DNA from: a virus
Virus record (IMG/VR): IMGVR_UViG_3300025732_000024
Location: 31,305-95,304 of that record
DNA: 64,000 bases
Direction: 5' to 3' (one strand)
In this document: positions 1-64,000 of the stretch, piece by piece
Layout: each line of letters begins with the position of its first letter
How positions within the stretch are numbered: position 1 is the stretch's first letter
The notes under the pieces: model-generated
What the model saw: only the letters and a program-made list of their open reading frames with translations
Told to the model about the DNA's origin: nothing
Database searches by the model: none
Position numbers and translations under genes: made by a program

Positions 1-226
1 AAACAAAGCCGTTAGCCGTGGTGGTGGTGATGGTAGTATTTGTTGCTATCAGATTACAACCAGACACATTAAACGCAGTCGGGGTAATAGATGCGTGAGT
101 GAAAGGCAGAAAATACGATTCTTCTACACTTGTGTCCACTTCTACCGCAGTGCCAGCGTTAATTACTGCGTTAGTTGAGTTGGTAGTAACGGACTTAGGG
201 CGGTTAAAATCTAGTGTGATTGGCAT
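1..226 (-). CDS. Partial virion protein, probably tail tube/major tail protein (runs off the window edge)
   Basis: ATG at 226 opens MPITLDFNRPKSVTTNSTNAVINAGTAVEVDT... with no stop before base 1; Thr/Asn-rich; follows tail-completion-like genes. Confidence 0.5.
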   Translation of the reverse strand, partial: MPITLDFNRPKSVTTNSTNAVINAGTAVEVDTSVEESYFLPFTHASITPTAFNVSGCNLIATNTTITTTTANGFV

Positions 227-230
227 AGTT

Positions 231-599
231 TTAAATAACAATAGGGTCAAAAATGAGGATTCTACTTTGTTCCAAGGTGTCAGATGCAGCCGGAAGGTGG
301 GTATAGCGAGACACATTAAAACGTTTTTCAATCTTGGCAAGGGCTAAGGGTAAATTAGAGTTTTTTGCCCAATTCCTCAAAGTCACCTCCCACAACTGCG
401 GTTTATACTTATACCCGGCACTGGTAGCACGAGCCACGGTATCAGGTGTTTCCTTAATCAAGCACTCCAGTCCATTACTAGAGGATGGTGGTTGTGAGGA
501 GCTACCGTATACCCACACAGAGGGTGTACCGTTGGTATAAGTACCTAACTCAGTCGCCAACAAAGCCGTTAAAATTCTTCTTAAATCAGCTACCTTCAT
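231..599 (-). CDS. Putative tail terminator/completion protein
   Basis: 122 aa; position after head-tail genes. Confidence 0.45.
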   Translation of the reverse strand: MKVADLRRILTALLATELGTYTNGTPSVWVYGSSSQPPSSSNGLECLIKETPDTVARATSAGYKYKPQLWEVTLRNWAKNSNLPLALAKIEKRFNVSRYTHLPAASDTLEQSRILIFDPIVI

Positions 600-981
600 A
601 CTGCACCTGATAAGAGTTTTTCAACGCACCTGTATCAACGATATCTCTAGGAGAATCAACAACAGCACCACTTTTTCTAACAGTAGTGCGCGGCCATTGC
701 CACCTAGTATCGCTAATATTTGATTGACAATTTTCCCCAAACCCTTCGGACATTTCTAGGAACGCCTGCTTGAAGTTATGGGACTGGGAAAAACTGTCAG
801 CATATTTATTTAAAAAATCATATTCTTTGATAGCAACATCTACCCAGGGTCTGGCAGGTTTTTCGCTGCCATTAACAGAGGTAGAGCCTTCGTGAACAGC
901 AGCCGCATAGGGTGTATTCCAGGAATGAATAGCCTTGAGTTTTTTAGGAATATTCAATTTAATCCAATTAGCTTCTACCAT
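586..981 (-). CDS. HK97 gp10-like tail/neck component
   Basis: Motifs NTPYAAAVHEG, ARPW, VDTGALKNS. Confidence 0.6.
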   Translation of the reverse strand: MVEANWIKLNIPKKLKAIHSWNTPYAAAVHEGSTSVNGSEKPARPWVDVAIKEYDFLNKYADSFSQSHNFKQAFLEMSEGFGENCQSNISDTRWQWPRTTVRKSGAVVDSPRDIVDTGALKNSYQVQYEGS

Positions 982-985
982 TTGT

Positions 986-1411
986 TTACACCTTACTTGC
1001 TATCGTTAGAGTGCCTTTAATAAGTTTATTTCTAACATTTAGATAACTAGAAACTCTATTTTGAACCACTGGAGTGAATCGCCATACTCCTGTTATTTGC
1101 GCTCCTTGAGAGTCGGTCAAAACCGCATTAGCTATAGACTCGTAACCTATACCTGATGGTAAGTTTGACGTTAATCTACCCTTGAGTCGCATTACCTGTT
1201 GTCCAATTTCCGCTACTTCTGGAATAAGCCTAGACTGAGAATCATCACTCACCGTAGCGGTAACAATAACAGTAGTCACGTTCTCAATTAAATTACCTAC
1301 AGCATCCTCAATAAACTGACCGTTTCCAGATTTAAAGGATAAACTTAAATTAGCCGCAAAATGTGGCTTATTTAAGTAACCAATTGTCTGTGAAACATAG
1401 GAGTCAATCAT
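986..1411 (-). CDS. Putative head-closure protein (likely start MIDSYV at 1411)
   Basis: ORF track 986..1468; synteny with head-tail genes; start is inferred. Confidence 0.45.
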   Translation of the reverse strand: MIDSYVSQTIGYLNKPHFAANLSLSFKSGNGQFIEDAVGNLIENVTTVIVTATVSDDSQSRLIPEVAEIGQQVMRLKGRLTSNLPSGIGYESIANAVLTDSQGAQITGVWRFTPVVQNRVSSYLNVRNKLIKGTLTIASKV

Positions 1412-1823
1412 GATTTTATTCAGTAATTTTATTGCCAAATTTCCAGAATTTACAAACGAACAAACCAAGTTTAATTTATTTATGCCTGATGTTGAATCAG
1501 AGATAAATATTTATAATTGGGGAACTTTGAGAAACACAGCGACGGAACTGTTATTAGCTCACAGAATCTCAATTACCAAACCCAGTCAAAACAGCGATTA
1601 CACAACAGGAACTTTGAGAATTTTAGAGGTAGAAGACGACTCCTACCGAGTAGAATTACAACCCTTATCTGACAACAACTACGCTTTAAGTAAGTATGGA
1701 TTGGAATACCAAAGACTACTAAAGATAGTCACCCATTCCAGTGATGAAAAATCATCTTTTACAAAAGGAACTTCCATCACCGGAACGACAGGAGCTAGTA
1801 AAATCAAGTGGTCGCAGCATTAA
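1410..1823 (+). CDS. DUF4054-like head-tail adaptor, inverted relative to neighbours
   Basis: FxxKFPEF, LLLAH and YALSKYGLEYQRL motifs. Confidence 0.65.
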   Translation: MILFSNFIAKFPEFTNEQTKFNLFMPDVESEINIYNWGTLRNTATELLLAHRISITKPSQNSDYTTGTLRILEVEDDSYRVELQPLSDNNYALSKYGLEYQRLLKIVTHSSDEKSSFTKGTSITGTTGASKIKWSQH

Positions 1824-2977
1824 ACATCCACTTTTCTAGCACCAATAAACCGAGGATCAGGTACTAATGGAAATCCACGGCCAGCTACAGTAATTTTTTC
1901 CTGGGGTGGCTCTTTACTGACTATTTCAGTAGTTGTAACTAGACCACCTGCGAAATTATTAGAAGCAGTAGGTACAATCGCTCGCTCGATGAAATTGTCA
2001 GTAGCAAAGAAATAGTAGTTTGCCGGAATATAAGAAAGGGTTTGTGTGCCTGTAACATTTGCGCCGCGCTGATAGTAGAACGCATCAGACACAATGATTT
2101 GCACAGTGCCATATTGCCCACCACCTGCGATAACACGCTGGTTGATAGCATCACTTACAGCCTCTAAAGAAGGCGGAGGCAATTGCCCAATGGCAGCCGC
2201 GTCAGGTGTTCCTACTTCCATCAATACGCCTGTATTACGTGCAACAATCGCTTTTGTGCTACTTTGATTACGTAAGTCATTAGCTGTCTTACGGGACATA
2301 ACAATAAAAGGCGGGAACTTCTTCAAGTTGTCGTAATAAGCATTCATGTGACCAACAATATCGTTGATACCGGTAGCGTTTGCCCAGTTCGACCATACGG
2401 ATGTACCTGTGAGTGCAGATGGTAGGTTGCCGTTTGGTATTTGACTGGCATAACTCAAGTTAGCTGTAATACCAGAGGTGGGGTCTGCATAGTTGCAAAT
2501 ACCCGTACAAGCCACCTGCAACGACATAACTGTATGCAAGTTGATTAATGATTGTGTCAACATCGCAGGAACAGCTAGGAACATATTCCTGATTGCTTCG
2601 GCTGCTTGACCATTGCCACTCATGGCTAGTTGCTCCGCTTGACGAGCAACAATGAAGTCCTCTTCAGTAATTAGCCGTGATTTAGCAAGTTTAAAGTTAC
2701 CAAAAGTCTCCTGAGTAACTGTCAATCGCTCGCTATCCTGGGGAATATCACCATCAGTTGCCACGACGTACCCCACGGTAGGAGTGTAAGAGCGCATTTT
2801 TAGCAACGCCAGAATAGGGTCTGAATACTGCACAAAAGGCAAGAATCTATTCAAAGCGGGGTCAGGATAACCATCTCTGTAGACTTCCCCCGTACTAGAC
2901 ACTGTAGACAGTTGCAAGTCAATAGCACGCTGCACTACACCGGGTTGATTGTTGACTAATTCGATAATAGAAGGCAT
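1820..2977 (-). CDS. Major capsid protein (lambda gpE-like)
   Basis: 385 aa; follows protease and decoration genes; C-terminal KEPPQEKITVAGRGFP. Confidence 0.75.
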   Translation of the reverse strand: MPSIIELVNNQPGVVQRAIDLQLSTVSSTGEVYRDGYPDPALNRFLPFVQYSDPILALLKMRSYTPTVGYVVATDGDIPQDSERLTVTQETFGNFKLAKSRLITEEDFIVARQAEQLAMSGNGQAAEAIRNMFLAVPAMLTQSLINLHTVMSLQVACTGICNYADPTSGITANLSYASQIPNGNLPSALTGTSVWSNWANATGINDIVGHMNAYYDNLKKFPPFIVMSRKTANDLRNQSSTKAIVARNTGVLMEVGTPDAAAIGQLPPPSLEAVSDAINQRVIAGGGQYGTVQIIVSDAFYYQRGANVTGTQTLSYIPANYYFFATDNFIERAIVPTASNNFAGGLVTTTEIVSKEPPQEKITVAGRGFPLVPDPRFIGARKVDV

Positions 2978-2988
2978 CTAATCACCAC

Positions 2989-3921
2989 CTAAACTAAATT
3001 AATTTGTGGATACAACGCTGTTAACTGACCATCAATGTAGGGAAGACGGCTTAGATATACGTCTGTATCCACATATAGTCCGTAGTTCTGACTTTCTCTG
3101 TATAGCAAATCAATTGCTAAAGCAGGGGAAAGCATACCTAAATTATCAGGCAAGCTTGTTGCCACGCCTAAAGGCATACCCAAAGGCACGGATACAGCAG
3201 CCGCACCGATTGTTACAACATCAGTGGCGGTATTTACGGCGGATATAGTCCCCACGGTGGTGTTAGGAGCAAGGTTGGCAGCTGACGCGGTGGCTGTTCC
3301 GTTGGTAGCTGTATCAGCAACGGTTAAACTATACAGACTGGTAAAGTCCTTAGCCCACAGAACTATATCTGTACTAGTTCCAGAACCAGCCACGGCTAAA
3401 CCACTTACAAGCTTAGACAAGTATGGATTAGCGTTAATAGCAGCAATAATTTTATTTGCTACGTTTAAGTTAGTAGCGGTCAAAGATGCGCCAACATCGC
3501 CAGACACCACGGTATAAACCAACGCCTGACCATTAATAGTAACGGTGACAGTATCACCCGCAGCCCAGCCACCACTAGCAGATGCAACGTTTACCCGTGC
3601 AGATGGTGGGATGATTGAAAGCACATCACCAACAACAAAAATACCAGCAGTTCCAGGCTTAAAAGTAACACTTGTACCACTAGCAGCCGTAGCAGCAACC
3701 GTAGTCATCCGTGGTAGAATCCGAGCCTTTGCAGAACCAGGAATGCTACCAGCAAAAAAACCAGGGGCGAATATTTTGACAAGCTTTCTAATAGCTCCTT
3801 CTTTCCCGGTGGCATAATCAGAATCTAGTGATTGGTATCGAGTTGCGATCGCTTCAGACCTTGCCAAAACAGGTAAAAAACCTGACAACTCATCATCGTA
3901 AACATAGGTTTCATGTCTCAT
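2989..3921 (-). CDS. Head decoration protein with Ala/Thr/Gly-rich insertion
   Basis: Lies between protease and capsid genes; composition. Confidence 0.6.
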   Translation of the reverse strand: MRHETYVYDDELSGFLPVLARSEAIATRYQSLDSDYATGKEGAIRKLVKIFAPGFFAGSIPGSAKARILPRMTTVAATAASGTSVTFKPGTAGIFVVGDVLSIIPPSARVNVASASGGWAAGDTVTVTINGQALVYTVVSGDVGASLTATNLNVANKIIAAINANPYLSKLVSGLAVAGSGTSTDIVLWAKDFTSLYSLTVADTATNGTATASAANLAPNTTVGTISAVNTATDVVTIGAAAVSVPLGMPLGVATSLPDNLGMLSPALAIDLLYRESQNYGLYVDTDVYLSRLPYIDGQLTALYPQINLV

Positions 3922-3932
3922 TATTTATCCCC

Positions 3933-5072
3933 TTACATAAAGATGGGTGATTGATTTAAAGTCTTGAGCAGTTCCGCCGCGTGAGATTCAACCTCTTTAG
4001 AGTCAGGCTGTGAAGGGTTCACAACAGGTTCTTTAATTGATTGCTCCAAGTTAATAAGAGGCTTTGCTCTTTTTTCAATCAATTCCAAGTGAAACTCAAT
4101 GTGTCCAAGTTTGTCCGATTGGGACTTAGTGTGAAAAGCGATATCTTCACTAGGAACAGCAGAAAATAGCTCATTAAATTCACTATTTGATAACTTAGCT
4201 TCAGATACTAAATCTTCTGCTTTCTGGCGTAAATCATAATAGCGACTAGCAACTATTTCTTTCTTTTCAAAGTTAGCGATTAGAGCAGATTTTTCAGTTA
4301 ATGCTGACTCCAGATGCTTAACCTGACCAGCTAATTTGTCGTTTTCAGAAGTGAGGATTTGCTGCTTGCTAAGAGCATCAGACAAAGCAGTTTTAGCAGA
4401 TGCTAATTCTACTTCCAGGGTTTTATTGTCTAATTCATTCATACTATTTGTTGGTGAATTAAGGTAAAAATTGGGATTACCATTGATAGCTACATTTTTC
4501 AATTCCACAAAAGATTTACCATAACCGACACTAGGATCTGCGGGTATATCCTCAGAGGAAATTTCAAATAAAACTATCTTTGTAGCCTCTAACAAAGCCT
4601 TTTTTGTTAGCTCCCTATAACCATCGTTATCAGAATATTCAGCAGGTGTAACTACTCGATATTCCTCAACTGAATAACCAAAGCTAATACCGCCAGATGT
4701 CCCGTCCTCAATATCAGACATGAACTGATCTGCCAGGGCATTTTTAGATAACTTAGCCATAGCAAAACCCTTTTCGCCGTCCAAAATCACATTCTTGATA
4801 ATGCCGATTTTCTGACCGCGAGTATGATTTTTTAAGAATGGACAAGTACCACTAGCCACCCTAGACAAATCCCAGGCATTAGGGTCATGGGATAAATACT
4901 CATCAAATACCACACTAGCTCCGTCGGGAAGCTCAGATAAATAACCGTATCTTTCACAGATATTCCCCTTAGAGGAAAAGGAAAAACCAACGGTTCTTTC
5001 CTCTCGGTTCAACTGTAAATCCGTAGACAGAAACTTGGTTAATATAGTTTTATTTTTGATTGCTGTGGGCAT
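3933..5072 (-). CDS. HK97-type prohead protease fused to coiled-coil scaffold
   Basis: PFLKNH, GISFGY and EISS motifs; C-terminal coiled coil. Confidence 0.8.
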   Translation of the reverse strand: MPTAIKNKTILTKFLSTDLQLNREERTVGFSFSSKGNICERYGYLSELPDGASVVFDEYLSHDPNAWDLSRVASGTCPFLKNHTRGQKIGIIKNVILDGEKGFAMAKLSKNALADQFMSDIEDGTSGGISFGYSVEEYRVVTPAEYSDNDGYRELTKKALLEATKIVLFEISSEDIPADPSVGYGKSFVELKNVAINGNPNFYLNSPTNSMNELDNKTLEVELASAKTALSDALSKQQILTSENDKLAGQVKHLESALTEKSALIANFEKKEIVASRYYDLRQKAEDLVSEAKLSNSEFNELFSAVPSEDIAFHTKSQSDKLGHIEFHLELIEKRAKPLINLEQSIKEPVVNPSQPDSKEVESHAAELLKTLNQSPIFM

Positions 5073-5133
5073 GAATAAAACTTCAATTTAAACTATCAAC
5101 ATTTTAGCAATAGCCATTTATAATATAATTAGA

Positions 5134-5166
5134 TAATCAATGGAAGTCGCACATAGTAGCGATTTT
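5134..5166 (+). other. Protospacer for CRISPR array 1 spacer 40193-40225, in the divergent intergenic region
   Basis: TAATCAATGGAAGTCGCACATAGTAGCGATTTT is the exact reverse complement of 40193-40225; 5' flank TTAGA. Confidence 0.97.
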
Positions 5167-5217
5167 CACCAATATTAATGTATAATATTAAAAATAATTT
5201 ACGCTATAAATAAACCA

Positions 5218-5475
5218 GTGATTGACCATCCTAACTCTTACGAAAATCTCACAACAGAGGAAAAAATAGGAATCCTTATTTTTATCTGTAGAGAATCAAA
5301 AAACATTTCCAGAAAGCAATTAGCATCTAAAACAGGAAAGACTGTAGAGGTTGTCAGTGCTATTGAAAACCTGTTTCAACATCGAGAAGGCAAAAGGCAA
5401 TCAATAACCTATGGTGAGATAGAAATGATTGCCCAAGCGTTAGAAGTTCCCATATCCCATATACTCCCTAAATAG
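5218..5475 (+). CDS. XRE-family HTH regulator
   Basis: ISRKQLASKTG...SAIEN...IAQALEVPI pattern; TATAAT at 5181-5186. Confidence 0.8.
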   Translation: MIDHPNSYENLTTEEKIGILIFICRESKNISRKQLASKTGKTVEVVSAIENLFQHREGKRQSITYGEIEMIAQALEVPISHILPK

Positions 5476-5477
5476 TT

Positions 5478-5807
5478 ATGCCAGCCACAGCACCAAGTTC
5501 TCTAAAACTAAGCTGGGAAAATGCCCTCAGTTTTGAATCATCCTTAGTCGCTCAGAACTACTACGGTGGTGTAGACGAGAAAGGCAATAGAAATCAGATT
5601 AATCAAGTGACTCAAACTCAAACACTATCCCTAGTCGTTCCCACCTTTGCAGATTACACGGAGATAGATACATTTCTGTTAGCCAATCTAGGCAAACCAT
5701 TCTATTTTGGCAACGTCTTATATCTCTGTGAATCGTTTAAATGGACTTGTCAAAACATGGAAGTTTTCAGTTTAGACCTTAGTCTAGTACAGGTTTTCCG
5801 TCCATAA
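5478..5807 (+). CDS. Putative lambda gpM-like minor tail protein
   Basis: 109 aa; IDTFL...GKPFYF...YLCESF...LVQVF pattern. Confidence 0.5.
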   Translation: MPATAPSSLKLSWENALSFESSLVAQNYYGGVDEKGNRNQINQVTQTQTLSLVVPTFADYTEIDTFLLANLGKPFYFGNVLYLCESFKWTCQNMEVFSLDLSLVQVFRP

Positions 5808-5845
5808 CCATGTAACACAAGCATCCTGCTTGTACTAACAACAAA

Positions 5846-6763
5846 TCAAAACAGCGATAACTGATGACTACCCGGTTCAACATCCTCTAATACTTTTTCT
5901 GTCTCCTCTACATTTAATCCACTATCAATCAGAGGAGTATTTAAGCGTTTGTGGATAATATCAATGTATTCTTTTTCTTTCTCAATGCAGATATAGTTTC
6001 TATTGAGTTCTTTACAAGCTAGTGCTGTTGTACCACTGCCAGCAAAGGGGTCAAGCACTGTACCACCTTCAGGGGTAAGCATTTCCACTAATCTTTTCAT
6101 TACTTCCAATGGTTTTCCCGTGGGGTGGCAAACCATGTTTTTGTTGCCTTGATATTTTAAGCGTTCACTTTGCGTTGGTGGCAAAAAAGACCACACATTT
6201 GTATAGTTCGCAAGTCCTGGACTTCTATCCCCTCCACCACTAAATCTTTTATATTCTGGCAATCTTGATGAAGCTCGAGTGTGATGATTGTAATCATCAC
6301 CTTTAATAAGTTTTAATCTGAGATCCTTTATGTGCCTATCAATTCCTTCAAGTGTGGCAACATCCACTAAAACACCCGGAAGTTTAACATCTTCATATTT
6401 TCCTTTAGTTTGGTAAAATTTTTTATTTTTTAATGTATATACAATAATAGATTCATGTGATCTCTGAAGCCTTGGTGATGGTACGCAAACTCTCTTAATC
6501 CATGAAATATGCTCACAATAATGTAGGTTTTCATTATTAGCTGAATTAATCCAATCAACCATAGTTGGCATTTGCCCAAAGAACGCATAAAAGTCATTTG
6601 TGACTCGTTTTACTTCCTTGGTAAACAGCGGAATATTAACAACATTATCCCATTTGGCAAGTCCAATACCATACGGCGGATCTGTAATTACAGCATCAAT
6701 AGACCTGTCAGGAATATCTTTTAAAACCTCAAAACAATCACCATGAATTACCTGATTAATCAT
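5846..6763 (-). CDS. N6A/N4C DNA methyltransferase, beta class
   Basis: DPPY, HPTGKP, LDPFAGSGTT. Confidence 0.92.
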   Translation of the reverse strand: MINQVIHGDCFEVLKDIPDRSIDAVITDPPYGIGLAKWDNVVNIPLFTKEVKRVTNDFYAFFGQMPTMVDWINSANNENLHYCEHISWIKRVCVPSPRLQRSHESIIVYTLKNKKFYQTKGKYEDVKLPGVLVDVATLEGIDRHIKDLRLKLIKGDDYNHHTRASSRLPEYKRFSGGGDRSPGLANYTNVWSFLPPTQSERLKYQGNKNMVCHPTGKPLEVMKRLVEMLTPEGGTVLDPFAGSGTTALACKELNRNYICIEKEKEYIDIIHKRLNTPLIDSGLNVEETEKVLEDVEPGSHQLSLF

Positions 6764-6822
6764 AAGTAATAAGCAAAACTATATTTCATGGTAACATTTT
6801 CACCTTACGTAACACAGCCAAC

Positions 6823-8301
6823 CTAACCAAAAGGATTGTAAATTTTCCCACCCACAAAACTACTACGGGGCGTGGAGTCCTGTAACTCACCAAAAGCACC
6901 ATCGGTGCTATCCACAATGTCATTAGTTAGCGGCTTCTTGCTCCCATCAAATTCATGTAAAGCCGCCAAAAACTGGTCGTTCCAAGCACCTCTAAATAAC
7001 TTAACTTTTCCATCTTTAGCAGCTACAGCTAAAGGCATGGCACGGGTAACTTTATCTCCCAATGGCTTAACACCCTTAGCATCGTAACCTACCAACTGGC
7101 GTTTAAGTGCCGACTCATACCGCTTACCAGCACTACCACCCTCTAGCTCCCACCGCACCTTGCAAGATGCCCCATCTTGTTGTGCTATCCGTAATACTGA
7201 GTTATCCCCATCGTCTGCTGATACCTGCTCCCAATAGCAATCAAGCACATAGTAGATGCCTTCATAAAACTTGATTTTAGTCCGTACACTATAGAAACTA
7301 CTCTTGGATGCGGTAGCTGAAGATGTGGCCGCAAAGTCCCAAAATGCCACAGTTTGACCACCACTGGGAACAGCGTTAACGACTTCAAACCAATGGCGAT
7401 TGAAAATAGTTCCCGACTCATATTTAATCTTCCAGTTTCCTTTAAGTAGTCGCTCCATCTCCACAGGATGCAACGATAAAAGATTCTGGAGATATTGGGG
7501 ATTTGATTCCAATAAATGGGGATTATCGTAGACAGTCCCCTTGATAAAAGTAAAGCTTTTCGGCGGTGCAATTGCAGCCATATCAGGAAACTTATCCATT
7601 AATTCCTGCTCCGAATCACCCCAGTGCATCTCACTATTTATTCTGTAAAAATATCTCAAAACTCCAGACCGTTCCTCAATGGGATAACCAGTATCCTGGT
7701 TGATATACCAATTAATTAATTTAGCTACCCATGAGTCAGCGTCAGGGTTACAGGTTGCATCTATGCGCGGTCTCACTCCACAAGTTGACCTATTTCTGGA
7801 GAATAAAAACCAAAATTGACGCTCGGTAAATTTAGTCAACTCATCAAAGCCAAGATGACAAATCTGTGAACCGGGATACTTGTCCTCCACATCTTTTTCG
7901 TATTGGGCGTGCCCAAAACTAATTGCACTACCAGTAGGAAAATTCCAGTCCAATTGATATTCCCTAGACTGGGCATTAGGGATTAATTTATATAAATTTC
8001 TAGACTCATCCCACAAACCACCTTCATTAGTTATTTCTGGTCGAGTCCGCCGCAAAATCACCGAACCATATCCAGGAACTTCCAAATGTTTAGCCGCTTT
8101 TAAAAGCATGGAATAAGACTTCCCGCTTCCGGCTGCTCCTCCATATATGCACACATCAGCAGGAGTATTGTAAAAAAGTTCTTGCGCTCCTGGTGATGGT
8201 GCAGGCAAATCTACCACAAACTCAGTTAAATCAACGACATCTCTTGAAGCTTCTTTAATTTTATGTTTATTTCTAGGATTAAGTTGCCCAAACTTTATCA
8301 T
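6823..8301 (-). CDS. terL: Terminase large subunit (likely start MIKFGQ at 8301)
   Basis: Walker A GGAAGSGKS, Walker B GFDE, TCNP, nuclease WDFA and NDIVDS. Confidence 0.92.
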   Translation of the reverse strand: MIKFGQLNPRNKHKIKEASRDVVDLTEFVVDLPAPSPGAQELFYNTPADVCIYGGAAGSGKSYSMLLKAAKHLEVPGYGSVILRRTRPEITNEGGLWDESRNLYKLIPNAQSREYQLDWNFPTGSAISFGHAQYEKDVEDKYPGSQICHLGFDELTKFTERQFWFLFSRNRSTCGVRPRIDATCNPDADSWVAKLINWYINQDTGYPIEERSGVLRYFYRINSEMHWGDSEQELMDKFPDMAAIAPPKSFTFIKGTVYDNPHLLESNPQYLQNLLSLHPVEMERLLKGNWKIKYESGTIFNRHWFEVVNAVPSGGQTVAFWDFAATSSATASKSSFYSVRTKIKFYEGIYYVLDCYWEQVSADDGDNSVLRIAQQDGASCKVRWELEGGSAGKRYESALKRQLVGYDAKGVKPLGDKVTRAMPLAVAAKDGKVKLFRGAWNDQFLAALHEFDGSKKPLTNDIVDSTDGAFGELQDSTPRSSFVGGKIYNPFG

Positions 8302-8412
8302 TATATTTATGTTTATTTTATTAACCAAGTTTAATATAAAATCATTGCATTTATTCTGACAAATTAAACGCAAGGATGCAATAATATTATTAGATAATAA
8401 CGACTTTCAACG

Positions 8413-9147
8413 ATGCAATTAATCAAAGATTCTCGTTTTCAGGTAGTAATTGATAAAGATGCGAGTTCCCCAAATCCCCAAGTCGCTATATGGAAAGGAC
8501 AACATAGATGTGTTGCTGAAAAGTTCCTTCCCGATGATGAAACACCTTCGCCAGAGAAGTGCGGAGAAACCATCATCAAGCACCAATTAGCGGGCGATAG
8601 AGGGCATTATTCAGTTTTAAGGAAAGCTTTTATTAGCTTCCATTGCATAGGCTTTCCCCATAGCGTTGTCAGCCAAATTACCAGGCATCAAGACTCATCT
8701 TTCCTGGTTCAATCAATGCGATATACAGGAAAAAGAATAGTTGATTGTGCTAATTTGGATATCCCTGTTGAAGATGTATTTTATTTTCGTCCAATAGGAA
8801 ATTATAGCGATCGCCAGGGTAGCAAGTACGAATATACTAATCCCGACTTAATGGACGACAAAGCCGCGTCTTATCGGTCAGCAGTCTTGTATGGGGAAAA
8901 GATTGCTGACGGGCATTCAGAGGAACACGCCAGGGATTTGCTGACATACAACTTCCGTCAGGACTTCGACCTTGGTGGCGACCTACAGGCAATCTGGCAC
9001 TTGTTAGATCAGCGCACCAAGTCCGACTCTCAGATTGAGGTCAGAACACTAGCATGGATGATGCTAGATTGCCTCAAAGAATTTACCCCAGAACTTACAG
9101 AATGGTATCTGGAGAATAGGGCAGGGAAAGCTAGGCTAGCACCGTGA
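8413..9147 (+). CDS. thyX: Flavin-dependent thymidylate synthase
   Basis: GHYSVL, QITRHQDSSFLVQSMRY, EHARDLL, SQIEVR. Confidence 0.93.
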   Translation: MQLIKDSRFQVVIDKDASSPNPQVAIWKGQHRCVAEKFLPDDETPSPEKCGETIIKHQLAGDRGHYSVLRKAFISFHCIGFPHSVVSQITRHQDSSFLVQSMRYTGKRIVDCANLDIPVEDVFYFRPIGNYSDRQGSKYEYTNPDLMDDKAASYRSAVLYGEKIADGHSEEHARDLLTYNFRQDFDLGGDLQAIWHLLDQRTKSDSQIEVRTLAWMMLDCLKEFTPELTEWYLENRAGKARLAP

Positions 9148-9160
9148 GGATACGTACGGC

Positions 9161-9196
9161 AAAGCCCGCTACTCGTGAGATTAAGTAGCGGGCTTT
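9161..9196. terminator. Bidirectional intrinsic terminator
   Basis: AAAGCCCGCTACT...AGTAGCGGGCTTT between convergent genes. Confidence 0.75.
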
Positions 9197-9212
9197 ATGC
9201 TATTTGGTTGCA

Positions 9213-9698
9213 TTAAATTGTCACAATCCATCCGCAGGTGCGGACTCCGTAGGGGAATCCGTCAACGTCGACGGGGTTGGATTGACCGACTACGAACTCA
9301 AGCTCGATAGGTTTGCAGCCATTAGCCTTGGCTACAAACTTTACCTTAGACCCCACGGGAATTTCATATTCTGCGACACACCACTTGCCATGATTTCCTT
9401 TGTTGCCAACAAGTTCCCATTCGGGTTTTTCTAGAGGCTTCAAAGCCTCCCAGATGGGTTTGCCGTTTACGGTGACGGTTGCTGATCTCCACTCGGTTGT
9501 ATGGCTCTCTGAGCCAGTCTTCGTTTGTACTTTCATTGCTTTCATTTTGCATTCCTTCTTTGCCACTAGTTTGTCTAGTTCTCCTTCCAAGATAACAAGA
9601 CGGTCAACGAACCATTTAACACCCCTTTCAATTTCGCGTAGGCAAGCAGCGATTTGGTTTTTTACTGTACGGATTTGAAAAGAAAGTGTAGTAGCCAT
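9213..9698 (-). CDS. Hypothetical protein with shared N-terminal module
   Basis: QIAACLREIxRG...DRLVILE also in 9788..10225. Confidence 0.7.
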   Translation of the reverse strand: MATTLSFQIRTVKNQIAACLREIERGVKWFVDRLVILEGELDKLVAKKECKMKAMKVQTKTGSESHTTEWRSATVTVNGKPIWEALKPLEKPEWELVGNKGNHGKWCVAEYEIPVGSKVKFVAKANGCKPIELEFVVGQSNPVDVDGFPYGVRTCGWIVTI

Positions 9699-9787
9699 TG
9701 CCTTGTTTCCTTTGTGTTTTCTGTATATGAATAATATAGTCTATCCATTAACAATATGTCAACCTTTAGGATAAGCTATTTTTGATG

Positions 9788-10225
9788 TTATTTCAATAAA
9801 ACGACAACTCCACATTTTCTTGTCATTGGTCTGCCCCAGTCGTCTTTATAATTTTCCGTTATGTCAATGCTTATACTCGTTTCTGTTTTGTTTACTATAA
9901 AATAATTTTTTCTGCCAATTCTACCTTCAGGTAAGCCACTAGCTAAAAGTGCCTTAACTCCTTTAATTTCAGTAGCCGTTACGTGACTATTATTCTTACC
10001 TTTTATTGATTTAACTTGATTCTTGGTTGTTGTAGTTGCTGCTTCTGTTAATTCTTTGTTTAATCCTTCTAACTTATCTTCTAGAATAACTAACCTATCA
10101 ATATAACTTCTTATTCCTCTATAAATTTCCCGCAAGCACGCCGCTATCTGTTTATTTAAAACAAGTATTTTAAATCTAATTTCTTGAATTAAACTTTGTT
10201 GTTTTTTGCTTATTGTAGTAGTCAT
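9788..10225 (-). CDS. Hypothetical protein with shared N-terminal module (start MTTTISK)
   Basis: Repeat promoter/RBS directly upstream. Confidence 0.7.
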   Translation of the reverse strand: MTTTISKKQQSLIQEIRFKILVLNKQIAACLREIYRGIRSYIDRLVILEDKLEGLNKELTEAATTTTKNQVKSIKGKNNSHVTATEIKGVKALLASGLPEGRIGRKNYFIVNKTETSISIDITENYKDDWGRPMTRKCGVVVLLK

Positions 10226-10390
10226 TGCCGTGTCCCTTGTGTTTTGTGTATATGAATAATATAGTCTATCCATTAATAATATGTCAACTACTTTTTTCTT
10301 AATTTTATACTGAATTTTAAAATATTTATTTGATACAGAGTGACTAGCTACTTACAATAAAAAACATCCAGTTGTCTGGATGCTTATTTT

Positions 10391-10849
10391 TTAGAAGGGT
10401 AGATTTTCTGGGGTTATTGACTGTTTATCTTTTTTCATTTGCCTTAACCAAGGTCTTAAGTATCGGCAATTTGTTATTTTTTGTTCCTCTTCTTCAGAGA
10501 AATCTTCTAACCAGCATCTTATGTCTTGACCTTCTTTCCAAAAAGACCTGCGACAAACCTCCGCTATTGCCTCGTCTAAATCACTCGTCTCTATCAAGTT
10601 CCTGTTCATTGTCTCGTAGCTGTAGCCCTTTTTTATTAAGACTTCATCTACAGAAGTGCCGTCAAGACATAATAAATAATTTGAATGCTTGATAGAAAAA
10701 TCTAATAATTTAACGTCTTTTTTGTCTTTATAAATCTCCTTTATTTCGTATCCGTGTTCCTTTAATTTTATCTGTACTAGCTTTGCTACAAATTTTTGGT
10801 ATGCTGTGAGTTCTTCTTTACACCATGCCAGGTTAAAATTTGTAACCAT
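10391..10849 (-). CDS. Hypothetical protein
   Basis: Own promoter repeat and AGGAG RBS. Confidence 0.7.
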   Translation of the reverse strand: MVTNFNLAWCKEELTAYQKFVAKLVQIKLKEHGYEIKEIYKDKKDVKLLDFSIKHSNYLLCLDGTSVDEVLIKKGYSYETMNRNLIETSDLDEAIAEVCRRSFWKEGQDIRCWLEDFSEEEEQKITNCRYLRPWLRQMKKDKQSITPENLPF

Positions 10850-10985
10850 TGTCTGTGTCTCCTGTTGTTTATTTGTTTTTCCTTACATAATTAATATAGT
10901 CTATCCATTAATAATATGTCAAGGGTTTTAAAAAATATTTTTTTTGGCATTAAAAAACCCTGAGTTAATCAGGGTTTTAGCTTTA

Positions 10986-11414
10986 TTAAAATTTTATATT
11001 TTCTGGCTTGAACAATCCGTTCTCTACAGTTTTACCTAACGCTACTAAATTTTCTCCAGTGTACTGCTCTAAATAAACTTTTATTTCTCCAGGTAAAAAA
11101 CCAGCCTCTAACATCAATAGTTCAACGCTACGTTTATTGGAAATATGCCAAGTGATGATTGCATTGTTGGCTCTATAAGCCCCTGACTTGAAGTGGACTA
11201 CCCAATACCCGTCATCGTGCTTATGTTCCCAAAAATAATCATCAAGTAACTGTCTTTCATACCAAGGAATTGTTCCTCGGTAAAGTTTGCCAAACTCGTC
11301 ACCTTCTGCTAATTTTTCATATTTTTCTAGTAGAGCGATCGCCTTCTTGATTTGATTTTCTTTTAATACTAACTTTTTGTCAAATAATCTACCGTTTAAT
11401 TCTACTAATGCCAT
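10986..11414 (-). CDS. Hypothetical protein
   Basis: Own promoter repeat; terminator at about 10952-10978. Confidence 0.7.
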   Translation of the reverse strand: MALVELNGRLFDKKLVLKENQIKKAIALLEKYEKLAEGDEFGKLYRGTIPWYERQLLDDYFWEHKHDDGYWVVHFKSGAYRANNAIITWHISNKRSVELLMLEAGFLPGEIKVYLEQYTGENLVALGKTVENGLFKPENIKF

Positions 11415-11537
11415 TGCCTTGTTTCCTTTGTGTTTTGTGTATATGAATAATATAGTCTATCCATTAATAATATGTCAAGGGTTTTAAAAAATATTTTTTT
11501 GACATTAAAAAACCCTGACTAGGTCAGGGTTTCAGGC

Positions 11538-11705
11538 TTATTCCGCTTGTTTCTTTTCGGCATATTTACGCCGCATATACTCCCGCTTGGCTTCTCGTTG
11601 CTTCTCCAGTTGCTCTGGAGTCATACTTTGCTGCCACTTCCTTTTGCGGGCTTTCCCTTTTTCTGTGGCGTCGTATCGTGCTTGGGTTTCTGGATCGTAA
11701 CTCAT
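11538..11705 (-). CDS. Small basic protein
   Basis: MSYDPETQARYDATEKGKARKRK...; partial promoter repeat; terminator about 11507-11532. Confidence 0.55.
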   Translation of the reverse strand: MSYDPETQARYDATEKGKARKRKWQQSMTPEQLEKQREAKREYMRRKYAEKKQAE

Positions 11706-11847
11706 GGCAGTCCTTTGATAATTATATATTTTATATAGTCTATCTAGCACTCCTTGTCAATGAATAGCGTATACAGAAATACTAGGAAATATTTTTAAAT
11801 TAAGTATAGACTATATTAATTATATAAAAGACAAAGGAAACACAACA

Positions 11848-12225
11848 ATGACTACCTATAAAGAGTATTTGACTTGGAATTATGACAAACTAGAAGCAGA
11901 GTATACAAGACAAGGCTTCTATTCTCTGACTACTTTTCTGTTGGCACAGAAGAACAAAACTAATGTAATTAAAAAATCTAATAAACATAAAGTAAAAGTT
12001 TCAGACATCAAATCTGGGCATTGTGTGGGATTCACAAAGGAAGGCTATTCCATAATTGCTGGCAAGAAACAAACTAAGGGTATTATTAAAATTTACTATG
12101 CAATATATGATCCTAAACTGTATACACCTCTTGTTACCAAGAATTTTCCATCGGTAAAACTGATGGTTGATGAAATAAACACGATATTAGATGAAGAGAA
12201 AACAGAAGAACTTGCTTGGTGGTGA
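11848..12225 (+). CDS. Hypothetical protein
   Basis: Inverted copy of the promoter/RBS repeat upstream. Confidence 0.65.
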   Translation: MTTYKEYLTWNYDKLEAEYTRQGFYSLTTFLLAQKNKTNVIKKSNKHKVKVSDIKSGHCVGFTKEGYSIIAGKKQTKGIIKIYYAIYDPKLYTPLVTKNFPSVKLMVDEINTILDEEKTEELAWW

Positions 12226-12355
12226 GTATCTATCCACAACACAAAAACCGCTTAGACACCAATCTAAGCGGTTTTTGTGTTATATTAGTAATATTCCTGT
12301 TGAACTCTCACAAATTCACAGAGAATGTAAAACGCCCCATTGGGGCGTTTTTGGT

Positions 12356-12616
12356 TTATGTCATCAATTGATGAATCGCCTTTTTAGCGTAATCAAAAAA
12401 CACATCAATATTCTCACAAGGGTCTATGTGATCAGCCGCAATGCTGTAATAATGTCCGGCATTCGCTATATCTACAGCCAAAATGCCACCATTGGGGCAT
12501 AAATATTTTATTGTCCAATTATTGTAAGTATCTGTTCTTCTAGCGTAACCCAAATCAAAATCAAACTCTGATTTAGAGATTGCAACTATGCAAAAATCTG
12601 ACGCAATTAAACTCAT
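12356..12616 (-). CDS. Hypothetical protein
   Basis: AAGGA RBS; downstream hairpin. Confidence 0.5.
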   Translation of the reverse strand: MSLIASDFCIVAISKSEFDFDLGYARRTDTYNNWTIKYLCPNGGILAVDIANAGHYYSIAADHIDPCENIDVFFDYAKKAIHQLMT

Positions 12617-12685
12617 ATTCTCATCCTTGAACTCTCACTTTTATATAATACATTAATAACCCAAAAATGTCACTAAAAGTATTTT

Positions 12686-13018
12686 ATGCCTAACTACAAA
12701 GTACGATATGGCAACATCAAAAAATACAAGAAACGTTGCCACAAAGCACACCTCAGAACTCATGGGATTTGTGCTGTATGCTTAATTAATAAATCCGAAC
12801 AAATCCATCACTCCAGTTATCGCAAGTCGGGAGATAGGTACGGGATTAACATTTTCCCAACGTGCAAACATTGTCATCTTAATGTCTGTCATAGTCTTAA
12901 AAATTGGATTATTCACCCTACAGAACCGGAGTGGAAAAATCACAACACTCCGGCATTTACCAAGATGCTACAGAGGAATTACAGGAAGATCCAAAGATAT
13001 TATGCGGAAAATTCCTAG
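12686..13018 (+). CDS. HNH-like Zn-binding protein (paralog of 31700..32020)
   Basis: CAVC...IHH...CKHCH. Confidence 0.65.
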   Translation: MPNYKVRYGNIKKYKKRCHKAHLRTHGICAVCLINKSEQIHHSSYRKSGDRYGINIFPTCKHCHLNVCHSLKNWIIHPTEPEWKNHNTPAFTKMLQRNYRKIQRYYAENS

Positions 13019-13049
13019 CGTATTAATAGGCTAAGGTTTTCCGATGGAA

Positions 13050-13760
13050 TTACAAGACTTTAACTAAACCAGGATACTTAGATTCTAGATACTGAGGGAG
13101 TAAAGCAGGCTTATATTTTTGCTCCAAAAAATACCTAAAATATTCCAATTCTCTCATCTGATAACACCAAGGATTACAGTATCTACCATCGGGAAAACGG
13201 TATTTAAACTTGATGCGATCGCCACTCCAGTCTTTATCTTTGCGGTGGTTAGACCAGTGAATACCGATAGAACCATCTAATAAGTCAGCTTTATCAACAG
13301 GATATCTGAGCTTTTGTTCTACCCATATAAGCAGATTTGCGGATTCATGCAATACGCACCAATAACCAATGGGTATTTTATTAGCGTCATCAAACATTGA
13401 TTCTACTCGTTGAGTATACGCGCCCAATCTCTGGGGTTGCTTAGTTGCCGAGTAAGATCCGGTTTCACGAATACTTGGTAATACTTCCTCAAATACCCAT
13501 TTCTGAAAAACTTTAGCAGATGGAAGTTTAGATCCAAATACCAATTGATAGATACCAGCTTCTTCTAGTACGGTCACAGACTGCATTCCACCAGGTGTTA
13601 CCATTTTGGTAACACCTTTGTATTCACTGTCAACCTTAGTGGAGACTGTCTTAGCCGGGTTGGCATAACCTAATATAGCTGCGACATCGTTAGCAACAGG
13701 TTTACCATCAATAAAACGAATGGGTTGCGAATCAAACTGAAAAACTGCTAAATTATTCAT
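13050..13760 (-). CDS. BRO-N antirepressor-like protein
   Basis: VANDVAAILGY, EAGIYQLVFGSKLPSAKVFQKWVFEEVLPSIRETGSY. Confidence 0.9.
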   Translation of the reverse strand: MNNLAVFQFDSQPIRFIDGKPVANDVAAILGYANPAKTVSTKVDSEYKGVTKMVTPGGMQSVTVLEEAGIYQLVFGSKLPSAKVFQKWVFEEVLPSIRETGSYSATKQPQRLGAYTQRVESMFDDANKIPIGYWCVLHESANLLIWVEQKLRYPVDKADLLDGSIGIHWSNHRKDKDWSGDRIKFKYRFPDGRYCNPWCYQMRELEYFRYFLEQKYKPALLPQYLESKYPGLVKVL

Positions 13761-13890
13761 GTGACCTCTTACTAGGTTAATTCCCCTGCGGACTCGGTGT
13801 TGTCAGCACCATCCGGCGAGGGGATTACATGATAATTATAACACACTTATAGGTATTTCGGATAGTTGCGTTATGGTTTCGATAAGTAGA

Positions 13891-14931
13891 CTACAACCAC
13901 TGCTCAATAACAGCTTTTGCAACTTGTTCGGTCATGCGTGGTGGCACACTCATTCCTATCATGTATTTGCCTATCTTATCGGTTTTAGCTTGGTAATCGT
14001 CAGGGAATGAGCCAAGACGTTTATATTCGCGGTAGGTCAATCTTCTAGGCTCTGACCAATGAGTAAAGTTTGAATGAGAGCTTGTTATTGTACATGATGG
14101 AACTAAATTGTTTAATTTGTAGTTATTAAACCAGGCATGTTTTTTAAATATCTTTGAATGTGCAACATCTAAAAAATTACCTTTGGGTGTGTTGTTCCAC
14201 AAGAGCAACTCTCTATCACTTACTTTATTATCCCTAATTTCATCATCAGTAAGTACCTGTAAATCACTTGTAGCCTCACCAGCACTAATCCATCTAGATT
14301 TGGGAGCTAACACCAATTTAGGTTTATTAATATCATCACGTAACGCAATAAAAAATACCCGTTCTCGTTTCTGTGGCACTCCACAATCAGCAGCATTAAT
14401 CAAGAATAATTGAGGTTTATATCCAATTTTCCTAAACCTATCAATTATCATTTTGCAGTAACCTTTAGCGTTACCTTGCAACATACCTTTAACATTTTCA
14501 GCTATGGCAACTCTAGGCTTTAGATGCTCAACTAAATCCAAATAATCAAAGAATAAATCATCTAAAACCTGTTCGGCTTGACCTTCCCTAAAATGCTTTT
14601 TCTTACCCCATGCTTTCTCTCTACTACCTGCCATTGAGAACGTACTGCATGGAGGCGAGCCATCTAATATGTCTAAATGATATAATTCATCGGGCAATTT
14701 TGTCTTAATTAAGTCTTTAATAGGACACAGAAAATAATGTTTAGGTTTGAGGTTTAGTTTGTAATGATAAGCCATTTCAGAGTCAATATCATTAGCGGCA
14801 ATTACGTCACAACCTGCTAATTTATAACCCATAGAACTCCCACCACCACAGCTAAAAGTTGACATAACTTTTAATCCGTTCTGTGGGATGTCTTTTAAAT
14901 CTTTTAAGTACCACGCTATAGGATTGCTCAT
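13891..14931 (-). CDS. C5 cytosine DNA methyltransferase
   Basis: FSCGGG, GSPPC, ENVKG, PQKRER, GMSVPP. Confidence 0.93.
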   Translation of the reverse strand: MSNPIAWYLKDLKDIPQNGLKVMSTFSCGGGSSMGYKLAGCDVIAANDIDSEMAYHYKLNLKPKHYFLCPIKDLIKTKLPDELYHLDILDGSPPCSTFSMAGSREKAWGKKKHFREGQAEQVLDDLFFDYLDLVEHLKPRVAIAENVKGMLQGNAKGYCKMIIDRFRKIGYKPQLFLINAADCGVPQKRERVFFIALRDDINKPKLVLAPKSRWISAGEATSDLQVLTDDEIRDNKVSDRELLLWNNTPKGNFLDVAHSKIFKKHAWFNNYKLNNLVPSCTITSSHSNFTHWSEPRRLTYREYKRLGSFPDDYQAKTDKIGKYMIGMSVPPRMTEQVAKAVIEQWL

Positions 14932-15482
14932 TCTTTACTATTAAACTCAAAACCACATTTAGGACATTTATGTTCAAAGTCAAATTCGTCTACATCAACC
15001 TCTTTAGACGATGATTCTGGTATATTTCCATCCCCACCACTGCCACATTCACCATCCCCATCATCCTTTTGCACATCATCCAAAAAACTTAACTCCAGTT
15101 CACCAAACCCAGTCAAACTTAGCTCAAAATCCTCCTCTTGCAAAAACTCAAAATCAATCTTCAGTAGTTCCGGGTCAAAGCCGGTATTCATTGTCAGCTT
15201 ATTATGCGCCAGCCGATAAGCCACCTTTTGAGCATCGGTCAACCCCGTCACCTGAATTACGGGAATAGTCTTATCACCACGTTTTTTAGCTGCCAATAGC
15301 CGACCATGACCTTCTAGTAATTCACCCTTCTCATCCACTGCCACCGGGTCGAGAAACGTAAACTCTTCTATAGAATTGGCTATCTGTTCCACATGGGAAT
15401 CAGGATGTAGCTTTGCGTTATTCGCATAAGGGCTTAAACGCTCAATATCCCACTCTTCTATTTGGCTTCGTTTAATAGTCAT
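14928..15482 (-). CDS. ParB/Srx-like N-domain protein with C-terminal CPKC
   Basis: LSPYANNAKLH...IANSIEEF...EGHGRLLAA...YRLAHNKL. Confidence 0.85.
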   Translation of the reverse strand: MTIKRSQIEEWDIERLSPYANNAKLHPDSHVEQIANSIEEFTFLDPVAVDEKGELLEGHGRLLAAKKRGDKTIPVIQVTGLTDAQKVAYRLAHNKLTMNTGFDPELLKIDFEFLQEEDFELSLTGFGELELSFLDDVQKDDGDGECGSGGDGNIPESSSKEVDVDEFDFEHKCPKCGFEFNSKE

Positions 15483-15652
15483 GTAATTACAGGTAAAATT
15501 TAATGCAATTTTAGCATGAGAAAAATATTTTAAAAATACGGACAATTTGCTATTGACACGGATAAAATACTATGGCATTATATAAATATAGAGGCAAGGG
15601 AAGCACCCCAAGCCTCTAAATCAAACAAGCATAGCATTAAGGACATTGTATC

Positions 15653-15991
15653 ATGGTAAGCTCCACAGACACATATCTTTCTGGAATTATATCTGCTTAC
15701 GAAAAATTCAAAAATCAAGCAATAGAAGAAGGAATCAAATCCAGCACTCAAGCATCGCATAGTGGTAGTGGATATTCCGTTGAATTTCTCCCAAGCGGTA
15801 GCTACCGCGTTCTTTGGGATAATCAAATTGGCAATCTTTACAAGTCAGAAGGCGTGATAATTGGTATTCCCGCTTGTTCTAGCGATGAATCACCTGACGA
15901 CGATAATGATGAATGGTTTTTTGATAATGCCGTTAATGAGTTTGAAGAAAAGTTCAATCAATGGAAATCCGATTATTTAGAAAATGCTTAA
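15653..15991 (+). CDS. Hypothetical protein
   Basis: TTGACA promoter at about 15553; AAGGA RBS. Confidence 0.6.
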   Translation: MVSSTDTYLSGIISAYEKFKNQAIEEGIKSSTQASHSGSGYSVEFLPSGSYRVLWDNQIGNLYKSEGVIIGIPACSSDESPDDDNDEWFFDNAVNEFEEKFNQWKSDYLENA

Positions 15992-16053
15992 TACTAATGC
16001 GATCGCTAACCGAATAGTCAGTGATCGCATCAGCCTTTAGCCCCATCAAATTC

Positions 16054-16362
16054 ATGGAACAGCCTTTCCCGGTAAGCAGTCTTGAAACTGCTTACCGATT
16101 AGTAATAGACATCGCTGAAACATTGCTAGTTCACAATGTCCCACTGCATCAATATAATCCGGATTTCCCTTTCCGGAATCCAACCCCATCTAAAGCAGAA
16201 ATAGAAGGATTTGATATTTCCTGGTTATCAAATCCTGATGGTTCAAAATACGCACCGGACGGAAACAACGCCAGCGTTGTTCCGTCCGATGTTTTGGATA
16301 GATTAGCTGATGCTATAAACGCATTGGCTGAAATCGAAGAAAGGTATTGGAGCAATAAATGA
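16054..16362 (+). CDS. Hypothetical protein
   Basis: ORF coupled to the next gene. Confidence 0.5.
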   Translation: MEQPFPVSSLETAYRLVIDIAETLLVHNVPLHQYNPDFPFRNPTPSKAEIEGFDISWLSNPDGSKYAPDGNNASVVPSDVLDRLADAINALAEIEERYWSNK

Positions 16363-17159
16363 AAAAATCAAGCATTGCTCCAACACAGAAATACGGTAAA
16401 TTAACCGTAATGGAAAGAGACAATGCAAAAACAAACAAAAAGCCTTTTTGGTGCTGCCAATGCGAATGTGGTAGCACTACATCTGTTAGAGCCGATTACC
16501 TGACATCAGGAAAAATCGTATCCTGTGGATGCTATAGAAATAGTAAATTTAAAGCATCACCAGAAAACATTGAACAGTGCAAAGAACTGTTCAACCAAGG
16601 CAAAAGCATTAATGAAATAGCTGCGTTAATGCGGATTTCACCATCTAACGTCCAGAAGTTTTTATCTACTTCTGGCATTGAAACCGAATGTATTTCAAGG
16701 GAGGAATTAAAAGCCTACAAAGAAGAAGATAAGCTGCGATGGGCTAAAAAATATGTCATTTTCAAGATGTCGTTGAGCGCGATCGCCGAAGGAGAAAATA
16801 CCACGACAGCATCTATATCTAGGTCTCTCAATAAACTCGGTATACCCATGAGAGAACCGGGAAGTCAATCTGCTGAAATGCTCTCTCGATTTAAAGCAAA
16901 AGCCAATGAATACTGGCAGTTTTACAAAGATGGGATATCTTCGGTTGAGATTGCTAAATTATTCGATTTATCAAGTCCAAATGTTGTGCTTTATATCCTC
17001 AAAGCACATGGATACAAAATAAGAACAAATCAGGAAGTGCGTAGAGTAAAAAGGATTAACTTCAGGAAAGAAACTAGAAGCTTAATAAAGACTCGCGGAG
17101 TCAAATTAAGCGAAACAAGGAAAGCTGAAAAGCTTCGCAACTTAGAAGAATTAAAATGA
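16359..17159 (+). CDS. Cys-rich N-domain (as in HNH/AP2 homing nucleases) plus tandem HTH domains
   Basis: YGKLTV..WCCQCECG..SCGCY followed by SINEIA, SLSAIA, SSVEIA HTHs. Confidence 0.65.
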   Translation: MKKSSIAPTQKYGKLTVMERDNAKTNKKPFWCCQCECGSTTSVRADYLTSGKIVSCGCYRNSKFKASPENIEQCKELFNQGKSINEIAALMRISPSNVQKFLSTSGIETECISREELKAYKEEDKLRWAKKYVIFKMSLSAIAEGENTTTASISRSLNKLGIPMREPGSQSAEMLSRFKAKANEYWQFYKDGISSVEIAKLFDLSSPNVVLYILKAHGYKIRTNQEVRRVKRINFRKETRSLIKTRGVKLSETRKAEKLRNLEELK

Positions 17160-17177
17160 CTAAGAAAGGAGATTCCA

Positions 17178-17432
17178 ATGTCAAACAAATCAAATGCGTG
17201 CAAAACAGACGGCACACTCAAAGGATGCTTTGTCATCCAAAACGAAAAAAAATGGGAATTCACAATCGTAGACCCCTGGAACAGAGGGTTTTACCGCACA
17301 CCAGACCCAAAAAGATTTGCTTCTCTTAAAGAGGCAGAAAAGTTTGTTAGAGAAAACAACATAAAAGGCACTATTGTGAAGGGTTGGTGCGACCCTTCCC
17401 AGGGATTTTTCCCAGGGGAGTTCCCTGGATAA
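17178..17432 (+). CDS. Hypothetical protein
   Basis: AAGGAG RBS. Confidence 0.55.
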   Translation: MSNKSNACKTDGTLKGCFVIQNEKKWEFTIVDPWNRGFYRTPDPKRFASLKEAEKFVRENNIKGTIVKGWCDPSQGFFPGEFPG

Positions 17433-17680
17433 TGACTAGAAAACAGGAGAGTATAACGCTCTCCCTTTCATTGGAACAGAAAGCCGAACTCGAAAACATA
17501 GCCTTAGAGTTCGGTTATTTATGGGGTGAAAACCCCAATATTTCAGCATTAATCAAAGCAATAGCAAAAGGCGAGCTATTGCTGATAAAACCCGAATCAT
17601 CTGGAAAGCAAAATCGGGTATTAGCCAAGGATGCGATCGCCAGCATCCAAGATGCAATTACATTGTTGGAGTTGATATAA
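17432..17680 (+). CDS. RHH-like protein resembling the N-terminus of cyanobacterial WYL regulators
   Basis: MTRKQESITLSLS..KAELENIALEFG..WGENPNISALIKAIA. Confidence 0.6.
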   Translation: MTRKQESITLSLSLEQKAELENIALEFGYLWGENPNISALIKAIAKGELLLIKPESSGKQNRVLAKDAIASIQDAITLLELI

Positions 17681-17868
17681 AAAGCCAATCAAAGGTTTCA
17701 GGTAATTTGATTGGCTTTTTCTTATTATATTAATTCGCATTTTCAACATCAATTTATCATTGCAAATACATCTGTAAAATGTTAAAATATACAAAAATAA
17801 AGTAGTGAATCTGCGTCAACAGATTCACTATTGCCACAACCTCTACACAGGCTGATGACACCAATATT

Positions 17869-19437
17869 ATGACACAATTAGAGCTAATCAAGAAAGAAAT
17901 TCAACAACCCAAACTCAGAGATTATCAGATTGATTTTATCAGAGATATTTACAATGAAATTCGCAAAGGTGAGAAGCGAATTTTAGGAGTATCCGGCACC
18001 GGATCAGGTAAAACAGTTATTGCATCCAGGATGGTAGCTGATGCTGTTAGTCGTGGGCGCAAAGTATTGTTTATTGTCCATTTAGATGTATTAGTGGGAC
18101 AAACTTATGAGAAGTTTTCCGCATTTGGACTAGAATGTGGATTCATTAAATCAGGATGGAGTGAAAATCAAAACGCTTTAGTACAAATTGCATCGGCTCA
18201 AACATTGCACCGCCGGAATTGGTGGCGAGATGGATTTGTACCAGATATAATTATCTGCGATGAAGCACACGAGACCGCATGGATATCCGTAGTATCCGAG
18301 TTGCTTGAAGAGAACGAAAACGCCATAAAAATCGGGCTGACCGCTACACCTTACCGATTATCAAAGAAGCAGGGCATGGCTGACAAGTTTGATGTGCTAG
18401 TAGCTGCACCCACGCCAGGAGAACTAATGAACAAGGGTTTTCTTGTTCCTGCCACTTACTACGGCATCAAGCAGCCTGATTTATCCAAAGTCAAAACCAT
18501 AGCTGGAGACTATTCCGAAAGCGGACTAAGCGAGGTTATGAACGATAGCGACGTTTTAGACTCAATGCTACGCAACTGGCAACGACTAGCTAGTAACAGA
18601 AAGACCATCGCTTTTGCGGTTGATGTCAAGCATTCAAAAGCGATCGCACAAAAATTCAATGACAACGGAATAGTCGCAGAACACCTGGACGGAGACACCC
18701 CAGGGCATATCAGAAAACAAATGTTTGAGCGGTTAGCAATAGGTAAGACTCAGGTATTGTCATCCTGCAAAGCACTCCAGATAGGGTTTGACTGCCCACC
18801 CGCCGACTGCGTGCTGATGTGTCGTCCTACTAAGTCCAAGTCAATTTACTTTCAACAATTGGGGCGTGGCTTGCGTCCATCCCCAGGTAAAAAAGATTGC
18901 ATGGTGCTAGACCAGGCTGGCAATGTCGCCAGATTTGGTTTTGTGGAAGATATCAAGAAATTTAGTCTAACCAAGGGCAAAGAATCACAAGGTGAAGCAC
19001 CAGTTAAATGTTGTCCCGATTGCCAAAAAATTCTCTATTGCTTTGTGATGAAATGCCCACAATGCAGCCATGTTTTCCCCAGGCAGGATGTAGAAAAACC
19101 AACTGGCGAGATGTTTGCATTAAAGTCAAAAGCCAAAAAATCAAAAGCTAAATCAAGCGATGACTCGCTACTTGAAGAGAGGATTAACTTTGTAAAAGAA
19201 TCGCTTCAAAAAGTCTGGAAATACAAAATAAAACCAGGCTGGGTGTATTTTCAATTTAAAGAAAAGTTTGGAACAACGCCCCATAGACAAATGTTCTTGC
19301 ATGGAATTTTTGGGGAAAATCCAACAGAAGAAGACAAGCAAAATTACTGGACTTTTCTGATGGCTAAATCTGAAAACGACATCACTTATTCCCAAAGGTA
19401 TTACTCATGGGAATTCGGGGAAAATAGAACAGCATGA
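17869..19437 (+). CDS. SF2 DEAH helicase (RadD/YejH-like) with Zn ribbon
   Basis: GTGSGKT, DEAH, TATP, QQLGRGLR, CPDC/CPQC. Confidence 0.92.
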   Translation: MTQLELIKKEIQQPKLRDYQIDFIRDIYNEIRKGEKRILGVSGTGSGKTVIASRMVADAVSRGRKVLFIVHLDVLVGQTYEKFSAFGLECGFIKSGWSENQNALVQIASAQTLHRRNWWRDGFVPDIIICDEAHETAWISVVSELLEENENAIKIGLTATPYRLSKKQGMADKFDVLVAAPTPGELMNKGFLVPATYYGIKQPDLSKVKTIAGDYSESGLSEVMNDSDVLDSMLRNWQRLASNRKTIAFAVDVKHSKAIAQKFNDNGIVAEHLDGDTPGHIRKQMFERLAIGKTQVLSSCKALQIGFDCPPADCVLMCRPTKSKSIYFQQLGRGLRPSPGKKDCMVLDQAGNVARFGFVEDIKKFSLTKGKESQGEAPVKCCPDCQKILYCFVMKCPQCSHVFPRQDVEKPTGEMFALKSKAKKSKAKSSDDSLLEERINFVKESLQKVWKYKIKPGWVYFQFKEKFGTTPHRQMFLHGIFGENPTEEDKQNYWTFLMAKSENDITYSQRYYSWEFGENRTA

Positions 19438-19491
19438 TTTCCCAGTAAATATTCACGACAAGCGCTCGCCATTGGCGGGCTTTTTTGTGCA

Positions 19492-20394
19492 TCAATACGG
19501 CACTTCCGCCATGTTCCCCAATGGGTCTACCTTGATATCAGTGACAATCTTCCTGGCCTGTGTAGCGACAAAACCAGCTTTCTTGACCATGCGCTCCCAC
19601 AGGGAACGGAACAGTCCTTTGCGTCTTTTCCATTGAAAAACAACCGCTTTGACGGCTGGTATGCAGGGGGCTTCAACCACAATATCCCCAATACCGTAGT
19701 ATGTACCCCGGAAATCATGCAGGGCAAAGAATAGCGCATTATACAACTCAACCATCAGCATACCACCGTGGTCGGGCATACAATTGAACGCCGTAATGTC
19801 TTCAGAGTGCTTCAAGCTTTCGTTGATTCTATCCCGACGCACCTGATCAAACACCTGATAGAAGATGAGCATCTTAGCAATATCAACTCGCTCTAGAACT
19901 GGTGGTGTGGCCACGCCGTGACCAGGTACACCAGCACGTTTTCCCCACGCCGCACCCTTGGGGCGATTCTCCAAATCATACCAAAATAGTCCCCAGGATA
20001 TCTGGAGTTTTCGGTATGTGAGCAGCGTCTTAGTGTTGTGATACGCTCCAGCCCAGCAATGCTGAAGATATCCTTCCGTAAAGTCTAGGGGTACTGTAAT
20101 CTGCACATTGCCCTGGGCAGAGCAGGCAAGCAGGTTGTTCCAATTCTCAGGGACTACCCTGTCCATGCCCTCTTCCCGTCTGATAGCCTGGTAATCCGTA
20201 GCTGCGCGCCACACCAGGGAATTAAGGATGCCCATGTGAGTAAATAGCTGGCGGTCGGTTAGGGTCTCTGATGCCGCAAAAGCCAACTCTTTAATTTCTA
20301 GGATTTGATTTTTTGAGAGAATTGTGTTATTATTCATATAGATGATGAATAAAGTTTGCATTGCAAGAATCTTGTAATGTGCGCGCACTGGCAT
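19492..20394 (-). CDS. Hypothetical protein, GC-rich relative to the window
   Basis: About 300-aa ORF; start uncertain. Confidence 0.6.
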   Translation of the reverse strand: MPVRAHYKILAMQTLFIIYMNNNTILSKNQILEIKELAFAASETLTDRQLFTHMGILNSLVWRAATDYQAIRREEGMDRVVPENWNNLLACSAQGNVQITVPLDFTEGYLQHCWAGAYHNTKTLLTYRKLQISWGLFWYDLENRPKGAAWGKRAGVPGHGVATPPVLERVDIAKMLIFYQVFDQVRRDRINESLKHSEDITAFNCMPDHGGMLMVELYNALFFALHDFRGTYYGIGDIVVEAPCIPAVKAVVFQWKRRKGLFRSLWERMVKKAGFVATQARKIVTDIKVDPLGNMAEVPY

Positions 20395-21162
20395 TAGTCA
20401 GTGCGTTTTGCTTTTTACCCGACCACCGCAACATCACGATTATAACACCATATCCAATATTATGCAAGCGGCTGAAACCCTTGCTGTATCTACATCTCTA
20501 CTTTTACTTACAGTATCCTCCTCATCCAGTGGAGACTGCTCATTTGGATTTTTTCTTTTGGAAAATTCTTTTCTTGGATTCCATTCCCATAAGCTCTGCA
20601 TCATGAGAAGGATACTGTAAGTAAAACGCCAAATCCTTGTAGGGTAGGCGGTTCACCGTCAAGCTAGTTAAAGCTGTTGCGATGATTGTACTGATACAGG
20701 CGTCAAGATTGTGACTTTTGTAAAATTCAGTATAAATCTAAGATAAAAGGTGTTGACAATTAATCTGAGATAAATTATATTGATTACATGAGAGGCAAAA
20801 CACTAATCCCAAAACAACCCGCAGGCCTCACGGGGTGCAGATGGTAGGGACTCTGCATTAAGGAAGATGTTTGAACAAATTGAGTCCATGAAATCCGATG
20901 CTGCCAAATGGCAGCCTGAGTTAACTGAAACGTCATTATCTGACTATATGCTTACCCTAGCATCTGCTGGGGATTTAGAAGCTATAGAATGGGTAATAGA
21001 ACACATTATGGAGTCTTCAGAAGAAGACTCTGAAGAGTTTTAGTTGTTACTAACTCCCAATTTGACGGCCATTTCAATCCCGAAATATTAAGTTATGGGG
21101 TAAGAATCAAATTCTTAATGGCCGCATTCCCCGAAACCGTTATTCAATAGGGGACTAATCAA

Positions 21163-21471
21163 ATGCAAATCAAAATCACAGAAAAAAGCAGCTTTGCGCT
21201 GCTAGAAATTCTTGCGGACAATGGCAACCCTGCCAGCCCCCAAAATCCAGTAGACGAACAATCAGAACTGGCGAAAGCCAACTTCCCTGAAGCCAACGGA
21301 CAGTTGGCTGTCATTAGCGGAATGCCAGTCAGTGCAATCGCCTTGGTGGCGTTGCACTACAAAAACCTGTTCGGCGCAACTGCTGTCGCCAATCCCCGTC
21401 TTGGGGTGGCACTGGTGGTTCACTCCACCAACCCAGCCTACCCACTGGGTGCGTCAATCCCTTTGGGATAA
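21163..21471 (+). CDS. csx3: Csx3/Crn3-like cA4 ring-nuclease homolog
   Basis: LAVISG-MP...AVANPRLGVALVVHST...LG aligns by eye with Csx3 VVISGRGP...AVYDPRLG-AVVV; 102 aa. Confidence 0.7.
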   Translation: MQIKITEKSSFALLEILADNGNPASPQNPVDEQSELAKANFPEANGQLAVISGMPVSAIALVALHYKNLFGATAVANPRLGVALVVHSTNPAYPLGASIPLG

Positions 21472-21713
21472 TCGAGTTGTGGCAGAATCGCACCGTTAAA
21501 AAGCGCGGTAGACCTGCCACAGGTCAAGGTGAATCAAGGTATATTCCTCTTGAATTGTTACCCGCCGTAGATAATCTCCTAGAGGAATACAGAAAGTAAA
21601 AGAAATCCCTAGTCAATGGCTGGGGATTTTTATTTTGAAAATATTTTATTTCGCTATTGACATTATAGAGAAATTATTCTATAGTGTAAGAAGTTGAAGA
21701 AACAAAGGCAATT

Positions 21714-22265
21714 ATGGAAGCTATCAAAATTTGGCACGCAGCCGAAGGGATGAGTCTTTCACCAACAGGTTTTAGGTTGGCTGACTCAGATGAGTTGGTG
21801 AAAGATGCTATTTATGGGGCCGTTTGCCCTGGCGATATTTTAGAGTTAGGCGATGGTAAGTTTGTTGTCGAAAAAGACAGGAGTTTATCCTGTCAGACAA
21901 AACGTTTTAACTTTGTCTTTAAGCATTGTTTCCTCGAAGATCCACTAAAATGGATGGATCATATACTGGAAGGAATAGGTTTAAAGAAAGAAAAGATTGT
22001 CAAAAGCTACGGAGCTATGGCAAATCTCCAAAGTCACGAATGGAACAATCGTGACGGCGAAAATTGCGATTTAATTGCAGTTAACAGCCGAAGATGGGAT
22101 AAAAACATTCCCGTTTATGGTTTCACCTACAAAGATGAGGACGGTGAAAGTATGGACGATTGGATTTTAAAAGAATTTATACCTGCTTGCAAAAAGCTGA
22201 TGTCGCAAGCAGGAGAAGTGAACATAACTTATTTTGAAAATGAAACTGGTTGGTGGATTGAATGA
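21714..22265 (+). CDS. Hypothetical protein
   Basis: Directly downstream of the repeated promoter. Confidence 0.65.
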   Translation: MEAIKIWHAAEGMSLSPTGFRLADSDELVKDAIYGAVCPGDILELGDGKFVVEKDRSLSCQTKRFNFVFKHCFLEDPLKWMDHILEGIGLKKEKIVKSYGAMANLQSHEWNNRDGENCDLIAVNSRRWDKNIPVYGFTYKDEDGESMDDWILKEFIPACKKLMSQAGEVNITYFENETGWWIE

Positions 22266-22711
22266 ATCTTTCTCAAATCCTCCACAAAATCTTGAGCAAC
22301 TACAAAAGCATCTATGATGCTGCTCAGGAAATCTCGCTGCAAACAGGCGAGAAGCTTGACACAGTACACCACCGATTGTCCAAGTGGTGTAAAAAAGACC
22401 CTGAAACATGGGTCAAAATCAACCAAGCTTTAAACCTGCTTGGCTATGAAATTCAAATCAAAAAGCAAGGCAACATGAAAGCAAAAGCAATGTTAACTTC
22501 CAAGACACTGGCAGGGTCTGGTGGACTTGTCTCTGTAATCTATGAGGTCGTAGATTACGACGAAAGAGAGAATGCTATTTACGGCATCATTGATACCAAT
22601 TTCAGGGGCATTGCCCTTGTAATTGAAGAAACTCCAGCCTCAAGAAAGGTTGAGGTTTACGCGACAGAATTACCTGTGCTTTCTCTTTTGAGAGAGTACG
22701 TGGACTTTTAA
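22262..22711 (+). CDS. HTH-containing hypothetical protein
   Basis: SIYDAAQEIS...LSKW; ATGA overlap with upstream gene. Confidence 0.55.
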   Translation: MNLSQILHKILSNYKSIYDAAQEISLQTGEKLDTVHHRLSKWCKKDPETWVKINQALNLLGYEIQIKKQGNMKAKAMLTSKTLAGSGGLVSVIYEVVDYDERENAIYGIIDTNFRGIALVIEETPASRKVEVYATELPVLSLLREYVDF

Positions 22712-22771
22712 GTATTTGCGGAACTCCTTAGTTCCGCGAATACCCTGTCCAATAACTGGAGATTTTTAAAC

Positions 22772-23179
22772 ATGATTATTGACTTTGGTAAATACAAAGG
22801 AAAAAATATTGGGGAAGTCCCCACTCAATATCTCGCATGGGGCGCAGTTTACCTCTCCAATCGATGGAGAGATGTTTTTGAACAGGAATACGACTCTCGG
22901 TTACATTCGAGATTGTATAGGTTTCAGGTGTTTTTAAACACCACAGAACCTGAAGAATGCCTGTCCCTTCCACAGGACTTACTGCGCTCTCTACGCCTCT
23001 ACAAGAGGTTCTGGGGAAACAAGAAGATAGCTTACATAGAGAATGATGGTGATTTCATCATTCTTCCACAAGAACTGGATGAGCGGCAAAAAGATACACT
23101 TGACTTTTACTTAAAAAGTACAAGTACCATGATGGAATATTGTTGTGAACTTAATCACAACAATTACCGACAGTTCTAA
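22772..23179 (+). CDS. Protein with FGKYKG (DUF3820/ExoX C-terminal-like) domain
   Basis: IDFGKYKGKNIGEVPTQYLAW. Confidence 0.65.
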   Translation: MIIDFGKYKGKNIGEVPTQYLAWGAVYLSNRWRDVFEQEYDSRLHSRLYRFQVFLNTTEPEECLSLPQDLLRSLRLYKRFWGNKKIAYIENDGDFIILPQELDERQKDTLDFYLKSTSTMMEYCCELNHNNYRQF

Positions 23180-23303
23180 AAAAAAAGAAACCCCTGGTCA
23201 ACGACTGGGGATTTTTTATTTTAAAAATATTTTATTTTACTAGTTGACATTGTAGAGAAATTATTCTATAGTGTTAAACATGAGACAAAAGGAGATAAAG
23301 AGT

Positions 23304-23720
23304 ATGACTTTTGTAAAACCAGTAATTGCAAATAAAACAGTTAAAAAATACGATAAGGTTCTCTTTGGAAGCGGTTCAAGCCGCCCCTACAGTCCATATA
23401 CCCTACTTAGTGACGTAACTGTCACTACAAAAGATACAAGGTCTACAGGAAGTGTGAGCTTCCATATTTCTGGCACGTTGCCAGATGGTAGAACAATACA
23501 AACAGAAGGATTTTTGTACAAGAAAGGGCGCAGTCCTTGGAAGTTCAGCGGTGCTGGTCTAGCACCATTGGAATATTCCGGTGGTATGTTAAGTCACTGC
23601 CAGGATGCAGTGCATTTTATGTTTGACCCTGGAGAATGGGATAGGTCTTATCGCTACAAATTCCCTGAAACGCTTGTAACGGATACATGGTCTGCCAAGC
23701 AGACGTGGCAAGAATGGTAA
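23304..23720 (+). CDS. Hypothetical protein
   Basis: AAGGAG RBS; promoter upstream. Confidence 0.65.
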   Translation: MTFVKPVIANKTVKKYDKVLFGSGSSRPYSPYTLLSDVTVTTKDTRSTGSVSFHISGTLPDGRTIQTEGFLYKKGRSPWKFSGAGLAPLEYSGGMLSHCQDAVHFMFDPGEWDRSYRYKFPETLVTDTWSAKQTWQEW

Positions 23721-23776
23721 GCCGAAACGGGAGCAATCCCGTCCGCACAGGATGACAACCTGCGCGCTGATGAGGC
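23721..23776 (+). ncRNA. Type II hammerhead ribozyme
   Basis: GCC-GAAA-CGGGA(GCAA)UCCCG-UC^-CGCACAGG(AUGACAA)CCUGCGCG-CUGAUGA-GGC; complete core; cleavage predicted after C23743. Confidence 0.9.
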
Positions 23777-23796
23777 AAGTTAACAAAGGAGCAGGT

Positions 23797-24372
23797 ATGC
23801 GTACAATAGAATTAGCTAAAAAATTGAATTTAAAAGAAAACCAAGCAATCACTTGGTTGTCATTACCGGAATGGAAGCCTTATTTCAGGGTTAGCTTTGA
23901 GGAGAAATTAACTTCTTCATTGAGAAAGGAGATTAGCAAAAGGCTGTGGAAATATCATAGAGTTAGAAATCCCGTTAAGTTCAAGAAAATCCAAGGGGGG
24001 TTCCTTGGGACGGTAAACAATTTAATAGTTGAGGTGAATTTCTATGCTTATTACAAACCAAGCATAGAAGTCACGACAAAATACCCTTATTCAAAGGAAA
24101 CAGAAACTGTTCCTGATGTCTGGATGCCTCAAGAATATTATCTACCAACCATTGACATTAGGGAATTTAATCCGACGGATTACTCTGATGTGGCGCACCC
24201 GCTACACGAGTGGTTTGAACTAGGGGCATCGTTGGGGTATGGGGACGGGTTTTGGAATAGAGACCCTGATGAACCCCTTAATGATACTCCTGAATTCCCT
24301 ACTAGGGAAGCTGAAACAGCTTACCGTGGAGGATATGAAAGAGGATTCACCAACGGGGTAATGGATGAATAA
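23797..24372 (+). CDS. Hypothetical protein (start MRTIEL)
   Basis: AAGGAG RBS between ribozyme and ATG. Confidence 0.65.
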   Translation: MRTIELAKKLNLKENQAITWLSLPEWKPYFRVSFEEKLTSSLRKEISKRLWKYHRVRNPVKFKKIQGGFLGTVNNLIVEVNFYAYYKPSIEVTTKYPYSKETETVPDVWMPQEYYLPTIDIREFNPTDYSDVAHPLHEWFELGASLGYGDGFWNRDPDEPLNDTPEFPTREAETAYRGGYERGFTNGVMDE

Positions 24373-24428
24373 CCCACCTGATGAGTCCGGCTGGCGACCG
24401 GACGAAACACTCCGATGAGTGTCGTGGG
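24373..24428 (+). ncRNA. Type I hammerhead ribozyme, copy A
   Basis: CCCAC-CUGAUGA-GUCCGG(CUGGCGA)CCGGAC-GAAA-CACUC(CGAU)GAGUG-UC^-GUGGG; cleavage predicted after C24423. Confidence 0.93.
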
Positions 24429-24455
24429 CAGCCGTATAATTACACTGGAGAATTT

Positions 24456-24755
24456 ATGATTTATTCTGTTGGTTTTGATGAACAGGAATTGAGCAAGGTC
24501 AGCCTAGAAGCTAACAAACTCTTGTCCGGACAAGAACTTGTTTATGACAAAAAATTAATAACGTTCACCTCTTTTTCATCCTATGAAGGGGAGGAAGAGT
24601 GTGACAGAGAAGAGACCGACATCCTCTCTGGAGATACGGTGATTGTGTCCTGGTGGACTCCCTTTGCCTACATCGAAAGGATGAGGCAGGACAAAATAAA
24701 AGTCATTGTTCTGGAAACAGAACACGGAGGTATTATCAGGGTAATTTCATCTTAG
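24456..24755 (+). CDS. Acidic hypothetical protein flanked by two hammerheads (start MIYSVG)
   Basis: GGAG RBS; upstream ORF-track extension is ribozyme sequence. Confidence 0.6.
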   Translation: MIYSVGFDEQELSKVSLEANKLLSGQELVYDKKLITFTSFSSYEGEEECDREETDILSGDTVIVSWWTPFAYIERMRQDKIKVIVLETEHGGIIRVISS

Positions 24756-24756
24756 T

Positions 24757-24812
24757 CCCACCTGATGAGTCCGGCTGGCAACCGGACGAAACACTCCGAT
24801 GAGTGTCGTGGG
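24757..24812 (+). ncRNA. Type I hammerhead ribozyme, copy B
   Basis: Near-identical to 24373-24428 (one loop-II change); direct repeat extends to about 24833; cleavage predicted after C24807. Confidence 0.93.
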
Positions 24813-24839
24813 CAGCCGTATAATTACACTGGATAAACT

Positions 24840-24871
24840 GAAAAAACCCGTCAGAAATGACGGGTTTTTTA
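24840..24871. terminator. Intrinsic terminator
   Basis: AAAAAACCCGTCA-GAAA-TGACGGGTTTTTT. Confidence 0.85.
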
Positions 24872-25185
24872 TTGCCCATTCTCCAATAGTTCCGCTAAAG
24901 TCTCCAGAAGCCACACCAAATCCTCTCTAGGCATCCATCCCAGCTTGTTAAATCTGTCCAGAATTTGCCGGAATCGCTCCTGTTTGTCGTCCATGATTGA
25001 ATTGTACCGTTCGTGTGTCCCTACCTCAAACAATTATATATAAATAATTGTAGAGATAAATTTAATCCAATTAGCAAACCAATCGGCATAGTCCATTAAT
25101 TGTGCAATCAATTTTAGGCATAAATAAACCCGCTAAAACTGTATTAATTTTAGCGGGTTTTAGTTATTGGTGCAATTCAAAAAGG

Positions 25186-25701
25186 TCACGCTATTCTCAA
25201 AAAAGTATCTAGCGTTTTTGGCGGCACGGGTAAGTGGGATGAGAACTCCAGATTGTATTTTTTTGCCCATCGCCTCAAGGTTTTAATAGTGGGAGATTTG
25301 CCAATTTGACGACACAACCACGCAGGAACTTCCGAACCTTTGATGCCCTCAATGGCAATTCCGTCGCCCAATGCTTTATCAAGTTCCGTCTTCAATACCG
25401 GACTTGAATTTAACCGCTTAACAATTTGAGGTAAAGTCACCCCTGTGTTGCACCCTACTGGTCTTTTAGTTCCGTTTTCTCTCTTCTGCTCAAAGCGGAT
25501 ATATGCCAGCATCATCAGCCATTGACAATGAGTTTTGCTGATAATCGGCTCTTCTCCTTTCTTTAATTTACGAAAGTCGGGAACTTGACAAATCTGCTTG
25601 TATTTCCGCCAAGTGCGATCGCTTATCGGGTCATTGTAAATATGAGCGCAAGCAGCCCACACCCAGCGTTCCGGATATCCTTGGGGTTCATTATTTTTCA
25701 T
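25186..25701 (-). CDS. Hypothetical DNA-binding protein
   Basis: SDRTWRKY and TIKTLRRW HTH-like motifs. Confidence 0.5.
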   Translation of the reverse strand: MKNNEPQGYPERWVWAACAHIYNDPISDRTWRKYKQICQVPDFRKLKKGEEPIISKTHCQWLMMLAYIRFEQKRENGTKRPVGCNTGVTLPQIVKRLNSSPVLKTELDKALGDGIAIEGIKGSEVPAWLCRQIGKSPTIKTLRRWAKKYNLEFSSHLPVPPKTLDTFLRIA

Positions 25702-26203
25702 TTCTCCACTCCTTCGCATTAATAAAATTAATATTGGCCGCTACTGCCGCTTGTCTGTCCTCTTCCCTATCTCCCACCATCAAATACTCGTGTCCAGGAT
25801 ACAAACTAATCCCAAAATTCAACATTCCTGGATTAGGTTTTCTAAAGTTGCCAAAATCTTCCCAGCGATTTGATAGTAGTGGACTCTGTCCGACTTCCCT
25901 GGCAAATTTAGATAGTCGGTAAAAAGTTTCACCTCCATCGGTGCAGAAGAAAATCATTAACATCTTAGGGATTAAATCAAGGGTGATTTTCTGTTCTGTA
26001 AAACAATCTTCAAGGGACTTAAACCCTGCTTTCACGCCACCTTGATTGGTGACACCAATGATTTTGTAATCGTGATAGCGAGCGATCGCATCTTCAACTC
26101 CAGGAATCATCTCCTGGTCATAGGGGTCATTGATGAACGTCGCCCCTGACTTACTGCGGCGCACCGTTCCGTCCAAATCCAAAAACAATACTTTACTGCT
26201 CAT
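25691..26203 (-). CDS. HAD phosphatase (GmhB/PNK 3'-phosphatase-like)
   Basis: FLDLDGT, TNQGG, RKPNPGM, VGDREED. Confidence 0.9.
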   Translation of the reverse strand: MSSKVLFLDLDGTVRRSKSGATFINDPYDQEMIPGVEDAIARYHDYKIIGVTNQGGVKAGFKSLEDCFTEQKITLDLIPKMLMIFFCTDGGETFYRLSKFAREVGQSPLLSNRWEDFGNFRKPNPGMLNFGISLYPGHEYLMVGDREEDRQAAVAANINFINAKEWRNEK

Positions 26204-26579
26204 TTTGCTTTTCTAGGTTTAGCCGTTTTTTCCTACCGCGATTCTTGTAATGTCCAAATTCCTTTATCTGAATTCGCTCTTCCGTTACTCCAAACTCTAA
26301 CGCTTTCTCCCGCTCATGCGTCCTAACGCTATCCTGTTCTTGTCGCCACAAAGCCGCTACAGCCATTTGCAGTCCGGTTGTGACATCTACTCCGTAGCAG
26401 GCAATGACTCTTAAAAATTTACGCTTAGATTCCGCCGGAACTTTACCCCGGATTTCTCGCATAGCATCGCCTACTACGGGCTTGCCGTCAATCATCCCTC
26501 GGTCAGGATGATTGCTGATATCTTCTTCTAGTTCTTGTTTAGTCTGTGGTTTCCGTCGTTCGGTCATGATATTCATCAA
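26193..26579 (-). CDS. Hypothetical protein (possible RHH)
   Basis: ORF in operon. Confidence 0.5.
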   Translation of the reverse strand: MMNIMTERRKPQTKQELEEDISNHPDRGMIDGKPVVGDAMREIRGKVPAESKRKFLRVIACYGVDVTTGLQMAVAALWRQEQDSVRTHEREKALEFGVTEERIQIKEFGHYKNRGRKKRLNLEKQNEQ

Positions 26580-26705
26580 AGTTATTTTCTACTATTAGCA
26601 CACTATTAGCGGAAAATGATATGCTATAAAAAAATAGTCCCTATTTTGCTGAAACCAAAATAGGGACACACCCCACTAGCCGTTACCTAATGGAGTACCC
26701 CAATC

Positions 26706-26939
26706 ATGGCACAAACCACAACAAGAATCCAAGAAATTGCAGACAAATTAATGAAAGATGGGCGCATATACCCTGGAGAATACGGGTATATATCAAGATG
26801 TATTCAGGCGATTTATTACCAGCTAGAGAAATTTTATAATGGCACTGGTGTTGAACCACCTAGTAGAAAAACTATAGAAAAATGGTTTGAAAGAGATTGT
26901 CCTGATTGGGCGATCGCTATTTTAAATAAAGCAATTTAA
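26706..26939 (+). CDS. Small hypothetical protein
   Basis: GGAG RBS. Confidence 0.55.
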   Translation: MAQTTTRIQEIADKLMKDGRIYPGEYGYISRCIQAIYYQLEKFYNGTGVEPPSRKTIEKWFERDCPDWAIAILNKAI

Positions 26940-27213
26940 AACAGATAACCTACATTTGTCGGTAAACCTATAGCCACCCCACAAGGGTGGTTTTATATTG
27001 GTGACATAACCCAGACATGACCCAGACATCACAAATTTACCACCATGGAAAAAACCAAAACTCGCGCATATTTTGAAGCACTGGTAAAGGACGGCGTTTC
27101 GTCTCAAACAGCAAGACAAGCAGCATCAACCATGAGATGCGATGACTACTTTGAAAAACGGACAGAGCGAGGCTCTAACAAAGTATTAGACGCGTGGGAA
27201 GAAAGTATGTTAA

Positions 27214-27489
27214 ATGCCAAATAGAAAGCAGATTGCCCAAGAAGTCGGTGTAGGAGAAAGACAACTGCAAAGATACATAAAACTAGCATCCCAATATTTA
27301 GATATGTTTGCATCTTTTAGGGATAAAACCACCAATAATCTGATTGGGATGCCAGTTGAAAATGATGAGCAGATTCAAATATTAAAAGCAATAAGGACGC
27401 TAATTTTAAAATACAAAAACACCAAAAACGGAGCGGAAATTATTGCAACAGAGCTACAGAAAATCAACAAAGGAGACAGCAATGTTTAA
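27214..27489 (+). CDS. HTH protein
   Basis: RKQIAQEVGVGERQLQRY. Confidence 0.65.
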   Translation: MPNRKQIAQEVGVGERQLQRYIKLASQYLDMFASFRDKTTNNLIGMPVENDEQIQILKAIRTLILKYKNTKNGAEIIATELQKINKGDSNV

Positions 27490-27733
27490 ATCTAAAATCA
27501 CAGCATCAATCATCATTATCCTTGCCTTAGCAATGCCAGCCATATCCTACGCAGCAGCCAAATACATACCATCAGCACAGGTTCAAGCCAATGGAAAACA
27601 CTGAAATTTTAATTGTAATCAGGCAACATGAACCAGACGGAAGTTACAAAGAATGGACGGCACAACCAGGGTTATCAGCCTTTAGTGCAGCCGCCAAAAA
27701 ACAAATCAAGAAACTATTGGGAGTAGGCAAATT

Positions 27734-29975
27734 ATGACAGTGGCAGATTTAGTTAAAAGCTTCATGAACTCGGAAATGTCAGTAGACAACGTTTGGGAAA
27801 AAACCCAAGCAATATGCGCTATCTATGGCATTGATCCAAACACATTAGATGAAGCAAACGCCCAATTTATAGCAGGTGAAATTGATAAAGAAAATGCCAG
27901 TTTAGCCGTTAGTGGTAATGGCGGCGGACTGACTGTAACTGAAGACAACGGAAAGAAAAAGAAGAAAAATACACCAGTAGCTACCAATAATTCACAGCAA
28001 GCGCAAACCCTAAAACCTGCGGTAATTGGACTAAGAAATGCTATTGAATCCGAAGTAGCGGGCTTGTCTAATGCCTTCGATTCAGAGTTTACCAAGCACG
28101 AGAAAAACGCAGCCCAAAAAATCACACAGAGAGCCAAACAATTTGCTCCCAATGTAGTCAATTACGTAGCCGAAGAACTGGAGGGCTACAAAGCAGATTC
28201 AGAAATCTTTCACGGACAAATTACAGGAATCATCGAAGAGGCTTTTAGCGGTTTCCTCGACGATTAGACCATCTAATTGGATGATTGCAGCCGCAATTAT
28301 TCAGTCAATCGCACTAATAGGAGTTCTCGTTTATGCAGCATCGCAACCTCCCCGACCCGTGGGAGGAGACAACCACCCAAACACCCAAGAACCCCATAGA
28401 ATTTACCGTGAAACCGACTGGTGAATTTACATTTAAAGGGTCACCTAATCCCGATTTAGTCAGGCAATTAATAGTCTCTAGCGACTATCATCAAGACCAA
28501 TACCGTCGCCACAAATCTGAAACAGAGCAACGCATTGATAGTCAAGCACAGATGACTAATTATTTAACAATCGGATTCTTGGGGACATCTATTTTAGTAT
28601 TAGCAGCGTGTCTAATACTGTCAGCAAACAAAGGTCAAAATCAACAAAATCAAGGAAATATTAATTATGATGGACAATTTATTCGGGGGACTAGTTGCAG
28701 GTAAATCCAGTAAATTAACTGGCAGTGGGCAAAATCCAACCGCTATCGGCAACTTAGGAAACTCAATGGCACGGGTAAAAGACAAGATGCAGCTACCCGT
28801 CGAAATATCAGCAGCAAAAGTTATTCAATTAGAACAAGAAATGGGACAAACAGCAGGCGAAATGGAATTAGCAAGTCAGATTTTTTCTGCACAAGAAAAA
28901 CTCCTAAACGATGCAATCACCTTACACGGTAAAAACACTGACTGGGCAGCTATCACCATGAGAGCGGATCAGAAATTGCGAGAAATCGAATCAAAACATC
29001 ATCAGCAAATTGCCACCTATAGCCTAGGCGCAGCCAAAACCCAGGCTTACGTTGACGGATACACGGGAGCATATCAAATGAGTGCGGAGATTTTCCAATG
29101 ATATTCAAACGAAATTCAGAAGCAGACAACGCATTGTTTCTATTCTTTAATAAGGTCGGTTGGGTGGTGCTATTTTATAATGCGTACACCCTATATCCAT
29201 ACTTTTACGACCTTTTAAAAGCAGCAGATTATTGGCAAAGAATCTTTGCTAGTGCTGTATCTGTGGCATTAATTCTAGGGATTGAATCATCTACCATGAC
29301 CGTATTGTCCGACCCTAGAGTTTTAGTGAAAGTCCTAGAAAAACCTAGAGTTGACAAAGAAATTAAACAGATTTTTGATGTCGTCAGCTTCATGGGAATT
29401 GCTAGTTTTTTATTAGTCGCATCCTATACTTTTTGGACTGATTATCAAATCAATTTAAAACAATTAGGCAACCCTAGCATGATGTTTTTAAAAATATTAT
29501 GCGGCGTGTTTGTGATTGGTGCTGAGTTAGCTTTTGGTTGTGCAAACATATTTTTAATAGCCAGCAAGGAGGCTGAATTAAATGATTCCAGACGCTAAAG
29601 GTATTATTACCATCCTATTGATAGCTTTGTTTTTGGGGATGATTTTATATTTGCAATATGACATGAGGAGATGACATGAAAATCAAAATGGAGGACTTAT
29701 TTACCGTCGGTTGCCTATTTTCTGGATATGCCTTTTTCCAGTTAATGGGAATCATCATCAGAGGGTTTCCCGGTAGTCGTACTGGCGCGATCGCTCTTTC
29801 TGTACTAGGAATCCTTCTTATATTCGGTATGGGATTCAGTAACTGGTGTGGGTTGTGGTACAAGCGCGGCGGTGTCCTGAGCAAAAATCAATCCGTTGTT
29901 GGCTTTGCTCCATTTTATGTACTTGGTACATTTGCACTGGTGGCGTTAATTATTGGATTCAATGCGGGAGGCTGA
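27734..29975 (+). CDS. Cluster of coiled-coil and membrane proteins (27734-28267, 28333-28704, 28667-29101, 29098-29598, 29676-29975)
   Basis: Closely spaced co-directional ORFs, several with hydrophobic segments, upstream of the ATPase. Confidence 0.6.
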
Positions 29976-29976
29976 C

Positions 29977-31509
29977 ATGACTAACCCGTTTGCATCCAAA
30001 AAAGAAGTATTTGCCCCATTAATTAACGCCGAACGGTGGCTAATGGGTGCGTTCGCTGTGGCTGGCATCGGGTTTACATTCACTCCCGTCATCTGGCCAC
30101 AACAAAGACCGGAAGTTAAGCTGATTCAATCAGTTTTTGGATTATTCTCCAGTGGATGCTTTACCCTTTCAGCTATAGAAAGAAAGAGTAAGGAAAAAGA
30201 CTATCAAGCTATTTCTCACGCTCACCATGAGATTGTAAAAGAGGAACTCAAGGGGCAATTTGCCTTTGAGCAATCACGGCAGCAGATAGAATCTAAGCGC
30301 AAACTTGCCACCTATGTAAACGCATTACCACTAGAAGAAAGGCAGCAATGGGCGATACAATACGGACTACACGGGTTGATTGAGTTGCCACAAATACAGC
30401 AAGCCGTAATTGAGCAGCCGCGACGATTGCCAGGGCGCATCCCTAGTCCTGATATTGCGGATGTAAATGAAGATGCGGTTCAGGAAATTATCAATCCTGG
30501 GGTGATGTCTGTATTGCAAGAATTAGCCGCTCAATACCCTGAATACATCAGGATTGATGAGCAATGGGTTGACGAGTTATGCGATTCATCATCGTTGCAG
30601 GACATGGGGAAACGAGCTAACCATCACTTCAGTTTTTGGGGTGAAACCCAATCTGGTAAATCAACTTTAGCAGGTGTTTTTATCAATAAAATAGCTGCTA
30701 AGTCTCAAAGCCCAGCCATAGTCATTGGTTCAGACCCCAAGAATTATTTAACTACTTGGCTATGTAAATTTAGCCGTAAATTTGACGGGTTCAAAGATAA
30801 TTTAGATGACTGGGTAACGTTTGCCACAAAGGTTATAGACTCCAGGCAAAACGAATATAAAGACAACAAAAAAGGAACGGGTTTACCCGAATTATTTTTA
30901 ATTCAGGACGAGGTAAACGTAGTCTATGGCGAAGGAAAAGGCTTACTCGGTCAAGTCCCTAAAGAGACAGCATTGAACCTTTGCGCTATGTGGAATTACA
31001 TCATTAATTTCACAGCCGCCATGAAGATTCACGGTATATTCATGGGACAAAACCCATTAAGTGGTTACACAGGTTTTAGTCGTCCAGCACTTAAAAATAT
31101 CTGTTTTTTAGCATTAGGAAAAGTATCGAATTACGTCCTAACTAAAATGCCAGAAATATTAAATGTAAAATCAGAAATCCTGGAATTATTAGGTAATGCC
31201 TGTGAACTACTTGATAAAGGGGGCGTACGCTATGCTTTAGTAGTTCCCACTCGTGGCAATCCTTACGTAGCACTAATTCCTACATTTGATATTAATTCAT
31301 TAGAGCAAACAACACAACCCCAAGCAGACGATGAACAAGAAGCAAGTGACGCGACTAACTGGTATGAAATCTTAGTTGAATGGGTAAAACAATTAGAAAG
31401 ACAACCCACGCCCCAAGAACTTAAAGCAGCATGGAAACAACTAACCAAGCAAGAATTAAATGATAGCGGCGTTGCTCTGTTAATGGAGAAACTAGGATTC
31501 AAGGAATAA
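29977..31509 (+). CDS. Membrane-anchored FtsK/HerA-like P-loop ATPase
   Basis: Two N-terminal TM segments; GETQSGKST; LIQDE; GQNP. Confidence 0.75.
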   Translation: MTNPFASKKEVFAPLINAERWLMGAFAVAGIGFTFTPVIWPQQRPEVKLIQSVFGLFSSGCFTLSAIERKSKEKDYQAISHAHHEIVKEELKGQFAFEQSRQQIESKRKLATYVNALPLEERQQWAIQYGLHGLIELPQIQQAVIEQPRRLPGRIPSPDIADVNEDAVQEIINPGVMSVLQELAAQYPEYIRIDEQWVDELCDSSSLQDMGKRANHHFSFWGETQSGKSTLAGVFINKIAAKSQSPAIVIGSDPKNYLTTWLCKFSRKFDGFKDNLDDWVTFATKVIDSRQNEYKDNKKGTGLPELFLIQDEVNVVYGEGKGLLGQVPKETALNLCAMWNYIINFTAAMKIHGIFMGQNPLSGYTGFSRPALKNICFLALGKVSNYVLTKMPEILNVKSEILELLGNACELLDKGGVRYALVVPTRGNPYVALIPTFDINSLEQTTQPQADDEQEASDATNWYEILVEWVKQLERQPTPQELKAAWKQLTKQELNDSGVALLMEKLGFKE

Positions 31510-31699
31510 ATAAATCTCTGCATATTTCCCAGATTCACTTACTAGGAAATAATCATGAAAACCACAATCAACGAACTAGTCAGAGTTGCTATCAAATCCC
31601 TAGACGCACTTTCACAACATCCAGAAATATCCAATAATTCTGATATTGAAAGTGCCATTAATCTTATTCTTAAATTGCGTAATCAAGATTACTCAAAGC

Positions 31700-32020
31700 A
31701 TGAACTTCAATAAACGCTATGGCAACCTTAAAAAATATCGTCAACAATGCGCGATCGCTCACAAATCCACTCACGGTCTATGCTGTGTCTGCATGACCAG
31801 AAAGTCACAAGAGATACACCACGCATTTTACGGTAACGATATTATCGGCGTGTCCACCTATCCGGTCTGTGCAAAATGTCATCAAACAATCTGCCACAGT
31901 CCGGAAAACTGGATTAAAGACCATCAGAACCCCGTCTGGAAGAACCGGAACACAATGCAATTTACTCAAAGATTGCAGCTTGGGTACAAGTTACTTTACG
32001 AAGGTATAAACCATCAGTAG
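31700..32020 (+). CDS. HNH-like Zn-binding protein (paralog of 12686..13018)
   Basis: RYGNLKKY...THGLCCVC...IHH...CAKCH. Confidence 0.65.
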   Translation: MNFNKRYGNLKKYRQQCAIAHKSTHGLCCVCMTRKSQEIHHAFYGNDIIGVSTYPVCAKCHQTICHSPENWIKDHQNPVWKNRNTMQFTQRLQLGYKLLYEGINHQ

Positions 32021-32101
32021 AAACGAGGTGCATCAACGCACCCTTTGTAATTCCTGTATAGTATAAATAGTAAGCGTTTTTGACGAGAATTTGACGAGAA
32101 T

Positions 32102-33040
32102 ATGAGTATTATTTACGCTAAAAAGACTACCGCACAGGGCGGAAGATGTATCAAGTGCAGCAGATACCGATGGTTAGAGGCACGAAGCGACGACGGCGGC
32201 ATCTGTACAGAATGCGTTCTTAGTCTGAAAAAGCAAAAATTAATCAGCTTCGCCAGACCACCTAAGCCACCTAAACCAGTAAAAATCAAGCCACCTAAAC
32301 CACCTAAGCCACCTAAGCCACCCACAAGAAGAGAGATAGTAACAGCAACGTCGGACAAAATACTGGAAGTCATGAAGAAGTCCAAGACTCCGTTAAGTGT
32401 TCACGAATTAGCCGCAAAACTTGACATTCAACCCAATAGGGCAAAGTTGCAATGGCTAAGAAAAATATGTCAAAAAATGACAACCAACAAGCTACTTGCT
32501 CAATCTGACAGTCGTTACAAACAATACATTAACATCTCCAGGCGACACTTGTTGTCTAAATTATCCACACACAATTACTTACGGAATGCAAGGGAATTAT
32601 CTATAGATAAAGTCAAAAAATTCCTAGAATCATCCACAACCGCTCAAAGTTGCTCACAGATATTAGATGGATTGAATGGACTAACAAGAGTAGTATTATA
32701 CAAAGTTCTACGGATTTTAATAGCTAGAGATTTAGTTGAATATCATGTTAATTCAGCAGGAAAAAAAACTACATTTTATGCACTCAAATCCAATCAATTA
32801 GCAATTACTGATTTAGAAAAAATCCGAGAAAATTGTATTGACAACAAGATTATAAATATAGTAAAAAATGGGGGTAATAAAATTACAAAGAACAAAATCG
32901 TCAAGCAGTTAGGACTACGTTCCCCAGGTAATTCTCGCGTGAAAAAGACCCTAGAGCGACTCATCCAAAACGGAAAGATAACCCGTGAACCACTAGGGGA
33001 ATACAAAAACGGATTCATTTATTTACTAAAGCAACCATGA
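32102..33040 (+). CDS. Zn-finger, PPK repeat and multi-winged-helix protein
   Basis: CIKC..CTEC, (PPK)n, several wHTH-like segments; stop overlaps next ATG. Confidence 0.6.
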   Translation: MSIIYAKKTTAQGGRCIKCSRYRWLEARSDDGGICTECVLSLKKQKLISFARPPKPPKPVKIKPPKPPKPPKPPTRREIVTATSDKILEVMKKSKTPLSVHELAAKLDIQPNRAKLQWLRKICQKMTTNKLLAQSDSRYKQYINISRRHLLSKLSTHNYLRNARELSIDKVKKFLESSTTAQSCSQILDGLNGLTRVVLYKVLRILIARDLVEYHVNSAGKKTTFYALKSNQLAITDLEKIRENCIDNKIINIVKNGGNKITKNKIVKQLGLRSPGNSRVKKTLERLIQNGKITREPLGEYKNGFIYLLKQP

Positions 33041-33552
33041 ACAATCATTACGGCATTCCCCAAACACGGGATAAATGTTACGGCGCAGCAGCCTGTCTCA
33101 CCTATTGGGTATTCAAATGCAGAGACCGTAAACGCAGTCCGGCAATGGGGACTAAAACCTGGAGTTATCTAGAATCAAGCATCAGAAATTCAGCCGAAAT
33201 ATCCACTAATTTAGAGGATTATTTACAGCATCTTTGTGACAAACTTTGCTCACAATTACGACCGATTGAGCTAACAAAAGTCATTCAACCTACCCAGAGA
33301 ATCCTGCGGGTAAATGAAGATGCGACGGAAATCAAGGAACTGCCATTAGACCAAAATCTAGTCTTTATGGGTTGGCTAGACCTAATCAATGATATTGCTC
33401 CTCACGGTTTCTCTGAGTGGGATGTACTGGAATTACTGAGAACTAAAGCAGGGATTATTCAGGTAGTCTGTAGATTGAGATTTGAAGAAGACCGGAGCTT
33501 GGGACTTGATGAACCAGAGGAATTTATAGAAATCGAGGCGACAAATGTTTGA
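33037..33552 (+). CDS. cas11: Type IV-B Cas11-like small subunit
   Basis: Helical 171-aa gene directly upstream of csf2. Confidence 0.55.
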   Translation: MNNHYGIPQTRDKCYGAAACLTYWVFKCRDRKRSPAMGTKTWSYLESSIRNSAEISTNLEDYLQHLCDKLCSQLRPIELTKVIQPTQRILRVNEDATEIKELPLDQNLVFMGWLDLINDIAPHGFSEWDVLELLRTKAGIIQVVCRLRFEEDRSLGLDEPEEFIEIEATNV

Positions 33553-34675
33553 TAATTATGATATTTTTGATAGGGAAAAATTGACCCTACATTGCCTGAT
33601 TACACTGCAAACACCTCTATCACATATTGGTGAAGTGTCGGGCAATGTGAGCAACTTAAAAACATCAAAATTACTTGATTTTGAAGGCAATCCTAGAAGT
33701 GTTTTTACCTATTCAGGTAATGCTATCAGGAATGGCATTTTACGCCGTGTAGGGGTGGCAGCAACACTTAAAGAACTAGGAATTCAGATAAACCCTGACA
33801 CGCACCATACCATGTTTGCAGGTGGCAGAATTGACGGAAGCACAGCTTCAGATATGCAATTAGACAAGAAAATCCGGGTGCTAATGCCTTGGCTATCAGT
33901 GCTGGGAACAGCCAAACCGACGGGAGTATTTGGTAGTAAAGATGCTCAAATGGTGCAGGGAAGAATTAACGTTGGCTCTGGGTATCTCATCTGCTACGAA
34001 TCAGCAGAATACGTATACAATCAAGTACCTGCGCTTCTACCACCAAAAGTACAGCCTGTTGTGGAGCAATTATTAATAGCTAAAAATAGGCTATCTTCTG
34101 ATCCTTTTACTCCTACATCGGCTGAAGATATTGATTCTTGGGAGCAAGCTAAATCTGAATATTTGCCATTGCTGCAAAAACATTTAAAGACATGGACGGA
34201 ATACTTGACCATTGACCAGACGACGCGCAGAGATAGCACCTTAGACCCTAATCTGCTCAAGTTTCTACCTGGTGAGGTGCAGACACAATTGAAGGGTGAC
34301 GGTACTGCTAAAGAGAAAAAATCAGACCAGATGATTGCATCCGATAGGCTGATTATGGCAGGAGCAAAACTTTATTCTAGATGGGATTTAAACTGTACCA
34401 AAATTGAGCAAGGATGGATTTTTGATACATTACTAAAATTCTCAGAATCACCCTACATTGGCGGTAAAGGCAACCGTGGCAATGGCAGGGTACATCTAGA
34501 TTTTTGGTTTCAATCTTCAGATGAAAAAGGCTTACTTTGCTCCCTTAAAGATGGTGTTTTGAGCGATCGCTTCCTCAATGCCCATCAAAAATACAGGGAG
34601 TACATCAATCAATACCAGCATTTCCTAAGTGAAGCGAAAACATCCAATGAATTAAGGAGTCTATTAGGTGGTTAG
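33545..34675 (+). CDS. csf2: Type IV Cas7-family backbone protein
   Basis: TPLSH, SGNAIRNGILRR, FAGG, LSVLG, GRINVG, TRRD, IGGKGNRGNG. Confidence 0.88.
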   Translation: MFDNYDIFDREKLTLHCLITLQTPLSHIGEVSGNVSNLKTSKLLDFEGNPRSVFTYSGNAIRNGILRRVGVAATLKELGIQINPDTHHTMFAGGRIDGSTASDMQLDKKIRVLMPWLSVLGTAKPTGVFGSKDAQMVQGRINVGSGYLICYESAEYVYNQVPALLPPKVQPVVEQLLIAKNRLSSDPFTPTSAEDIDSWEQAKSEYLPLLQKHLKTWTEYLTIDQTTRRDSTLDPNLLKFLPGEVQTQLKGDGTAKEKKSDQMIASDRLIMAGAKLYSRWDLNCTKIEQGWIFDTLLKFSESPYIGGKGNRGNGRVHLDFWFQSSDEKGLLCSLKDGVLSDRFLNAHQKYREYINQYQHFLSEAKTSNELRSLLGG

Positions 34676-35030
34676 TGGTAACTGGTTCATCACACCTCAC
34701 GCTGTACGGAAATTCATGCAAATCACCGGATACGAATACAACGAAAGCCTAAGCAGGCTTTTGATTATTTCCAGTACAGCTAAGTTCGTCAAAGTCCTTC
34801 CCAGTGGATTTAGCCTGTACCGTCAGTATTTCCGCCGTTCTACACAAGTCCGGGAAAAGCGCAAACAGGAAGGCAAGGTTAACAACGCCAGAACAAATCT
34901 AGGTCTGGTAATTGCACCCCCAAACAAAGAAGGACAGCTACCACAACTGGTAACTGTCCTTTACAGAAATCCTTATAAAGCTACTCAAAAGATACAGCAA
35001 ACAATTTGCCATCTTCAGAACTTTGAATGA
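34668..35030 (+). CDS. Hypothetical protein (possible toxin-like HAxxK motif)
   Basis: ITPHAVRKF...LVTV. Confidence 0.4.
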   Translation: MVSGNWFITPHAVRKFMQITGYEYNESLSRLLIISSTAKFVKVLPSGFSLYRQYFRRSTQVREKRKQEGKVNNARTNLGLVIAPPNKEGQLPQLVTVLYRNPYKATQKIQQTICHLQNFE

Positions 35031-35262
35031 CTACCGCGTTGGGCGGTAGTTCGTAAACTTCACCGGGGAAAATTCCCTCGGCTATTTCGTATTCATCAAA
35101 TTCCCAGTTTTGGATGTCTTGGACATCCTCAGAGACTTTTTGTTCTGAGATATCCGCAACAAGATTGGTACAAAGGTTGTCTACATAGTTGATACCCCCG
35201 CGCACCCGCGCCCAGTGGGTAACTTTGCTCGCTTTGCTAATGATTTCCTTCAATATGGGCAT
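34981..35262 (-). CDS. Hypothetical protein in insertion within the IV-B operon
   Basis: ORF coupled to 35237..35431. Confidence 0.55.
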   Translation of the reverse strand: MPILKEIISKASKVTHWARVRGGINYVDNLCTNLVADISEQKVSEDVQDIQNWEFDEYEIAEGIFPGEVYELPPNAVVIQSSEDGKLFAVSFE

Positions 35263-35431
35263 TCCATTCCTCCGCTATTTGTTTAATCAGTCCTGAAACA
35301 TTTGGCTCACCCTTCTTTGAGCCGTTAGAAATGAACAATCCCCTTTGGGTTGCCATTTCTCTGAGGATTTGGTGATGCTCTACCTCTAGGGAGATAGAAA
35401 TCACATACTTGGGTTCGTCTCTTTTTCGCAT
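35237..35431 (-). CDS. RHH-like protein (similar to 17432..17680)
   Basis: ISISL...GEPNVSGLIKQIA. Confidence 0.55.
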   Translation of the reverse strand: MRKRDEPKYVISISLEVEHHQILREMATQRGLFISNGSKKGEPNVSGLIKQIAEEWNAHIEGNH

Positions 35432-35451
35432 TCTTTTCTTGGTATAGACTA

Positions 35452-36203
35452 ATAGTAAATCAATTTTTTCTATTAGTCAATACCAATTAACACTGAATTC
35501 TATCGGGTCTTTTTGTTACGCGAAGGAATCTCCGCGTAGTGTGGACAGGATAGAGATGTAGCTATCCCAATCCATCGTCACATTTTTGAAACAGGTAATC
35601 CAGACACAGGAGTCTGATAATGTTCTTAGCTTGTCAACTCTGGACAAGCCAGTTTGTAATTTTGTGTTATTGAGTTTAGCGAGATTTCTCGCTACTCTAT
35701 CTTGAGTCAACTCTTCGATTTCTTTGTTGTTCTCACGTAAAGCGTTAAAGTAACGCTCCGCATTTTCTTGTCCTAAATTGCTTGTTACTTGTTCTTTGTT
35801 TTCTGTAATATACCCTTCTAAATCCATGAAAAAGTCGGCATAGCCTTCTCTTTTAAGAACTTCTCTTTTTGCTGATTCGTAGCAAACAGCTTGAGCATTT
35901 TCTACCAAATTAAGGACTTCACTTCTAATGTCTGATGCCCATGCTATTTGTTTTTCAGTTCCATTTAGTTCAGGTAATGTCACGGTTAGCTCCTCTAATT
36001 TTGCCTCTAAATCAACCAATCTAAGAACATAGGACTTGAAAGCCTTGACACCTTTAGATAAAATATCCTTAATCACTTGGATTTGGTGCTTAACGATTCT
36101 AATCAAAAATGTCTTTGTAACTTTCATTGCCCTGTCTCCTTTACTTGGTATGTACCAATAGTAAATCAATCTTTTTCATTAGTCAATACCAGTCAACACT
36201 GAA
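35452..36203 (-). promoter_or_regulatory. Duplicated sigma70-type promoter (35452-35497 and 36158-36203)
   Basis: TTGACT-N17-TACTAT on the minus strand in both copies. Confidence 0.75.
35516..36127 (-). CDS. Hypothetical protein with the shared N-module and an LxGTEKQIAWA motif
   Basis: Start MKVTK with AAGGAG RBS. Confidence 0.7.
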   Translation of the reverse strand: MKVTKTFLIRIVKHQIQVIKDILSKGVKAFKSYVLRLVDLEAKLEELTVTLPELNGTEKQIAWASDIRSEVLNLVENAQAVCYESAKREVLKREGYADFFMDLEGYITENKEQVTSNLGQENAERYFNALRENNKEIEELTQDRVARNLAKLNNTKLQTGLSRVDKLRTLSDSCVWITCFKNVTMDWDSYISILSTLRGDSFA

Positions 36204-36228
36204 CTTTTCCAAGTAACTTTTCTAACTT

Positions 36229-36918
36229 ATGCAAAACCTACAGATTACCGCGCACCTATCCACAGCTATCGGCACTTACGATAACTGGAGTCCTTCAATC
36301 GAGGGGATTCTGATTTACCAGCTACTTGTAAGGCATGACTTATTGTCTTGCAATCCTACATCACAAGAAGTAGCTGAAATGCAAGATTTCCTAGCCAAGA
36401 ACCTGCCCTTGCAGCAAACATCTATAAAAGATGAAAAATATTATTGCTCTAGCTCACCTTACTATGTAGTCCAGGGTGAAGCTACCGATAAATACAGGAA
36501 GCGGTGGGATAGTCATGATATTAACTTGAATTGGGGAAAAAGAAAGCCGCAATTCAAAACTGGAGAAGGTGCAGAAAAATCCTATGATTTACCTTTGTAT
36601 GTGCGCTTAGTTTCTAGCATTAACTGGTTTGTGGTTGGTGATAAAGATGAAATCAAAAGTTTATTATTATCCGTAGATCACATCCAAAAAAAACGCAGCT
36701 ACGGCAACGGTGAAGTACGGGAATGGCAGATAGGAATAGCTTACGACGACTATCATCTATGGCGAGATGATAAACTAATGAAGCCCATTCCTGTTAGGTT
36801 GATTGACCAGAAGCTAGATAATCCCCAGATGGTTTGGGGATGGAGAAGCCCCGCATGGTTGGCTGTCAACAAAGAATTATGCTATATGCCAAAGGATAAT
36901 GTGATTTATGCAAGATGA
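36229..36918 (+). CDS. csf3: Type IV Cas5-family protein
   Basis: YRKRWD, KSYDLP, VGD, KKRSYGNGEV. Confidence 0.82.
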   Translation: MQNLQITAHLSTAIGTYDNWSPSIEGILIYQLLVRHDLLSCNPTSQEVAEMQDFLAKNLPLQQTSIKDEKYYCSSSPYYVVQGEATDKYRKRWDSHDINLNWGKRKPQFKTGEGAEKSYDLPLYVRLVSSINWFVVGDKDEIKSLLLSVDHIQKKRSYGNGEVREWQIGIAYDDYHLWRDDKLMKPIPVRLIDQKLDNPQMVWGWRSPAWLAVNKELCYMPKDNVIYAR

Positions 36919-37624
36919 TGAAAGGCTGATGTTTGAAGGTTGGGCGACCCTGCCAGCCTTTAAAAAGAAAGTAGAACAAGCTAAGATTGTAATCAGAGAG
37001 GCATTAGAAATTACACCTGGTTATGTAGCAGTAAGCTGGGGTAAAGATAGCGTGGTAATGCTGCATTTATGCCAACAGATAAAGCCTGATATCATAGCAG
37101 TAAATTACGGCTCATCGGAGCAAGATATTGTTGACAACTATAGCGAAGTAATTAACACTTATCTGCAAAGATTCCCCACCGATTACAAAGAATTAATAGG
37201 ACTTCCTGAATGGGCTAACGACTCAAATACAGTACAGGATAGATGCAATCAAATATTAGAAGGAACGCATACTTTAGCCTTTGTAGGACTCAGAGCAGAA
37301 GAGAGTAAAAACCGTAAACGCTCTATTCTACAAAATGGTTTAATCCATCAATATAAGTCAGGAAGATACAAAGGACATTACCGCGTCTGTCCTCTGGGAT
37401 GGTGGACATGGCGAGACATTTGGGGTTATACCATTGTCAATAATTTACCCTATCTTGATAGTTACGATTATAAAGATAGAGAGCGCGGTAGAACCAATGC
37501 CCATGCTAGATATTGGTTTTCAAGCAATAAAAACAAGCGAGTATCTGAAGGCAAGATTGACACGATTAGAAAATACAACTTTCCTTTGTTTACATTGTTG
37601 CAATCAGAAGGCATATATGATTAA
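36908..37624 (+). CDS. cysH: CysH/PAPS-reductase-like protein (IV-B signature)
   Basis: VAVSWGKDS, VGLRAEES..R, CPLGWWTWRDIW. Confidence 0.88.
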   Translation: MQDDERLMFEGWATLPAFKKKVEQAKIVIREALEITPGYVAVSWGKDSVVMLHLCQQIKPDIIAVNYGSSEQDIVDNYSEVINTYLQRFPTDYKELIGLPEWANDSNTVQDRCNQILEGTHTLAFVGLRAEESKNRKRSILQNGLIHQYKSGRYKGHYRVCPLGWWTWRDIWGYTIVNNLPYLDSYDYKDRERGRTNAHARYWFSSNKNKRVSEGKIDTIRKYNFPLFTLLQSEGIYD

Positions 37625-37766
37625 AGAAATATTGTTTGATGAAGTCCCCAAAGAGTATTTATTGCAAGTCAATAAATCTATTAACATTAGATTTGCTAAT
37701 GGGAAAAAATACCAAAGAATGATTTTTGATGCTAATATAATAAATTAGAAATGTTGAGGTAAAAAC

Positions 37767-38459
37767 ATGGATTTGGGAATATATTTGACAGACAAATCTG
37801 CATTTGAGCAGTTAGCTTCTAAGGAAATTACGATTGATTTGACTACTCAAGAAAGTTTTTCACCTATTAAACGCTGGGAGATATTCAGTAGAGTCCGTTT
37901 TGAGTACGTGCGTCCGACTTGTGTACTACGCTCTCAATCAGTGCCGTCAGTGTTGCCTAGTATGCCAGAAAACGAAAAAGAATATGGAATAAAAACATAC
38001 TTGCGCTCAGGGTTAAACCCCAATATTGAAGCAATAGAAAAGCTACGCCAAAGCCTAGAAAACCCTGTACCTGGAACTTTGGCAGATGCGCTAAAAACCT
38101 ATTACAAAACAGAGCAAGTAGAAATTCCAGGTACAGATGCTTCCTTATTCCCTGCGGATTACATTATAGTTCACGATTTGCATCATGTATTACTGGGTAT
38201 TGATACATCCCACAGAGGAGAATTAATTGTCATAGCCTACGAAAGTGGCATGATTCAAAAGACAGAATTTCCCATACTTTTGATTGAGCAATTAGAAATA
38301 TTTGTCTCTGATTTGTTCAAAGATATTAAGTCCCATGAACTTCTAAAATATTGGAACATAGGAGTTAAATCTGCGGAATTAGTTGACAATTGGGAGTGGT
38401 GGCATGATTTAGATTTACCCTTGTCATCAGTCAGAGAAAAATACAATATCATCTTATAA
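37767..38459 (+). CDS. Protein with Coq4-like metal-binding domain
   Basis: HDLHHVLLGIDTSHRGE (HDxxH-x11-E); C-terminal LPLSSVREKYNI. Confidence 0.6.
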   Translation: MDLGIYLTDKSAFEQLASKEITIDLTTQESFSPIKRWEIFSRVRFEYVRPTCVLRSQSVPSVLPSMPENEKEYGIKTYLRSGLNPNIEAIEKLRQSLENPVPGTLADALKTYYKTEQVEIPGTDASLFPADYIIVHDLHHVLLGIDTSHRGELIVIAYESGMIQKTEFPILLIEQLEIFVSDLFKDIKSHELLKYWNIGVKSAELVDNWEWWHDLDLPLSSVREKYNIIL

Positions 38460-38515
38460 AAATTAGGTGCGCGGGCTTGTCAAACCGCGCGCCTAACCCA
38501 AAATCAGAGGACACA

Positions 38516-39304
38516 ATGAGTAACTGCTACCTTTGCGCTAAACCAGGGAACAAGCCGCTAGAGTTATCCAATACCTTTACAATGCACTCATCTGCAAAAT
38601 GCCCTGACTCTAAGACACTGTGTCCACGCTGTCACAGCACCATCGCAGGAGACCAGAAGCAGCTATGGTATTGGAATCCAGGCAAAAGCAAATGGTCTAA
38701 ATTATGGGGAAGGTCGCTGTCTAGAGTCTACCAACAAGACACATTAGTCGCACCTGTCTTAGACGGTGAACGCACTGAAGGCAAGGATACCTTTCCCGTC
38801 GTCAAAAACCTATTAACCAGAGTCGAAATCAGAGAGTATCTGCTCAACCCTCCCGTGCCACCGTTTACAATTGCCATAGCAGAGTCAGGGCAAAAGCACA
38901 TTATGCCCTGGGCATTAGAGGCATACAACCGTGATTACTTTCCTGTGCTATTTGAACTAGACATAGTCTATATTGATTGCAGATTTAAAGAATATCTGCA
39001 CACTTATGAGCAATTAATGGGATTAGGTTTTAGCAAGACTGAGATTGACTTAGGTGACTATCGCAGTGATAGATTAATGAAAGTGTTCGCATCACCAAGC
39101 GCGAATGATAGATATTGGGAATTAGAAAACAAGATTGCAACCATCAGAGAAACCAGGTTACTGGCATTAATCAATTACGTGGCTCAATGTCCAGAAGATG
39201 ACATAAAAGAAGAAGTTGTCCAGGAAGAAATCACAGAAAAACCCATTGCTGTTAATGTTCCCAAAGCAGCAAAGCAGTCCGTTCAACTATCATTATTTGG
39301 ATGA
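38516..39304 (+). CDS. csf1: Type IV Cas8-like Zn-finger subunit
   Basis: CYLC, CPRC, LLNPPVPPF...GQKH. Confidence 0.8.
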   Translation: MSNCYLCAKPGNKPLELSNTFTMHSSAKCPDSKTLCPRCHSTIAGDQKQLWYWNPGKSKWSKLWGRSLSRVYQQDTLVAPVLDGERTEGKDTFPVVKNLLTRVEIREYLLNPPVPPFTIAIAESGQKHIMPWALEAYNRDYFPVLFELDIVYIDCRFKEYLHTYEQLMGLGFSKTEIDLGDYRSDRLMKVFASPSANDRYWELENKIATIRETRLLALINYVAQCPEDDIKEEVVQEEITEKPIAVNVPKAAKQSVQLSLFG

Positions 39305-39306
39305 CT

Positions 39307-39474
39307 TTACCCCATGCCCCAAGCATCCCCAATAAGTTTAAGATATTGCGTTTCTTGTATTATCATCGCTTCGTATTGCGCTATCAGTCGTTCCTTGACT
39401 TGTTCTGGCGTCATATCCCGAACTTGCAATTTAAAAGCCGCAATTTGAAATTGTTGCTCAGTCGTTAGATTCAT
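39307..39474 (-). CDS. nblA: Phycobilisome degradation adaptor NblA (55 aa, absent from ORF track)
   Basis: MNLTTEQQFQIAAFKLQVRDMTPEQVKERLIAQYEAMIIQETQYLKLIGDAWGMG matches NblA LSLEQQF..F..QV..MS.EQ..L..Y..M; ATGA overlap with upstream gene. Confidence 0.92.
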   Translation of the reverse strand: MNLTTEQQFQIAAFKLQVRDMTPEQVKERLIAQYEAMIIQETQYLKLIGDAWGMG

Positions 39475-40028
39475 GGTTTCAGGAATGTATTGAGTATTTT
39501 TAATAATTCTAGGATAGCATCTCCCGACACCTGATCACGGTTAGATAATTGCAATAACTCATATCCCAATAATTCATAGTTAATACCCTGTAAATTAACA
39601 ATCACAGGGTATTTTGATTTTAATATTAATGCTTTATTAAAAGCGTCAAATTTCCAATACAAGGATACATCTACCATAATTAAATTCTGGGTAAAGCTTA
39701 ATATATGGGAATTAAAAACAGACTTCGGTTTTATGCCATGACAACCATAAAATGTATCGTCAGGCTCTTTATCGCATATTTGTTCTAATATATTAACTAA
39801 ATTAGCGCGGGTAGTTTTAACCCGGTGTTTTTGCCCAATCAGTCCATAAATCTCCCGCATCATATCCCCAATATAATTAGGGTCATATCCTAATTTTGTT
39901 GCTATTTCATTATAAGAATGTCCTTGCAAAAGCATTTTTAAACTATCAGACTCTACCGTGTTCAAAGGCTTATTTCTGATATCTTCAGATATTTTATTAA
40001 GGTATTTAATATATTCAATTTGCTTCAT
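39471..40028 (-). CDS. Cyanobacterial HTH-domain protein (start MKQIEY)
   Basis: KPLNTVE...QGHSYNEIATKLGY...YI, as in N-terminal HTH of cyanobacterial NTPases; the ORF-track start lies inside a CRISPR repeat. Confidence 0.65.
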   Translation of the reverse strand: MKQIEYIKYLNKISEDIRNKPLNTVESDSLKMLLQGHSYNEIATKLGYDPNYIGDMMREIYGLIGQKHRVKTTRANLVNILEQICDKEPDDTFYGCHGIKPKSVFNSHILSFTQNLIMVDVSLYWKFDAFNKALILKSKYPVIVNLQGINYELLGYELLQLSNRDQVSGDAILELLKILNTFLKP

Positions 40029-40155
40029 ACTTTCCCAGTCTATTCTAATGTTCTGCAAGGTACTAGCTTTGCTCCATCTCATCCAGGATGATATAAAATT
40101 GTTTCGTTCTTCCCAGGTTTTTTGTGGGTTTGTTTCGTTCTTCCCAAGTTCTCGT

Positions 40156-40624
40156 GTTTCGCTCCACCCCAACTCTTTCGCCCCTTAGCAAGAAAATCGC
40201 TACTATGTGCGACTTCCATTGATTAGTTTCCTCCCACCCCAATCCTTTCGCCCCTTAGCAAGCTAAATAAGCCTTTGCTAATTTAGGAGCTAGTTCCTGT
40301 TTCCTCCCACCCCAATCCTTTCGCCCCTTAGCAAGCGTTAATCAGGTCGGTTTTGGGGTTATTTTCTGTGGAGTTTCCTCCCACCCCAACTCTTTCGCCC
40401 CTTAGCAAGAATAGAATGTTATTATCTACATAGCTTATGTCTGAGTTTCCTCCCACCCCAACTCTTTCGCCCCTTAGCAAGTTTTGAGGTTATCTGTGTC
40501 GTATCAGAGTCAGATGTTTCCTCCCACCCCAACTCTTTCGCCCCTTAGCAAGCTATCAGCATCCAGGTTAATTCTTCTATCCGTTGCGTTTCCTCCCACC
40601 CCAACTCTTTCGCCCCTTAGCAAG
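40156..40624 (-). CRISPR. CRISPR array 1: 7 repeats of 37 bp, 6 spacers of 33-37 nt
   Basis: Repeat CTTGCTAAGGGGCGAAAGAGTTGGGGTGGGAGGAAAC at 40156, 40226, 40299, 40373, 40445, 40516, 40588; most divergent 3' end at the trailer repeat 40156. Confidence 0.98.
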
Positions 40625-40771
40625 TCCGTCTTTTCAAAGCCTTATGCAGCAAGGGTTCTGTGAGCGGTTTTGGCGAACCTCTTAAAAAATCTCATTTCAG
40701 CCGCTTCAATTTCTTGCGATGTGTAGCGAAGGAAGCCTGAAAATATTACAATGCCTTGGTTCTGAGGATTT

Positions 40772-40908
40772 GGCGAAAGCCTTGGGATAGAAAGCCAGCC
40801 ATAGCTCCGGCTGGTCTGTGAGGGTCATCACTTCTCCTCTTACTTTTCAGGACGAATCCCTAGAAGTCATAGGCTAACCAAAGTCAGCCACCCGCCCAAA
40901 CTGCGGTG
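40772..40908 (-). ncRNA. Putative tracrRNA 1; leader at 40625-40771
   Basis: Promoter TTGACA(40942-40937)-N17-TAACAT; anti-repeat CUUUCUAUCCCAAGGCUUUCGCC (40794-40772) pairs with repeat 1; homologous to 46278-46414. Confidence 0.8.
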
Positions 40909-41305
40909 ATTTGATGTTAGCCTACATCCTATTAATTGTCAATCAATATATCTATAGTCTTGTTGATGTTTCCGATAATTGATACAATATTCAAACCAGC
41001 ACCGCAAAGGTGGCACACGCACCACCTAAGAGGTTTTACCACTGGCAATATTTCACCCGTGAGGGCGGGCTACTTTATATGTCTAATGATACCTCAAAAC
41101 TGTTGTTGCAACAATTGATTCAGGATTTACCAGGGGTGAAGGACTTGCTGTTTCACGGTTGGTAGAGGTTTTTGTTAATTATCGAAAAGTCAATAAGACT
41201 ATTGAAGAAATGATATGATTACTGAAACCATCCCACTCAGGAATATTTGCGGTATTCCGGTGGTTTCAATGGTTAGTCCACTCTACTTAATTCCCTTAGT
41301 GAACT

Positions 41306-42067
41306 ATGAACAGTTTAACAAAGATTGACGTAATTAATAAAGATGGTGATTTAGTAGTTGACTCACGGTTAATCGCTGATGAATTAGGGATTGAACATGA
41401 AGTGTTTATGCGTACTGTTAAAAAGTACGAAACCAAGATACAACAACGCTTTGGAATAATCCGTTTTGAAAACGGAAAAATAGACGGGCGTGGTAGACCT
41501 GAAAAATACGCACTTTTAACAGAATCACAGGCTACCACTTTGATGACTTTTTCTCGTAACACGGATCAGGTTGTGGAGTGTAAATTAAACCTTGTGGCAG
41601 CGTTTGAAAAAGCTAAATCTGTAATCAAATCCGTCATTCCCCAGCAATCGGTACGTATTCAAGAATTAGAACTTGAATTAGCACTTGCCAAGGAAATCAA
41701 CGCGAGCAAGCGGCTTGACTCAGATATGCTTACAATGCACGGGAAGGAAACAGTTTTAGCGTTACGTGGAATGTCGGATCAGGTAATCAAATCCGAGGTA
41801 TTGGTAACTGAGATTGTGCAACCGGAAACTGGTAAAACCGTCAAAATTCTCACAGCAGATCAACTCAAGTCAGAAATTAAAAAACGTACAGGGCAAAAGA
41901 TACCCTCGCTTAAATGGGTAGCCGATAAATTACGTGCTGCAAATCGTGATGATTTATTAGTGCCTGTTACCCGTCACAGCACCAATGAATACATCACGTC
42001 CGATTCACTGGATGAAGTTATTGATTTGGTATTCGGAACTGCCAGACAAACATTAATTGGGGAGTAG
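41306..42067 (+). CDS. Rha-family antirepressor
   Basis: VVDSRLIA, LLTESQATTLMTFSRNT, KLNLVAAFEK. Confidence 0.85.
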   Translation: MNSLTKIDVINKDGDLVVDSRLIADELGIEHEVFMRTVKKYETKIQQRFGIIRFENGKIDGRGRPEKYALLTESQATTLMTFSRNTDQVVECKLNLVAAFEKAKSVIKSVIPQQSVRIQELELELALAKEINASKRLDSDMLTMHGKETVLALRGMSDQVIKSEVLVTEIVQPETGKTVKILTADQLKSEIKKRTGQKIPSLKWVADKLRAANRDDLLVPVTRHSTNEYITSDSLDEVIDLVFGTARQTLIGE

Positions 42068-42526
42068 TTAATTTAGTCGGTCGCATCTTTGGGGCGATCG
42101 CAGCTTCGTAATTCAGTAAGAAACACAAGGAGTGATGAAAAATACATGATTTATGACTACGCTGACCTTTATGATTATTCTATGATAAACGTAGGTAGTC
42201 GGGTTAGATCAACGATTCATAAAAACATGGCTGGGATAGTTGCAAAGAAAGAAGTAATAGAAGTATCCGGCATTCCTTCTGCTACCTTTATCACGGTTCA
42301 ATGGGATAACGGTGAAATATCACATCCGTATCCGCACCAGATAGCTATTGAGCTAGTTCTAAATAAATAAACTTGTCAAATTATTATTGTTACAACTTAT
42401 CGAAAAGTCAATGAGACTATTGAAAACATGATATGATTACTGAAACCATCCCACTCAGGAATATTTACGGTATTCCGGTGGTTTCGATGGTTAGCTTTTC
42501 ACCCGGAAAGGACGGGTTACTTTGCT

Positions 42527-43129
42527 ATGAACAGTATATCAGTTTTCGCGCTTAATGGAATCTCTGTAGAGTTAGACAAAGATTTTATCAGTCTCAATAA
42601 ACTATGGGAAATGGCTGGCAATCCAGAGAATCAAGATCCTCGTCAATGGGCAAGATTACCTCAGACAATCAGGCTAATCTCTCAAGTCCTTACGGAGCAA
42701 GGGTTTCAAGATAATAAGGAGAACAGGAAATTTGTTGTGGTTGTCAAAAGAGGCAAGTGCGGTTATACAAAAGCTATTCCTGCTATAGCGGCTGAGTATG
42801 AGTTGTACTTGAAAAAAACTCAGAGGGCATTAACTTTTGGAATCAGAGAAAAAAACATCCAAGCCTACTTAGCTCGAAAACTAAAAGGCAAAATTGAGAT
42901 CAAAACTTTAGCTGGGTTTATTGACATACTGACGCAAACAGAAATTATTGAAGTTAAAAATATTCGTGAGTGGAAGTCTGCTTTGGGGCAAATCTTAGTA
43001 TATGGAGATTACTACCCATCACATCAAAAAAGAATCCATCTGTTTGGCGAAACTGAAGAGTCATTTTTAAACATGGTACGTCAGCACTGCGAAAAAAGAG
43101 GAGTAAAAGTAACATGGCAGAAAATATAG
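42527..43129 (+). CDS. KilA-N-like domain plus PD-(D/E)xK nuclease domain
   Basis: ISLNKLWEMAG..PRQW; IDILT..IIEVK..WKSALGQ. Confidence 0.75.
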   Translation: MNSISVFALNGISVELDKDFISLNKLWEMAGNPENQDPRQWARLPQTIRLISQVLTEQGFQDNKENRKFVVVVKRGKCGYTKAIPAIAAEYELYLKKTQRALTFGIREKNIQAYLARKLKGKIEIKTLAGFIDILTQTEIIEVKNIREWKSALGQILVYGDYYPSHQKRIHLFGETEESFLNMVRQHCEKRGVKVTWQKI

Positions 43130-43416
43130 GATTTTATAAGATTCTCAAAGAACATGGTGTCAGTGCGCCGCATGAATACGCAATATGTACCAATGAGATT
43201 TACAAACCTTTATTCGGTGGTACTGCCAAAGAAGTAAAAGAAAAAAGAGGAATCAAAACACTTAGAAACGGTCTTTCAAGGGTTGAATTAATGGCCATTG
43301 GGCTTGCGGAAGCATTAGCATCTGAAAAGATGGAAAATACCAATGCCAATGGTTTCTTAAAATGTCGAAACATTTGCAGCGACTCCAGTAAACGAGTTAA
43401 CCGAGTTTTTGAATAA
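43114..43416 (+). CDS. Antirepressor C-terminal-like protein
   Basis: YAICTNEIYKPLFG..A..LRNGLSRVEL. Confidence 0.55.
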   Translation: MAENIGFYKILKEHGVSAPHEYAICTNEIYKPLFGGTAKEVKEKRGIKTLRNGLSRVELMAIGLAEALASEKMENTNANGFLKCRNICSDSSKRVNRVFE

Positions 43417-43441
43417 CCATCTCAACTAATCACAAAACACA

Positions 43442-44095
43442 ATGGAATCATACACAGAAGATAGTCCATTTGTTCCTAGTTTTTCTATCAAGAAACTAGC
43501 AAAAACGCTATTGGGAGATCACAATAATCTGCCAGATTCACCTGGTATTTACTTTGCCTTAGACGCTGCTAATCGTGTTTGGTATGTCGGCATATCAACC
43601 ACCAGCCTAAGAAATCGCCATGCTAGTCACGAGAAATTACCAGAGTTCAAAGAACATAAAGTGCAGTACATAGCCTACTTTGTATGGACTGACATAGACG
43701 ATTTAGAAGAATGGGAAATAGGCTATATCCAGAAATTTAATCCCCCATTAAACATAAACCATATCCAAAAAGAATTACCTCAGATTGACTTAGGGTATGG
43801 TGAGGAACACTACATCAGCAGATACAGAGAAATAAAAGAGCAAATAGCTTTGTTAGAACAGGAAATGGAAGAATTAAAGCCAAATCTTGTTACCTTATTA
43901 GAACGTGAAGGTGGGAAAATATCTCATAAACCCCTGGGATTTAGTGGATACCTAACATCACGCAAATCTTACCAATATTCATCAAAAGTAGAAGCTATCA
44001 AAGAGCTACTAAAACAATCTCAGAAACAAGAAGAAGAGGACGGTACTGCTATTGTGAAATCCGTCACAACTTACCCAACATTTAGATTTAGATAG
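43442..44095 (+). CDS. GIY-YIG domain protein
   Basis: PGIY...WYVG...LRNR...E..YI.KFNPPLN. Confidence 0.8.
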   Translation: MESYTEDSPFVPSFSIKKLAKTLLGDHNNLPDSPGIYFALDAANRVWYVGISTTSLRNRHASHEKLPEFKEHKVQYIAYFVWTDIDDLEEWEIGYIQKFNPPLNINHIQKELPQIDLGYGEEHYISRYREIKEQIALLEQEMEELKPNLVTLLEREGGKISHKPLGFSGYLTSRKSYQYSSKVEAIKELLKQSQKQEEEDGTAIVKSVTTYPTFRFR

Positions 44096-44105
44096 TTGAT
44101 TACCC

Positions 44106-44345
44106 ATGAAAAAACAGCAACCCGAAAAAGTATCAATCAGTGAAATAATTCCCTTCCTGCTCACCATAGATACTCGTAACTGGGAGCAATTCAAGGCACT
44201 GGAAAAAAGCTTTGTTGATAAACACGATGCGGAGACGTGGGAATATGTACTTAACTTTCAAATAAAACCAGTGCTAGATAAAGATTCTGACCGATGGTTA
44301 CTAATTCAATGGTGTAAAAATATCATAGTCAATCAAGGTTATTAA
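44106..44345 (+). CDS. Small hypothetical protein
   Basis: ORF directly upstream of the type V gene. Confidence 0.55.
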   Translation: MKKQQPEKVSISEIIPFLLTIDTRNWEQFKALEKSFVDKHDAETWEYVLNFQIKPVLDKDSDRWLLIQWCKNIIVNQGY

Positions 44346-44378
44346 CTAGGGAAAACAAACAAGCAAGCAGTAAACAAC

Positions 44379-46247
44379 ATGAAAACAATCAAAATCAAGG
44401 TAAAGCTAACACCTAGTCAAATAGAATCCTGCGATAAATATTTAGAAGAATTATCCTGGTTGTGGAACTTGGTCCTAGCCAATCAACTGCACAATCACTG
44501 TATTCGCTGGTATGAATGGGCTGCTAAACTTAGTGCCGAATTAGCAAAAACCAACGAGAAGTTAGAGAAATTAAAACCAGAACAACAGCAATTAATTAAA
44601 GATTATTACAACTCCACAACCAAGCCTAAGCTAAGTAAAAAAGACCAAGAATTAGTCAACAAATTCAACATACTCTCTAGATGGAGTCCCTTCGATTTAG
44701 AAGGGATTATTCCCGTCCCTTTGCGTATTGGTAACAGTGCTTATGAAGGACTATCTTGCCAAATTGCCACAGGTGGGAGCTACTGGAAACGAGATGACAA
44801 CACCGTCATTCCCGTTAACACCAAGAAAGGCATAGCATTCATCAAAGGGTCGAAGTTAGTCAAGGGTGACAGACCCTGGCAGCGAATAGAAATAAAGTCC
44901 CATGAGTACAGGAAATTCCCCGGCGGTAAATACGAAGGACGGGAATTAATCACCTTAGAAAAATTCGATAATCTCAACGGATTAAACACACTAAGAGCAT
45001 CTCAAAACCTACCAGATTTAACCGTTTCTTCTCACTACATAGGTGGTCTATTGGGATTCTTCAAAGAATCTTGGAAAGCATTTTTGGATTCAAAAAGGAC
45101 AATCAGCAGGAAGCCTAAATTCAAAAAAGATAACGATAAAATTGCAACCTTGTCTAACAGTCAATGCCCACCAAACCGCATAGATGTTGACAAAAACATC
45201 ATAGCCATAACCGGATTCAGTGCAGTGAAAGTTGATGATAAATCCTGGGTAAAACGACTGAATTTATCCCAGTCCTTACCCCGCACCTATATGTTGACAA
45301 AGCAACAATCAGGCTACTACATAAACATTATAGTTGCTCATCCACTGCAAGAAGAGAAGTCAATATTAGCCAACAAACTACCCAAAGTCAAAAAACAATT
45401 TGGAGAAGACAGTCAAGAGTATGCAGATATTAAGTCAAAACTAAAATTCATTGAACAACAAATCAAGGAATCATCAGTCATTGAAGGCAAGGGATTAAGT
45501 GTAGGCATAGACCCAGGCGTTCAGTCAGTTGTGTCCACAGACCACGGTGCTTTATTTTTGCCAAATTTATCTAGGGAGCGTGTTTCTATCCACATAGAAG
45601 AACTCCAATCAAAACTAGATAATGCTGAATCAATCAATGATAAAAAGTGGAAAGAAGCAGGGAACAAAACACCTAGACCTAGAACCAATACCGAGATTAA
45701 ACTACAAGATAAAATCAGAAGATTGCATGAACGCGGCAGCAATTCATCCAATGCCTTTAATCACAAATTATCCACAAGATTATCGCGCACCTATGAACAT
45801 ATTGCCTGGGAAAACACCCAAATCAAAAACCTACTCAAGCAAGTAGAACCCAAATCACTACCAGAAGGTACCGGCTACGCTCACAATGGTGCATCTGCTA
45901 AACGCGGATTAAATTGGATTATGAGACAAAGATGTTTAGGTGATTTAGAAAAAAAGACAAAGCTAAAAGTTGAAAATCGCGGTGGCAGTTTTCAGCAGCC
46001 ACCAGCTAACTACACATCCCAAACTTGCCACCAATGCGGACAAAAGGGAGAACGATTATCACAGCATGAATTTATCTGTAAAAACTCCGAATGTAGACTG
46101 TTTAACGTCCCACAACAAGCAGATACCAACGCAGCCAGGAATCACAAACAGAACGCCGGATTTGAATTAGGAGAAGTCAAGTACAACGGCGTAAGATTGA
46201 CATACGAAAAACCCCAAAGATTCAAGAAAAAACGCGCTGACAGTTGA
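44379..46247 (+). CDS. TnpB-derived type V (Cas12-like) effector, 622 aa, RuvC triad intact
   Basis: MKTIKIKVKLT start; RKPKFKK; GIDPG (D378); AWEN (E478); YTSQTCHQCG...CKNSEC; ADTNAARN (D582); tracr/leader/array directly downstream. Confidence 0.88.
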   Translation: MKTIKIKVKLTPSQIESCDKYLEELSWLWNLVLANQLHNHCIRWYEWAAKLSAELAKTNEKLEKLKPEQQQLIKDYYNSTTKPKLSKKDQELVNKFNILSRWSPFDLEGIIPVPLRIGNSAYEGLSCQIATGGSYWKRDDNTVIPVNTKKGIAFIKGSKLVKGDRPWQRIEIKSHEYRKFPGGKYEGRELITLEKFDNLNGLNTLRASQNLPDLTVSSHYIGGLLGFFKESWKAFLDSKRTISRKPKFKKDNDKIATLSNSQCPPNRIDVDKNIIAITGFSAVKVDDKSWVKRLNLSQSLPRTYMLTKQQSGYYINIIVAHPLQEEKSILANKLPKVKKQFGEDSQEYADIKSKLKFIEQQIKESSVIEGKGLSVGIDPGVQSVVSTDHGALFLPNLSRERVSIHIEELQSKLDNAESINDKKWKEAGNKTPRPRTNTEIKLQDKIRRLHERGSNSSNAFNHKLSTRLSRTYEHIAWENTQIKNLLKQVEPKSLPEGTGYAHNGASAKRGLNWIMRQRCLGDLEKKTKLKVENRGGSFQQPPANYTSQTCHQCGQKGERLSQHEFICKNSECRLFNVPQQADTNAARNHKQNAGFELGEVKYNGVRLTYEKPQRFKKKRADS

Positions 46248-46277
46248 CAATTAAAACTGCTCATGCTAATATCAAAT

Positions 46278-46414
46278 CACCGCAGTTTGGGCGGGCGGCT
46301 AGTTTAATATTAGCCTATGACTTCTAGGGATTTATCCTGAAAAGTAAGGGGGAAGGTGACAACCCCCATAGACCAGCCGGAACTATGGCTGGCAGCCTTC
46401 AAAATCACTCGCGC
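46278..46414 (+). ncRNA. Putative tracrRNA 2; leader at 46415-46561
   Basis: TTGACA(46244-46249, overlapping the cas stop)-N17-TAATAT; hairpins co-vary with tracrRNA 1; anti-repeat-like CAGCCUUCAAAAUCACUCGC at 46393-46412. Confidence 0.78.
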
Positions 46415-46561
46415 AATGCCCAGAACCAAGAAAATGCAAGGGATTCAGGCAATCCTTTCGATACATAGCAAGTTGCTAAAGCGGCTGAAATGAGATTTTT
46501 CAGAAGACCCGCGCAAATGGCACTCAGAACCCTTGCTAGACAAGACTTTGAAGATGCGGCA

Positions 46562-47088
46562 CTTGCAAGAAGGGCGGAGGGATGAGAGGTGCTGAAACTA
46601 TTCTGATGGGATGAACGAGCTTATAGCCTGCGACTTGCAAGAAGGGCGGAGGGATGAGAGGTGCTGAAACTATTCTGATGGGATGAACGAGCTTATAGCC
46701 TGCGACTTGCAAGAAGGGCGGAGGGATGAGAGGTGCTGAAACAACGTTAGCGGATACATTACCCTCTAAAGGCATACAACCTTGCAAGAAGGGCGGAGGG
46801 ATGAGAGGGGTTGAAACGCGTGTGGCTGACTTTGGTTAGCCTATGACTTCTAGGGACTTGCAAGAAGGGCGGAGGATAGAAAGGACTGAAACCTCCAGAA
46901 ATTTAATAGCATTATCATTGCGGACAGCAGCTTGCAATAGGCAGAGGAAAAAGAAGGACTGAAACTAGCTTAAAGCAGCAATCAATCAACTTTACCAACC
47001 CTTGCAGCAACGCCAGACCAGGAAGGACTGAAACGCGAAACAGCAGCTTAATGATTGCCGCAATAACAAGCACAAAGAAGGCCGAAAC
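46562..47088 (+). CRISPR. CRISPR array 2: 4 near-consensus 37-bp repeats plus 4 progressively degenerate ones
   Basis: CTTGCAAGAAGGGCGGAGGGATGAGAGGTGCTGAAAC at 46562, 46634, 46706, 46781; variants at 46857, 46931, 47001, about 47054; spacers 1 and 2 identical. Confidence 0.96.
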
Positions 47089-47270
47089 AATGGATACTAA
47101 AGCATCAACCCTAATCGGGTTCAGGTTCAGCCAAAACCAGATTAGCTAATTCTGGTATGGGTGGATTCTCTACAAAGTCTTGCAAAATATCACCAACCAC
47201 GTCAGCATTAAGACTTAAATCAGTCATTAAATCGCCTATGGGCGGGAGTGTTTCTGCGTCAGGCGTAAAT

Positions 47271-47456
47271 TTAGACATTTCCATTTTTCTCTTTCCCTGA
47301 TACAGCCAAACCTGCACTACCTGATGCTAAAGCGAGCGAAATGTTGAACGCACCGCTACTTTTAGCATCTGACAAATTAGGAGCAAATAACACGGCTAAG
47401 GCTAACACTGTACTTAGCAGAGCGAATATTCCGGGTAAAACACTTTCGTTATTCAT
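47271..47456 (-). CDS. Small two-TM membrane protein (possible holin)
   Basis: Two hydrophobic segments; overlaps the portal stop. Confidence 0.4.
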   Translation of the reverse strand: MNNESVLPGIFALLSTVLALAVLFAPNLSDAKSSGAFNISLALASGSAGLAVSGKEKNGNV

Positions 47457-49363
47457 AATGTTGGCATCATTAAAGCATTTGAGTAATATTTTACGCATTT
47501 ACAATTAGATTTACACTGACAATTTTCCCCAGGATTAGGCAGTGTACCAATTTGCGCCCATCCCATCCCATTGTATCGAATGCAATCATCGCAATTATGC
47601 ACGGCACTGATGACCCGACGCTCCCACAAATAACCATTTCGTTTGTGACCTTCTAGTCTGCCACGCTCCCGAAAATGATTAGTTTTGTTATAGTACATTT
47701 TTACTCTAGCTAATATCTGCGCTTCTGACAAATCACCTCTTAGAATATCCTGGGAAAATCTTCGTAAGTATTGATACTCAAGGTTTAATTGTCCACTAAT
47801 CAATGAGTAGTCTCGCCAGTCCATCTGCTTTGCACCACCCACGCCTAAAGCATACTGATACACGGCTAAACTTCTCAATAATTCCGCCGTTTGTCGTTCC
47901 CACCTAGCCACATTAATCCGTCCTGACAATAGTGCATCGGTAACTTTTTCACCCATTGCTAAATGGTCTTTAATCGCCTGTTCTGTCAGTCTTGCTACAT
48001 CACTTTCCCTGACAAACTGACCCTTTTTGTAGCCATTAGCATAATGATAACGTTGGCTTTTCTTGTTCCAAGTAAATATCGTTGATTCCTGTTTGTCTGA
48101 CTTAATTAATAAGTCAGATTGCAACTTTTTTTCGCTAACATCCTCACCTTCTACAGGTGCTATTTCCAAAGGTGTAATACCTGCCAAAGCTCGCATTTTA
48201 TTAATAACATCTAGGTCAAACTTACTAAAAGTTCCTGTGTTTACGCAGTTATTAATAATGTTTAAAAGGGTGATTGTGTCGGTGTTGTCTTCAGTCGCAA
48301 TTGGGAAACTACCATAGTCATCAAGCTCGCCAAAGTTGAACTCCAACATAGGGCGGATAGCCTGTTCTATCAACGCTTCCCCGACTATTTCCATTTGCGA
48401 CCTAGTCACCAATCTCAAGATATTTTGATGACCTTCATTAAGATTGCTATCACCGCTGCTCACCGTACCCGTACCCGTGACAGTGCGAGGGACTAACCAG
48501 CACAGCATCATCATTGATTCTAGGTATCCCAAAATATTTGTAAAAAAGCTCCCATCAGTTTCGTGAGCGATCGCCTCAATCTCATCAGCCAAATCAATCA
48601 CAGCGTAGGAATTATTCTTGATATCTTCTAGGTTTCTTGACATCACATAACCCTGGTTAAACAACCGTGGTTCACCAGTGTTTGGGTCTAAATAAGGTTG
48701 TCCAGTTTCAGGATTAATCATGCTCACAGAGTTGTTGGCAGTATCCGTTTTGCCCACCAATAATTTAGTAGCCTGACGTTCGGATGCGATCGCCATACAA
48801 GCATTGATTACCTTAGTCAGTTCCCAATAAGGATAGGCACGACGGCAAATAGCCACACCGTGAGGGTCGCCACCTAATGCTAAATATGGCTGATTAACTA
48901 AATGAATCCCATTTTCATAGGGAATATAAATATCACTAAATCTTAGATAATGAACCCGGCTAATTTGTCCGTTGAACCCCTCAAACCAATAATATCTAGG
49001 GTCTACAGTTCTAATAATATCTAAATATGCTTTCCTTTTCCTAATAACATAACTAACTTCTGAAAACGATTTACCAAAAGGGATAAAGGTCAGTATTTGA
49101 GACACAACATTTAACCAACTACCCTGCATAGCGTTAATAGTTTTCCTAGTAAAATCTTGAATATAAGGATCAGGATTTTGGTAGTGGTCAAGCATTGAGA
49201 CCCCAAGTAATATTCTCAAATCATTAGCCGCGCTGGCCACTGGAGAATCTTTAAGCATCTCTACATAGGTATTAGTTATGTTCTTATCAGATTGTTGTAC
49301 CATCCCAATCCAGGTAGATACCAATGCCTGAACTTTAGGGGAAAGAATATTAGTGTTTAACAT
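47453..49363 (-). CDS. Portal protein (DUF935-like) fused to a head-morphogenesis-like C-domain
   Basis: FGKSFSEV, GDPHGVAICRRAYPYW, IRPMLEFNFG; C-terminal CDDC...LPNPG..CQCKSNCKC. Confidence 0.8.
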   Translation of the reverse strand: MLNTNILSPKVQALVSTWIGMVQQSDKNITNTYVEMLKDSPVASAANDLRILLGVSMLDHYQNPDPYIQDFTRKTINAMQGSWLNVVSQILTFIPFGKSFSEVSYVIRKRKAYLDIIRTVDPRYYWFEGFNGQISRVHYLRFSDIYIPYENGIHLVNQPYLALGGDPHGVAICRRAYPYWELTKVINACMAIASERQATKLLVGKTDTANNSVSMINPETGQPYLDPNTGEPRLFNQGYVMSRNLEDIKNNSYAVIDLADEIEAIAHETDGSFFTNILGYLESMMMLCWLVPRTVTGTGTVSSGDSNLNEGHQNILRLVTRSQMEIVGEALIEQAIRPMLEFNFGELDDYGSFPIATEDNTDTITLLNIINNCVNTGTFSKFDLDVINKMRALAGITPLEIAPVEGEDVSEKKLQSDLLIKSDKQESTIFTWNKKSQRYHYANGYKKGQFVRESDVARLTEQAIKDHLAMGEKVTDALLSGRINVARWERQTAELLRSLAVYQYALGVGGAKQMDWRDYSLISGQLNLEYQYLRRFSQDILRGDLSEAQILARVKMYYNKTNHFRERGRLEGHKRNGYLWERRVISAVHNCDDCIRYNGMGWAQIGTLPNPGENCQCKSNCKCVKYYSNALMMPTL

Positions 49364-49451
49364 ATTGTAATTACATTTCGTATTTTTATACTCTTAAATT
49401 GTAGCATTTATATAAGTATGATATATTTAATATTAGTTAAACATTGAATTT

Positions 49452-50210
49452 ATGGTAATAAAAAACTCAATTAAAATACAAATTAAATTAGCGGCTTTAG
49501 GGTCAGACAAGGAGAGATGTGGAATTATTGTCAACGATGAAGTTATCACCTTGAACAACATTCATAACGACCCAGAGAATCATTTCACAATAGCTGCCAA
49601 CGATTTAGCCATGTTTGATTATGGGGATATTTCCGCCATTTGGCATACCCACCACAAAGACAATCAATCAGGGTATTTCACCTACACAGACATAGAATTA
49701 GCTCACCAAAGCCAAAAACCTATCATCCTCTACCATTCTGGATTTGATGTGTGGGACTACTACGAAGCCAACAATCCCGACCCTTTCCCCTTAGAGAAAA
49801 AACCTCACACACCCCAAGAATTAGACTTTTATCTTAACACCAGATTTCACTGGGGACGATCTGATTGCTTTGCTATTGTCAGGCGATATTTACTAGGAAT
49901 TGTGGGAATAGATATTGGGGAATTTACCAGAACTCAACTAGACAACTTTCCACCCGAAGATTACGACTGTCCGTGGTCAATGAATAAATTTAATTTGTTA
50001 CCATTGGGGACACAGCCGCAATTACACGATGTGTTTGGTGTGGCACTAAAAGGAGGTAAAAAAGTAAATCACGCCATGGTCATGGTCAAACCTGTAGAGA
50101 ATATTATTCTTCATTCTCCCTCAGATTCTTCAGTATCCAAACTGGAGCAGTACGCCGATTATTGGAGAAAACGGACTCTTTTACACGGAAGATTAAAGGA
50201 ATTATGCTAA
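49452..50210 (+). CDS. Lambda gpK-like tail protein (JAB + NlpC/P60)
   Basis: ERCG, WHTH...D; WGRSDCF, NHA, ILH. Confidence 0.85.
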   Translation: MVIKNSIKIQIKLAALGSDKERCGIIVNDEVITLNNIHNDPENHFTIAANDLAMFDYGDISAIWHTHHKDNQSGYFTYTDIELAHQSQKPIILYHSGFDVWDYYEANNPDPFPLEKKPHTPQELDFYLNTRFHWGRSDCFAIVRRYLLGIVGIDIGEFTRTQLDNFPPEDYDCPWSMNKFNLLPLGTQPQLHDVFGVALKGGKKVNHAMVMVKPVENIILHSPSDSSVSKLEQYADYWRKRTLLHGRLKELC

Positions 50211-50794
50211 CAACTATCAAATTGAATGGTGCTTTAGGTGATAACTTTTTGCCAGAAATACAAGCAGATGCACACACAGTCAGAGAAGTAATTAACTTTT
50301 TGTGCTGTTATTTTGAAGATTTCAAGCATTATGTTTTATCTACCGATTGGATGTATTCAATAGTCATTAAAGCAGCCAACTGGCAGAGGGAAATAGACGA
50401 AAATTCACCAGAATTACTATTACCTATCACAGGATTAACTGTAGAGATAACCCCACACATTCAGGGTTCAGGTGGTGTGGGCAAGTTCCTTACTAATATC
50501 GCCATGATTGGGATTGGAGTTGCATTAGTTGCCATTCCTGGCGTTGGATCGGTTGCCGTAGGCTTAGGCTGGGGTTTGATTATTTCAGGTGCTACGGGAC
50601 TATTACAATCTATTCTTTTTGGTAATCCTAGCGTTGATAGCAATGCTATTGATGACCGCCGCTCTACATTTTTCCAAAGTCCAGGATATAGCACCAAGGA
50701 AGGTACGCCAATTCCCCTGGCATTTGGTAAAGTTTTAGTCAAAAACTTTCAAGTTTTATCTGTAGAAATTGACTCCAATTTCACCACTAATTAA
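50204..50794 (+). CDS. Lambda gpI-like tail assembly protein
   Basis: IKLNGALG, PHIQGSGG, EGTPIPLAFG. Confidence 0.85.
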   Translation: MLTTIKLNGALGDNFLPEIQADAHTVREVINFLCCYFEDFKHYVLSTDWMYSIVIKAANWQREIDENSPELLLPITGLTVEITPHIQGSGGVGKFLTNIAMIGIGVALVAIPGVGSVAVGLGWGLIISGATGLLQSILFGNPSVDSNAIDDRRSTFFQSPGYSTKEGTPIPLAFGKVLVKNFQVLSVEIDSNFTTN

Positions 50795-50812
50795 TCAAAA
50801 GGAACTTGAAAA

Positions 50813-53116
50813 ATGGCAGAAAACTTATCTGGTTCTGGCGGATTATTTGGAGGTAGACCAAGCAGCCAATCAACGAGACAACAAATTACTGACGCAATAT
50901 CAGGAACAACAAACGACAACGTTAAGCTCGTCTTAGGTATTTGCGAAGGAACTATTGGAGGTATGGTGAACGGTGGCAGAGACCTTTATTTTGATAAAAC
51001 ACCATACATGAACGCTGACGGAACTGTGAATTTTGCTAACGTCACAATGTCAAGCACGACAGGAACAAATTCCACTTCCCAGGCTTTAAGTTTACCAGAC
51101 GGCTCGTTTTCCGATAATCCTGTTAACGTTGCTATTAAGTACAACATTCCCCAAACTAGGACTATATCCAATGCAGACTTAACCGATATTCAAGTTAAGT
51201 TAGGCATACAACTTCAGTACAACGATGCAAATGGTGATGTCAGGCAAGCGACAATAGGCTTCGATATTCTCATAAAAGAAGGCATTAATGGTAATTTTGC
51301 GACTCGATATTCATCGGGAAATTTAATCGCTAGATATTCAGAAGAAGTAACATTTGACTACAGATTTCCTGTTAATAGAAACGAAAGTTATTTTGAAGTT
51401 AGAGTATTAAAAACCGGGCCAGTAGAACCGCCAAGTCCTATACCGCCAAACACAAGCTATGTAACAGCTAATCTCAGATGGGTAAGCTATACAGAAATAA
51501 CAAGCGATCGCATAGCTTACATCAACACCGCTTTACTAAATCTCCAGTTTCCTGCAAAAACATTCCCATCTACCCCAGAAATATGGGCAATGTTACAGTG
51601 TATGATTTGCGAAATTCCTAGTAACGCAACCGTGAACGCCACTGACAATGGAACAGATTATAGCGGTGGCTGGAATGGTACTTTTTATACTCCCAGTAGA
51701 GCCACAGCAGATCCGGCTTGGATAGTATGGAAATTACTGACCGAACCGAGATTTAATCTAAATATTCCTACTCAATACATAGATAAATATGCACTATATC
51801 AGTGTAGTGTGTATAATAATCAGTTTGTTTCAAATGGTGGTGGTGGTTTAGAGCGAAGATTTTTGTTCAATACCGTACTAGGTTCAGGTGGGCAAGAAGT
51901 AGTTCTAGAAATGACTAGAGCCATTTGCTCTACCATGTATGCCAAACCTTATTGGAACGGTTCACAGATTAGCTTCTGGCAAGATAGACCTACAACAGCA
52001 TTGCCAAAAATTCTTACCAACTCTGATGTTGAAGAAGGTAAATTCGTTTATCAAACACCTGAATTAAACACAGTCACAACTATCGCTAAAGTCTCCTATC
52101 AATCAACAGTTGAAGACTGGGAATTAGTGCCAGAAATAATAGAAGATATCCCAGCCATTCAACGCTATGGAGTACAAGTAGAAGAGTATGCTTTATTGGG
52201 CGAAACTCGCAGGGGTGCTGCTATCAGGTCAGGAAGAAGAACTATTTTAGGGTCACAACCTAATAATATTGTCCTTACCTGTAGAGTGAGAACAAGGGCA
52301 ATGTTCTTTTCGCCTGGCGATGTAATTCAAGTTGCTGATAGTGCTAAAAATAGAGTTAGAATTGGTGGTTTAGTTTCAGTAGCAATCACCACTAAAATAA
52401 CAATTGATTCGCCAGTAACATTAACAGCAAGCGCAACTAAAAAGATTTTATTAACATTACCTGATGAAACAGTTGTAGAAAGAACAATTAGTAACGGTGC
52501 AGGAACATTTACAGAAATTAATTTAACCACACCTCTAACAACCTTACCCGCACCTGAATCACCTTGGCAAATAATAGATACTATTAACAGGACTCAACTT
52601 TATCGGATTACAGAAGTCAATCCAGTAGAAGACAATTTAAACCTATTTGACATCACCGCAAAAACCTATAGTGCCGACTACTATACTCAGATTGAATCGG
52701 GCATAAAAATACCTGCAATTGTTCCGGTGGCAAGGCTTCCAATAGTTGCATCACCACCTATAAACGTTTCATCCAAAATGATAAGAATTACCCATGGTGA
52801 CATCACCAGCTATACATTGATAGCTTCATGGCAACGCCCAACAAAAGTTGTTAACGGTGTTACAGTTGAAGAACCATACACCGATAGATACAAAGTAGAA
52901 TTAAGAAGAGGACAAACTTCTGAATGGGGATCTACACAAATTACCACAGAATTATCAGCTAGATGGGAAAACGTAGGTAATGGATTTTTTTATGTGCGAG
53001 TAGCTGCAATTACAACTAACAACAAAGTAAGTACGTACGCTGAAGCTGCATCGTCAGCACAAGTAACGGCCGACGTAAGCAATCAATACTTTACGGTTTT
53101 TACAGGAGAATTTTAA
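50813..53116 (+). CDS. Lambda gpJ-like tail tip protein
   Basis: ICEGTIGG, DPAWIVW, PGDVIQVAD, FN3-like end. Confidence 0.88.
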   Translation: MAENLSGSGGLFGGRPSSQSTRQQITDAISGTTNDNVKLVLGICEGTIGGMVNGGRDLYFDKTPYMNADGTVNFANVTMSSTTGTNSTSQALSLPDGSFSDNPVNVAIKYNIPQTRTISNADLTDIQVKLGIQLQYNDANGDVRQATIGFDILIKEGINGNFATRYSSGNLIARYSEEVTFDYRFPVNRNESYFEVRVLKTGPVEPPSPIPPNTSYVTANLRWVSYTEITSDRIAYINTALLNLQFPAKTFPSTPEIWAMLQCMICEIPSNATVNATDNGTDYSGGWNGTFYTPSRATADPAWIVWKLLTEPRFNLNIPTQYIDKYALYQCSVYNNQFVSNGGGGLERRFLFNTVLGSGGQEVVLEMTRAICSTMYAKPYWNGSQISFWQDRPTTALPKILTNSDVEEGKFVYQTPELNTVTTIAKVSYQSTVEDWELVPEIIEDIPAIQRYGVQVEEYALLGETRRGAAIRSGRRTILGSQPNNIVLTCRVRTRAMFFSPGDVIQVADSAKNRVRIGGLVSVAITTKITIDSPVTLTASATKKILLTLPDETVVERTISNGAGTFTEINLTTPLTTLPAPESPWQIIDTINRTQLYRITEVNPVEDNLNLFDITAKTYSADYYTQIESGIKIPAIVPVARLPIVASPPINVSSKMIRITHGDITSYTLIASWQRPTKVVNGVTVEEPYTDRYKVELRRGQTSEWGSTQITTELSARWENVGNGFFYVRVAAITTNNKVSTYAEAASSAQVTADVSNQYFTVFTGEF

Positions 53117-53917
53117 ATGCCTCAACCATATATAGATGTAACGGGAGCGACTGCGTATAGAGAAGCGACTGGAGATGGTACAGTCGTCAGTCCTTACATT
53201 CCTAGATTTACGGCGGTTCAGCAAGGAACTTGGAGCGTAGGTCTAACTGGTACATTGCCAGCTTTTGCGTCCACACCTACATTCAATATAGGTACTGCAC
53301 CAAGCTTGACTTTTACCAATACCAGCTTTACAGCTAATGCTGGCACTAATTTAAATACATCTTTATTAGCATTAGAGTCTGGGGGCAATTTAGCTAGTAT
53401 CAACACCAAACTACCTAGTAATTTAACTGTTACAGCTACTCGTTTGTTAGTTGATGGTAGTGGAGTAACACAACCTATAAGTGCCGCAAGTTTACCACTG
53501 CCGACAGGTGCAGCCACATCTGCAAACCAAACTACTGGCAATACATCACTAGCAAGCATTGACGGCAAACTCCCGTCATCACTAGGGACAAAAACTTCTT
53601 CTGCTTCTTTGTCCATAAGTCCCGCTTTTGCAGCAACATCAACATTAACAAACGTAGCCAGTAGCGCAACATCTGTAACATTATTGGCTGCAAATAACAA
53701 CAGAAAAACAGTGATAATACTGAATGATTCAACAGCAGACTTATATGTAACATTAAATGCCAGTGCAGCAAGCACTACAAACTACTCGCTATTTTTAGCT
53801 GCTAAAGTAGGCAATACTCCATCCTCTGCTATTTTTGGAGGAGATGACTACTCAGGTGAAATCAGAGGTATCTGGTCAAGTGCAAACGGATTTGCAAGAA
53901 TTACGGAGGTTGTGTAA
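53117..53917 (+). CDS. Ser/Thr-rich tail-associated protein
   Basis: LPLPTGAATSA, NRKTVIILN. Confidence 0.6.
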   Translation: MPQPYIDVTGATAYREATGDGTVVSPYIPRFTAVQQGTWSVGLTGTLPAFASTPTFNIGTAPSLTFTNTSFTANAGTNLNTSLLALESGGNLASINTKLPSNLTVTATRLLVDGSGVTQPISAASLPLPTGAATSANQTTGNTSLASIDGKLPSSLGTKTSSASLSISPAFAATSTLTNVASSATSVTLLAANNNRKTVIILNDSTADLYVTLNASAASTTNYSLFLAAKVGNTPSSAIFGGDDYSGEIRGIWSSANGFARITEVV

Positions 53918-54924
53918 TGGGAATTGTTATAAATAATCCAAGTAATGCCACATTAGCTGACAATTCGGTAACTACAACTAAGATTGCCGACGGTGCTGTC
54001 ACACCCGCAAAATTAAGTACGGCAGTGCAAGGAAATAACTACAACTATATTATTAATAGCGATTTTAAAGTAGCTCAGGCAACTACTTCAGCAGAAATCA
54101 TAGCTGGAAATTCTGTGCCAACCGCATCTTTAGGGTATCCAGTTTTTGACTGCTGGTTTGTTTATTGCATAGGAGGCAATATAACTCAAGTGGCGCAATT
54201 TCCAGAAGGGTCAAATTCGGCTAAAAGTCTTAGAATAATGACCATATCTTCCTCTATTACCTCAATAGGAATAGGACAAAGAATAGAAGCTATTGACGCT
54301 GTTAATTTAGCAACAAAAACAGTAACTTTATCCTTTGAATGCTCCCACACTTTTCTTACTTCCTTAACAATTACAGCAAGCAGACCAACGACATCCGCTA
54401 ATACTTTTGGGACTATTGCTAGTCCCACGAAAACTCAAATTGCTACTACAACAATCTCTATTACCAGCACTTCAACTAGATATTCCTGGACTTTTACCTG
54501 TCCTCAAGAAGTAGAAAGAGGTTTAGAGATTTTATTTACATTAGGGGCTACAGACAACGCTGCTCGTTATTTCTATTTAGCTAATGTAAAATTAGAAGAA
54601 GGCTCTTCAACTACTACTTTCATTCCTACAATCTATGCAGAAGAATTAAATAAATGTCAAAGGTACTTTTCGATTCTTCCTGCATCTTTGTATGGGTATC
54701 CTAGTCCTAGCACTGGTGGGTTTGCGTTCAATCAATTATATCCCCTTCCATGTGTAATGAGAATTGCCCCTGTTGTTAGCAGAACATATAGCAGTCAGGC
54801 TAACATAAGTTCTACATCTCCACAAAATATAACTCCTTACTTTTTTATTGATCGGATAATATCTACCGCAGGAACTAATACTACTTGGCAGTTAGCTGCA
54901 ACCTGCTCTGCTTACATACCTTAA
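53917..54924 (+). CDS. Tail fibre-like protein
   Basis: [29 protein letters not shown]. Confidence 0.75.
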
Positions 54925-54944
54925 AACCACATCAAAATACTACT

Positions 54945-55364
54945 ATGTACAAACTAACAACTAGTTCCGATATAATTATCAGACTTCAGGACGGGGCAAT
55001 TATTCCAAAAGGAAATAATGGCGACTGGCAGCTTTACGAGGCTTGGTTAAAAGAAAATAATATTCCCGAACCTGCTGACGTTGTAGCTGTTTTTCCTAAT
55101 TGGGATGAGCTTTATCGCAATCTTTTGATTGGTAATTTAAAGCCTTTATATATGAGCGTAAAAGAGGCGGCTAAAACCAATAATATTATTTCTGTTGATT
55201 ACGTAAATCTTATTATGGTTATTTCCAATATTCGCACAGAACAAGCATTGAAAGAATGTTTTGATGAGTTAATTGATGATGGATACTCACTAGATCCAGA
55301 CCACGTTACTGAATGGAATACCGCATTAATTAATTTTGGTTTCAGTCCAATTGCACAACTTTAA
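54945..55364 (+). CDS. Tail fibre assembly-like protein
   Basis: [11 protein letters not shown]...[19 protein letters not shown]. Confidence 0.65.
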
Positions 55365-55370
55365 TTAATC

Positions 55371-56804
55371 ATGATTTCACCAATATTAGTATTACCGCCG
55401 ACTAAATGGGAATTTAGTCAAGAAACAAAAATACAGACCCAAATCACTAAATTAGGTGATGGTTATGGAGTAATAGCTTTAGTACCTAATTCTCTTAGAA
55501 ATACCACCGAAATAGTCATCCCTAATTTAAGTACAGCTATCAAAAACAACATCATTTCTTTGTTTATAGAATATGGAGGCATTACAAAATTTAGGTGGCG
55601 GCCTTTAGATACTTTTCCTTACAAGGAGTACATTTGCGATAAGTGGAGCGTAATTCAGCAAGGAGTGTATTTATGGCAAATAACAGCAACCTTTACCGAG
55701 CAAAAGACAGCCGAACCATCATCTAGCACAGCAATTGATAGGCTAAAGATCAAATATTTCCCATTAGACCCAATTGCCGATTTTACATATGTTAGGCAGT
55801 ATAATTACGGTGCGGCACAAGACGCATTGACATCCCACGGCACTTACCCAGGCTCTGGTGCTTTTATTGGTGGTGTGTTATTGCAAGATGGTAGAGTATT
55901 CTGTGTGCCATACAATTCAACTACAGCGAGAATATACAATCCTGTTACAAATATACTTACAATACCTGGAGGTACTTACCCCGGTGCTATTGCTTTCGCC
56001 GGTGCTTTTGCTGGTGGTGTATTATTAAGCGACTCTAGAGTATTTTGTGTACCGTACAACTCTACTACAGCGAGAATATACAACCCTATTACTAACGCAA
56101 CAACGACACCCGGTGGTACTTATCCGGGCAACATTGGCTTACTTGGTGGTGTATTACTAACTGATGGTCGAGTGTTTTGCGTACCGCACAATTCTACTAC
56201 AGCAAGAATATACAACCCTATTACAGACACACTTGCAACACCCAATGGTACTTATCCAGGTAATAAAGCTTTTGCTGGTGGTGTATTACTAACTGATGGT
56301 CGAGTATTCTGTGTACCACATAACTCTACTACAGCAAGAATATACAATCCTACTACGGACACACTTGCAACACCCAATGGTACTTATCCAGGTAACGGTG
56401 CTTTTTTCGGTGGCGTATTACTGGCTGATGGTCGAGTGTTTTGCGTGCCGCACAATTCTACTACAGCGAGAGTTTTTGATCCTGCCACTAATACATTAAC
56501 CACGCCGAGCGGCATTTCCTCTTTTGGGTTTGTTGGTGGTGTTTTGTTGCCGGACAAGAATGTGTTTTGTGTACCCGCAGTTTCAAGCACAGGTAGAATT
56601 TATAACCCAATTACTAATACTTTAACGGCAACTAATAGCGTGTTTCCTGTAGGAGGAAATACCTTCTATGGTGGTGTCTTGTTACCTGATGGTCGGGTGT
56701 TCTGCGTGCCTCTTGATTCAACCACAGCAAGAATATATGGGACTCGCCTCTCTACCAATCTTCCTATGGGTAGAACGCACTCTGCATTTGATAACAAACT
56801 TTAA
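55371..56804 (+). CDS. gpM-like domain fused to a Kelch-like repeat propeller
   Basis: LGDGY...FRWRP...ITATFTE followed by 7 repeats of GGVLLxDxxVFCVPxxSxTxR. Confidence 0.8.
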   Translation: MISPILVLPPTKWEFSQETKIQTQITKLGDGYGVIALVPNSLRNTTEIVIPNLSTAIKNNIISLFIEYGGITKFRWRPLDTFPYKEYICDKWSVIQQGVYLWQITATFTEQKTAEPSSSTAIDRLKIKYFPLDPIADFTYVRQYNYGAAQDALTSHGTYPGSGAFIGGVLLQDGRVFCVPYNSTTARIYNPVTNILTIPGGTYPGAIAFAGAFAGGVLLSDSRVFCVPYNSTTARIYNPITNATTTPGGTYPGNIGLLGGVLLTDGRVFCVPHNSTTARIYNPITDTLATPNGTYPGNKAFAGGVLLTDGRVFCVPHNSTTARIYNPTTDTLATPNGTYPGNGAFFGGVLLADGRVFCVPHNSTTARVFDPATNTLTTPSGISSFGFVGGVLLPDKNVFCVPAVSSTGRIYNPITNTLTATNSVFPVGGNTFYGGVLLPDGRVFCVPLDSTTARIYGTRLSTNLPMGRTHSAFDNKL

Positions 56805-56824
56805 GAAATTTATCAGGTAAAACT

Positions 56825-57457
56825 ATGACTTTATTATCAAATACTCAACAACTAGATACAGAAATATTCATAGATTTAATTAATATCAAAAATCAAGATT
56901 TTGATATAAGAATTTGCAATTATGGAACTGTCAGTTTTGGCAATATCACCTATCAAGGATTTCCCTGCAAAATCAGTAGTTTTAGTAAATCAGGTGAGAG
57001 TGTAGAGGCGCGCTCATCCTTGATAGTTTCAGATATATCAGGACTAGTGGGTGATGTAATAGATAGCTATTTTGTTATTGGTGCAGATGTTAATGTTAAG
57101 CGCACTCAGCCAATGTTTTTAGACGGAGAACAAACAGCAGATTCTACTCAATTTTATGAATTAAATTTAAAAGTCAATCAATATACCGGGGAGTATCAAA
57201 ATCAATTTACATTTTCTCTCACACCTTACTCATTAGAAAGAAAAAAACTACCAGCTAGAATTTATTCCAAACGTTGTCAGTGGCAACTTAGCGATCAGGA
57301 TTGTCAAGCCCCGATAAATATTCATTTTGATATTTCTGGCAACCCGACTACAGCAGCAAATAGAGCCTGTAGAAAAGATTTAGATGCTTGTAAGCAGTAT
57401 CATGGTAATACACTGAGATTTGGTGGTTTTCCTTCCGTCAACAGAATTAGGAGCTAA
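56825..57457 (+). CDS. Lambda gpL-like minor tail protein
   Basis: YQGFP, FLDG, LPAR..CQW..C..C.K.L.AC..FGGFP. Confidence 0.88.
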   Translation: MTLLSNTQQLDTEIFIDLINIKNQDFDIRICNYGTVSFGNITYQGFPCKISSFSKSGESVEARSSLIVSDISGLVGDVIDSYFVIGADVNVKRTQPMFLDGEQTADSTQFYELNLKVNQYTGEYQNQFTFSLTPYSLERKKLPARIYSKRCQWQLSDQDCQAPINIHFDISGNPTTAANRACRKDLDACKQYHGNTLRFGGFPSVNRIRS

Positions 57458-57460
57458 TAG

Positions 57461-57865
57461 CTAGTCCCTATCTTTTAAGCCTTGTCTTATCAAGGTTTCG
57501 TCAATCTCCTTGATTTTCTTAGAATTTTTAGCCACAGCCGCCTTCATTTCTTGGCTTTCCATCACCTGATCAATACGCAAATTCAGGAACTCAAAGCGAC
57601 CCTGTAAATCAGTTAACGCCACTTCATGAATCCTATCTTGAGCCTCCATCTGTGCCTCTAGGATTTTGTAATCTTCAGATTTTTTAGATAAATCAGCCTC
57701 TAATTTTGCCCACCAACCAAAGATAGGGAAAAAGAAGGCACTAAAAATAGTAAATTTATCAACAGCAGGGAAGGCAGCAACAACCAGCCTAGAAATCCCA
57801 AAACTACCGCCAGCTATTCCTAAAAATATACAGATTTTATAGAAATTAAATTGAATCTTTTTCAT
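57461..57865 (-). CDS. Membrane/coiled-coil protein
   Basis: Two TM segments and a coiled coil. Confidence 0.55.
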   Translation of the reverse strand: MKKIQFNFYKICIFLGIAGGSFGISRLVVAAFPAVDKFTIFSAFFFPIFGWWAKLEADLSKKSEDYKILEAQMEAQDRIHEVALTDLQGRFEFLNLRIDQVMESQEMKAAVAKNSKKIKEIDETLIRQGLKDRD

Positions 57866-58287
57866 ATACAATCCTCTTCTTTTTGGGTTAAATCACAAAA
57901 CTTTATCCAAGGGGAAGGTTGTCCAGCAAAAGTTATTGTATTGTTGTGCTGTAATTTCCTGACTTCATAGCCTAAAAGCCTTACACCATCCACAAAAGTA
58001 CCGTTTAGACTATTAATATTTTCTGCGATTGAACCATCTTTCACAGCCCAGTAATATTTACGGTCAAAGAATTTATGATAGATGATTTCGCACTGGGGAG
58101 GATAAGCAGATATAGCACAATATATTTTAATATTAGGAAATAATATTTCCGCTACTTGATGCTCTGAAATACTCAATTGTATCGCTAAAACCTCTTTGGT
58201 TCGCTTGACAATTACTTTAATAATTTTGTCCAAATCTATTTCTAGCAAGCAGACGTTCTCCGCCGCAACTTCTAACCATGTATTCAT
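57862..58287 (-). CDS. FHA-domain protein
   Basis: IS..QC, VKD, SLNGTFVDG; start uncertain. Confidence 0.7.
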   Translation of the reverse strand: MNTWLEVAAENVCLLEIDLDKIIKVIVKRTKEVLAIQLSISEHQVAEILFPNIKIYCAISAYPPQCEIIYHKFFDRKYYWAVKDGSIAENINSLNGTFVDGVRLLGYEVRKLQHNNTITFAGQPSPWIKFCDLTQKEEDCI

Positions 58288-58397
58288 AGTCTTAAAAATA
58301 TAGTCGTCAGCATTGCCGCTTACATTGTAGCAAAAATACATTAATGACAAAAAACTCCTGATTTCTCAGGAGTTAGCAATAAATTGAGGTGTTGATA

Positions 58398-58480
58398 CAC
58401 GGGGGGGAGGAATCGAACCATCCATTAATTTAACGTCCGCACCTAAGTGACCGACGGTTTTTCCATTAAACTACCCCGCG
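58398..58480 (-). tRNA. Aberrant tRNA-like element (pseudo-tRNA)
   Basis: CGCGGGG/CCCCGUG acceptor, UAGUUUAAUGG D-arm, GGUUCGAUUCC T-arm; anticodon arm non-canonical. Confidence 0.55.
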
Positions 58481-58627
58481 AAAACGCCATTCCTGTAATT
58501 CGCAAGGCATGAAGCCTATATTAGAATTAACGAGTTCCGGCGTAAAATCATCATAGCACAACTTTAGTTCAATGTTTTTGAACTACCCTAAAAACCCTTG
58601 CCAGCAAAACATTACAAGATTTTTTCT

Positions 58628-58674
58628 ACCGCCTTCTAAGCGGACGGTCACAGGTTCGAGTCCTGTCGTACCCG
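58628..58674 (+). mobile_element. Probable attP core: 3' half of tRNA-Arg(UCU)
   Basis: CCGC-CTTCTAA-GCGG...ACAGGTTCGAGTCCTGT-CGTACCCG with no 5' half; about 125 bp upstream of the integrase. Confidence 0.85.
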
Positions 58675-58798
58675 TTCTTTAAAGTCCTGGTTTTCCAAGG
58701 CTTTTTTATTTATCTGTGGCACTTATGCGCGCTTGGAATATTGCTTTATATGATTTTATATTGCATCTTGAATAAATAATTTAGTACAGGATTAGTTC

Positions 58799-59875
58799 AT
58801 GAAATGGACTTTGGAATCTGTTAACGAACGGCTCAAGGCTGGCAGGATTGGGGTTACAGTTTGCCAACGCGGCGATCGCCTTTCCCTTCGCGCTACCCTG
58901 CCACCGAAACCCGGTTCTGATAAACGCGCTCCCTATCAGCAATACCTAGCACTGGGAATTTATGCCAACCCCGCAGGACTACAACGGGCTGAAGCCGAAG
59001 CCAAAATCATTGGTGGGCTTTTGGTAACTGGTGGCTTTGACTGGTCAAAATACTTAGAATCCGAAACGACGAATGTGGGGACGTGCCGATACTGGATTGA
59101 GAAATTTAAGACAGAATACTTTGCGACCAATGGCCACGAACCAACCAAGCAGCAAACCTGGAAAGACCACTACGAAGTATTTTTCAGCCGCCTACCCCAA
59201 GACAAACCCCTAACCCGTGAGGTATTGATAGCCACAGCCATACAGACCGAAGCAAATACCTGGACTCGTCAACGGATTTGCCAGAAATTTGAGCAATTAG
59301 CCAAATTAGCGGGCATTGAATGCAGCTTAAAGAAATACCAAGGCAATTACAGCAGTGCCAGCCAAATCATCAGGCAACTGCCAACAGAAGATGAGATTAT
59401 TGCCAATAGAGAAAAGATTACAAACCCGTCTTGGTTGTGGGTATTTGGCGCGATCGCCACCTACGGACTAAGACCCCACGAAGCGTTATTCTGTGAAATA
59501 GAGCAGGAGCATCCCTACCGATGCAAAATATTAGACGGCAAAACAGGTACACGCTTGGCTTATCCATTGCCACTAGAATGGGTAACGGATTGGCAACTAT
59601 GGGAGATGCACAAGCCAACAATCAAAACAGATGATAGAACCTTTAAGGACATAGGCAACGTCATATACAAATCTCTTAAACGCTACAAAGTATCCTTCGC
59701 TCCCTACGACTTGCGCCACGCATGGGCAGTCCGAGCCGCACTAAAATATAAAATCCCCATATCCGTAGCTGCTAAGTGGATGGGACATAGTACAACTGTA
59801 CATTTACGGGAATATCAACGACATATTACCGATGCTGACCATTTAGAAATTTTTAATAAATTTACCAGTACATAA
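58799..59875 (+). CDS. int: Tyrosine integrase
   Basis: YGLRPHE, DGKTG, YDLRHAW, MGHS, EY. Confidence 0.93.
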   Translation: MKWTLESVNERLKAGRIGVTVCQRGDRLSLRATLPPKPGSDKRAPYQQYLALGIYANPAGLQRAEAEAKIIGGLLVTGGFDWSKYLESETTNVGTCRYWIEKFKTEYFATNGHEPTKQQTWKDHYEVFFSRLPQDKPLTREVLIATAIQTEANTWTRQRICQKFEQLAKLAGIECSLKKYQGNYSSASQIIRQLPTEDEIIANREKITNPSWLWVFGAIATYGLRPHEALFCEIEQEHPYRCKILDGKTGTRLAYPLPLEWVTDWQLWEMHKPTIKTDDRTFKDIGNVIYKSLKRYKVSFAPYDLRHAWAVRAALKYKIPISVAAKWMGHSTTVHLREYQRHITDADHLEIFNKFTST

Positions 59876-59920
59876 GTGTAAAATTAAGAGCGATTTAATT
59901 TTGCGTCTAATCAGCAGGAT

Positions 59921-60526
59921 ATGATTGAAAACCTATCCGTTTTACTGAGTCGCTGCAAACGATTCAGAGTAGGGACGGAAATTTTAATAATTACTGATAC
60001 TGATAATACATTAGTACAATTACTCAAAAAACAACATCAATTAATTAATTCTTTAATTGAGTCGGGGGAACATTGGGAAAAAATTACACTCAGGGCTGAA
60101 ATGGGAAAATACAAATCTACCTTGTACTACCCCAAACCCAAGCCTCCAGTCATAATACAAGCAATGGCAAGCACAAGAACAACGGAAGCGGAAATTATTC
60201 ATGAAATTACGAAGCACCCCTATCCATCTTCTTTAGTCAGGATGGAAGATGACAAGGGTATATTCGCTAACTCCCATATTAGCGAAAGCTCTGGTATTAA
60301 TGCCAACAATTGGCTAGGTGCTAACATGAGCAGTTATTGGATACCAGAAGAGTTGCAACGCTACAAAACCCTATTACTACAAGACAGAGAACTAAGAAAT
60401 TATACTTACACAGCTTATTTTTTCACTGGAGAAGCCGCAAAATTCACCGTTGACGCTCAACTAGTCAAATTCAATAATGATTTGTGTCGTTGGGTTCGCG
60501 TTCTTGGTTGTGAGTTGATTTCCTAG
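59921..60526 (+). CDS. PAS-like domain protein
   Basis: GIFAN...SG...WLG.NM..YW.PEE...Y...L. Confidence 0.6.
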   Translation: MIENLSVLLSRCKRFRVGTEILIITDTDNTLVQLLKKQHQLINSLIESGEHWEKITLRAEMGKYKSTLYYPKPKPPVIIQAMASTRTTEAEIIHEITKHPYPSSLVRMEDDKGIFANSHISESSGINANNWLGANMSSYWIPEELQRYKTLLLQDRELRNYTYTAYFFTGEAAKFTVDAQLVKFNNDLCRWVRVLGCELIS

Positions 60527-61100
60527 GACGGCAAAACTCAATCAACGCATCCCGAGTATCAAAAGTTTCTTCGGTGTGCGGGTTTTTCAATTGCACGGCC
60601 AACACAGACAGCAATCCCTCAACATCCTCTACAGATGCAGGTAACACACCGTGCATCAATGCCGTATATTGTTGAATAGACATATAAGCATTTTTAGCAA
60701 ACCTTTCAGGACTTAGCTTGTTTGCTTTAAGATGCTGAAGAATTAAAGCTATTAGACAATCTACATCAATCATATTTGATACCATTAAAAACTCAGAATA
60801 TTTGCCAGCTATAAGCGAAATTAATCGCTGCTGTTCACAAGCATTTAACGCCAAAACTTGACCCAATACATCCTCCGCAGTACGTGGTTTAGCCCCACCT
60901 AATCCCAAATACTGATCCAATTCAAACCCAGGGCGACACCCCATAGCCAAGCATAAATCTACGTATCGCTCTAATCCTGGAGTGACTTTTTCAGACTGCC
61001 ATTCACTCAAAGTAGACTGAGCAATCTTAGATTTTTTAGCAGCTTGATTCATGCTAGAAGCGCGGCTACATATACTTTTAATTAGGTTTCCTGCTTTCAT
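60471..61100 (-). CDS. XRE/CI-like repressor
   Basis: SMNQAAKKSKIAQSTLSEW; divergent from excisionase-like gene. Confidence 0.75.
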   Translation of the reverse strand: MKAGNLIKSICSRASSMNQAAKKSKIAQSTLSEWQSEKVTPGLERYVDLCLAMGCRPGFELDQYLGLGGAKPRTAEDVLGQVLALNACEQQRLISLIAGKYSEFLMVSNMIDVDCLIALILQHLKANKLSPERFAKNAYMSIQQYTALMHGVLPASVEDVEGLLSVLAVQLKNPHTEETFDTRDALIEFCRPRKSTHNQEREPNDTNHY

Positions 61101-61145
61101 GTTTGCAAAAATTTACAACTAATTTCCATAGTCTCACTGTTCCGC

Positions 61146-61204
61146 TACGATAAAGGTATAGAAAATACGATAAACTACGATAAACTACGATAAAGTTCGA
61201 TAAA
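61146..61204 (+). repeat. Helically phased TACGATAAA direct repeats (operator-like)
   Basis: Copies at 61146, 61166, 61176, 61186 and 61196 (TTCGATAAA). Confidence 0.8.
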
Positions 61205-61217
61205 CGCATATAAAGCT

Positions 61218-61601
61218 ATGCAAAATAACCTTAGCATCAACAACAGTCCAGACTCTCTATCTAGGGATGGACAGGAAACTGTCATATTGTCCAGACAGGA
61301 ATTGAATAATGTGATAAACGAAGCCGTAAATGCGGCCATGACCGAGTTTCAAAACCTTTTCATTGAAGTGATGGGAAGGGAAGCAGGTAGGGGCAATCAG
61401 TGGCTTAACACCGCAGCCGCAGCCGCAATTCTAGGCAAAAAACCCGACCAGTTGCGCTGCATGGTCAGAGATGGAAGACTGCGACTAAAACACGAAGTCC
61501 GCGACGATAGACCCAAGGGCGCGGAGAAGCCTGTGTATATGTTCCATGTCAACAAGTGCCAACAGCGCTTAATGACACCTCCAGAAAAGAGAGGGAAATG
61601 A
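61218..61601 (+). CDS. Excisionase/Cox-like HTH protein
   Basis: WLNTAAAAAILG...LRCMVRDGRL. Confidence 0.7.
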   Translation: MQNNLSINNSPDSLSRDGQETVILSRQELNNVINEAVNAAMTEFQNLFIEVMGREAGRGNQWLNTAAAAAILGKKPDQLRCMVRDGRLRLKHEVRDDRPKGAEKPVYMFHVNKCQQRLMTPPEKRGK

Positions 61602-63867
61602 TGAGTTCCTCATTAATGCCAACGCTAGAATTTGCCGTGACGCTGCGAATATCCGAGATACATCGCGCCGGATATATCAGTGACAGGCTATTAAAAGAGG
61701 CTATTAATACAGCCGAATTAATTGCCCACGAAGGCGATACTTTACTCTATGGTGGTGAGCCTGGAAAGGCTGGGGAAATATTTAATAAATTAGCCATAGC
61801 CATCGCTGTTTTATCCTTTCAGCCTGGCGGGTTTTGCGGCTTGGGAATGAAGTTTATATCGGAATTTGCACCATGATTATTGAATTTGAAAAAGAATTAA
61901 TTGATTGTATCCAAGAAGAAAAATCTTGGAATGAAATCTGCACGCAAATCAAACAACCAATGTCGTTGATTGCCGTCGCTTTAAAGAAGTTGAAAGACAT
62001 TGGTAAGGTGCTAGAAATAGTCAAAAATAACAACATTTACTACACAGCAAACGAACATGAATACCAACGAGAAGATAGTGAATCTATTGGCTAGACGCGA
62101 TTTATTTGCCCATGAGATAAAGAATATCCTGGGTATTAGCTACGAAGTTCTTTGGGAATCCCTAAAGCAATTAAAAGCAGAAGGAAAAGTTTCCCAATAT
62201 TTCCGCAACACGCCACCAAGCGCAACCATTTGTTTCTGTTTATCAGGCAACAAAAAATCGATTTTAGTTAAAGACAAAGGAATAAAACCGTGGACTCCAG
62301 AGCAATCAAAAAACTCGTATTAGAGGACATCATTAAGACGTTTCCTAATATGAATAATGGACAAATTCAACAGATGGAATCCATATACGCTTATAGTCCT
62401 AAATCTGCTATAAGATACTGTCAAGTTATCCAAGATTACATCAACAGAAAACGTAATGGAAGAAACAATGTCAATAGGAATTTACCTATGGAGACTAGGA
62501 ATAATAGTCATCACAATTGATGCTTTACTGTTGTTCTTGTTGGGAATTGTAGCGTTAATTTACAGGAGAAATCATGATTGAAATAGAAGAGTTTGAAACA
62601 ACAGAATCAATCACAGAGTCAACATTTATTGAACAATTAATAGCGACATTAAAATGCTGGCAATGGGGCGCAATGCACAGTCCAAAATTCGACGATTTTT
62701 ATTGGGGATTAAATCAATCTCCCATAGAATTTAATGTCATTGGTGGCAATAGGTTTACGGTGTTTTCCATGACATTTTACAGCCGGATTTGGCTAATGAC
62801 CTGTATTCCATATTCAGCAATTACGGATTACAGACAAGCCACACAATCAGATATTTCATTGATTTGGAAATAGCTTTATTTTGTCCATAGCTATCGTCTT
62901 ACCGATAGCTTTACCACCTTACCAAAACTATGATTTACACATCACATTATTCAGGCGAGCAAGTCGGTACAAGCATTGCAATTTCACTACCTCCCCCCGA
63001 AGGATGCGAGTTTAGTCCATTGCTATTATTTGCACCATCGGAAGACTTAACAAAGTTCTGGCAATCATCGAATCAAGATGAGATTGCACAACAGAAATAC
63101 TCTGAAAAATTCAGAGAAGAAATGATAACAAAAGACCAGATTATCAACATTTGGATTAACAAAATTAAGAACGATATAACCCTAAATTGCTATCAAAAAC
63201 CAGAAGATGCTTGCCGTGTTCAAGTCATTGAGGAAATCATCAAATCAAAAAAACCAGAGTTATGGGGCGGTACAGTCAGTGACCCAATCACCAAACCAAC
63301 CACACCATCACGACCTACAAAATCAATCAGGGAAATGACATGGGGTGAACTTTTCGGGAATGAATACACAGCGGTTTTTGAGGACAAACCACCACTGCCA
63401 CCTGTCGCAGTCCTCAAACCCTGGAAGGTAAATGTGGGACAATACGCATTTTATGAAGGGGACTTGGTAAAAATTGTTGGTGGGAATAAAAAAGGGGAAT
63501 GGCAACTAGAAAGACCACCTGCTGTTAATCCATCCCACGCGCTGCCCGTCCCAAAGCAATGGGTAAAGACTTCAGCGTTGATACAGCCACCAAAGGGACA
63601 TGATACCTGGACTGACAAAGATTTCAAAAAGGTAAGGACAGCATGAAAAGTTGTACAAACTGCATACATTCAGGATTCCTGATTGAAAAGGACAACGAAA
63701 TGTATAGCTATGAAGGGGACTGTAACCATCCAAGTGGAAGCCAAGCACCAACGGACAGAGTATGGGATTACACAGAGGATGATAAAGAATATCTAAAGGA
63801 AGCACTTGCACCAATATTTACAGAGACGGCTAATAACTGCAAGTATTACAAATCAACGGGAATGTAG
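61598..63867 (+). CDS. Early operon of small hypothetical/wHTH genes (61598-61876, 61873-62094, 62057-62323, 62290-62520, 62574-62873, 62930-63646, 63643-63867)
   Basis: Co-directional, largely overlapping ORFs ending at terminator about 63873-63897. Confidence 0.55.
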
Positions 63868-64000
63868 TCAGCAAGCGGGTTTACAGCCCGCTTTTTTGTT
63901 GCAAACAAAGTTATCGAAATCTTGATAACTTTGCCGATAGAATGAAAAGATCCGCAGTTTTTTCAGAAGAAATGAAAACTTTTATTTACATCCTATTGAC

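Follow-up and report, generated by a model that had tools for sequence, protein, structure and literature searches.

We observe that a spacer in a phage-borne CRISPR array matches, over its full length, an intergenic site in the phage's own genome, and we think it reasonably probable that this spacer derives from the phage itself or from close kin, was integrated into the array in inverted ("flipped") orientation, and is tolerated as a PAM-less guide. The self-matching spacer is probably inert. The effector family next to it is already known, and so is this kind of self-match, the tolerated PAM-less self-targeting spacer; the wider locus, with its dual tracr-array modules, its kin- and self-directed spacers, and its type IV-B neighbor, is the more interesting part. 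The stretch of DNA analyzed (64,000 nt, hereafter the window) comprises bases 31305-95304 of a complete virus record of 95,304 bp (95.3 kb) in which direct terminal repeats are present.

On the plus strand, positions 5134-5166 read TAATCAATGGAAGTCGCACATAGTAGCGATTTT, which is the exact reverse complement of the trailer-end (last full) spacer of array 1 (40193-40225, minus strand), with 33/33 positions matching and 0 mismatches. Within the window, target and spacer are the only two matches at ≤3 mismatches (chance expectation 0, based on 100 shuffles), and the whole 95,304-bp genome likewise contains exactly two copies of the 33-nt sequence. The preliminary description of this DNA had claimed a perfect self-match in the noncoding gap between the protease and XRE genes, and on both points it is borne out: the target sits within a 145-bp gap between a prohead protease or scaffold-like gene (3933-5072, minus strand; Peptidase_S78, phrog_4523), the first gene leftward, and the gene for an 85-aa HTH_3 (XRE-type) regulator (5218-5475, plus strand), the first gene rightward. 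The pair of spacer and target recurs in an independent metagenome (JGI24766J26685), with the target and its flanks on one contig (L048) and an array of identical spacer order on another (L049), and it is therefore neither lethal nor an assembly artifact, the latter being ruled out by the separate contigs of this second sample. We see the pair in near-identical strains only, namely, the phage studied here (whole genome, G000) and the strain of L048/L049; in the sister phage G003, the effector of which is 98% identical, the trailer of array 1 is cut by the contig end, and a search for further relatives with an array 1 trailer found none.

The carrier is a lytic-type phage genome, with phage genes that include those for a large terminase, a portal, a protease, and a 4,694-aa tape-measure ORF. 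Relatives of its effector (63 to 68% identity) sit on contigs of genome assemblies from Nostocaceae, i.e., a Nostocaceae MAG, Anabaena sp. WFMT, and a Cuspidothrix MAG, which is why we regard the host as probably a member of the Nostocaceae, a filamentous cyanobacterium. A search of the genome showed that neither Cas1 nor Cas4 nor a thioredoxin is encoded by the phage, and the adaptation genes cas1, cas2, and cas4 are all absent from it.

Sequence comparison identifies the effector as Cas12p ("Cas12 hacker"), a phage-associated miniature type V nuclease that needs the host thioredoxin TrxA for cleavage, cleaves little without it, and is guided by a tracrRNA of ~185 nt with 37-nt repeats (bioRxiv 10.1101/2025.01.20.633832); structures are available as PDB 9jfs and 9jg3. 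The 622-aa protein encoded by cas12p (44379-46247, plus strand) aligns with PDB entry 9jfs_A, annotated "Cas12p," in a collinear and gapless manner over residues 1 to 613 (phmmer, E = 0, 1,131 bits), with ~85% identity as judged by eye from the printed alignment. The RuvC motifs are intact (GIDPG at 376, AWEN at 476, ADTNAA at 581), the zinc-finger cysteines are kept (CHQC at 550), all 13 residues of the TrxA pocket are identical (W44, Y45, W47, L51, W102, F105, L107, I110, I111, V113, L115, C127, and I129), and so are the basic residues of TB.b (7/7). A dead effector is thereby ruled out, and the earlier impression of an apparently active nuclease holds up in the RuvC motifs and in the TrxA-pocket residues. 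In its collinearity and in the retention of both sets of residues, the protein resembles the solved Cas12p. A 5′-GTN PAM has been measured for two divergent Cas12p orthologs, and the substitution D197A abolishes cleavage (bioRxiv 10.1101/2025.01.20.633832). Among the published PAM contacts, D197 and Q262 are kept here, and this ortholog may share the 5′-GTN PAM, although two of the four contacts differ (N261S and K332N).

The single effector is accompanied by two paralogous tracr-array modules. Downstream of cas12p lie a tracr2 unit with its leader (46244-46561, plus strand) and array 2 (46562-47090, plus strand), and tracr1, a paralog of tracr2, occupies together with its leader positions 40625-40942 of the minus strand, next to array 1 (40156-40624, minus strand; seven repeats of 37 nt with the GGAAAC end on the minus strand, and six spacers). 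We read array 1 on the minus strand because the AAAC 3′ end of its repeat pairs with the GUUU of the tracrRNA and because of the direction of the tracr1 promoter; array 1 is thus transcribed downstream of tracr1 and codirectionally with it. Both tracr units contain CAGUUUGGG, which lies behind a sigma-70-like promoter and carries the GUUU partner of the AAAC repeat end, and the promoter type TTGACA-17-TAAYAT is common to the two (TTGACA at 40942-40937 and, after 17 nt, TAACAT at 40919-40914 for tracr1; TTGACA-17-TAATAT at 46244-46272 for tracr2). Anti-repeat pairing amounts to −38.6 kcal/mol for tracr1 with repeat 1 and −26.3 kcal/mol for tracr2 with repeat 2. The repeats of 37 nt ending in AAAC, the GUUU pseudoknot partner in the tracrRNA, the phage context, and the absence of adaptation genes are all in line with described Cas12p systems (bioRxiv 10.1101/2025.01.20.633832).

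Both modules are present in the sister phage G003, which shares zero canonical spacers with the phage studied here. The absence of shared spacers points to quick array turnover, so that both arrays appear to be alive and at least the self-matches of array 2 to be recent. An orphan or silenced module 1, which had been offered earlier as one way to reconcile a perfect self-match with an active nuclease, is hence unlikely, given a tracr1 promoter like that of tracr2, the −38.6-kcal/mol anti-repeat pairing, and the spacer turnover, and on these three grounds we reject the idea that module 1 is orphaned or decayed.

Several further features of the arrays were recorded. In array 2, five recognizable repeats are followed by a degenerate tail; its spacers 1 and 2 are identical and form a duplicated repeat-spacer unit (46599-46705) for which no protospacer was found in IMG/VR. 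The repeats of the tail (46857-47090) are progressively degenerate, still ending in CTGAAAC or CCGAAAC, and the tail is mostly kept in G003, where three of four tested segments match at full or nearly full length and the fourth matches in part; the tail sequences had no match in the other sequences compared. After the last full repeat of array 1, positions 40101-40155 hold two mini-repeats of 14 to 17 nt, GGGAAGAACGAAAC (minus strand), and nothing else in the genome matches the sequences downstream of these. A scan of two spacers against IMG/VR yielded 0 matches, array 1 had no match among GenBank phages, and its weak matches in three Nostocaceae genomes were judged not to be protospacers, the best one straddling a spacer-repeat junction. 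Among GTDB representative genomes, a host array with a matching repeat was found in none.

The orientation of array 1 determines where a PAM has to be sought. With the minus strand as the one that is read, the guide has the sequence of plus-strand positions 5134-5166, which form the non-target strand of the self-protospacer, and the PAM must therefore lie at plus-strand positions 5131-5133. These read AGA, not GTN, with neither a G at −3 nor a T at −2, so that the site is without the valid non-target-strand PAM, 5′ of the protospacer, that an interference-competent self-target would have. At the opposite end, positions 5167-5169 read CAC on the plus strand and thus GTG on the minus strand, a canonical GTN at the wrong end, which looks like the signature of a flipped spacer, i.e., of a GTN-selected acquisition that was integrated upside down. 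Among the explanations proposed earlier, the evidence favors a missing PAM, now sharpened to a PAM at the wrong end. Since GTN is required to open DNA, Cas12p should neither cut nor stably bind 5134-5166.

With respect to the other spacers, we compared all spacers of eleven related records by BLAST, each against all, which yielded three further self- or kin-directed matches; of the nine distinct spacers of the phage studied here, three match its own genome. Spacer 3 of array 2 (46743-46780, plus strand) matches the phage's own tape-measure ORF at 37 of 38 positions (G000 20702-20739, minus strand, outside the window), with TGG as the 5′ flank and GTN at neither end; the site and its flank are identical in the relatives G001 and G002. 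These two had been considered as CRISPR-less target phages, which we dropped, since their contigs end before the CRISPR region and hence hold no arrays. Spacer 4 of array 2 (46818-46856, plus strand) matches tracr1 DNA (40857-40895, minus strand) at 38 of 39 positions, with the mismatch at guide position 4 and again a TGG 5′ flank; it matches tracr1 of G003 equally well (38/39), whereas only its last 21 nt match the equivalent stretch of tracr2. The matches made by spacers 3 and 4 are absent from the sister phage G003. Conversely, an array 2 spacer of G003 (L001; G003 9818-9854) matches cas12p of the phage studied here (window positions 45402-45438, 36/36), and against the cas12p gene of G003 itself it has one seed mismatch, which changes D to N. 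Its target in cas12p is flanked by TTG at the 5′ side and by AAC, the reverse complement of GTT, at the 3′ side, which again places the PAM at the wrong end. Taken over the four self- or kin-directed matches, a 5′ GTN is found in none and an inverted GTN in two (P ~ 0.016, computed at the genomic AC/GT dinucleotide frequency of 0.0526). The lack of a 5′ GTN at the other self-matches is what survivorship of harmless spacers predicts.

In contrast to the self-matches, GTN flanks each of the three credible non-self or diverged protospacers assigned to related Cas12p arrays (GTA, GTG, and GTG; P ~ 1.5e−4), indicating that natural acquisition into these arrays is GTN-aware and that the self-matches are exceptions. 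The three cases are a spacer of contig L053 that matches contig L054, an L053 spacer whose target, with a GTG PAM and four seed mismatches, lies on L053 itself, and a spacer (L055 7203-7237) that is the first in a Cas12p array of 20 repeats, carried by a contig from a Cuspidothrix assembly, and that matches G003 at 1111-1145 (31/35) with a GTG PAM. The last match shows directly that this phage lineage is among the targets of Cas12p-bearing elements. The preliminary description had read a PAM hint, TTWGR, from two sites and had advised collecting the protospacer flanks of other spacers; these flanks contradict the hint, with GGTGG at the third self-target, ATTTG at the fourth, and GTA or GTG rather than TTWGR at 3/3 of the natural non-self targets, and TTWGR is rejected as a PAM.

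The same kin-directed matches bear on a further reading, in which the array 1 spacer would be a weapon aimed at rival phages that carry a 5′ GTN at the site, with the phage's own copy being spared by the absence of a PAM. That Cas12p arrays target kin is illustrated by the G003 spacer, which fits the cas12p of its sister perfectly and its own with one mismatch, by the L055 spacer directed at G003, and by the L053 spacer with four seed mismatches to its own contig, and virus-borne arrays in conflict between viruses are a known idea (PMC10848311). At the site itself, however, the flank TTAGA is identical in five out of five independent copies of the protospacer (G000, G001, G002, L011/L051, and L048), no rival bearing a PAM was found, and L012, the only more distant relative, has lost the site entirely. 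The GTG at the wrong end, moreover, indicates inversion rather than loss of a PAM. We therefore regard a weapon against kin as quite unlikely to explain this spacer.

Under the flipped-spacer reading that we prefer, spacers would enter the phage arrays in trans, presumably by way of the adaptation machinery of the Nostocaceae host, because the phage lacks cas1, cas2, and cas4 of its own. The source would be the DNA most abundant in the infected cell, i.e., that of the phage itself and of coinfecting kin. The host machinery may then have taken a 33-bp prespacer beside the GTG PAM in the head/XRE intergenic region and inserted this fragment upside down into array 1, so that the resulting crRNA would pair with the minus strand of the target while AGA occupies the place of the PAM on the non-target strand; lacking a 5′-GTN, the site would be neither cleaved nor stably bound by Cas12p. 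Correctly oriented self-spacers with a PAM would be suicidal and be lost, whereas inverted or otherwise PAM-less ones would persist, and the tolerated spacer would have been pushed to the trailer end by newer additions. Several observations count against this account. An inverted PAM is seen in only two of the four self- or kin-directed matches, and the two TGG-flanked ones need another account, such as slipping, later PAM loss, or PAM-blind acquisition. Three self-matching spacers out of nine are a high fraction for pure accident. Finally, the target lies between promoter-like modules, and array 1 is neighbored by a type IV-B cassette that has no nuclease.

The last two points lead to the immediate surroundings of the target. 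The preliminary description had placed the target over the −35 element of a TATAAT box, and this stands in part: the TATAAT at 5181-5186 is real, and the hexamer 17 nt upstream of it, AGCGAT (5158-5163), lies inside the target, but it is a poor match to a −35, and a consensus scan favors other promoters, namely, TCAACA-17-TATAAT on the plus strand (5096-5124) and TTTATA-17-TATTAT on the minus strand (5210-5182). With these preferred promoters, each of the two divergent transcripts would contain the target within its first ~40 nt. Promoter-like sites are no more numerous in the gap than expected from shuffling; at 5102-5126 and 5164-5188, two repeated promoter-like modules bracket the target exactly. 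An XRE operator repeated elsewhere was considered and rejected, since the palindromic TCGC-N8-GCGA of the target has no copy in the window besides the one in the spacer.

Beside array 1, a type IV-B cassette (33037-39304, plus strand) comprises cas11, csf2, two inserted ORFs, csf3, a cysH-like gene, an ORF of 230 aa without assigned function, and csf1. The five characteristic components of type IV-B, csf1, csf2, csf3, cas11, and the cysH-like gene, were all matched with PADLOC and NCBIfam models (with PADLOC, 2e−36 for Csf2, 8e−39 for Csf3, 2e−22 for Csf1, and 2e−7 for Cas11; PAPS_reduct, 5e−14), and models for DinG, Cas10, and Cas6 had no match among the cassette ORFs. The two extra ORFs between csf2 and csf3 are located at 34668-35030 (plus strand) and 35516-36169 (minus strand). 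The 230-aa ORF (37767-38459) was considered as a Cas6 candidate and rejected, as it has no family match and no look-alike in the ESM Atlas; it is found in G005 and L049 only and is therefore no conserved part of the cassette. The cassette stops ~850 bp short of array 1. Six further phage contigs from IMG/VR (G005 to G010) have the same cassette 2.4 to 8 kb upstream of cas12p; on L053 and L054, the two Nostocaceae contigs, no such cassette occurs within 10 kb of cas12p. Type IV-B systems come without a nuclease, an array, or Cas6, and their function and guide source are open questions (PMC8175902). Proximity and the co-occurrence with cas12p in G005 to G010 are only suggestive of crRNAs from the adjacent array serving as IV-B guides.

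It could thus be proposed that a nuclease-free binder, either a Csf complex or thioredoxin-free Cas12p, is directed by the crRNA to 5134-5166 and blocks the promoters of the head operon and of XRE. The position of the target in a divergent gap between repeated promoter-like modules, the complete cassette so close to array 1 and its recurrence alongside cas12p, the class-1-like GAAAC handle at the repeat ends, the low cleavage by Cas12p when TrxA is missing, and the open state of IV-B function and guide source can all be cited for such a role. Yet the PAM, which Cas12p needs for binding as it does for cutting, is absent; the other self-matches lie in coding regions or, in one case, in tracr1, and they are not conserved between the sister phages; and ~60 spacers of the six other contigs with IV-B and Cas12p (41 to 66% complete) contain no self-match. 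The cassette, moreover, lacks Cas6, and in the IV-B complex of known structure the bound RNA was heterogeneous and not crRNA (PMC8175902). The inverted GTG is accounted for by adaptation and not by regulation.

Known regulatory guides offer a further comparison. Francisella scaRNA, the long tracrRNA of Streptococcus pyogenes, and CreR of CreTA are conserved guides whose partial complementarity beside a valid PAM leads to binding without cutting. The array 1 spacer resembles them in that a guide RNA is directed at the element's own promoter DNA, but here the pairing is complete (33/33) and the PAM is missing. We consider repression of the two promoters unlikely, and the transcriptional control of late genes suggested earlier finds no positive support in the PAM-less site, in the coding-region self-matches, or in the sister phage, which keeps none of them. 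A broader version, in which IV-B Csf or thioredoxin-free Cas12p would load phage crRNAs and the PAM-less self-matches would be programmable operators that time the expression of late genes and of the CRISPR locus, strikes us as quite doubtful. If Csf took up these crRNAs and relied on another PAM, or on no PAM at all, it might bind at the self-matches; this, too, we judge to be unlikely or slightly worse than that.

We also considered pairing at the level of RNA, in which the array 1 transcript would bind the 5′ leader of the head-operon mRNA (start at ~5175), with or without a type-III-like Csf complex. Starting from the promoter-like site on the minus strand (5210-5182), this leader would contain the target within its first ~40 nt, the guide is of plus-strand sense and hence complementary to a minus-strand transcript, and Csf2 of type IV-B resembles the type III protein Csm3 (PMC8175902). 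Against this, the promoter call is not above chance, and in the other three matches the guide has the same sense as the transcript of the target gene, so that RNA targeting is no general property of these spacers. An antisense role is, in our opinion, highly improbable.

A number of other repeats were noted across the window. Two 80-nt direct repeats (24373-24452 and 24757-24836; 98% identical) have a hammerhead-like core, CTGATGAG...CGAAAC, and at gathering thresholds Rfam returned no family for these repeats or anywhere else within the window. Between array 1 and cas12p, a 98-nt direct repeat (41179-41276 and 42397-42494; 95% identical) is placed immediately upstream of a Rha-like gene (41306-42067) and of a KilA-N gene (42527-43129). 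At 9717-11515, a promoter-like module of ~83 nt (TTGACATATTATTAATGGATAGACTATATTATT, minus strand) occurs in four copies, each preceding one of a series of successive small genes. Seven tandem repeats of ~132 nt (44 aa) at 55830-56804 lie within an ORF of 477 aa (55371-56804), and a similar region is present in G010.

Returning to the flipped-spacer reading, self-targeting spacers are tolerated where the target has no functional PAM (reviewed in PMC6990116), and flipped spacers have been met in adaptation studies (e.g., PMC5059440). The case described here is in line with both, in that a perfect self-match stands beside an apparently active effector with a PAM only at the opposite side. It differs from the tolerated self-spacers of cells in that the carrier is a phage, acquisition would take place in trans, and the self-matching fraction of 3/9 is unusually high. 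In conflicts between viruses, mini-arrays carry spacers that target the virus itself or its kin. Virus-borne IV-B systems have also been reported, as have virus arrays with perfect self-targets, the role of which was left open, among them a Chiyouvirus mini-array with two 100% self-targets (PMC10848311). Like that mini-array, the arrays described here are viral, lack an adaptation module, and hold spacers with matches in the virus that carries them or in its near relatives; unlike it, they are accompanied by a complete effector from a family of known PAM, so that the self-match can be judged to be PAM-less and inverted.

Compared with published Cas12p, this phage is distinguished by two paralogous tracr-array modules for one effector with a IV-B cassette alongside, by several spacers that match the phage itself or close kin, and by S and N in the places of N261 and K332. 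According to the accessible text of the preprint (bioRxiv 10.1101/2025.01.20.633832; Wang et al.), Cas12p was characterized in Escherichia coli with designed guides only, and native targets of its spacers, self-matches, and a IV-B neighbor are not described in that text; the study is cited in PMC13728456 as since published (Nat Microbiol 2026;11:81).

With this complete phage genome, native Cas12p arrays come into view for the first time. The phage and its close kin are the source of the spacers, non-self targets are flanked by GTN, and every persisting self-match lacks a usable PAM, with two of them being visibly inverted. This pattern fits a phage array that is filled in trans without control of orientation and is then pruned by autoimmunity. 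It also advises caution, as a self-match at a promoter need not mean regulation. Type IV-B accompanies Cas12p in seven phage records, i.e., this genome and six related contigs, which makes the locus a good one for studying IV-B function; were the operator reading true, it would provide the first natural guide source and function for type IV-B.

Follow-up and report, generated by a model that had tools for sequence, protein, structure and literature searches.

What are three hammerhead ribozymes doing in one short phage operon, each of them set against the stop codon of a small gene? The stretch analysed (the window, 64,000 nucleotides) comes from an IMG/VR phage genome that is complete at 95,304 bp and carries direct terminal repeats; the window spans genome positions 31305-95304, and positions below are those of the window unless the genome or another record is named. 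A sequence-only reading of the window had proposed one type II and two type I hammerheads that would cut the transcript of a single operon into monocistronic units, each keeping its ribosome-binding site, had taken the presence of two topologies in the same position as an argument for selection, and had suggested an Infernal scan with the Rfam models as a check. Clustered hammerheads of mixed type that flank single genes were described in prophages by Perreault et al. (2011; PMC3088659), among them triple arrangements in Agrobacterium tumefaciens, Azorhizobium caulinodans and Clostridium scindens; for comparable triple arrangements these authors showed cleavage both in vitro and in vivo, and they put forward the hypothesis that such clusters process polycistronic transcripts. 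A review of 2019 describes the role of bacterial and phage hammerheads as still elusive (PMC6765202), and we found no paper in the literature on hammerheads in cyanophages or in the relative CL131 introduced below. The arrangement is thus not new, having been described for prophages in 2011, and the window is a well-supported new example of it.

Among deposited phages, the sole DNA-level relative of the genome is the Aphanizomenon phage vB_AphaS-CL131 (MG209611; CL131), and its closest relative is the IMG/VR record IMGVR_UViG_3300044635_001707 (G001), with 95-97% identity in the homologous stretches. The operon (Table 1) runs in the order promoter, gene 1, type II hammerhead, gene 2, type I hammerhead (copy a), gene 3, type I hammerhead (copy b) and terminator, and the promoter and terminator delimit one operon that holds all three ribozymes, in agreement with the sequence-only reading. 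Pfam and PHROG searches with genes 1-3 and Atlas searches with genes 1 and 2 gave no match, and IMG/VR searches with gene 1 and with an alignment of the family of gene 3 (the MIYS family) returned only the closest relative as a related locus. Compared with its G001 orthologue, gene 1 has 33 differences in 417 nt (8%), 21 of which fall at third codon positions, as do 13 of the 20 differences in gene 3, and this bias indicates that both are real coding genes. A module of terminator plus promoter (hairpin, U-tract, TTGACA-17-TATAGT) lies before successive small operons, at 21574-21685 and 23163-23274; approximately 90 nt of it are present three times in G001, and it bears a likeness to the promoter-stem-loop joints of T4-like phages.

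Table 1. Features of the hammerhead operon and of the convergent genes beside it, in window positions.
Feature	Position	Strand	Evidence and parts
Intrinsic terminator of preceding operon	23192-23210	+	Hairpin plus U-tract
Sigma-70-type promoter TTGACA-17-TATAGT	23244-23272	+	11/12 matches; module conserved in G001
Gene 1, 138 aa, without known family	23304-23720	+	AAGGAG ribosome-binding site before ATG 23304
Type II hammerhead	23721-23782	+	RF02276 over 1-66/66, fold, covariation; predicted cut after C23743; TAA 23718-23720 directly before stem II 5' strand (G23721); stems II 23721-23723/23774-23776, III 23727-23742, I 23744-23751/23759-23766; core CUGAUGA 23767-23773, GAAA 23724-23727, GUC ending at C23743; predicted pseudoknot U53-C56 (23753-23756) with 23779-23782
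Gene 2, 191 aa, orphan	23797-24372	+	AAGGAG 23786-23791 before ATG 23797; in swapped cassette 23784-24360
Type I hammerhead, copy a	24373-24434	+	RF00163, own model R1, fold, covariation; predicted cut after C24423; TAA 24370-24372, stem I from C24373 (0 nt gap); stems I 24373-24377/24424-24428, II 24385-24390/24398-24403, III 24407-24412/24417-24422; core 24378-24384; predicted pseudoknot 24392-24395 with 24431-24434
Gene 3, 99 aa, divergent MIYS-family member	24456-24755	+	GGAG 24447-24450; family alignment
Type I hammerhead, copy b	24757-24818	+	RF00163, R1; offset +384 from copy a; predicted cut after C24807; TAG 24753-24755, stem I from C24757 after 1 nt; predicted pseudoknot 24776-24779 with 24815-24818
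Intrinsic, bidirectional-looking terminator	24841-24870	+	13-bp hairpin plus U-tract, fold of 24754-24880; operon end
Gene without family, beside HAD gene	25186-25719	-	
PNKP-type HAD 3'-phosphatase, without kinase domain	25691-26203	-	PF08645, DxDGT motif
Gene without family, beside HAD gene	26193-26579	-	

The standard scan misses these RNAs. At the gathering thresholds (37 bits for RF02276, 34 bits for RF00163) a default Rfam search returned zero ribozymes, all three hammerheads falling below the cut-off; a permissive search matched each over the full model length, at 31.2 bits for the type II element (RF02276) and at 24.6 and 24.3 bits for copies a and b (RF00163), so the suggested check came out in favour as to model coverage and against as to score. 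The gathering score serves annotation and is no biological criterion; RF00163 is a short type I model that leaves out the variable loops and the pseudoknot, and type II copies elsewhere score 36.2 bits (CL131) and 36.7 bits (the related locus L063) with RF02276. Under our own type I covariance model (R1), copies a and b reach 94 and 93.8 bits, and the minimum-free-energy fold of each isolated element is a three-way junction for all three. The copies share core and helices with RF02276 and RF00163. CUGAUGA, GAAA and GUC are all read at the right places, C17 is the predicted cleavage nucleotide in each element, and the gaps to the preceding stop codons are 0, 0 and 1 nt; the types, positions, cores and cut sites given by the sequence-only reading were thus borne out by the model matches, folds and covariation (below).

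The bare core motif is not enriched beyond chance (seven matches where 2.9 are expected, a count that 8 of 100 shuffles also attain). A descriptor that asked for the core together with three or more pairs in stem II matched nothing but the five type I copies on either strand of the 95-kb genome, and the permissive Rfam scan of the whole genome returned no ribozyme class besides the hammerhead; matches to the type III hammerhead were rejected as merely partial overlaps of type I copies. With the type II element the genome has six hammerheads, of which three, all of type I, lie outside the operon at 11222, 11679 and 12025 of the genome. All six are in sense orientation and occupy the gaps between small genes, three within 1.1 kb in the operon of the window and three more within 0.9 kb elsewhere in the genome.

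The case for functional RNAs rests chiefly on covariation. The covariance model built from type I copies was used to find further ones, which occur in three related IMG/VR contigs and in CL131 (two copies), in 18 additional loci from metagenomes and viruses, located by way of a neighbouring gene, and in prophage-like regions of Bacillota, Actinomycetota and Peptococcaceae MAGs. A single type II copy, found with RF02276, brings the hammerheads of CL131 to three, none of which is annotated in its published record, and the arrays of related phages consist of one to four copies. Over 36 distinct type I copies, 97.1% of the pairs are standard, against 32-58% in slid controls, and 14 of the 21 pairs are changed on both sides; stem II, for example, occurs as GUCCGG/CCGGAC, GGACGG/CCGUCC, GGGAGG/CCUCCC, GGGGAG/CUCCCC and GCCCGG/CCGGGC. 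This alignment was fitted to the model, by which pairing is favoured, and an independent MAFFT alignment of 13 type I copies gave the same covariation picture. For type II the corresponding values, from five sequences, are 97% against 21-38% in slid controls, with compensatory changes in 9 of 20 pairs. The helices of both types are 95-100% paired, and compensatory changes are found in every helix.

The core of the 36 type I copies varies at N7, one copy has CUAAUGA, and some have an extra U after A9. The pair A15.1-U16.1 is kept in 35 of these copies and in all five of type II, G10.1-C11.1 likewise in 35 of 36 type I copies, and H17, which is C in the window, is A or C in relatives; between the window phage and G001, N7, a free core position, is the only difference in the type II hammerhead. 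The extra U between A9 and G10.1 (CUGAYGA-U-GGACGG) is seen in type I copies of L025 (1501-1577), L015 (1501-1575), L053, L060 and L062; an insertion at this position is known from a viroid hammerhead. The covariation, together with substitutions that are confined to loops, wobble-compatible positions and N7, argues strongly for selection, as does the recurrence of both topologies at gene junctions of related phages. Selection, as proposed by the sequence-only reading, therefore finds support in covariation and in the relatives; the two type I copies of the window do not count as independent cases, being a direct repeat of 80 nt (24373-24452 and 24757-24836, 98% identical) that includes the leader up to the Shine-Dalgarno sequence.

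Both types are also predicted to form a pseudoknot. In type I, loop II (UGGC) would pair with GCCG, four bases that lie two nt 3' of stem I; this pairing is kept in 91.7% of cases with compensatory changes in three of four pairs (variants GAC/GUC, AGC/GCU and GGU/ACC). In type II, loop I (UGAC) would pair with GUUA, two nt 3' of stem II, as in the RF02276 model; 95% are paired and two of the four pairs covary, CL131 having UAGU/ACUA in the same register. The type I contact, between loop II and the tail 3' of stem I, is a permuted equivalent of that of type II. By computational inference, these pseudoknots would be the tertiary contact that holds stems I and II parallel. Stem I of type I has 5 bp and stem II of type II only 3 bp; activity should therefore depend on the predicted pseudoknots, and with such a contact helices this short can suffice. 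Perreault et al. found that pseudoknots of this kind are needed for fast cleavage at 0.5 mM Mg2+ (PMC3088659). When 50 nt of upstream coding sequence are added to copy a, the minimum-free-energy fold pairs GGAUUCA (24343-24349) with UGAGUCC of the core (24382-24388), a helix that would block ribozyme a. A translation-gated anti-ribozyme helix near the end of gene 2 was considered on this account and rejected, the alternative fold being not significant against shuffles (z -0.8).

The placement at stop codons extends to the relatives. Of 37 distinct type I copies, 32 have a stop triplet 0-3 nt ahead of stem I. For 22 of these 32 the triplet ends an open frame that is 40 codons or longer, and in others it has been kept although the upstream gene ended earlier. 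It is likely that the abutting stop obliges ribosomes to terminate before they could unwind the ribozyme.

The comparison with G001 adds a second property of these elements. Homology between the two phages ends at 23783, just past the type II pseudoknot, and returns at 24361, 12 nt before the stop of gene 2, such that the last 12 nt of gene 2 are common to both, while the equivalent cassette of G001 holds a different gene of 75 aa. Breaks at exactly these points imply that the ribosome-binding site and most of gene 2 were replaced between two ribozymes. The third copy of G001 has a chimeric stem II, whose 5' and 3' halves come from different variants and leave two mismatches, and in L049 (Ga0208085_1000580, 3988-4005) a truncated type I remnant, CCCACCUGAUGA, is fused to a gene for a 2H phosphoesterase in such a way that the AUG of the catalytic core is the start codon of that gene. 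The cassette swap, the chimeric copy, the 80-nt repeat and the L049 remnant indicate that the ribozymes are also recombination joints, and hammerhead b most plausibly represents the joint at the right-hand end of the gene 3 cassette.

It could be argued from the same observations, and from the fact that the 80-nt repeat keeps its leader up to the Shine-Dalgarno sequence even where no gene follows, that the hammerheads are mainly passengers or boundaries of mobile or duplicating cassettes, with cleavage incidental or decaying. We regard this as improbable, since in the 36 distinct copies the pairing of the pseudoknot and of each helix is preserved by compensatory changes and the core is nearly invariant, both of which point to purifying selection on a foldable, catalytically competent RNA, beyond what a mere recombination site would call for.

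Two observations on the joints stand by themselves. Small genes that start with M(N)KALERP follow a type I or type II hammerhead in five phages (L007 12109-12405, L012 8533-8760, L001 6336-6569, L062 2326-2628 and L063 at about 2600) and have almost nothing in common beyond the first eight residues; this common start may be part of the joint that recombines. In L047 (JACCED011620350.1, 1403-1629) a HEARO RNA (RF02033, 146 bits), the RNA of IscB/HNH-type mobile elements, is inserted so that it separates a type I hammerhead from the 2H gene.

The reading that we prefer, with a probability of roughly three in four, is that these are functional hammerheads in the gaps of an early or accessory operon of a CL131-like cyanophage, transcribed by host RNA polymerase, and that their cleavage separates the cistrons. 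Cleavage in vivo and its effect on expression we infer from the sequence, fold, covariation, placement and cassette swap described above. That the cistrons become single-gene mRNAs is the hypothesis of Perreault et al. (2011), and would follow from hammerhead chemistry. Each ribozyme would fold co-transcriptionally and cut after C17, leaving a 2',3'-cyclic phosphate on the upstream and a 5'-OH on the downstream fragment. The expected products are a gene 1 mRNA with the stem III hairpin as its 3' end; a gene 2 mRNA that runs from the stem I hairpin of the type II element to the hairpins of copy a; a gene 3 mRNA whose leader, 32 nt long and with a 5'-OH, contains the Shine-Dalgarno sequence, and whose 3' end consists of the hairpins of copy b; and a trailer of approximately 60 nt with the terminator. 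The expectation that every unit would keep a ribosome-binding site thus holds for genes 2 and 3 but not behind hammerhead b, which is followed by the terminator in place of a gene or ribosome-binding site and would sever only the trailer.

The two types would differ in what they leave behind. After a type I cut nearly the whole ribozyme would stay as a structured 3' end of the upstream mRNA, and since the fragments would still be held by 9 bp (stem I plus the pseudoknot), release or religation is uncertain; the fragments of the type II cut would be held by only 3 bp, for which immediate release is expected. 5'-OH ends are poor substrates for RNase E/J decay that is stimulated by a 5'-monophosphate, and 3' hairpins with a cyclic phosphate are resistant to 3' exonucleases. 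The net effect would be an independent, probably greater, stability of each cistron, neighbouring cistrons being uncoupled in stability and translation without the use of host RNases, with the abutting stop codons terminating ribosomes ahead of ribozyme unwinding. At the same time, the conserved ribozyme sequence would provide homology for recombination, and so form the edges of exchangeable gene cassettes.

The genes that accompany the hammerheads suggest a possible extension of this scheme. MIYS-family genes, with an N-terminal MIYS followed by the motifs GDxVI and KVxLLETE, come after type I hammerheads both in this genome and in the majority of related loci. A structural model of the family (pLDDT 85) gave no convincing fold match in Foldseek (E 0.06 or worse), and its identification with the N-terminal domain of Cas1 was rejected, the best VIA Z score of 5.6 being within noise. 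The other hammerhead operon of the genome, outside the window, is closed by a gene for a small 2H phosphoesterase (genome 12747-13175; L007) with HHVT and HISVS motifs (PF08302, 27.6 bits), whose homologues are found in L043-L063 and as gp125 of CL131. A search of the PDB with its profile gave no sequence match, and its predicted model matches the catalytic domain of CNPase (Foldseek probability 1.00, E 4e-3). In 15 of the 18 further loci with a 2H homologue, hammerheads lie upstream on the same strand, and the remaining three have too little upstream sequence or are truncated by the contig end. The HAD 3'-phosphatase gene of the window is convergent to the hammerhead operon, with a common terminator region, and among the relatives only CL131 and L063 show the same arrangement; together with its two neighbours it forms a trio that is kept in CL131 (gp119-121).

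These associations raise the idea that the ribozymes and phage enzymes of 3'-end healing, namely a co-transcribed 2H cyclic phosphodiesterase of CNPase/Trl1-CPD-like type and, in some genomes, the HAD 3'-phosphatase, make up one mRNA-processing module. The enzymes would open or remove the cyclic phosphate, and thereby render cleavage irreversible, block religation by host RtcB or provide 3'-OH ends. That both enzymes act on 3' ends of the hammerhead type is suggestive. Also in favour, a search of the genome for RNA ligases (RNA_ligase, RtcB and Rnl1, the last without a positive control) found none, which leaves the classical heal-and-seal pathway of tRNA repair incomplete. Against the idea, all these loci are homologous, and common descent of the gene order, with no functional tie, may account for the linkage; most relatives lack a HAD gene near the 2H gene, and the operon of the window has no 2H gene of its own. 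Phage 2H enzymes also act as anti-defence nucleotide phosphodiesterases of the Acb1 type. In unrelated prophage loci of Bacillota and Peptococcaceae that carry the same hammerhead subfamily no RNA-repair genes were found nearby, and a general link between hammerheads and RNA repair, which we considered, is unsupported on this ground. On balance, we think a healing module unlikely, if somewhat less so than the passenger reading.

A rarer variant of the processing-module reading would have the bracketed MIYS cistrons circularised. The stem I sequences on both sides of gene 3 are identical, and two further MIYS-family genes at 11.2-12.1 kb of the genome are flanked in the same way; the unit 24424-24807 (384 nt), once cut at both ends, would rebuild a nicked hammerhead, its 5' GUGGG re-pairing with CCCAC of the downstream copy, a form on which self-ligation or RtcB could act; the outcome would be a circular mRNA that resists exonucleases. 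The unit contains an ordinary stop codon, so that there is no endless reading frame, and many relatives have no second ribozyme between their last MIYS gene and the 2H gene that directly follows it. Moreover, a search by Perreault et al. for splicing or circularisation of RNA from clustered bacterial hammerheads was negative (PMC3088659). Of the readings considered here, we hold this one to be the least probable.

Separation of cistrons by self-cleavage, the reading that we prefer, can be set beside several known systems. Like the prophages of Perreault et al., the phage of the window has several hammerheads of mixed type on one strand within 1-2 kb, among small genes of unknown function, and with pseudoknots. 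Unlike those cases, its host group is the filamentous cyanobacteria, as for CL131-like phages, its copies lie below the Rfam thresholds, and it is documented here that a cassette was swapped, that one copy of a relative is chimeric and that a 2H gene is constantly present downstream. Dunn and Studier reportedly described the processing of the early polycistronic mRNA of phage T7 by RNase III. As there, RNA structures between genes would yield single-gene phage mRNAs with hairpin ends; in T7 the cut is made by a host enzyme, whereas the RNA of the window would cut itself and carry 5'-OH and 2',3'-cyclic phosphate ends. With retrozymes and viroid-like circular RNAs the window has in common a unit that is bracketed by direct repeats with a hammerhead in each, and it differs from them in belonging to a dsDNA phage and in enclosing a protein-coding cistron with a ribosome-binding site.

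The default Rfam thresholds thus miss a whole subfamily of hammerheads. The comparison with G001 provides direct comparative evidence that ribozymes bound exchangeable gene cassettes, and the constant 2H neighbour is a cyclic phosphodiesterase, for which the known class of substrate is precisely the kind of end left by a hammerhead; if the proposed healing module were true, it would be the first defined enzymatic partner for bacterial and phage hammerheads. Since a cultured and published pair, vB_AphaS-CL131 and Aphanizomenon flos-aquae, carries the same ribozymes, the processing hypothesis is open to study in vivo.

Follow-up and report, generated by a model that had tools for sequence, protein, structure and literature searches.

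Does the type IV-B (Csf) cassette of a cyanophage draw its guides from the CRISPR array that lies beside it? This had been suggested in a sequence-only reading of a 64,000-nt stretch (the window; positions 31,305 to 95,304 of IMG/VR record IMGVR_UViG_3300025732_000024), according to which the cassette might load crRNAs from arrays served by a type V module, making self-targeting spacers non-lethal, or sequester crRNAs of the host. The record, 95,304 bp (95.3 kb) long and bounded by direct terminal repeats, is a complete freshwater phage genome, and its portal, tail and terminase genes confirm its viral nature. Because the phage encodes the phycobilisome degradation protein NblA, its host is a cyanobacterium; homologues carry the MAG names Dolichospermum and Sphaerospermopsis, and the host probably belongs to the Nostocales. 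The term cyanophage is thus supported. No cas1, cas6 or csf4/dinG gene was found in the complete phage genome, nor was a sliding-clamp gene. The phage also has a weak Csx3-like ORF, a candidate anti-type-III gene among others. The features discussed below are listed in Table 1.

Table 1. Positions of the features in the window, with the evidence for each.
Feature	Position	Strand	Evidence and remarks
312-aa HTH/winged-helix gene	32102-33040	+	Pfam HTH_20 and Dimerisation; PHROG transcriptional regulator, 1e-7
cas11 (type IV small subunit)	33037-33552	+	PADLOC typeIV_Cas11, 2e-7; relatives' cassettes 38-91% identical
csf2 (Cas7 backbone subunit)	33545-34675	+	PADLOC Csf2_0_IV, 2e-36
orf120, doubtful, at the insertion's left edge	34668-35030	+	No family or relative
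Two small insertion ORFs	34981-35431	-	64-aa RHH-like (35237-35431); acidic 93-aa (34981-35262)
65-nt palindrome-bearing repeat, copy 1 (family D13)	35433-35497	-	Promoter-like site TTGACT-17-TACTAT; upstream of the 64-aa ORF
204-217-aa ORF inside the insertion	35516-36169	-	PHROGs of unknown function only; atlas: phage hypotheticals below 0.9
65-nt repeat with promoter, copy 2	36139-36203	-	Repeat family and promoter scan; immediately upstream of csf3, opposite strand
csf3 (Cas5)	36229-36918	+	PADLOC Csf3_0_IV, 8e-39
cysH-like PP-loop gene (CasCysH), SWGKDS variant	36908-37624	+	Pfam PAPS_reduct, 5e-14, above curated cut-off
Coq4-like metalloprotein gene, 230 aa (orf230)	37767-38459	+	Invariant HDxxH-x11-E; between the cysH-like gene and csf1
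csf1 (large subunit, CxxC...CxxC)	38477-39304	+	PADLOC Csf1_0_IV, 2e-22
QLSLF codons (Csf1 residues 270-274), sliding-clamp docking motif	39284-39298	+	Sequence; extreme C-terminus
nblA (phycobilisome degradation protein)	39307-39474	-	Pfam NblA, 1.9e-13, above cut-off; convergent with csf1
HTH-like gene between array 1 and nblA	39471-40031	-	Weak HTH matches; start uncertain, possibly up to 40172
CRISPR array 1	40156-40624	-	7 repeats of 37 nt, 6 spacers; Cas12p system
tracr-like leader 1 (~300 nt)	40625-40920	-	Inverted paralogue of 46260-46557, 78% identical
cas12p ('Cas12 hacker'), 622 aa	44379-46247	+	phmmer to PDB 9jfs, 1131 bits over residues 1-613; PADLOC Cas12u2, 5e-58
tracr-like stretch 2	46260-46557	+	Kept downstream of cas12p in all relatives
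CRISPR array 2	46562-47090	+	About 8 repeats, degenerate towards the far end

All five genes of the type IV-B set (cas11, csf2, csf3, cysH-like and csf1) lie at 33037-39304, as had been proposed, and the PADLOC models for Csf1, Csf2 and Csf3 match the genes so named. The corresponding NCBIfam models name the same genes, all scoring below their cut-offs, and among solved structures the IV-B Csf2 of 7jhy matches Csf2 best (E=9e-4). In Csf1, Cys49/52 are invariant and Cys17/20 nearly so. At least 17 other viral contigs carry these five genes with their order unchanged, at 38-91% identity, so the arrangement is not due to chance. Each of the five is full length in the window, with neither frameshifts nor internal stops. 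dN/dS is 0.05-0.08 for csf2 against relatives and 0.04-0.09 for cassette genes where it could be computed, dS being saturated in the other comparisons. Both blocks, cas11-csf2 and csf3-cysH-like-(Coq4-like)-csf1, are conserved, with purifying selection acting on them. RNA-library contigs from two studies span cas11-csf2, csf3 and orf230-csf1, with DNA carry-over possible. The stop of the 312-aa HTH gene overlaps the start of cas11, and its product is a possible regulator; it gave no tblastn match in relatives and is absent upstream of their cas11.

The two gaps in the gene string drawn up earlier are real, the second (37767-38459) being the 230-aa gene and the first (34676-36228) a 1.55-kb strain-specific insertion that parts cas11-csf2 from csf3-csf1. 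This insertion, which has split the operon in this strain and brings its own minus-strand promoters, contains one ORF on the plus strand, which is doubtful, and three on the minus strand. The former, orf120, has no family match and no relative was found for it; terminator-like hairpins lie within it at 34742-34763 (plus strand) and 34961-34930 (minus strand). The RHH_4 match of the 64-aa ORF is weak (0.011), and neither this nor the 93-aa ORF has relatives in the fetched loci. A promoter scan placed a promoter-like site at 36036-36064, upstream of csf3.

The CysH-like protein retains the invariant motifs S-x-G-x-D-S, G-x-R-x-x-E-S and P-x-x-x-W. The product of the gene that follows it gave an AF2 model with a pLDDT of 88.8, whose top fold matches are 6e12 and 3msq. 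A Coq4-like gene follows cysH in five loci (L018, L027, L029, L030 and L031), and the pair is retained even where csf2 identity is just 44-46%. The Coq4-like gene is a conserved partner of the SWGKDS variant of CysH.

Csf1 ends in a putative sliding-clamp docking motif, and relatives retain a QLSLF-type tail behind a variable linker. A complex model of Csf1 with Synechocystis DnaN, a stand-in clamp from another cyanobacterium, scored 0.67, against 0.01 for the best control; in the benchmark, 58 of 80 solved complexes and 2 of 110 mismatched pairs attained this mark. Contact agreement between runs was at least 63% and partner pLDDT at least 41, and residues 266-274 were placed in the canonical DnaN cleft. 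Since clamp-peptide complexes are textbook structures, this pass may stem from memorisation of such structures by the prediction model. The tail is found in 41 of 120 Csf1 homologue clusters and is absent from two distant phages, G003 and G013; with two thirds of the clusters lacking it, it cannot be central to what IV-B does.

The distance from the csf1 stop (39304) to the first repeat of array 1 (40156) is about 851-852 nt, close to the 850 bp estimated before. The assignment of the arrays to a type V module also held: downstream of the 622-aa Cas12 come a tracr-like stretch and array 2, and an inverted copy of that stretch accompanies array 1. The RuvC motifs of the window's Cas12p are those of the active solved protein (9jfs), and leader 1 has a promoter-like site in the promoter scan (TTGACA-17-TAACAT at 40942-40914). 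Arrays 1 and 2, each behind a tracr-like RNA gene, belong to Cas12p, which has been described as a nuclease that depends on a tracrRNA, is activated by TrxA and uses a GTN PAM (bioRxiv 10.1101/2025.01.20.633832). Self-targeting spacers do exist: there are four self-matching spacers, and the oldest spacer of array 1 matches window positions 5134-5166. The GTN PAM is absent at all four matches, three of which share T[TG]G there, and for this reason the spacers can be harmless without IV-B. No Cas6-type hairpin was found in the window's repeats (fold energy -2.2 kcal/mol for array 2); they end in GAAAC beside the spacer, where class 1 complexes hold the 5' handle.

Co-occurrence of the two modules, the comparison proposed earlier, was seen in all informative contigs of this clade, with Cas12p 2.4-6 kb downstream of the cassette in every contig long enough. 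These contigs form one narrow clade (Cas12 at least 76% identical), so common descent by itself could account for the co-occurrence. The relatives' cassettes are compact, and none has an array beside csf1. Cas12p is missing from the more distant IV-B phages examined. Among these, G003 (74 kb, estimated 69% complete) has IV-B without an array or cas12, and G013, a complete phage, has IV-B and a different, small Cas12f-like array, the modules lying 28 kb apart. Taken with a published plasmid that pairs IV-B with Cas12b3, the clade co-occurrence and the G013 pairing hint at a functional link.

Such a link could mean that the Csf complex loads crRNAs from the Cas12p arrays as nuclease-free binding guides, the self-matching spacers included, and regulates phage genes as type IV-A silences its targets. 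Loading of this kind was proposed by Pinilla-Redondo 2020, when no neighbouring arrays were known, and is consistent with the shared order of IV-B and Cas12p-tracr-array across the clade, with G013, with the plasmid carrying IV-B, an inactivated Cas12b3 and a mini-array (Makarova 2025), with the GAAAC end on the 5'-handle side and with the T[TG]G shared by three of the four self-matches that lack the Cas12p PAM. We nevertheless consider it unlikely. The solved IV-B complex held heterogeneous non-CRISPR RNA (PMC7937560), and neither the phage nor the cassette encodes a Cas6. The contigs of the clade are one lineage and not independent, G003 has IV-B alone, the modules of G013 are far apart, the repeats have no Cas6-type hairpin, and the missing PAMs suffice to explain why the self-matches are tolerated.

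Class 1 CRISPR systems are abundant in cyanobacterial hosts, and the Csf complex might soak up host type I-D or type III crRNAs as a bulky anti-CRISPR, in which case adjacency to the phage's own arrays would be irrelevant. The candidate anti-type-III genes of the phage, the resemblance of the Csf complex to type III-A Csm (PMC7937560) and the negative correlation of IV-B with other CRISPR systems agree with this idea, raised by Pinilla-Redondo 2020; the same authors judged it unlikely, as such a complex is costly compared with small Acr proteins, and it accounts for neither the clamp tail nor the conserved CysH-like enzyme with its Coq4-like partner. We likewise regard it as improbable. That the insertion broke the operon and left a decaying, non-functional remnant in this strain, as its opposite-strand promoters and the terminator-like hairpins after csf2 might suggest, is very improbable given full-length genes with intact catalytic and structural motifs, strong purifying selection against relatives, RNA-library contigs covering both halves and the promoter-like site upstream of csf3.

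The reading we favour, with a probability of roughly 0.6, is a genuine and intact type IV-B module of a cyanophage, one that the array next to it does not serve in cis. The sequence-only reading stands as to gene set, subtype, phage setting, distance, type V ownership and co-occurrence, while the need for IV-B crRNA loading is weakened because array 1 comes with a tracr copy and a promoter of its own on the opposite strand, because nblA and the HTH gene separate it from csf1, because no relative has a csf1-adjacent array, because distant IV-B phages are without Cas12p, because the self-matches lack the GTN PAM and because the repeats have no Cas6-type hairpin. The joint occurrence of Cas12p and IV-B may come solely from their sharing one variable island in a single phage lineage. 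For the module itself we tentatively propose a mechanism that is, as a whole, possible rather than probable. Csf2, Cas11, Csf3 and Csf1 would form a nuclease-free filament on RNA, comparable to the solved Mycobacterium IV-B complex, and the C-terminal QLSLF of Csf1 would dock this assembly onto the beta sliding clamp of the host, and thereby onto DNA that is being replicated or carries a clamp. At that site some substrate would be acted on by the PP-loop CysH-like enzyme together with its partner, the Coq4-like metal enzyme; the phage could in this way take over the host or keep rival elements out, with no cutting of DNA.

Among known systems, the plasmid IV-B of Mycobacterium sp. JS623 (PDB 7jhy; PMC7937560) shares Cas11, Csf2, Csf3, Csf1 and a CysH-like protein, and such actinobacterial plasmid systems likewise sit on a mobile element without Cas6, DinG, adaptation genes or a nuclease. 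The window's sequence is very divergent from 7jhy (E=9e-4), with NCBIfam scores far below the cut-offs, and its cassette is carried by a cyanophage, is split by an insertion and adds a Coq4-like gene, a Csf1 clamp-docking tail and a type V array about 852 bp away. Type IV-A interference also relies on a nuclease-free type IV complex and offers a model for guide-loaded IV-B action, but has its own array, Cas6/Csf5 and DinG helicase, all absent from the window's cassette. The atypical IV-B of Fuxivirus, a Bathyarchaeia virus (PMC10848311), is likewise viral, with a CysH-like gene and an array in or beside the locus, and its authors also proposed the use of virus-encoded crRNA; it belongs to an archaeal virus and has a two-repeat mini-array without a separate effector, whereas the window's arrays clearly belong to Cas12p with its tracr. 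An Actinomyces conjugative plasmid (Makarova et al. 2025, Extended Data Fig. 7; PMC12669027) has IV-B adjoining a type V effector and array, yet that effector is a nuclease-dead, plasmid-borne Cas12b3 (V-B), while the RuvC motifs of the window's Cas12p match an active protein. The window's type V module is itself a member of the Cas12p/'Cas12 hacker' loci (bioRxiv 10.1101/2025.01.20.633832; 9jfs), with the same cas12-tracr-array layout and phage context. The preprint makes no mention of type IV/Csf genes and leaves the host undetermined; in the window's clade, by comparison, IV-B is always upstream, NblA points to a cyanobacterial host, and the window's phage has self-matching spacers as well as a tracr-array unit in a second, inverted copy.

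No CRISPR subtype is known to be more reduced than type IV-B, to which no function has been assigned since its definition. The sequence-only reading had placed a complete IV-B cassette at 33037-39304, and profile searches with PADLOC and Pfam confirmed it, finding cas11, the full csf1/csf2/csf3 set and the cysH-like gene there with the E-values listed in the table. The NCBIfam models for Csf1, Csf2 and Csf3 gave identical naming with scores under their cut-offs (cas5_csf3 at 4e-11 for csf3). The PDB entry closest to Csf2 is its IV-B counterpart from Mycobacterium sp. JS623 (7jhy, 9e-4; the IV-A protein 8rc2 reached just 0.9). The zinc-ribbon cysteines of Csf1 are retained across 40 homologues: Cys49 and Cys52 do not vary at all, and Cys17 and Cys20 hardly do. 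A Cas11-like small subunit separates IV-B and IV-C from IV-A, and cas11 holds an unchanged position in every relative's cassette. Searches of the complete genome returned no Csf4/DinG helicase (TIGR03117), no Cas1 adaptation gene (PF01867) and no Cas6/Csf5 (PF10040, the sole Cas6 model run genome-wide), and PADLOC Cas6 was absent among the cassette ORFs. Since the gene set is present without Cas1, Cas6 or Csf4/DinG, the locus agrees with the published definition of subtype IV-B (PMC7038947, PMC8175902), and its identity as type IV-B is secure.

Features of the cassette, the neighbouring type V units and other parts of the phage (window coordinates unless marked genome)
Feature	Position	Remarks
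Csx3-like ORF	21163-21471 (+)	102 aa; E=0.001, 19.3 bits vs cut-off 21
Hammerhead ribozyme matches	23720-23784, 24372-24429, 24756-24813 (+)	one type II, two type I
9-nt tandem repeat	32258-32322	CCACCTAAG, ~7.6 copies
cas11	33037-33552	PADLOC typeIV_Cas11, 2e-7
csf2 (type IV Cas7)	33545-34675	PADLOC Csf2_0_IV, 2e-36
Insertion	34676-36228	1.55 kb
Terminator-like hairpin, inside insertion	34961-34930	14 bp
Palindrome-bearing repeats, 65 nt	35433-35497, 36139-36203	each with a minus-strand TTGACT-17-TACTAT promoter-like site
Insertion ORFs		one doubtful plus-strand ORF; minus strand: 93 aa acidic, 64 aa RHH-like, 204-217 aa hypothetical
csf3 (type IV Cas5)	36229-36918	PADLOC Csf3_0_IV, 8e-39
cysH-like PP-loop gene, PAPS-reductase type	36908-37624	Pfam PAPS_reduct, 5e-14
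orf230 (Coq4-like)	37767-38459	230 aa
csf1 (large subunit)	38477-39304	PADLOC Csf1_0_IV, 2e-22
nblA	39307-39474 (-)	55 aa; PF04485, 51.1 bits vs cut-off 25, E=1.9e-13
HTH-like gene	39471-40031 (-)	
Array 1	40156-40624	seven 37-nt repeats
tracr 1 stretch	40625-40920	~300 nt
Promoter-like site by tracr 1	40942-40914 (-)	TTGACA-17-TAACAT
98-nt direct repeat	41179-41276, 42397-42494	95% identical
cas12p	44379-46247	622 aa
tracr 2 stretch	46260-46557	
Coding repeat, 126-144 nt	55830-56740	7 copies, within 477-aa ORF at 55371-56804
Giant ORF	genome 14586-28670 (-)	4694 aa; outside window
Self-match, oldest spacer of array 1	5134-5166	exact; between prohead protease gene and XRE gene; PAM position AGA
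Self-match, array 2 spacer 3	genome 20702-20738	within 4694-aa ORF; PAM position TGG
Self-match, array 2 spacer 4	40857-40891	in tracr 1; PAM position TGG
Match of a spacer of sister strain L017	45403-45438	in cas12p; PAM position TTG

Decay of the cassette into a dead remnant is unlikely: all of its genes are full length, dN/dS against the related loci L018 and L005 is 0.04-0.09 where synonymous sites are not saturated, and contigs from the RNA libraries of two studies span cas11-csf2, csf3, orf230-csf1, array 1 and tracr 2, with DNA carry-over possible and with depths and uncovered parts that are not a basis for ranking gene expression. The operon is divided by an insertion that is missing from all relatives. 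Its ORFs (34668-36169) yielded no useful family, PHROG or atlas match, and an acr-aca reading of the RHH-like and acidic pair would be a guess. At the upstream end of the cassette, the cas11 start overlaps the stop of an HTH gene in which a tandem repeat encodes a PPK-type linker.

Array 1 lies 851-852 nt from the csf1 stop, as the earlier estimate of about 850 bp had it, and its csf1-proximal end carries a degenerate repeat. On its far side, the tracr 1 stretch aligns lengthwise with the tracr 2 stretch, which sits between the Cas12 gene and array 2. Because of this alignment, array 1 can be read as an inverted paralogue of the tracr-array unit, read away from Cas12 towards csf1, and a minus-strand promoter-like site is found by tracr 1. 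The tracr-like stretch, delimited from sequence, is kept downstream of cas12 in all relatives and duplicated by array 1; Rfam contained no family for either copy or for anything else in 31000-48000. The Cas12 protein matches PDB 9jfs ('Cas12p', also called 'Cas12 hacker') with 1131 bits in phmmer over residues 1-613. In the alignment, the RuvC motifs GIDPGV and QADTNAARN are the same as in 9jfs and AWENTQ corresponds to AWEDTQ, motifs that we take to be catalytic, as in TnpB and Cas12. The match to 9jfs and the tracr paralogue beside array 1 bear out the proposal that the arrays are served by a type V module, and indicate that the owner of array 1 is the well-characterised Cas12p.

An HTH-like gene and nblA, on the strand of array 1, separate the array from csf1, and csf1 and nblA are convergent with 2 nt between their stops. 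The nblA gene overlaps the stop of the HTH-like gene, and both lie straight downstream of array 1. No terminator-like hairpin was found on the minus strand from array 1 to nblA, so array 1 transcription could run into the HTH-like gene, nblA and, in antisense, csf1. The repeats were also considered as a sign of host Cas6 processing; this idea was dropped, as the array 2 repeat is unstructured on folding and the relatives' repeats fold into hairpins reaching to 4 nt from the spacer, unlike the classic Cas6 substrate. The Cas12p arrays of loci L012-L024 use another repeat (CTTGCAGGATGACTAATCCCTTCTGAGGGATTGAAAC), which ends in ATTGAAAC, contains a hairpin of 8 bp and resembles class 1 repeats of cyanobacteria; depending on the strain, the relatives' Cas12p arrays have between 3 and 20 repeats.

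Searching viral contigs, the Csf2 query retrieved 10 at 61-81% identity and the Cas12 query 8. The relatives' cassette is compact (cas11-csf2-csf3-cysH-csf1) and without an array adjoining csf1; cas12p, tracr and array lie 2.4-6 kb downstream of csf1 in G002, G004, G006, G007, G008 and L018, which are all the clade contigs reaching far enough. The contig of L017, a 98%-identical sister strain, begins inside array 1, leaving the IV-B side out of view, and has both inverted tracr-array units. The expectation that IV-B and type V modules co-occur among relatives thus held for Cas12p in every long-enough clade contig. Two more distant IV-B phages differ: G003 (74 kb, completeness estimated at 69%, csf2 at 68%) lacks cas12 as well as any array, and the complete genome G013 (89.7 kb, csf2 46%) has no Cas12p. 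G013 instead carries a five-repeat array (17192-17540) beside a 467-aa Cas12f/TnpB-like ORF (L032:1174-2577, minus strand), 28 kb from its IV-B cassette. Within a single narrow clade co-occurrence is complete, and there is one further case with a different effector; this is no claim of enrichment over IV-B-negative cyanophages. Among isolated phages (50,697 records), neither blastn with the cassette nor tblastn with Csf2 gave a match, and a scan of species-representative cellular genomes with a Csf2 alignment gave no relative, so that there is no prophage or host copy to name.

Published Cas12p is a phage-borne miniature nuclease that uses a tracrRNA and a crRNA, with GTN as its preferred PAM and host thioredoxin as its activator (10.1101/2025.01.20.633832). 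Among the four self-matches in the table, GTN was found at the PAM position in none and T[TG]G in three. If the published PAM is shared, the self-target sites would stay uncut, and IV-B help is therefore not needed to make them harmless. An exact search of viral contigs with two leader-proximal spacers gave no match, nor did blastn of the whole arrays 1 and 2 against isolated phages. The single giant ORF on the minus strand presumably encodes a structural or tape-measure-like protein.

The PP-loop of the CysH-like protein, S43-x-G45-x-D47-S48, is invariant in both CysH variants, and an ECG[IL]H-type C-terminal motif was not visible in its sequence. The variant found here reads SWGKDS and has only ~30% identity to the SGGKDS version that most clade members carry, against 72-75% for the csf3 and csf1 on either side. 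Directly after the CysH-like gene comes orf230, in which H136, D137, H140 and E152 are invariant across 21 homologues, a pattern (HDxxH-x(10-13)-E) that we take to be the metal-binding motif of the Coq4 family. Against Pfam Coq4 (PF05019), orf230 scored 16.6 bits (E=0.005), below the cut-off of 22.9, and PF05019 is present in precomputed annotations of some of its homologues. In a fold search with its predicted structure (pLDDT 88.8), high probability (0.99-1.00) was reached only by two Coq4 homologues from Nostoc, 6e12 and 3msq, with TM scores no higher than 0.42-0.52. Among the IMG/VR loci, from which the context of distant orf230 homologues was read, the cysH and Coq4-like pair is kept in L018, L027, L029, L030/G013 and L031, where csf2 identity is only 44-46%. 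This conservation marks the Coq4-like gene as a conserved putative partner of the CysH-like enzyme; a literature search found no paper tying Coq4 to CysH and CRISPR in such a sense.

The C-terminus of Csf1 reads ...SVQLSLFG, fitting a QL[SD]LF-type clamp motif. Clade members retain the QLSLF pentapeptide behind a linker that varies freely, and tails of this kind (QLSLF, QLALF, QMALF, QLLLF or QMCLF) end 41 of 120 Csf1 homologue clusters on unrelated linkers, the remaining clusters ending directly past the conserved core. Modelling Csf1 226-275 with Synechocystis DnaN, a stand-in clamp from another cyanobacterium, gave a score of 0.67 against 0.01 for the best control; 58 of 80 solved complexes reach that mark, as do 2 of 110 mismatched pairs. 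The runs share 63% or more of their contacts, the partner pLDDT is 41 or higher, the Csf1 tail itself having a low pLDDT of 41-45, and residues 266-274 were placed in the canonical clamp cleft. Clamp-peptide complexes are textbook structures, and with a stand-in clamp the model shows likeness of the Csf1 tail to clamp-binding peptides rather than binding itself. No clamp gene was found in the phage genome. Both the possible sliding-clamp docking motif and the CysH-like/Coq4-like pairing point to concrete biochemical assays.

According to its IMG/VR record (95,304 bp with direct terminal repeats, of which the window is bases 31305-95304), the genome is complete. Its genes include those for the large terminase, prohead protease, Mu-like portal and gpJ-like tail protein, and for regulators of the Rha and KilA-N kinds. 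Its description as a cyanophage is well supported: it carries NblA, a phycobilisome degradation protein; where homologues of Csf1 and orf230 bear names, these are of Dolichospermum, Sphaerospermopsis, Chroococcidiopsis and Spirulinaceae MAGs; and the portal's C-terminal part has matches in phages of Cylindrospermopsis and Synechococcus. The host is likely a member of the Nostocales, and NblA together with the MAG names points to bloom-forming ones. The gpJ-like tail protein matches distant proteobacterial phages alone and gives no host information; no tRNA genes were found in the window. Many studies have yielded freshwater or lake metagenomes that contain the phage DNA. The 98-nt direct repeat precedes the Rha-like and KilA-N-like genes, and strains differ by the cassette it bounds, as one lake-metagenome contig joins across the repeat and skips 1218 nt. 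Elsewhere in the window, three hammerhead matches stand straight after stop codons, at Rfam E-values of 5e-4 to 4e-3 and below gathering scores, with no match at the gathering threshold. A weak Csx3 match could represent an anti-type-III ring nuclease or sponge, and the 477-aa repeat ORF, which follows the tail genes, probably encodes a fibre or receptor-binding protein made up of repeat domains.

What the IV-B cassette does beside these arrays can be read in several ways. Guide sharing, in which IV-B would take crRNAs of the Cas12p arrays, draws on the fact that this clade supplies IV-B loci with neighbouring arrays, and uptake of crRNAs by IV-B from co-resident systems has been proposed (PMC7038947). 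We nevertheless consider it doubtful, because the array belongs to a different, well-characterised effector, its adjacency to csf1 is specific to the present strain lineage, distant IV-B relatives live without Cas12p, and a Cas6-type hairpin is absent from the repeats in the window. On the same grounds, we favour an IV-B system that works independently of the array. Its particle would be tethered to the host sliding clamp, and the CysH-like and Coq4-like enzymes would be its effector arm; we put this mechanism at roughly one in three. The solved IV-B complex carried heterogeneous non-CRISPR RNA (PMC7937560).

A crRNA sponge, sequestering crRNAs of the host, appears rather improbable. More of a long shot is that a nuclease-free IV-B loads crRNAs from the Cas12p arrays, so that self-matching spacers without a PAM bind and tune phage genes while Cas12p cuts rivals with the same arrays; the targets would then be the head-operon/XRE intergenic region, the tracr 1 unit that maybe reads into nblA, the giant structural gene and the cas12p of the sister strain. 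If true, a class 1 and a class 2 effector would for the first time be seen to share one array in nature, and IV-B would have its first assigned function. Array-independent action remains our preferred reading. As IV-B, a biochemically characterised Cas12p, tracrRNA and arrays are found on one small genome, with an array ~852 bp from csf1, guide sharing is directly testable.

Compared with known systems, both Cas12p and the presence of IV-B on viruses (PMC10848311 and references cited there) are already published, and a plasmid is described in which IV-B adjoins an inactivated Cas12b3 and a mini-array (Makarova et al. 2025). New here are an inverted tracr-array paralogue that places an array 852 bp from csf1, the splitting of the operon, a Coq4-like partner for CysH, the systematic PAM absence at self-targets, and the G013 lineage with IV-B and another small type V system. 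The main value of the clade lies in its loci with IV-B near arrays, as the survey that proposed crRNA uptake found no IV-B locus with a nearby array (PMC7038947). The Cas12p preprint gives no host assignment and mentions type IV or Csf nowhere in its text, leaving the IV-B neighbour unnoticed (10.1101/2025.01.20.633832). The Cas12p loci share the cas12-tracr-array layout seen here, whereas the IV-B neighbour and the host hints come from the present phage clade.

Follow-up and report, generated by a model that had tools for sequence, protein, structure and literature searches.

Cas12p ("Cas12 hacker"), the effector of type V-P systems, has a published PAM of 5'-GTN and is a nearly inactive nuclease without TrxA; the preprint of Wang et al. 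(10.1101/2025.01.20.633832) left its hosts undetermined, and a locus with two flanking modules goes unmentioned in its text. Virus-borne mini-CRISPR arrays have targets near the arrays, with the carrier's own locus mutated against self-targeting (PMC6858448), and adaptation is known to yield some oppositely oriented, or 'flipped', spacers as a side product (Shmakov et al. 2014, PMC4027179). Here we analysed a 64,000-nucleotide stretch of phage DNA (the window, whose positions are used throughout unless otherwise stated), in which a cas12p gene lies between two tracrRNA–CRISPR modules and several spacers match the phage itself.

A two-module Cas12p locus in a Nostocaceae phage

The phage carrying the window, G000, has a complete genome of 95,304 bp, which bears a terminal repeat of 127 bp and is rated 100% complete by CheckV. 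Relatives were found in Anabaena, Cuspidothrix and Nostocaceae assemblies, and the hosts of G000 are filamentous cyanobacteria of the Nostocaceae. The Cas12p locus occupies a variable accessory island adjoining the portal gene, and its order (array 1, tracr1, accessory genes, cas12p, tracr2, array 2, portal) is common to G000 and L001, an independent contig from another sample and a 98%-identical assembly of the same layout. The plus-strand accessory genes that separate module 1 from cas12p (41306–44345; Rha, a 93-aa ORF, KilA-N, a 100-aa ORF, GIY-YIG and a 79-aa ORF) form a shorter set in L001 and a different one in other relatives. A metagenome scan for closer siblings returned only a 2.1-kb contig carrying the gene alone. 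The first-pass annotation had reported no cas1, cas2, cas4 or cas6 in the window, which holds for the entire 95,304-bp genome when searched in six frames with HMMs; a thioredoxin gene was likewise not found in the phage.

The effector gene (44379–46247, plus strand) encodes a 622-residue protein with matches to the Pfam families Cas12f1-like_TNB and OrfB_IS605. By phmmer, residues 1–613 align without gaps to PDB 9jfs_A, 'Cas12p', at about 80% identity (E = 0, 1131 bits), and equally without gaps over residues 1–613 to 9jg3, also 'Cas12p' (E = 0). This identity to a protein of solved structure settles the gene as the already described Cas12p ("Cas12 hacker", type V-P), with its RuvC and thioredoxin-pocket residues intact. 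The RuvC triad D378/E478/D582 is intact, as had been proposed, and DED is also present in 10/10 full-length relatives aligned. Sequence comparison with the published thioredoxin pocket revealed 13 of 13 residues conserved, all identical: W44, Y45, W47 and L51, and W102, F105, L107, I110, I111, V113, L115, C127 and I129. At the PAM-contact positions G000 has D197, S261, Q262 and N332, where hacker-1 and most relatives have D, N, Q and K; of the four PAM contacts published, two are thus altered (N261S and K332N), among the aligned relatives in the G000/L001 lineage only.

Two modules, each comprising promoter, tracr, leader and array, flank cas12p in opposite orientation and have different repeats, as first described. 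Module 1 lies on the minus strand, with a putative promoter recognised by motif (TTGACA-17-TAACAT, 40914–40942), a tracrRNA 1 gene of ~224 nt (40684–40907) that is a paralog of tracr2 and has a near full-length anti-repeat to repeat 1, and array 1 (40104–40624), which holds seven 37-nt repeats at 40156–40624, six spacers and, at its trailer end, two truncated 17-nt repeat units (40104–40151). Module 2 lies on the plus strand, with a similarly motif-based promoter (TTGACA-17-TAATAT, 46244–46272), a tracrRNA 2 gene of ~222 nt (46279–46500) and array 2 (46562–47088), in which four good 37-nt repeats are followed by four decaying ones and spacers A2S1 and A2S2 duplicate one another. The 3' end of tracr2 was placed at a stem plus T-run, and its start was set by analogy with the Cas12 hacker-1 tracr numbering (10.1101/2025.01.20.633832); GUUU at its positions 7–10 is the predicted pseudoknot partner of the repeat 3' AAAC. 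Aligned with five relatives, both tracr genes fit the family's covarying scaffold, with double-sided changes that preserve pairing at 11 of 31 predicted pairs and a GTTTGG motif (GUUUGG in RNA) that shows no variation among the seven tracr genes aligned. Rfam gave no family match for either gene. A 25-nt leader-like match in genome G047 proved to be a short dispersed repeat and not a CRISPR leader.

In L005, a related locus, a second array and part of a second tracr are present, and modules have therefore been shuffled between related loci by recombination. The arrays themselves turn over, since G000 and L001, at 98% Cas12p identity, differ in every newer spacer, the decayed array-2 trailer (units S5–S7) being all that they have in common. 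A high share of the lineage-specific array-2 spacers (4/6) are of own-genome-type origin.

Spacers matching the phage and its kin

Two self-matches noted by the first-pass annotation were borne out, each with no such match in 100 shuffles of the sequence. Spacer A2S4 (46818–46856, plus) matches the tracr1 gene at 38/39 positions, with a mismatch at position 4; its protospacer (40857–40895, minus) covers tracr positions 13–51 and is flanked on its 5' side by a TGG that is part of the GUUUGG motif. Since this TGG is invariant across the seven aligned tracr genes, the site never had a PAM, and since A2S4 reads in the sense of tracrRNA1, pairing with this transcript is impossible. The spacer–target pair is not conserved: A2S4 is missing from L001, although both modules and the identical target are present there, and its mismatch to the L001 tracr1 is the same as to that of G000, at a base invariant in all tracrs.

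The oldest full spacer of array 1, A1S6 (40193–40225, minus), matches 5134–5166 (plus) at 33/33 positions. This protospacer, flanked by AGA (5131–5133) on its 5' side and CAC on its 3' side, lies in the 145-bp gap separating a prohead protease/scaffold gene (3933–5072, minus) from an HTH_3 XRE gene (5218–5475, plus). The gap has promoter-like sites on both strands (5096–5124, plus; 5210–5182, minus), and the target is just downstream of both, within about 40 nt. Three further phage contigs have this site unchanged; array 1 of L001 is cut by the contig end, so that comparison of A1S6 with L001 covers a partial array. A protein bound at this promoter-proximal target would matter, a point that runs counter to reading A1S6 as inert.

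A third self-match, A2S3 (46743–46780, plus; 37/38, mismatch at position 1), has its target beyond the window, in a giant structural ORF (20702–20739, minus, in genome coordinates; 5' flank TGG). Its position-1 mismatch recurs against the kin phages G396 and G397 and against contigs of three runs, and in both A2S3 and A2S4 the differing base lies in the spacer, the targets being conserved. Because the fit of A2S3 and A1S6 to G396, G397 and contigs of runs X3, X5 and X8 is exactly their fit to G000, these spacers do not discriminate between self and non-self; A2S4, too, fits self and kin identically. L001 carries a spacer that matches cas12p at 36/36 in the G000 copy and 35/36 in its own, the difference being a non-synonymous change at seed position 6; the array unit with this spacer recurs in a 2024 DNA run and a 2017 RNA-library run.

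We compared the flanks of eight protospacers, three external and five self or kin, on which small number all flank statistics rest, using the GTN criterion carried over from published Cas12p, which may not be the exact PAM of the G000 ortholog. Externally, A1S2 matches a Nostocaceae contig at 34/34 with flank GTT, A1S3 has a protospacer with flank GTA, and A2S1 one with ATA, which is not GTN; T stands at -2 in all three, whereas the A2S4 and A1S6 targets have G there. A PHROG scan of the contig with the A1S2 protospacer gave matches only to families of unknown function. Among the self/kin protospacers the 5' flanks are TGG, TGG, AGA, TTG and CGC, with GTN in 0/5. The 3' flanks CAC, AAC and GAC after A1S6, L001-A2S2 and L001-A2S3 are GTN on the opposite strand, so that the motif is on the wrong side in 3/5 (NAC 3' of the protospacer; binomial P = 1.3e-3), A2S3 and A2S4 having no such wrong-side GTN. 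Allowing the PAM of A2S3 and A2S4 to be 'slipped' (GTG one base off, GTT three bases off) stays at chance level (~0.14 each). Where a spacer has a single mismatch (three cases), it is at position 1, 4 or 6 of ~37 (P ~0.004 under uniform placement), a bias that hints at selection against seed pairing; such selection would mean some activity at TGG/TTG flanks.

Exact IMG/VR scans with the cores of A1S1, A2S1, A1S4, A1S3 and A1S5 found no protospacers, and BLAST found none for array 1 in five relatives' records. Array 2 and the L001 array 1 gave nothing solid against 389 Nostocaceae genomes, at the low sensitivity of two candidates scored per genome, and the 20-spacer array of L006 showed no self-targets in relatives' records that are 45–66% complete.

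Origin of the self-matching spacers

At a probability of about two in three, we favour an explanation in which adaptation, assisted by the host, takes spacers from the DNA of the phage itself, with inert ones alone surviving. As the phage is without adaptation genes, new spacers must come from host machinery; we infer both this host supply and the purging of functional self-spacers. A Cas12p interference locus would have gained its second tracr-leader-array module by recombination between related loci. Host adaptation machinery would meet mostly phage DNA, and any self-derived spacer able to license Cas12p would kill its carrier; those that persist would have been inserted backwards (wrong-side PAM), taken from a PAM-less site or mutated in the seed. 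The tracr1 spacer and the head/XRE-gap spacer would be two such inert survivors, their apparent 'chain' a coincidence and no circuit, and the real work against other mobile elements would fall to the properly oriented, PAM-flanked spacers of array 1. The locus would then be a natural example of a phage that borrows host adaptation enzymes and keeps self-derived spacers that cannot fire.

Counterpoints to inertness are the ATA external flank, N261S/K332N, the seed bias of the mismatches and the high own-genome share among spacers.

We consider it unlikely that sibling phages instead acquire spacers from one another's DNA, the CRISPR locus (cas12p, tracr1) included, and exclude superinfecting kin, with seed mismatches for self-protection and a PAM relaxed by N261S/K332N so that TKG or NTN works. 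The L001 spacer, perfect to the G000 cas12p, imperfect to its own copy and recurrent in two further runs, would suit such a conflict, but ~2% divergence alone predicts roughly one difference per 36 nt. The mismatches at positions 1, 4 and 6, the confinement of the changed PAM-contact residues to the G000/L001 lineage and the precedent of virus-borne mini-arrays (PMC6858448) also speak for it; the three G000 spacers, however, do not distinguish G000 from kin, A1S6 is perfect to self, the self-matching spacers would be suicidal if active, and GTN is in place in 0/5 and on the wrong side in 3/5. An earlier proposal of a fossil of CRISPR-versus-CRISPR conflict between related phages comes closer than the regulatory switch discussed below, since modules do recombine (L005) and siblings do have spacers derived from each other's genome type (L001). 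The tracr1 spacer, however, bears no trace of past service as a functional weapon.

To two bolder variants taken together we give little weight: that the Cas12p of the G000/L001 lineage has a relaxed PAM (N261S, K332N) and serves CRISPR-versus-CRISPR attack between siblings, or that A1S6 directs a thioredoxin-gated, bind-only brake on the head/XRE promoters. Were the PAM relaxed, siblings would attack each other's cas12p, tracr and structural genes under the protection of single seed mismatches, and phages that turn CRISPR on the CRISPR genes of their siblings would be a striking find.

Very improbable, in our estimate, is the double-negative regulatory switch that the first-pass annotation had put forward, in which the A2S4 crRNA represses tracr1, and tracr1 with the A1S6 crRNA represses the divergent head/XRE promoters, Cas12p binding without cutting, for example when thioredoxin is unbound. 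Near inactivity of Cas12 hacker as a nuclease without TrxA (10.1101/2025.01.20.633832) would permit this. The A1S6 target, identical in three other phage contigs, also has a promoter-like site no more than about 40 nt upstream on each strand, and RNA-library contigs cover both modules, which we give as cover only, contig depth (run X17) being unsuitable for ranking RNA levels. Neither target, however, has a PAM: the flanks TGG and AGA lack GTN, with G at -2. In Cas12 enzymes, PAM reading comes before R-loop formation. The single A2S4 mismatch is in the seed and not at the PAM-distal end, the spacer is absent from L001, and the three other contigs that conserve the A1S6 target (9–67% complete) showed no other part of the CRISPR locus. 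Full-length spacers (33/33 and 38/39) are typical of adaptation rather than of limited complementarity, and with RuvC intact, pairing over all 33 nt would lead to cutting of the target instead of repression. Moreover, repeat 1 can pair with tracr2 as well as with tracr1, so that array 1 would not be shut down cleanly by repression of tracr1.

Although the source is a metagenome-assembled virus record, in which repeats invite mis-joins, a chimera of two related loci, or a mis-assembled tracr fragment posing as a 'spacer', is scarcely credible given the same order in the independent contig L001, contigs of run X3 (2017 freshwater set; different sample and study code) that cover the stretch without differences, and sixteen runs that each contain at least 63% of sampled locus words.

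Comparison with known systems

Guides that regulate their own genome offer one parallel: a long-form Cas9 tracrRNA reportedly represses a cas promoter, and CreTA/CreR and Francisella scaRNA are said to be others. Such guides combine short or partial complementarity with a valid PAM, leading to binding without cutting, and are conserved among relatives. G000 shares with them a CRISPR-locus guide that matches a promoter-proximal site of the same genome, but here the matches span whole spacers, lack a PAM and are not conserved among relatives. Flipped spacers have in common with the present ones a wrong-side PAM, here in 3/5 self/kin protospacers, and cannot direct interference; they were described for E. 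coli type I-E in the laboratory, whereas here they are deduced from few spacers of natural phage arrays (PMC4027179). Virus-borne mini-arrays, as in G000, belong to viruses lacking adaptation genes, take spacers from close kin and have targets near the array (Medvedeva et al. 2019, PMC6858448). Their pattern of 'perfect to kin, mutated in self' is seen in the L001 cas12p spacer alone; the three self-matching spacers of G000 fit self and kin equally and without a PAM, and G000, unlike mini-arrays, carries its own effector and tracrRNAs.

Cyanophage vB_AphaS-CL131, with its type V-U2 locus (PMC6293099), and the Cylindrospermopsis phages RM-2018a and Cr-LKS4 are, similarly, ~100 kb Nostocales siphophages in which a TnpB-like effector adjoins a CRISPR array. 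The CL131 protein differs, being only 29% identical over 60% of the length, and a tracrRNA was not reported there (PMC6293099); the 'transposase' of RM-2018a and Cr-LKS4 is a full-length homolog (44% identity) accompanied by a tracr-like stretch. Two modules or self-matching spacers are not described in the records of these three phages.

The closest system is Cas12p/V-P itself (9jfs, 9jg3), which shares the effector, RuvC triad, thioredoxin pocket, GUUU:AAAC pseudoknot and 37-nt repeats, as well as its nature as a phage-borne element with no adaptation genes. The architecture, which had initially gone unrecognised, is thus familiar in its effector, tracr and repeat type (10.1101/2025.01.20.633832), and departs from what that text covers in the flanking modules: G000 has two complete ones with different repeats, in addition to N261S/K332N and several self-genome spacers. 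Taken together, the locus shows tracr-array modules exchanged between loci, and the complete G000 genome places the Cas12p family in bloom-forming Nostocaceae; the two-module variant and the Nostocaceae hosts are what is new here for Cas12p.

The Cas12p effector and its phage

The 622-aa open reading frame at 44379-46247 matches Cas12p (PDB 9jfs/9jg3) without gaps across residues 1-613 (E=0). Wang et al. described Cas12p under the name "Cas12 hacker": it is a miniature type V nuclease carried by phages, its tracrRNA is ~185 nt long, its repeats measure 37 nt, its PAM is 5'-GTN, and host thioredoxin turns the nuclease on (bioRxiv 10.1101/2025.01.20.633832). In the Cas12p of the whole phage genome, G000, the RuvC triad (D378/E478/D582) is intact and the thioredoxin pocket keeps 13 of 13 residues. 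A search of the whole genome for a thioredoxin gene returned none; given the complete TrxA-binding pocket, the nuclease would thus depend on cyanobacterial thioredoxin. Among the four PAM contacts published for Cas12 hacker-1, two are substituted (N261S and K332N), in G000 and its closest relative, L001, only; residue 261 is K in two other relatives, L006 and L008.

The window makes up the final 64 kb of a 95,304-bp IMG/VR virus record with a 127-bp direct terminal repeat, for which CheckV gives 100% completeness. The phage is of the tailed type, encoding a large terminase (6823-8373), a prohead protease/scaffold (3933-5072), a Mu-type portal (47453-49363) and a J-like tail protein (50813-53116). 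Outside the window, G000 14586-28670 (minus strand) forms one uninterrupted frame of 4694 aa. Relatives were found in Anabaena sp. WFMT, one Cuspidothrix MAG and one Nostocaceae MAG, and a Nostocaceae contig is matched by one of the phage's spacers. Full-length homologues, 44% identical and annotated "transposase", are carried by the Cylindrospermopsis phages RM-2018a (MH636380.1, 53743-55674) and Cr-LKS4 (OQ625504.1, 54688-56619); elsewhere, each record also has 47 nt that match the tracr core at 87% identity. In the Cuspidothrix MAG (L011, 4922-6777), the homologue lies in two overlapping pieces, 4922-5614 and 5605-6777, reflecting either a frameshift in the gene or an assembly error.

Two tracr-array modules around cas12p

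Downstream of cas12p lie a promoter (TTGACA-17-TAATAT, 46244-46272), the tracr2 gene of ~222 nt (46279-46500), a 61-nt leader and array 2 (46562-47088). Upstream, on the opposite strand, are the tracr1 promoter (TTGACA-17-TAACAT, 40942-40914), the tracr1 gene (40907-40684) and, after its leader, array 1 (40624-40104); this module sits within a variable island flanked by a conserved upstream gene and cas12p. Both tracr genes can be aligned with those of five relatives that have one tracr each, and 11 of the 31 pairs of the common fold are preserved despite changes on both sides. By computed pairing, tracr1 offers repeat 1 a near full-length anti-repeat (-34 kcal/mol, z -4.5), the best partner of tracr2 is a repeat-1 variant present in array 1 (z -3.9), and repeat 2 pairs only modestly with either tracr (z about -2). 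The predicted pairing thus gives no clean division into two cognate pairs.

This two-module layout, described in the first-pass annotation, is real rather than chimeric, because L001, a 15-kb independent contig from another sample with a 98% identical Cas12p, keeps the parts in this order all the way from array 1 to the portal gene, and because contigs of run X3 (different sample and study code) cover the stretch with zero differences. In nine other relatives (63-78% identical) whose downstream sequence was available, cas12p is followed by a single tracr and a single array. Locus L005 departs from this pattern: there, the 3' half of another tracr precedes an additional array, which indicates that loci encoding Cas12p exchange tracr-array modules by recombination; this half-tracr and its leader (L005 12930-13135) lie between arrays with different repeats and match an L006-type locus. 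Of the words sampled from the locus, at least 63% are present in each of sixteen runs. In an RNA library, X17, both modules and portions of the intervening genes have contig coverage, although contig depth cannot rank expression and DNA carry-over into such a library is possible.

Several smaller features accompany module 1. Its array ends in a trailer (window 40104-40151, minus strand) with two truncated 17-nt repeat units (…GGGAAGAACGAAAC) after the last full repeat and very short spacers of 15-19 nt between truncated units, and its transcript would continue into the ORF at 39471-40172. A 25-nt segment of its leader (window 40633-40657, AACCCTTGCTGCATAAGGCTTTGAA) is found again, with a single mismatch, at two unrelated sites in a Nostocaceae genome (G047), within an apparent short dispersed repeat. 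A 98-nt direct repeat, 95% identical, occurs at window 41179-41276, just upstream of a Rha-like gene (a second Rha paralogue, 54% identical, lies at G000 5074-5436), and at 42397-42494, upstream of a KilA-N gene. By eye it forms a long hairpin, GAAACCA...TGGTTTC enclosing an inner GGAATA...TATTCC stem; Rfam holds no family for it, and it may be a promoter or 5' leader element common to both genes.

Self-matching spacers and their flanks

Two matches reported at first pass were borne out on re-testing: array 2 spacer 4 (A2S4) matches the tracr1 gene at 38/39 positions (mismatch at position 4, 5' flank TGG), and array 1 spacer 6 (A1S6) matches 5134-5166, in the gap between the prohead protease and an HTH_3 (XRE) gene, at 33/33 (flank AGA). 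A2S3 adds a new match, to the 4694-aa ORF at G000 20702-20739 (37/38, mismatch at position 1, flank TGG); shuffled sequence yields no matches of this kind. In L001, one array 2 spacer matches the G000 cas12p at 36/36 and its own cas12p at 35/36 (flank TTG), and another differs at three positions from its target in the giant ORF (flank CGC), a site no more than ~450 nt from the A2S3 target. G000 and L001 share only decayed trailer units in array 2, so each lineage later gained its own spacers, and four of the six distinct lineage-specific ones originate in the genome type of the phage itself. Repeat-spacer units 1 and 2 of array 2 (window 46599-46705) are an exact 72-nt tandem duplication (S1 = S2), implying that slippage or recombination also reshapes these arrays.

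All five self/kin protospacers lack a 5'-GTN flank, the PAM published for Cas12 hacker, from which that of the G000/L001 lineage may differ. Both targets of the chain have G at -2; all three protospacers found outside the phage have T, with flanks GTT (Nostocaceae contig, 34/34), GTA and ATA (contigs of runs X3 and X8), the last belonging to S1 = S2 and coming from a 2024 lake metagenome. The TGG beside the tracr target is part of a GUUUGG motif invariant in all seven aligned tracr genes, and therefore this site never had a PAM. Directly 3' of the protospacer, three of the five self/kin sites carry NAC, which is GTN on the other strand (P=1.3e-3 at an AC frequency of 0.053). Backwards prespacer insertion is a known by-product of adaptation (PMC4027179), and a wrong-side PAM is the expected result when a correctly chosen prespacer goes in the wrong way round; a spacer of this sort cannot license Cas12p.

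Origin of the spacer chain

The lack of cas1, cas2, cas4 and cas6 noted in the window was upheld and extends to the whole phage, where searches for the four proteins found none. As the arrays nevertheless turn over, it is presumably host enzymes that insert the spacers. Phage DNA would be the commonest DNA in an infected cell; functional self-spacers would be lethal and lost, while backwards, PAM-less or seed-mutated ones would be neutral and retained. A2S4 and A1S6 would be survivors of that inert kind, and the working part would be spacers with the right orientation and a GTN flank, A1S2 and A1S3 among them, directed at other elements. On this likeliest reading, the chain is a coincidence arising from spacers that are inert.

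A functional conflict between kin phages appears unlikely, although several observations point towards it. The N261S and K332N changes suggest a possible departure from the GTN PAM in this lineage, and one outside protospacer is flanked by ATA. The three single mismatches occupy positions 1, 4 and 6 (under uniform placement, P is about 0.004), which would make sense if TGG and TTG flanks keep some activity. The L001 cas12p spacer is perfect to kin and mutated in self, as also seen in virus-borne arrays engaged in interviral conflict (PMC6858448), and its array unit recurs in a 2024 DNA run and a 2017 RNA-library run. However, the G000 spacers do not discriminate self from kin: the position-1 mismatch of A2S3 is seen alike against G000, the kin phages G396 and G397 and contigs of three runs, A1S6 is perfect to G000, kin phages and run contigs alike, and A2S4 differs from every tracr at one invariant base, so that, if active, they would hit their carrier as hard as any rival.

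A regulatory switch, in which A2S4 silences tracr1 and tracr1 with the A1S6 guide silences head genes, is very improbable: promoter-like sites on both strands do lie close upstream of the A1S6 site, but neither target has the GTN flank, three of the five self/kin protospacers have GTN on the wrong side, A2S4 is missing from L001, which keeps both modules and an identical target, and A2S4 has the same sense as tracrRNA1 and so cannot act on the RNA.

Taken together, the Cas12p effector system itself is previously described; what is new is the arrangement in two modules, the assignment to hosts and the signature of wrong-side PAMs seen in self-derived spacers.
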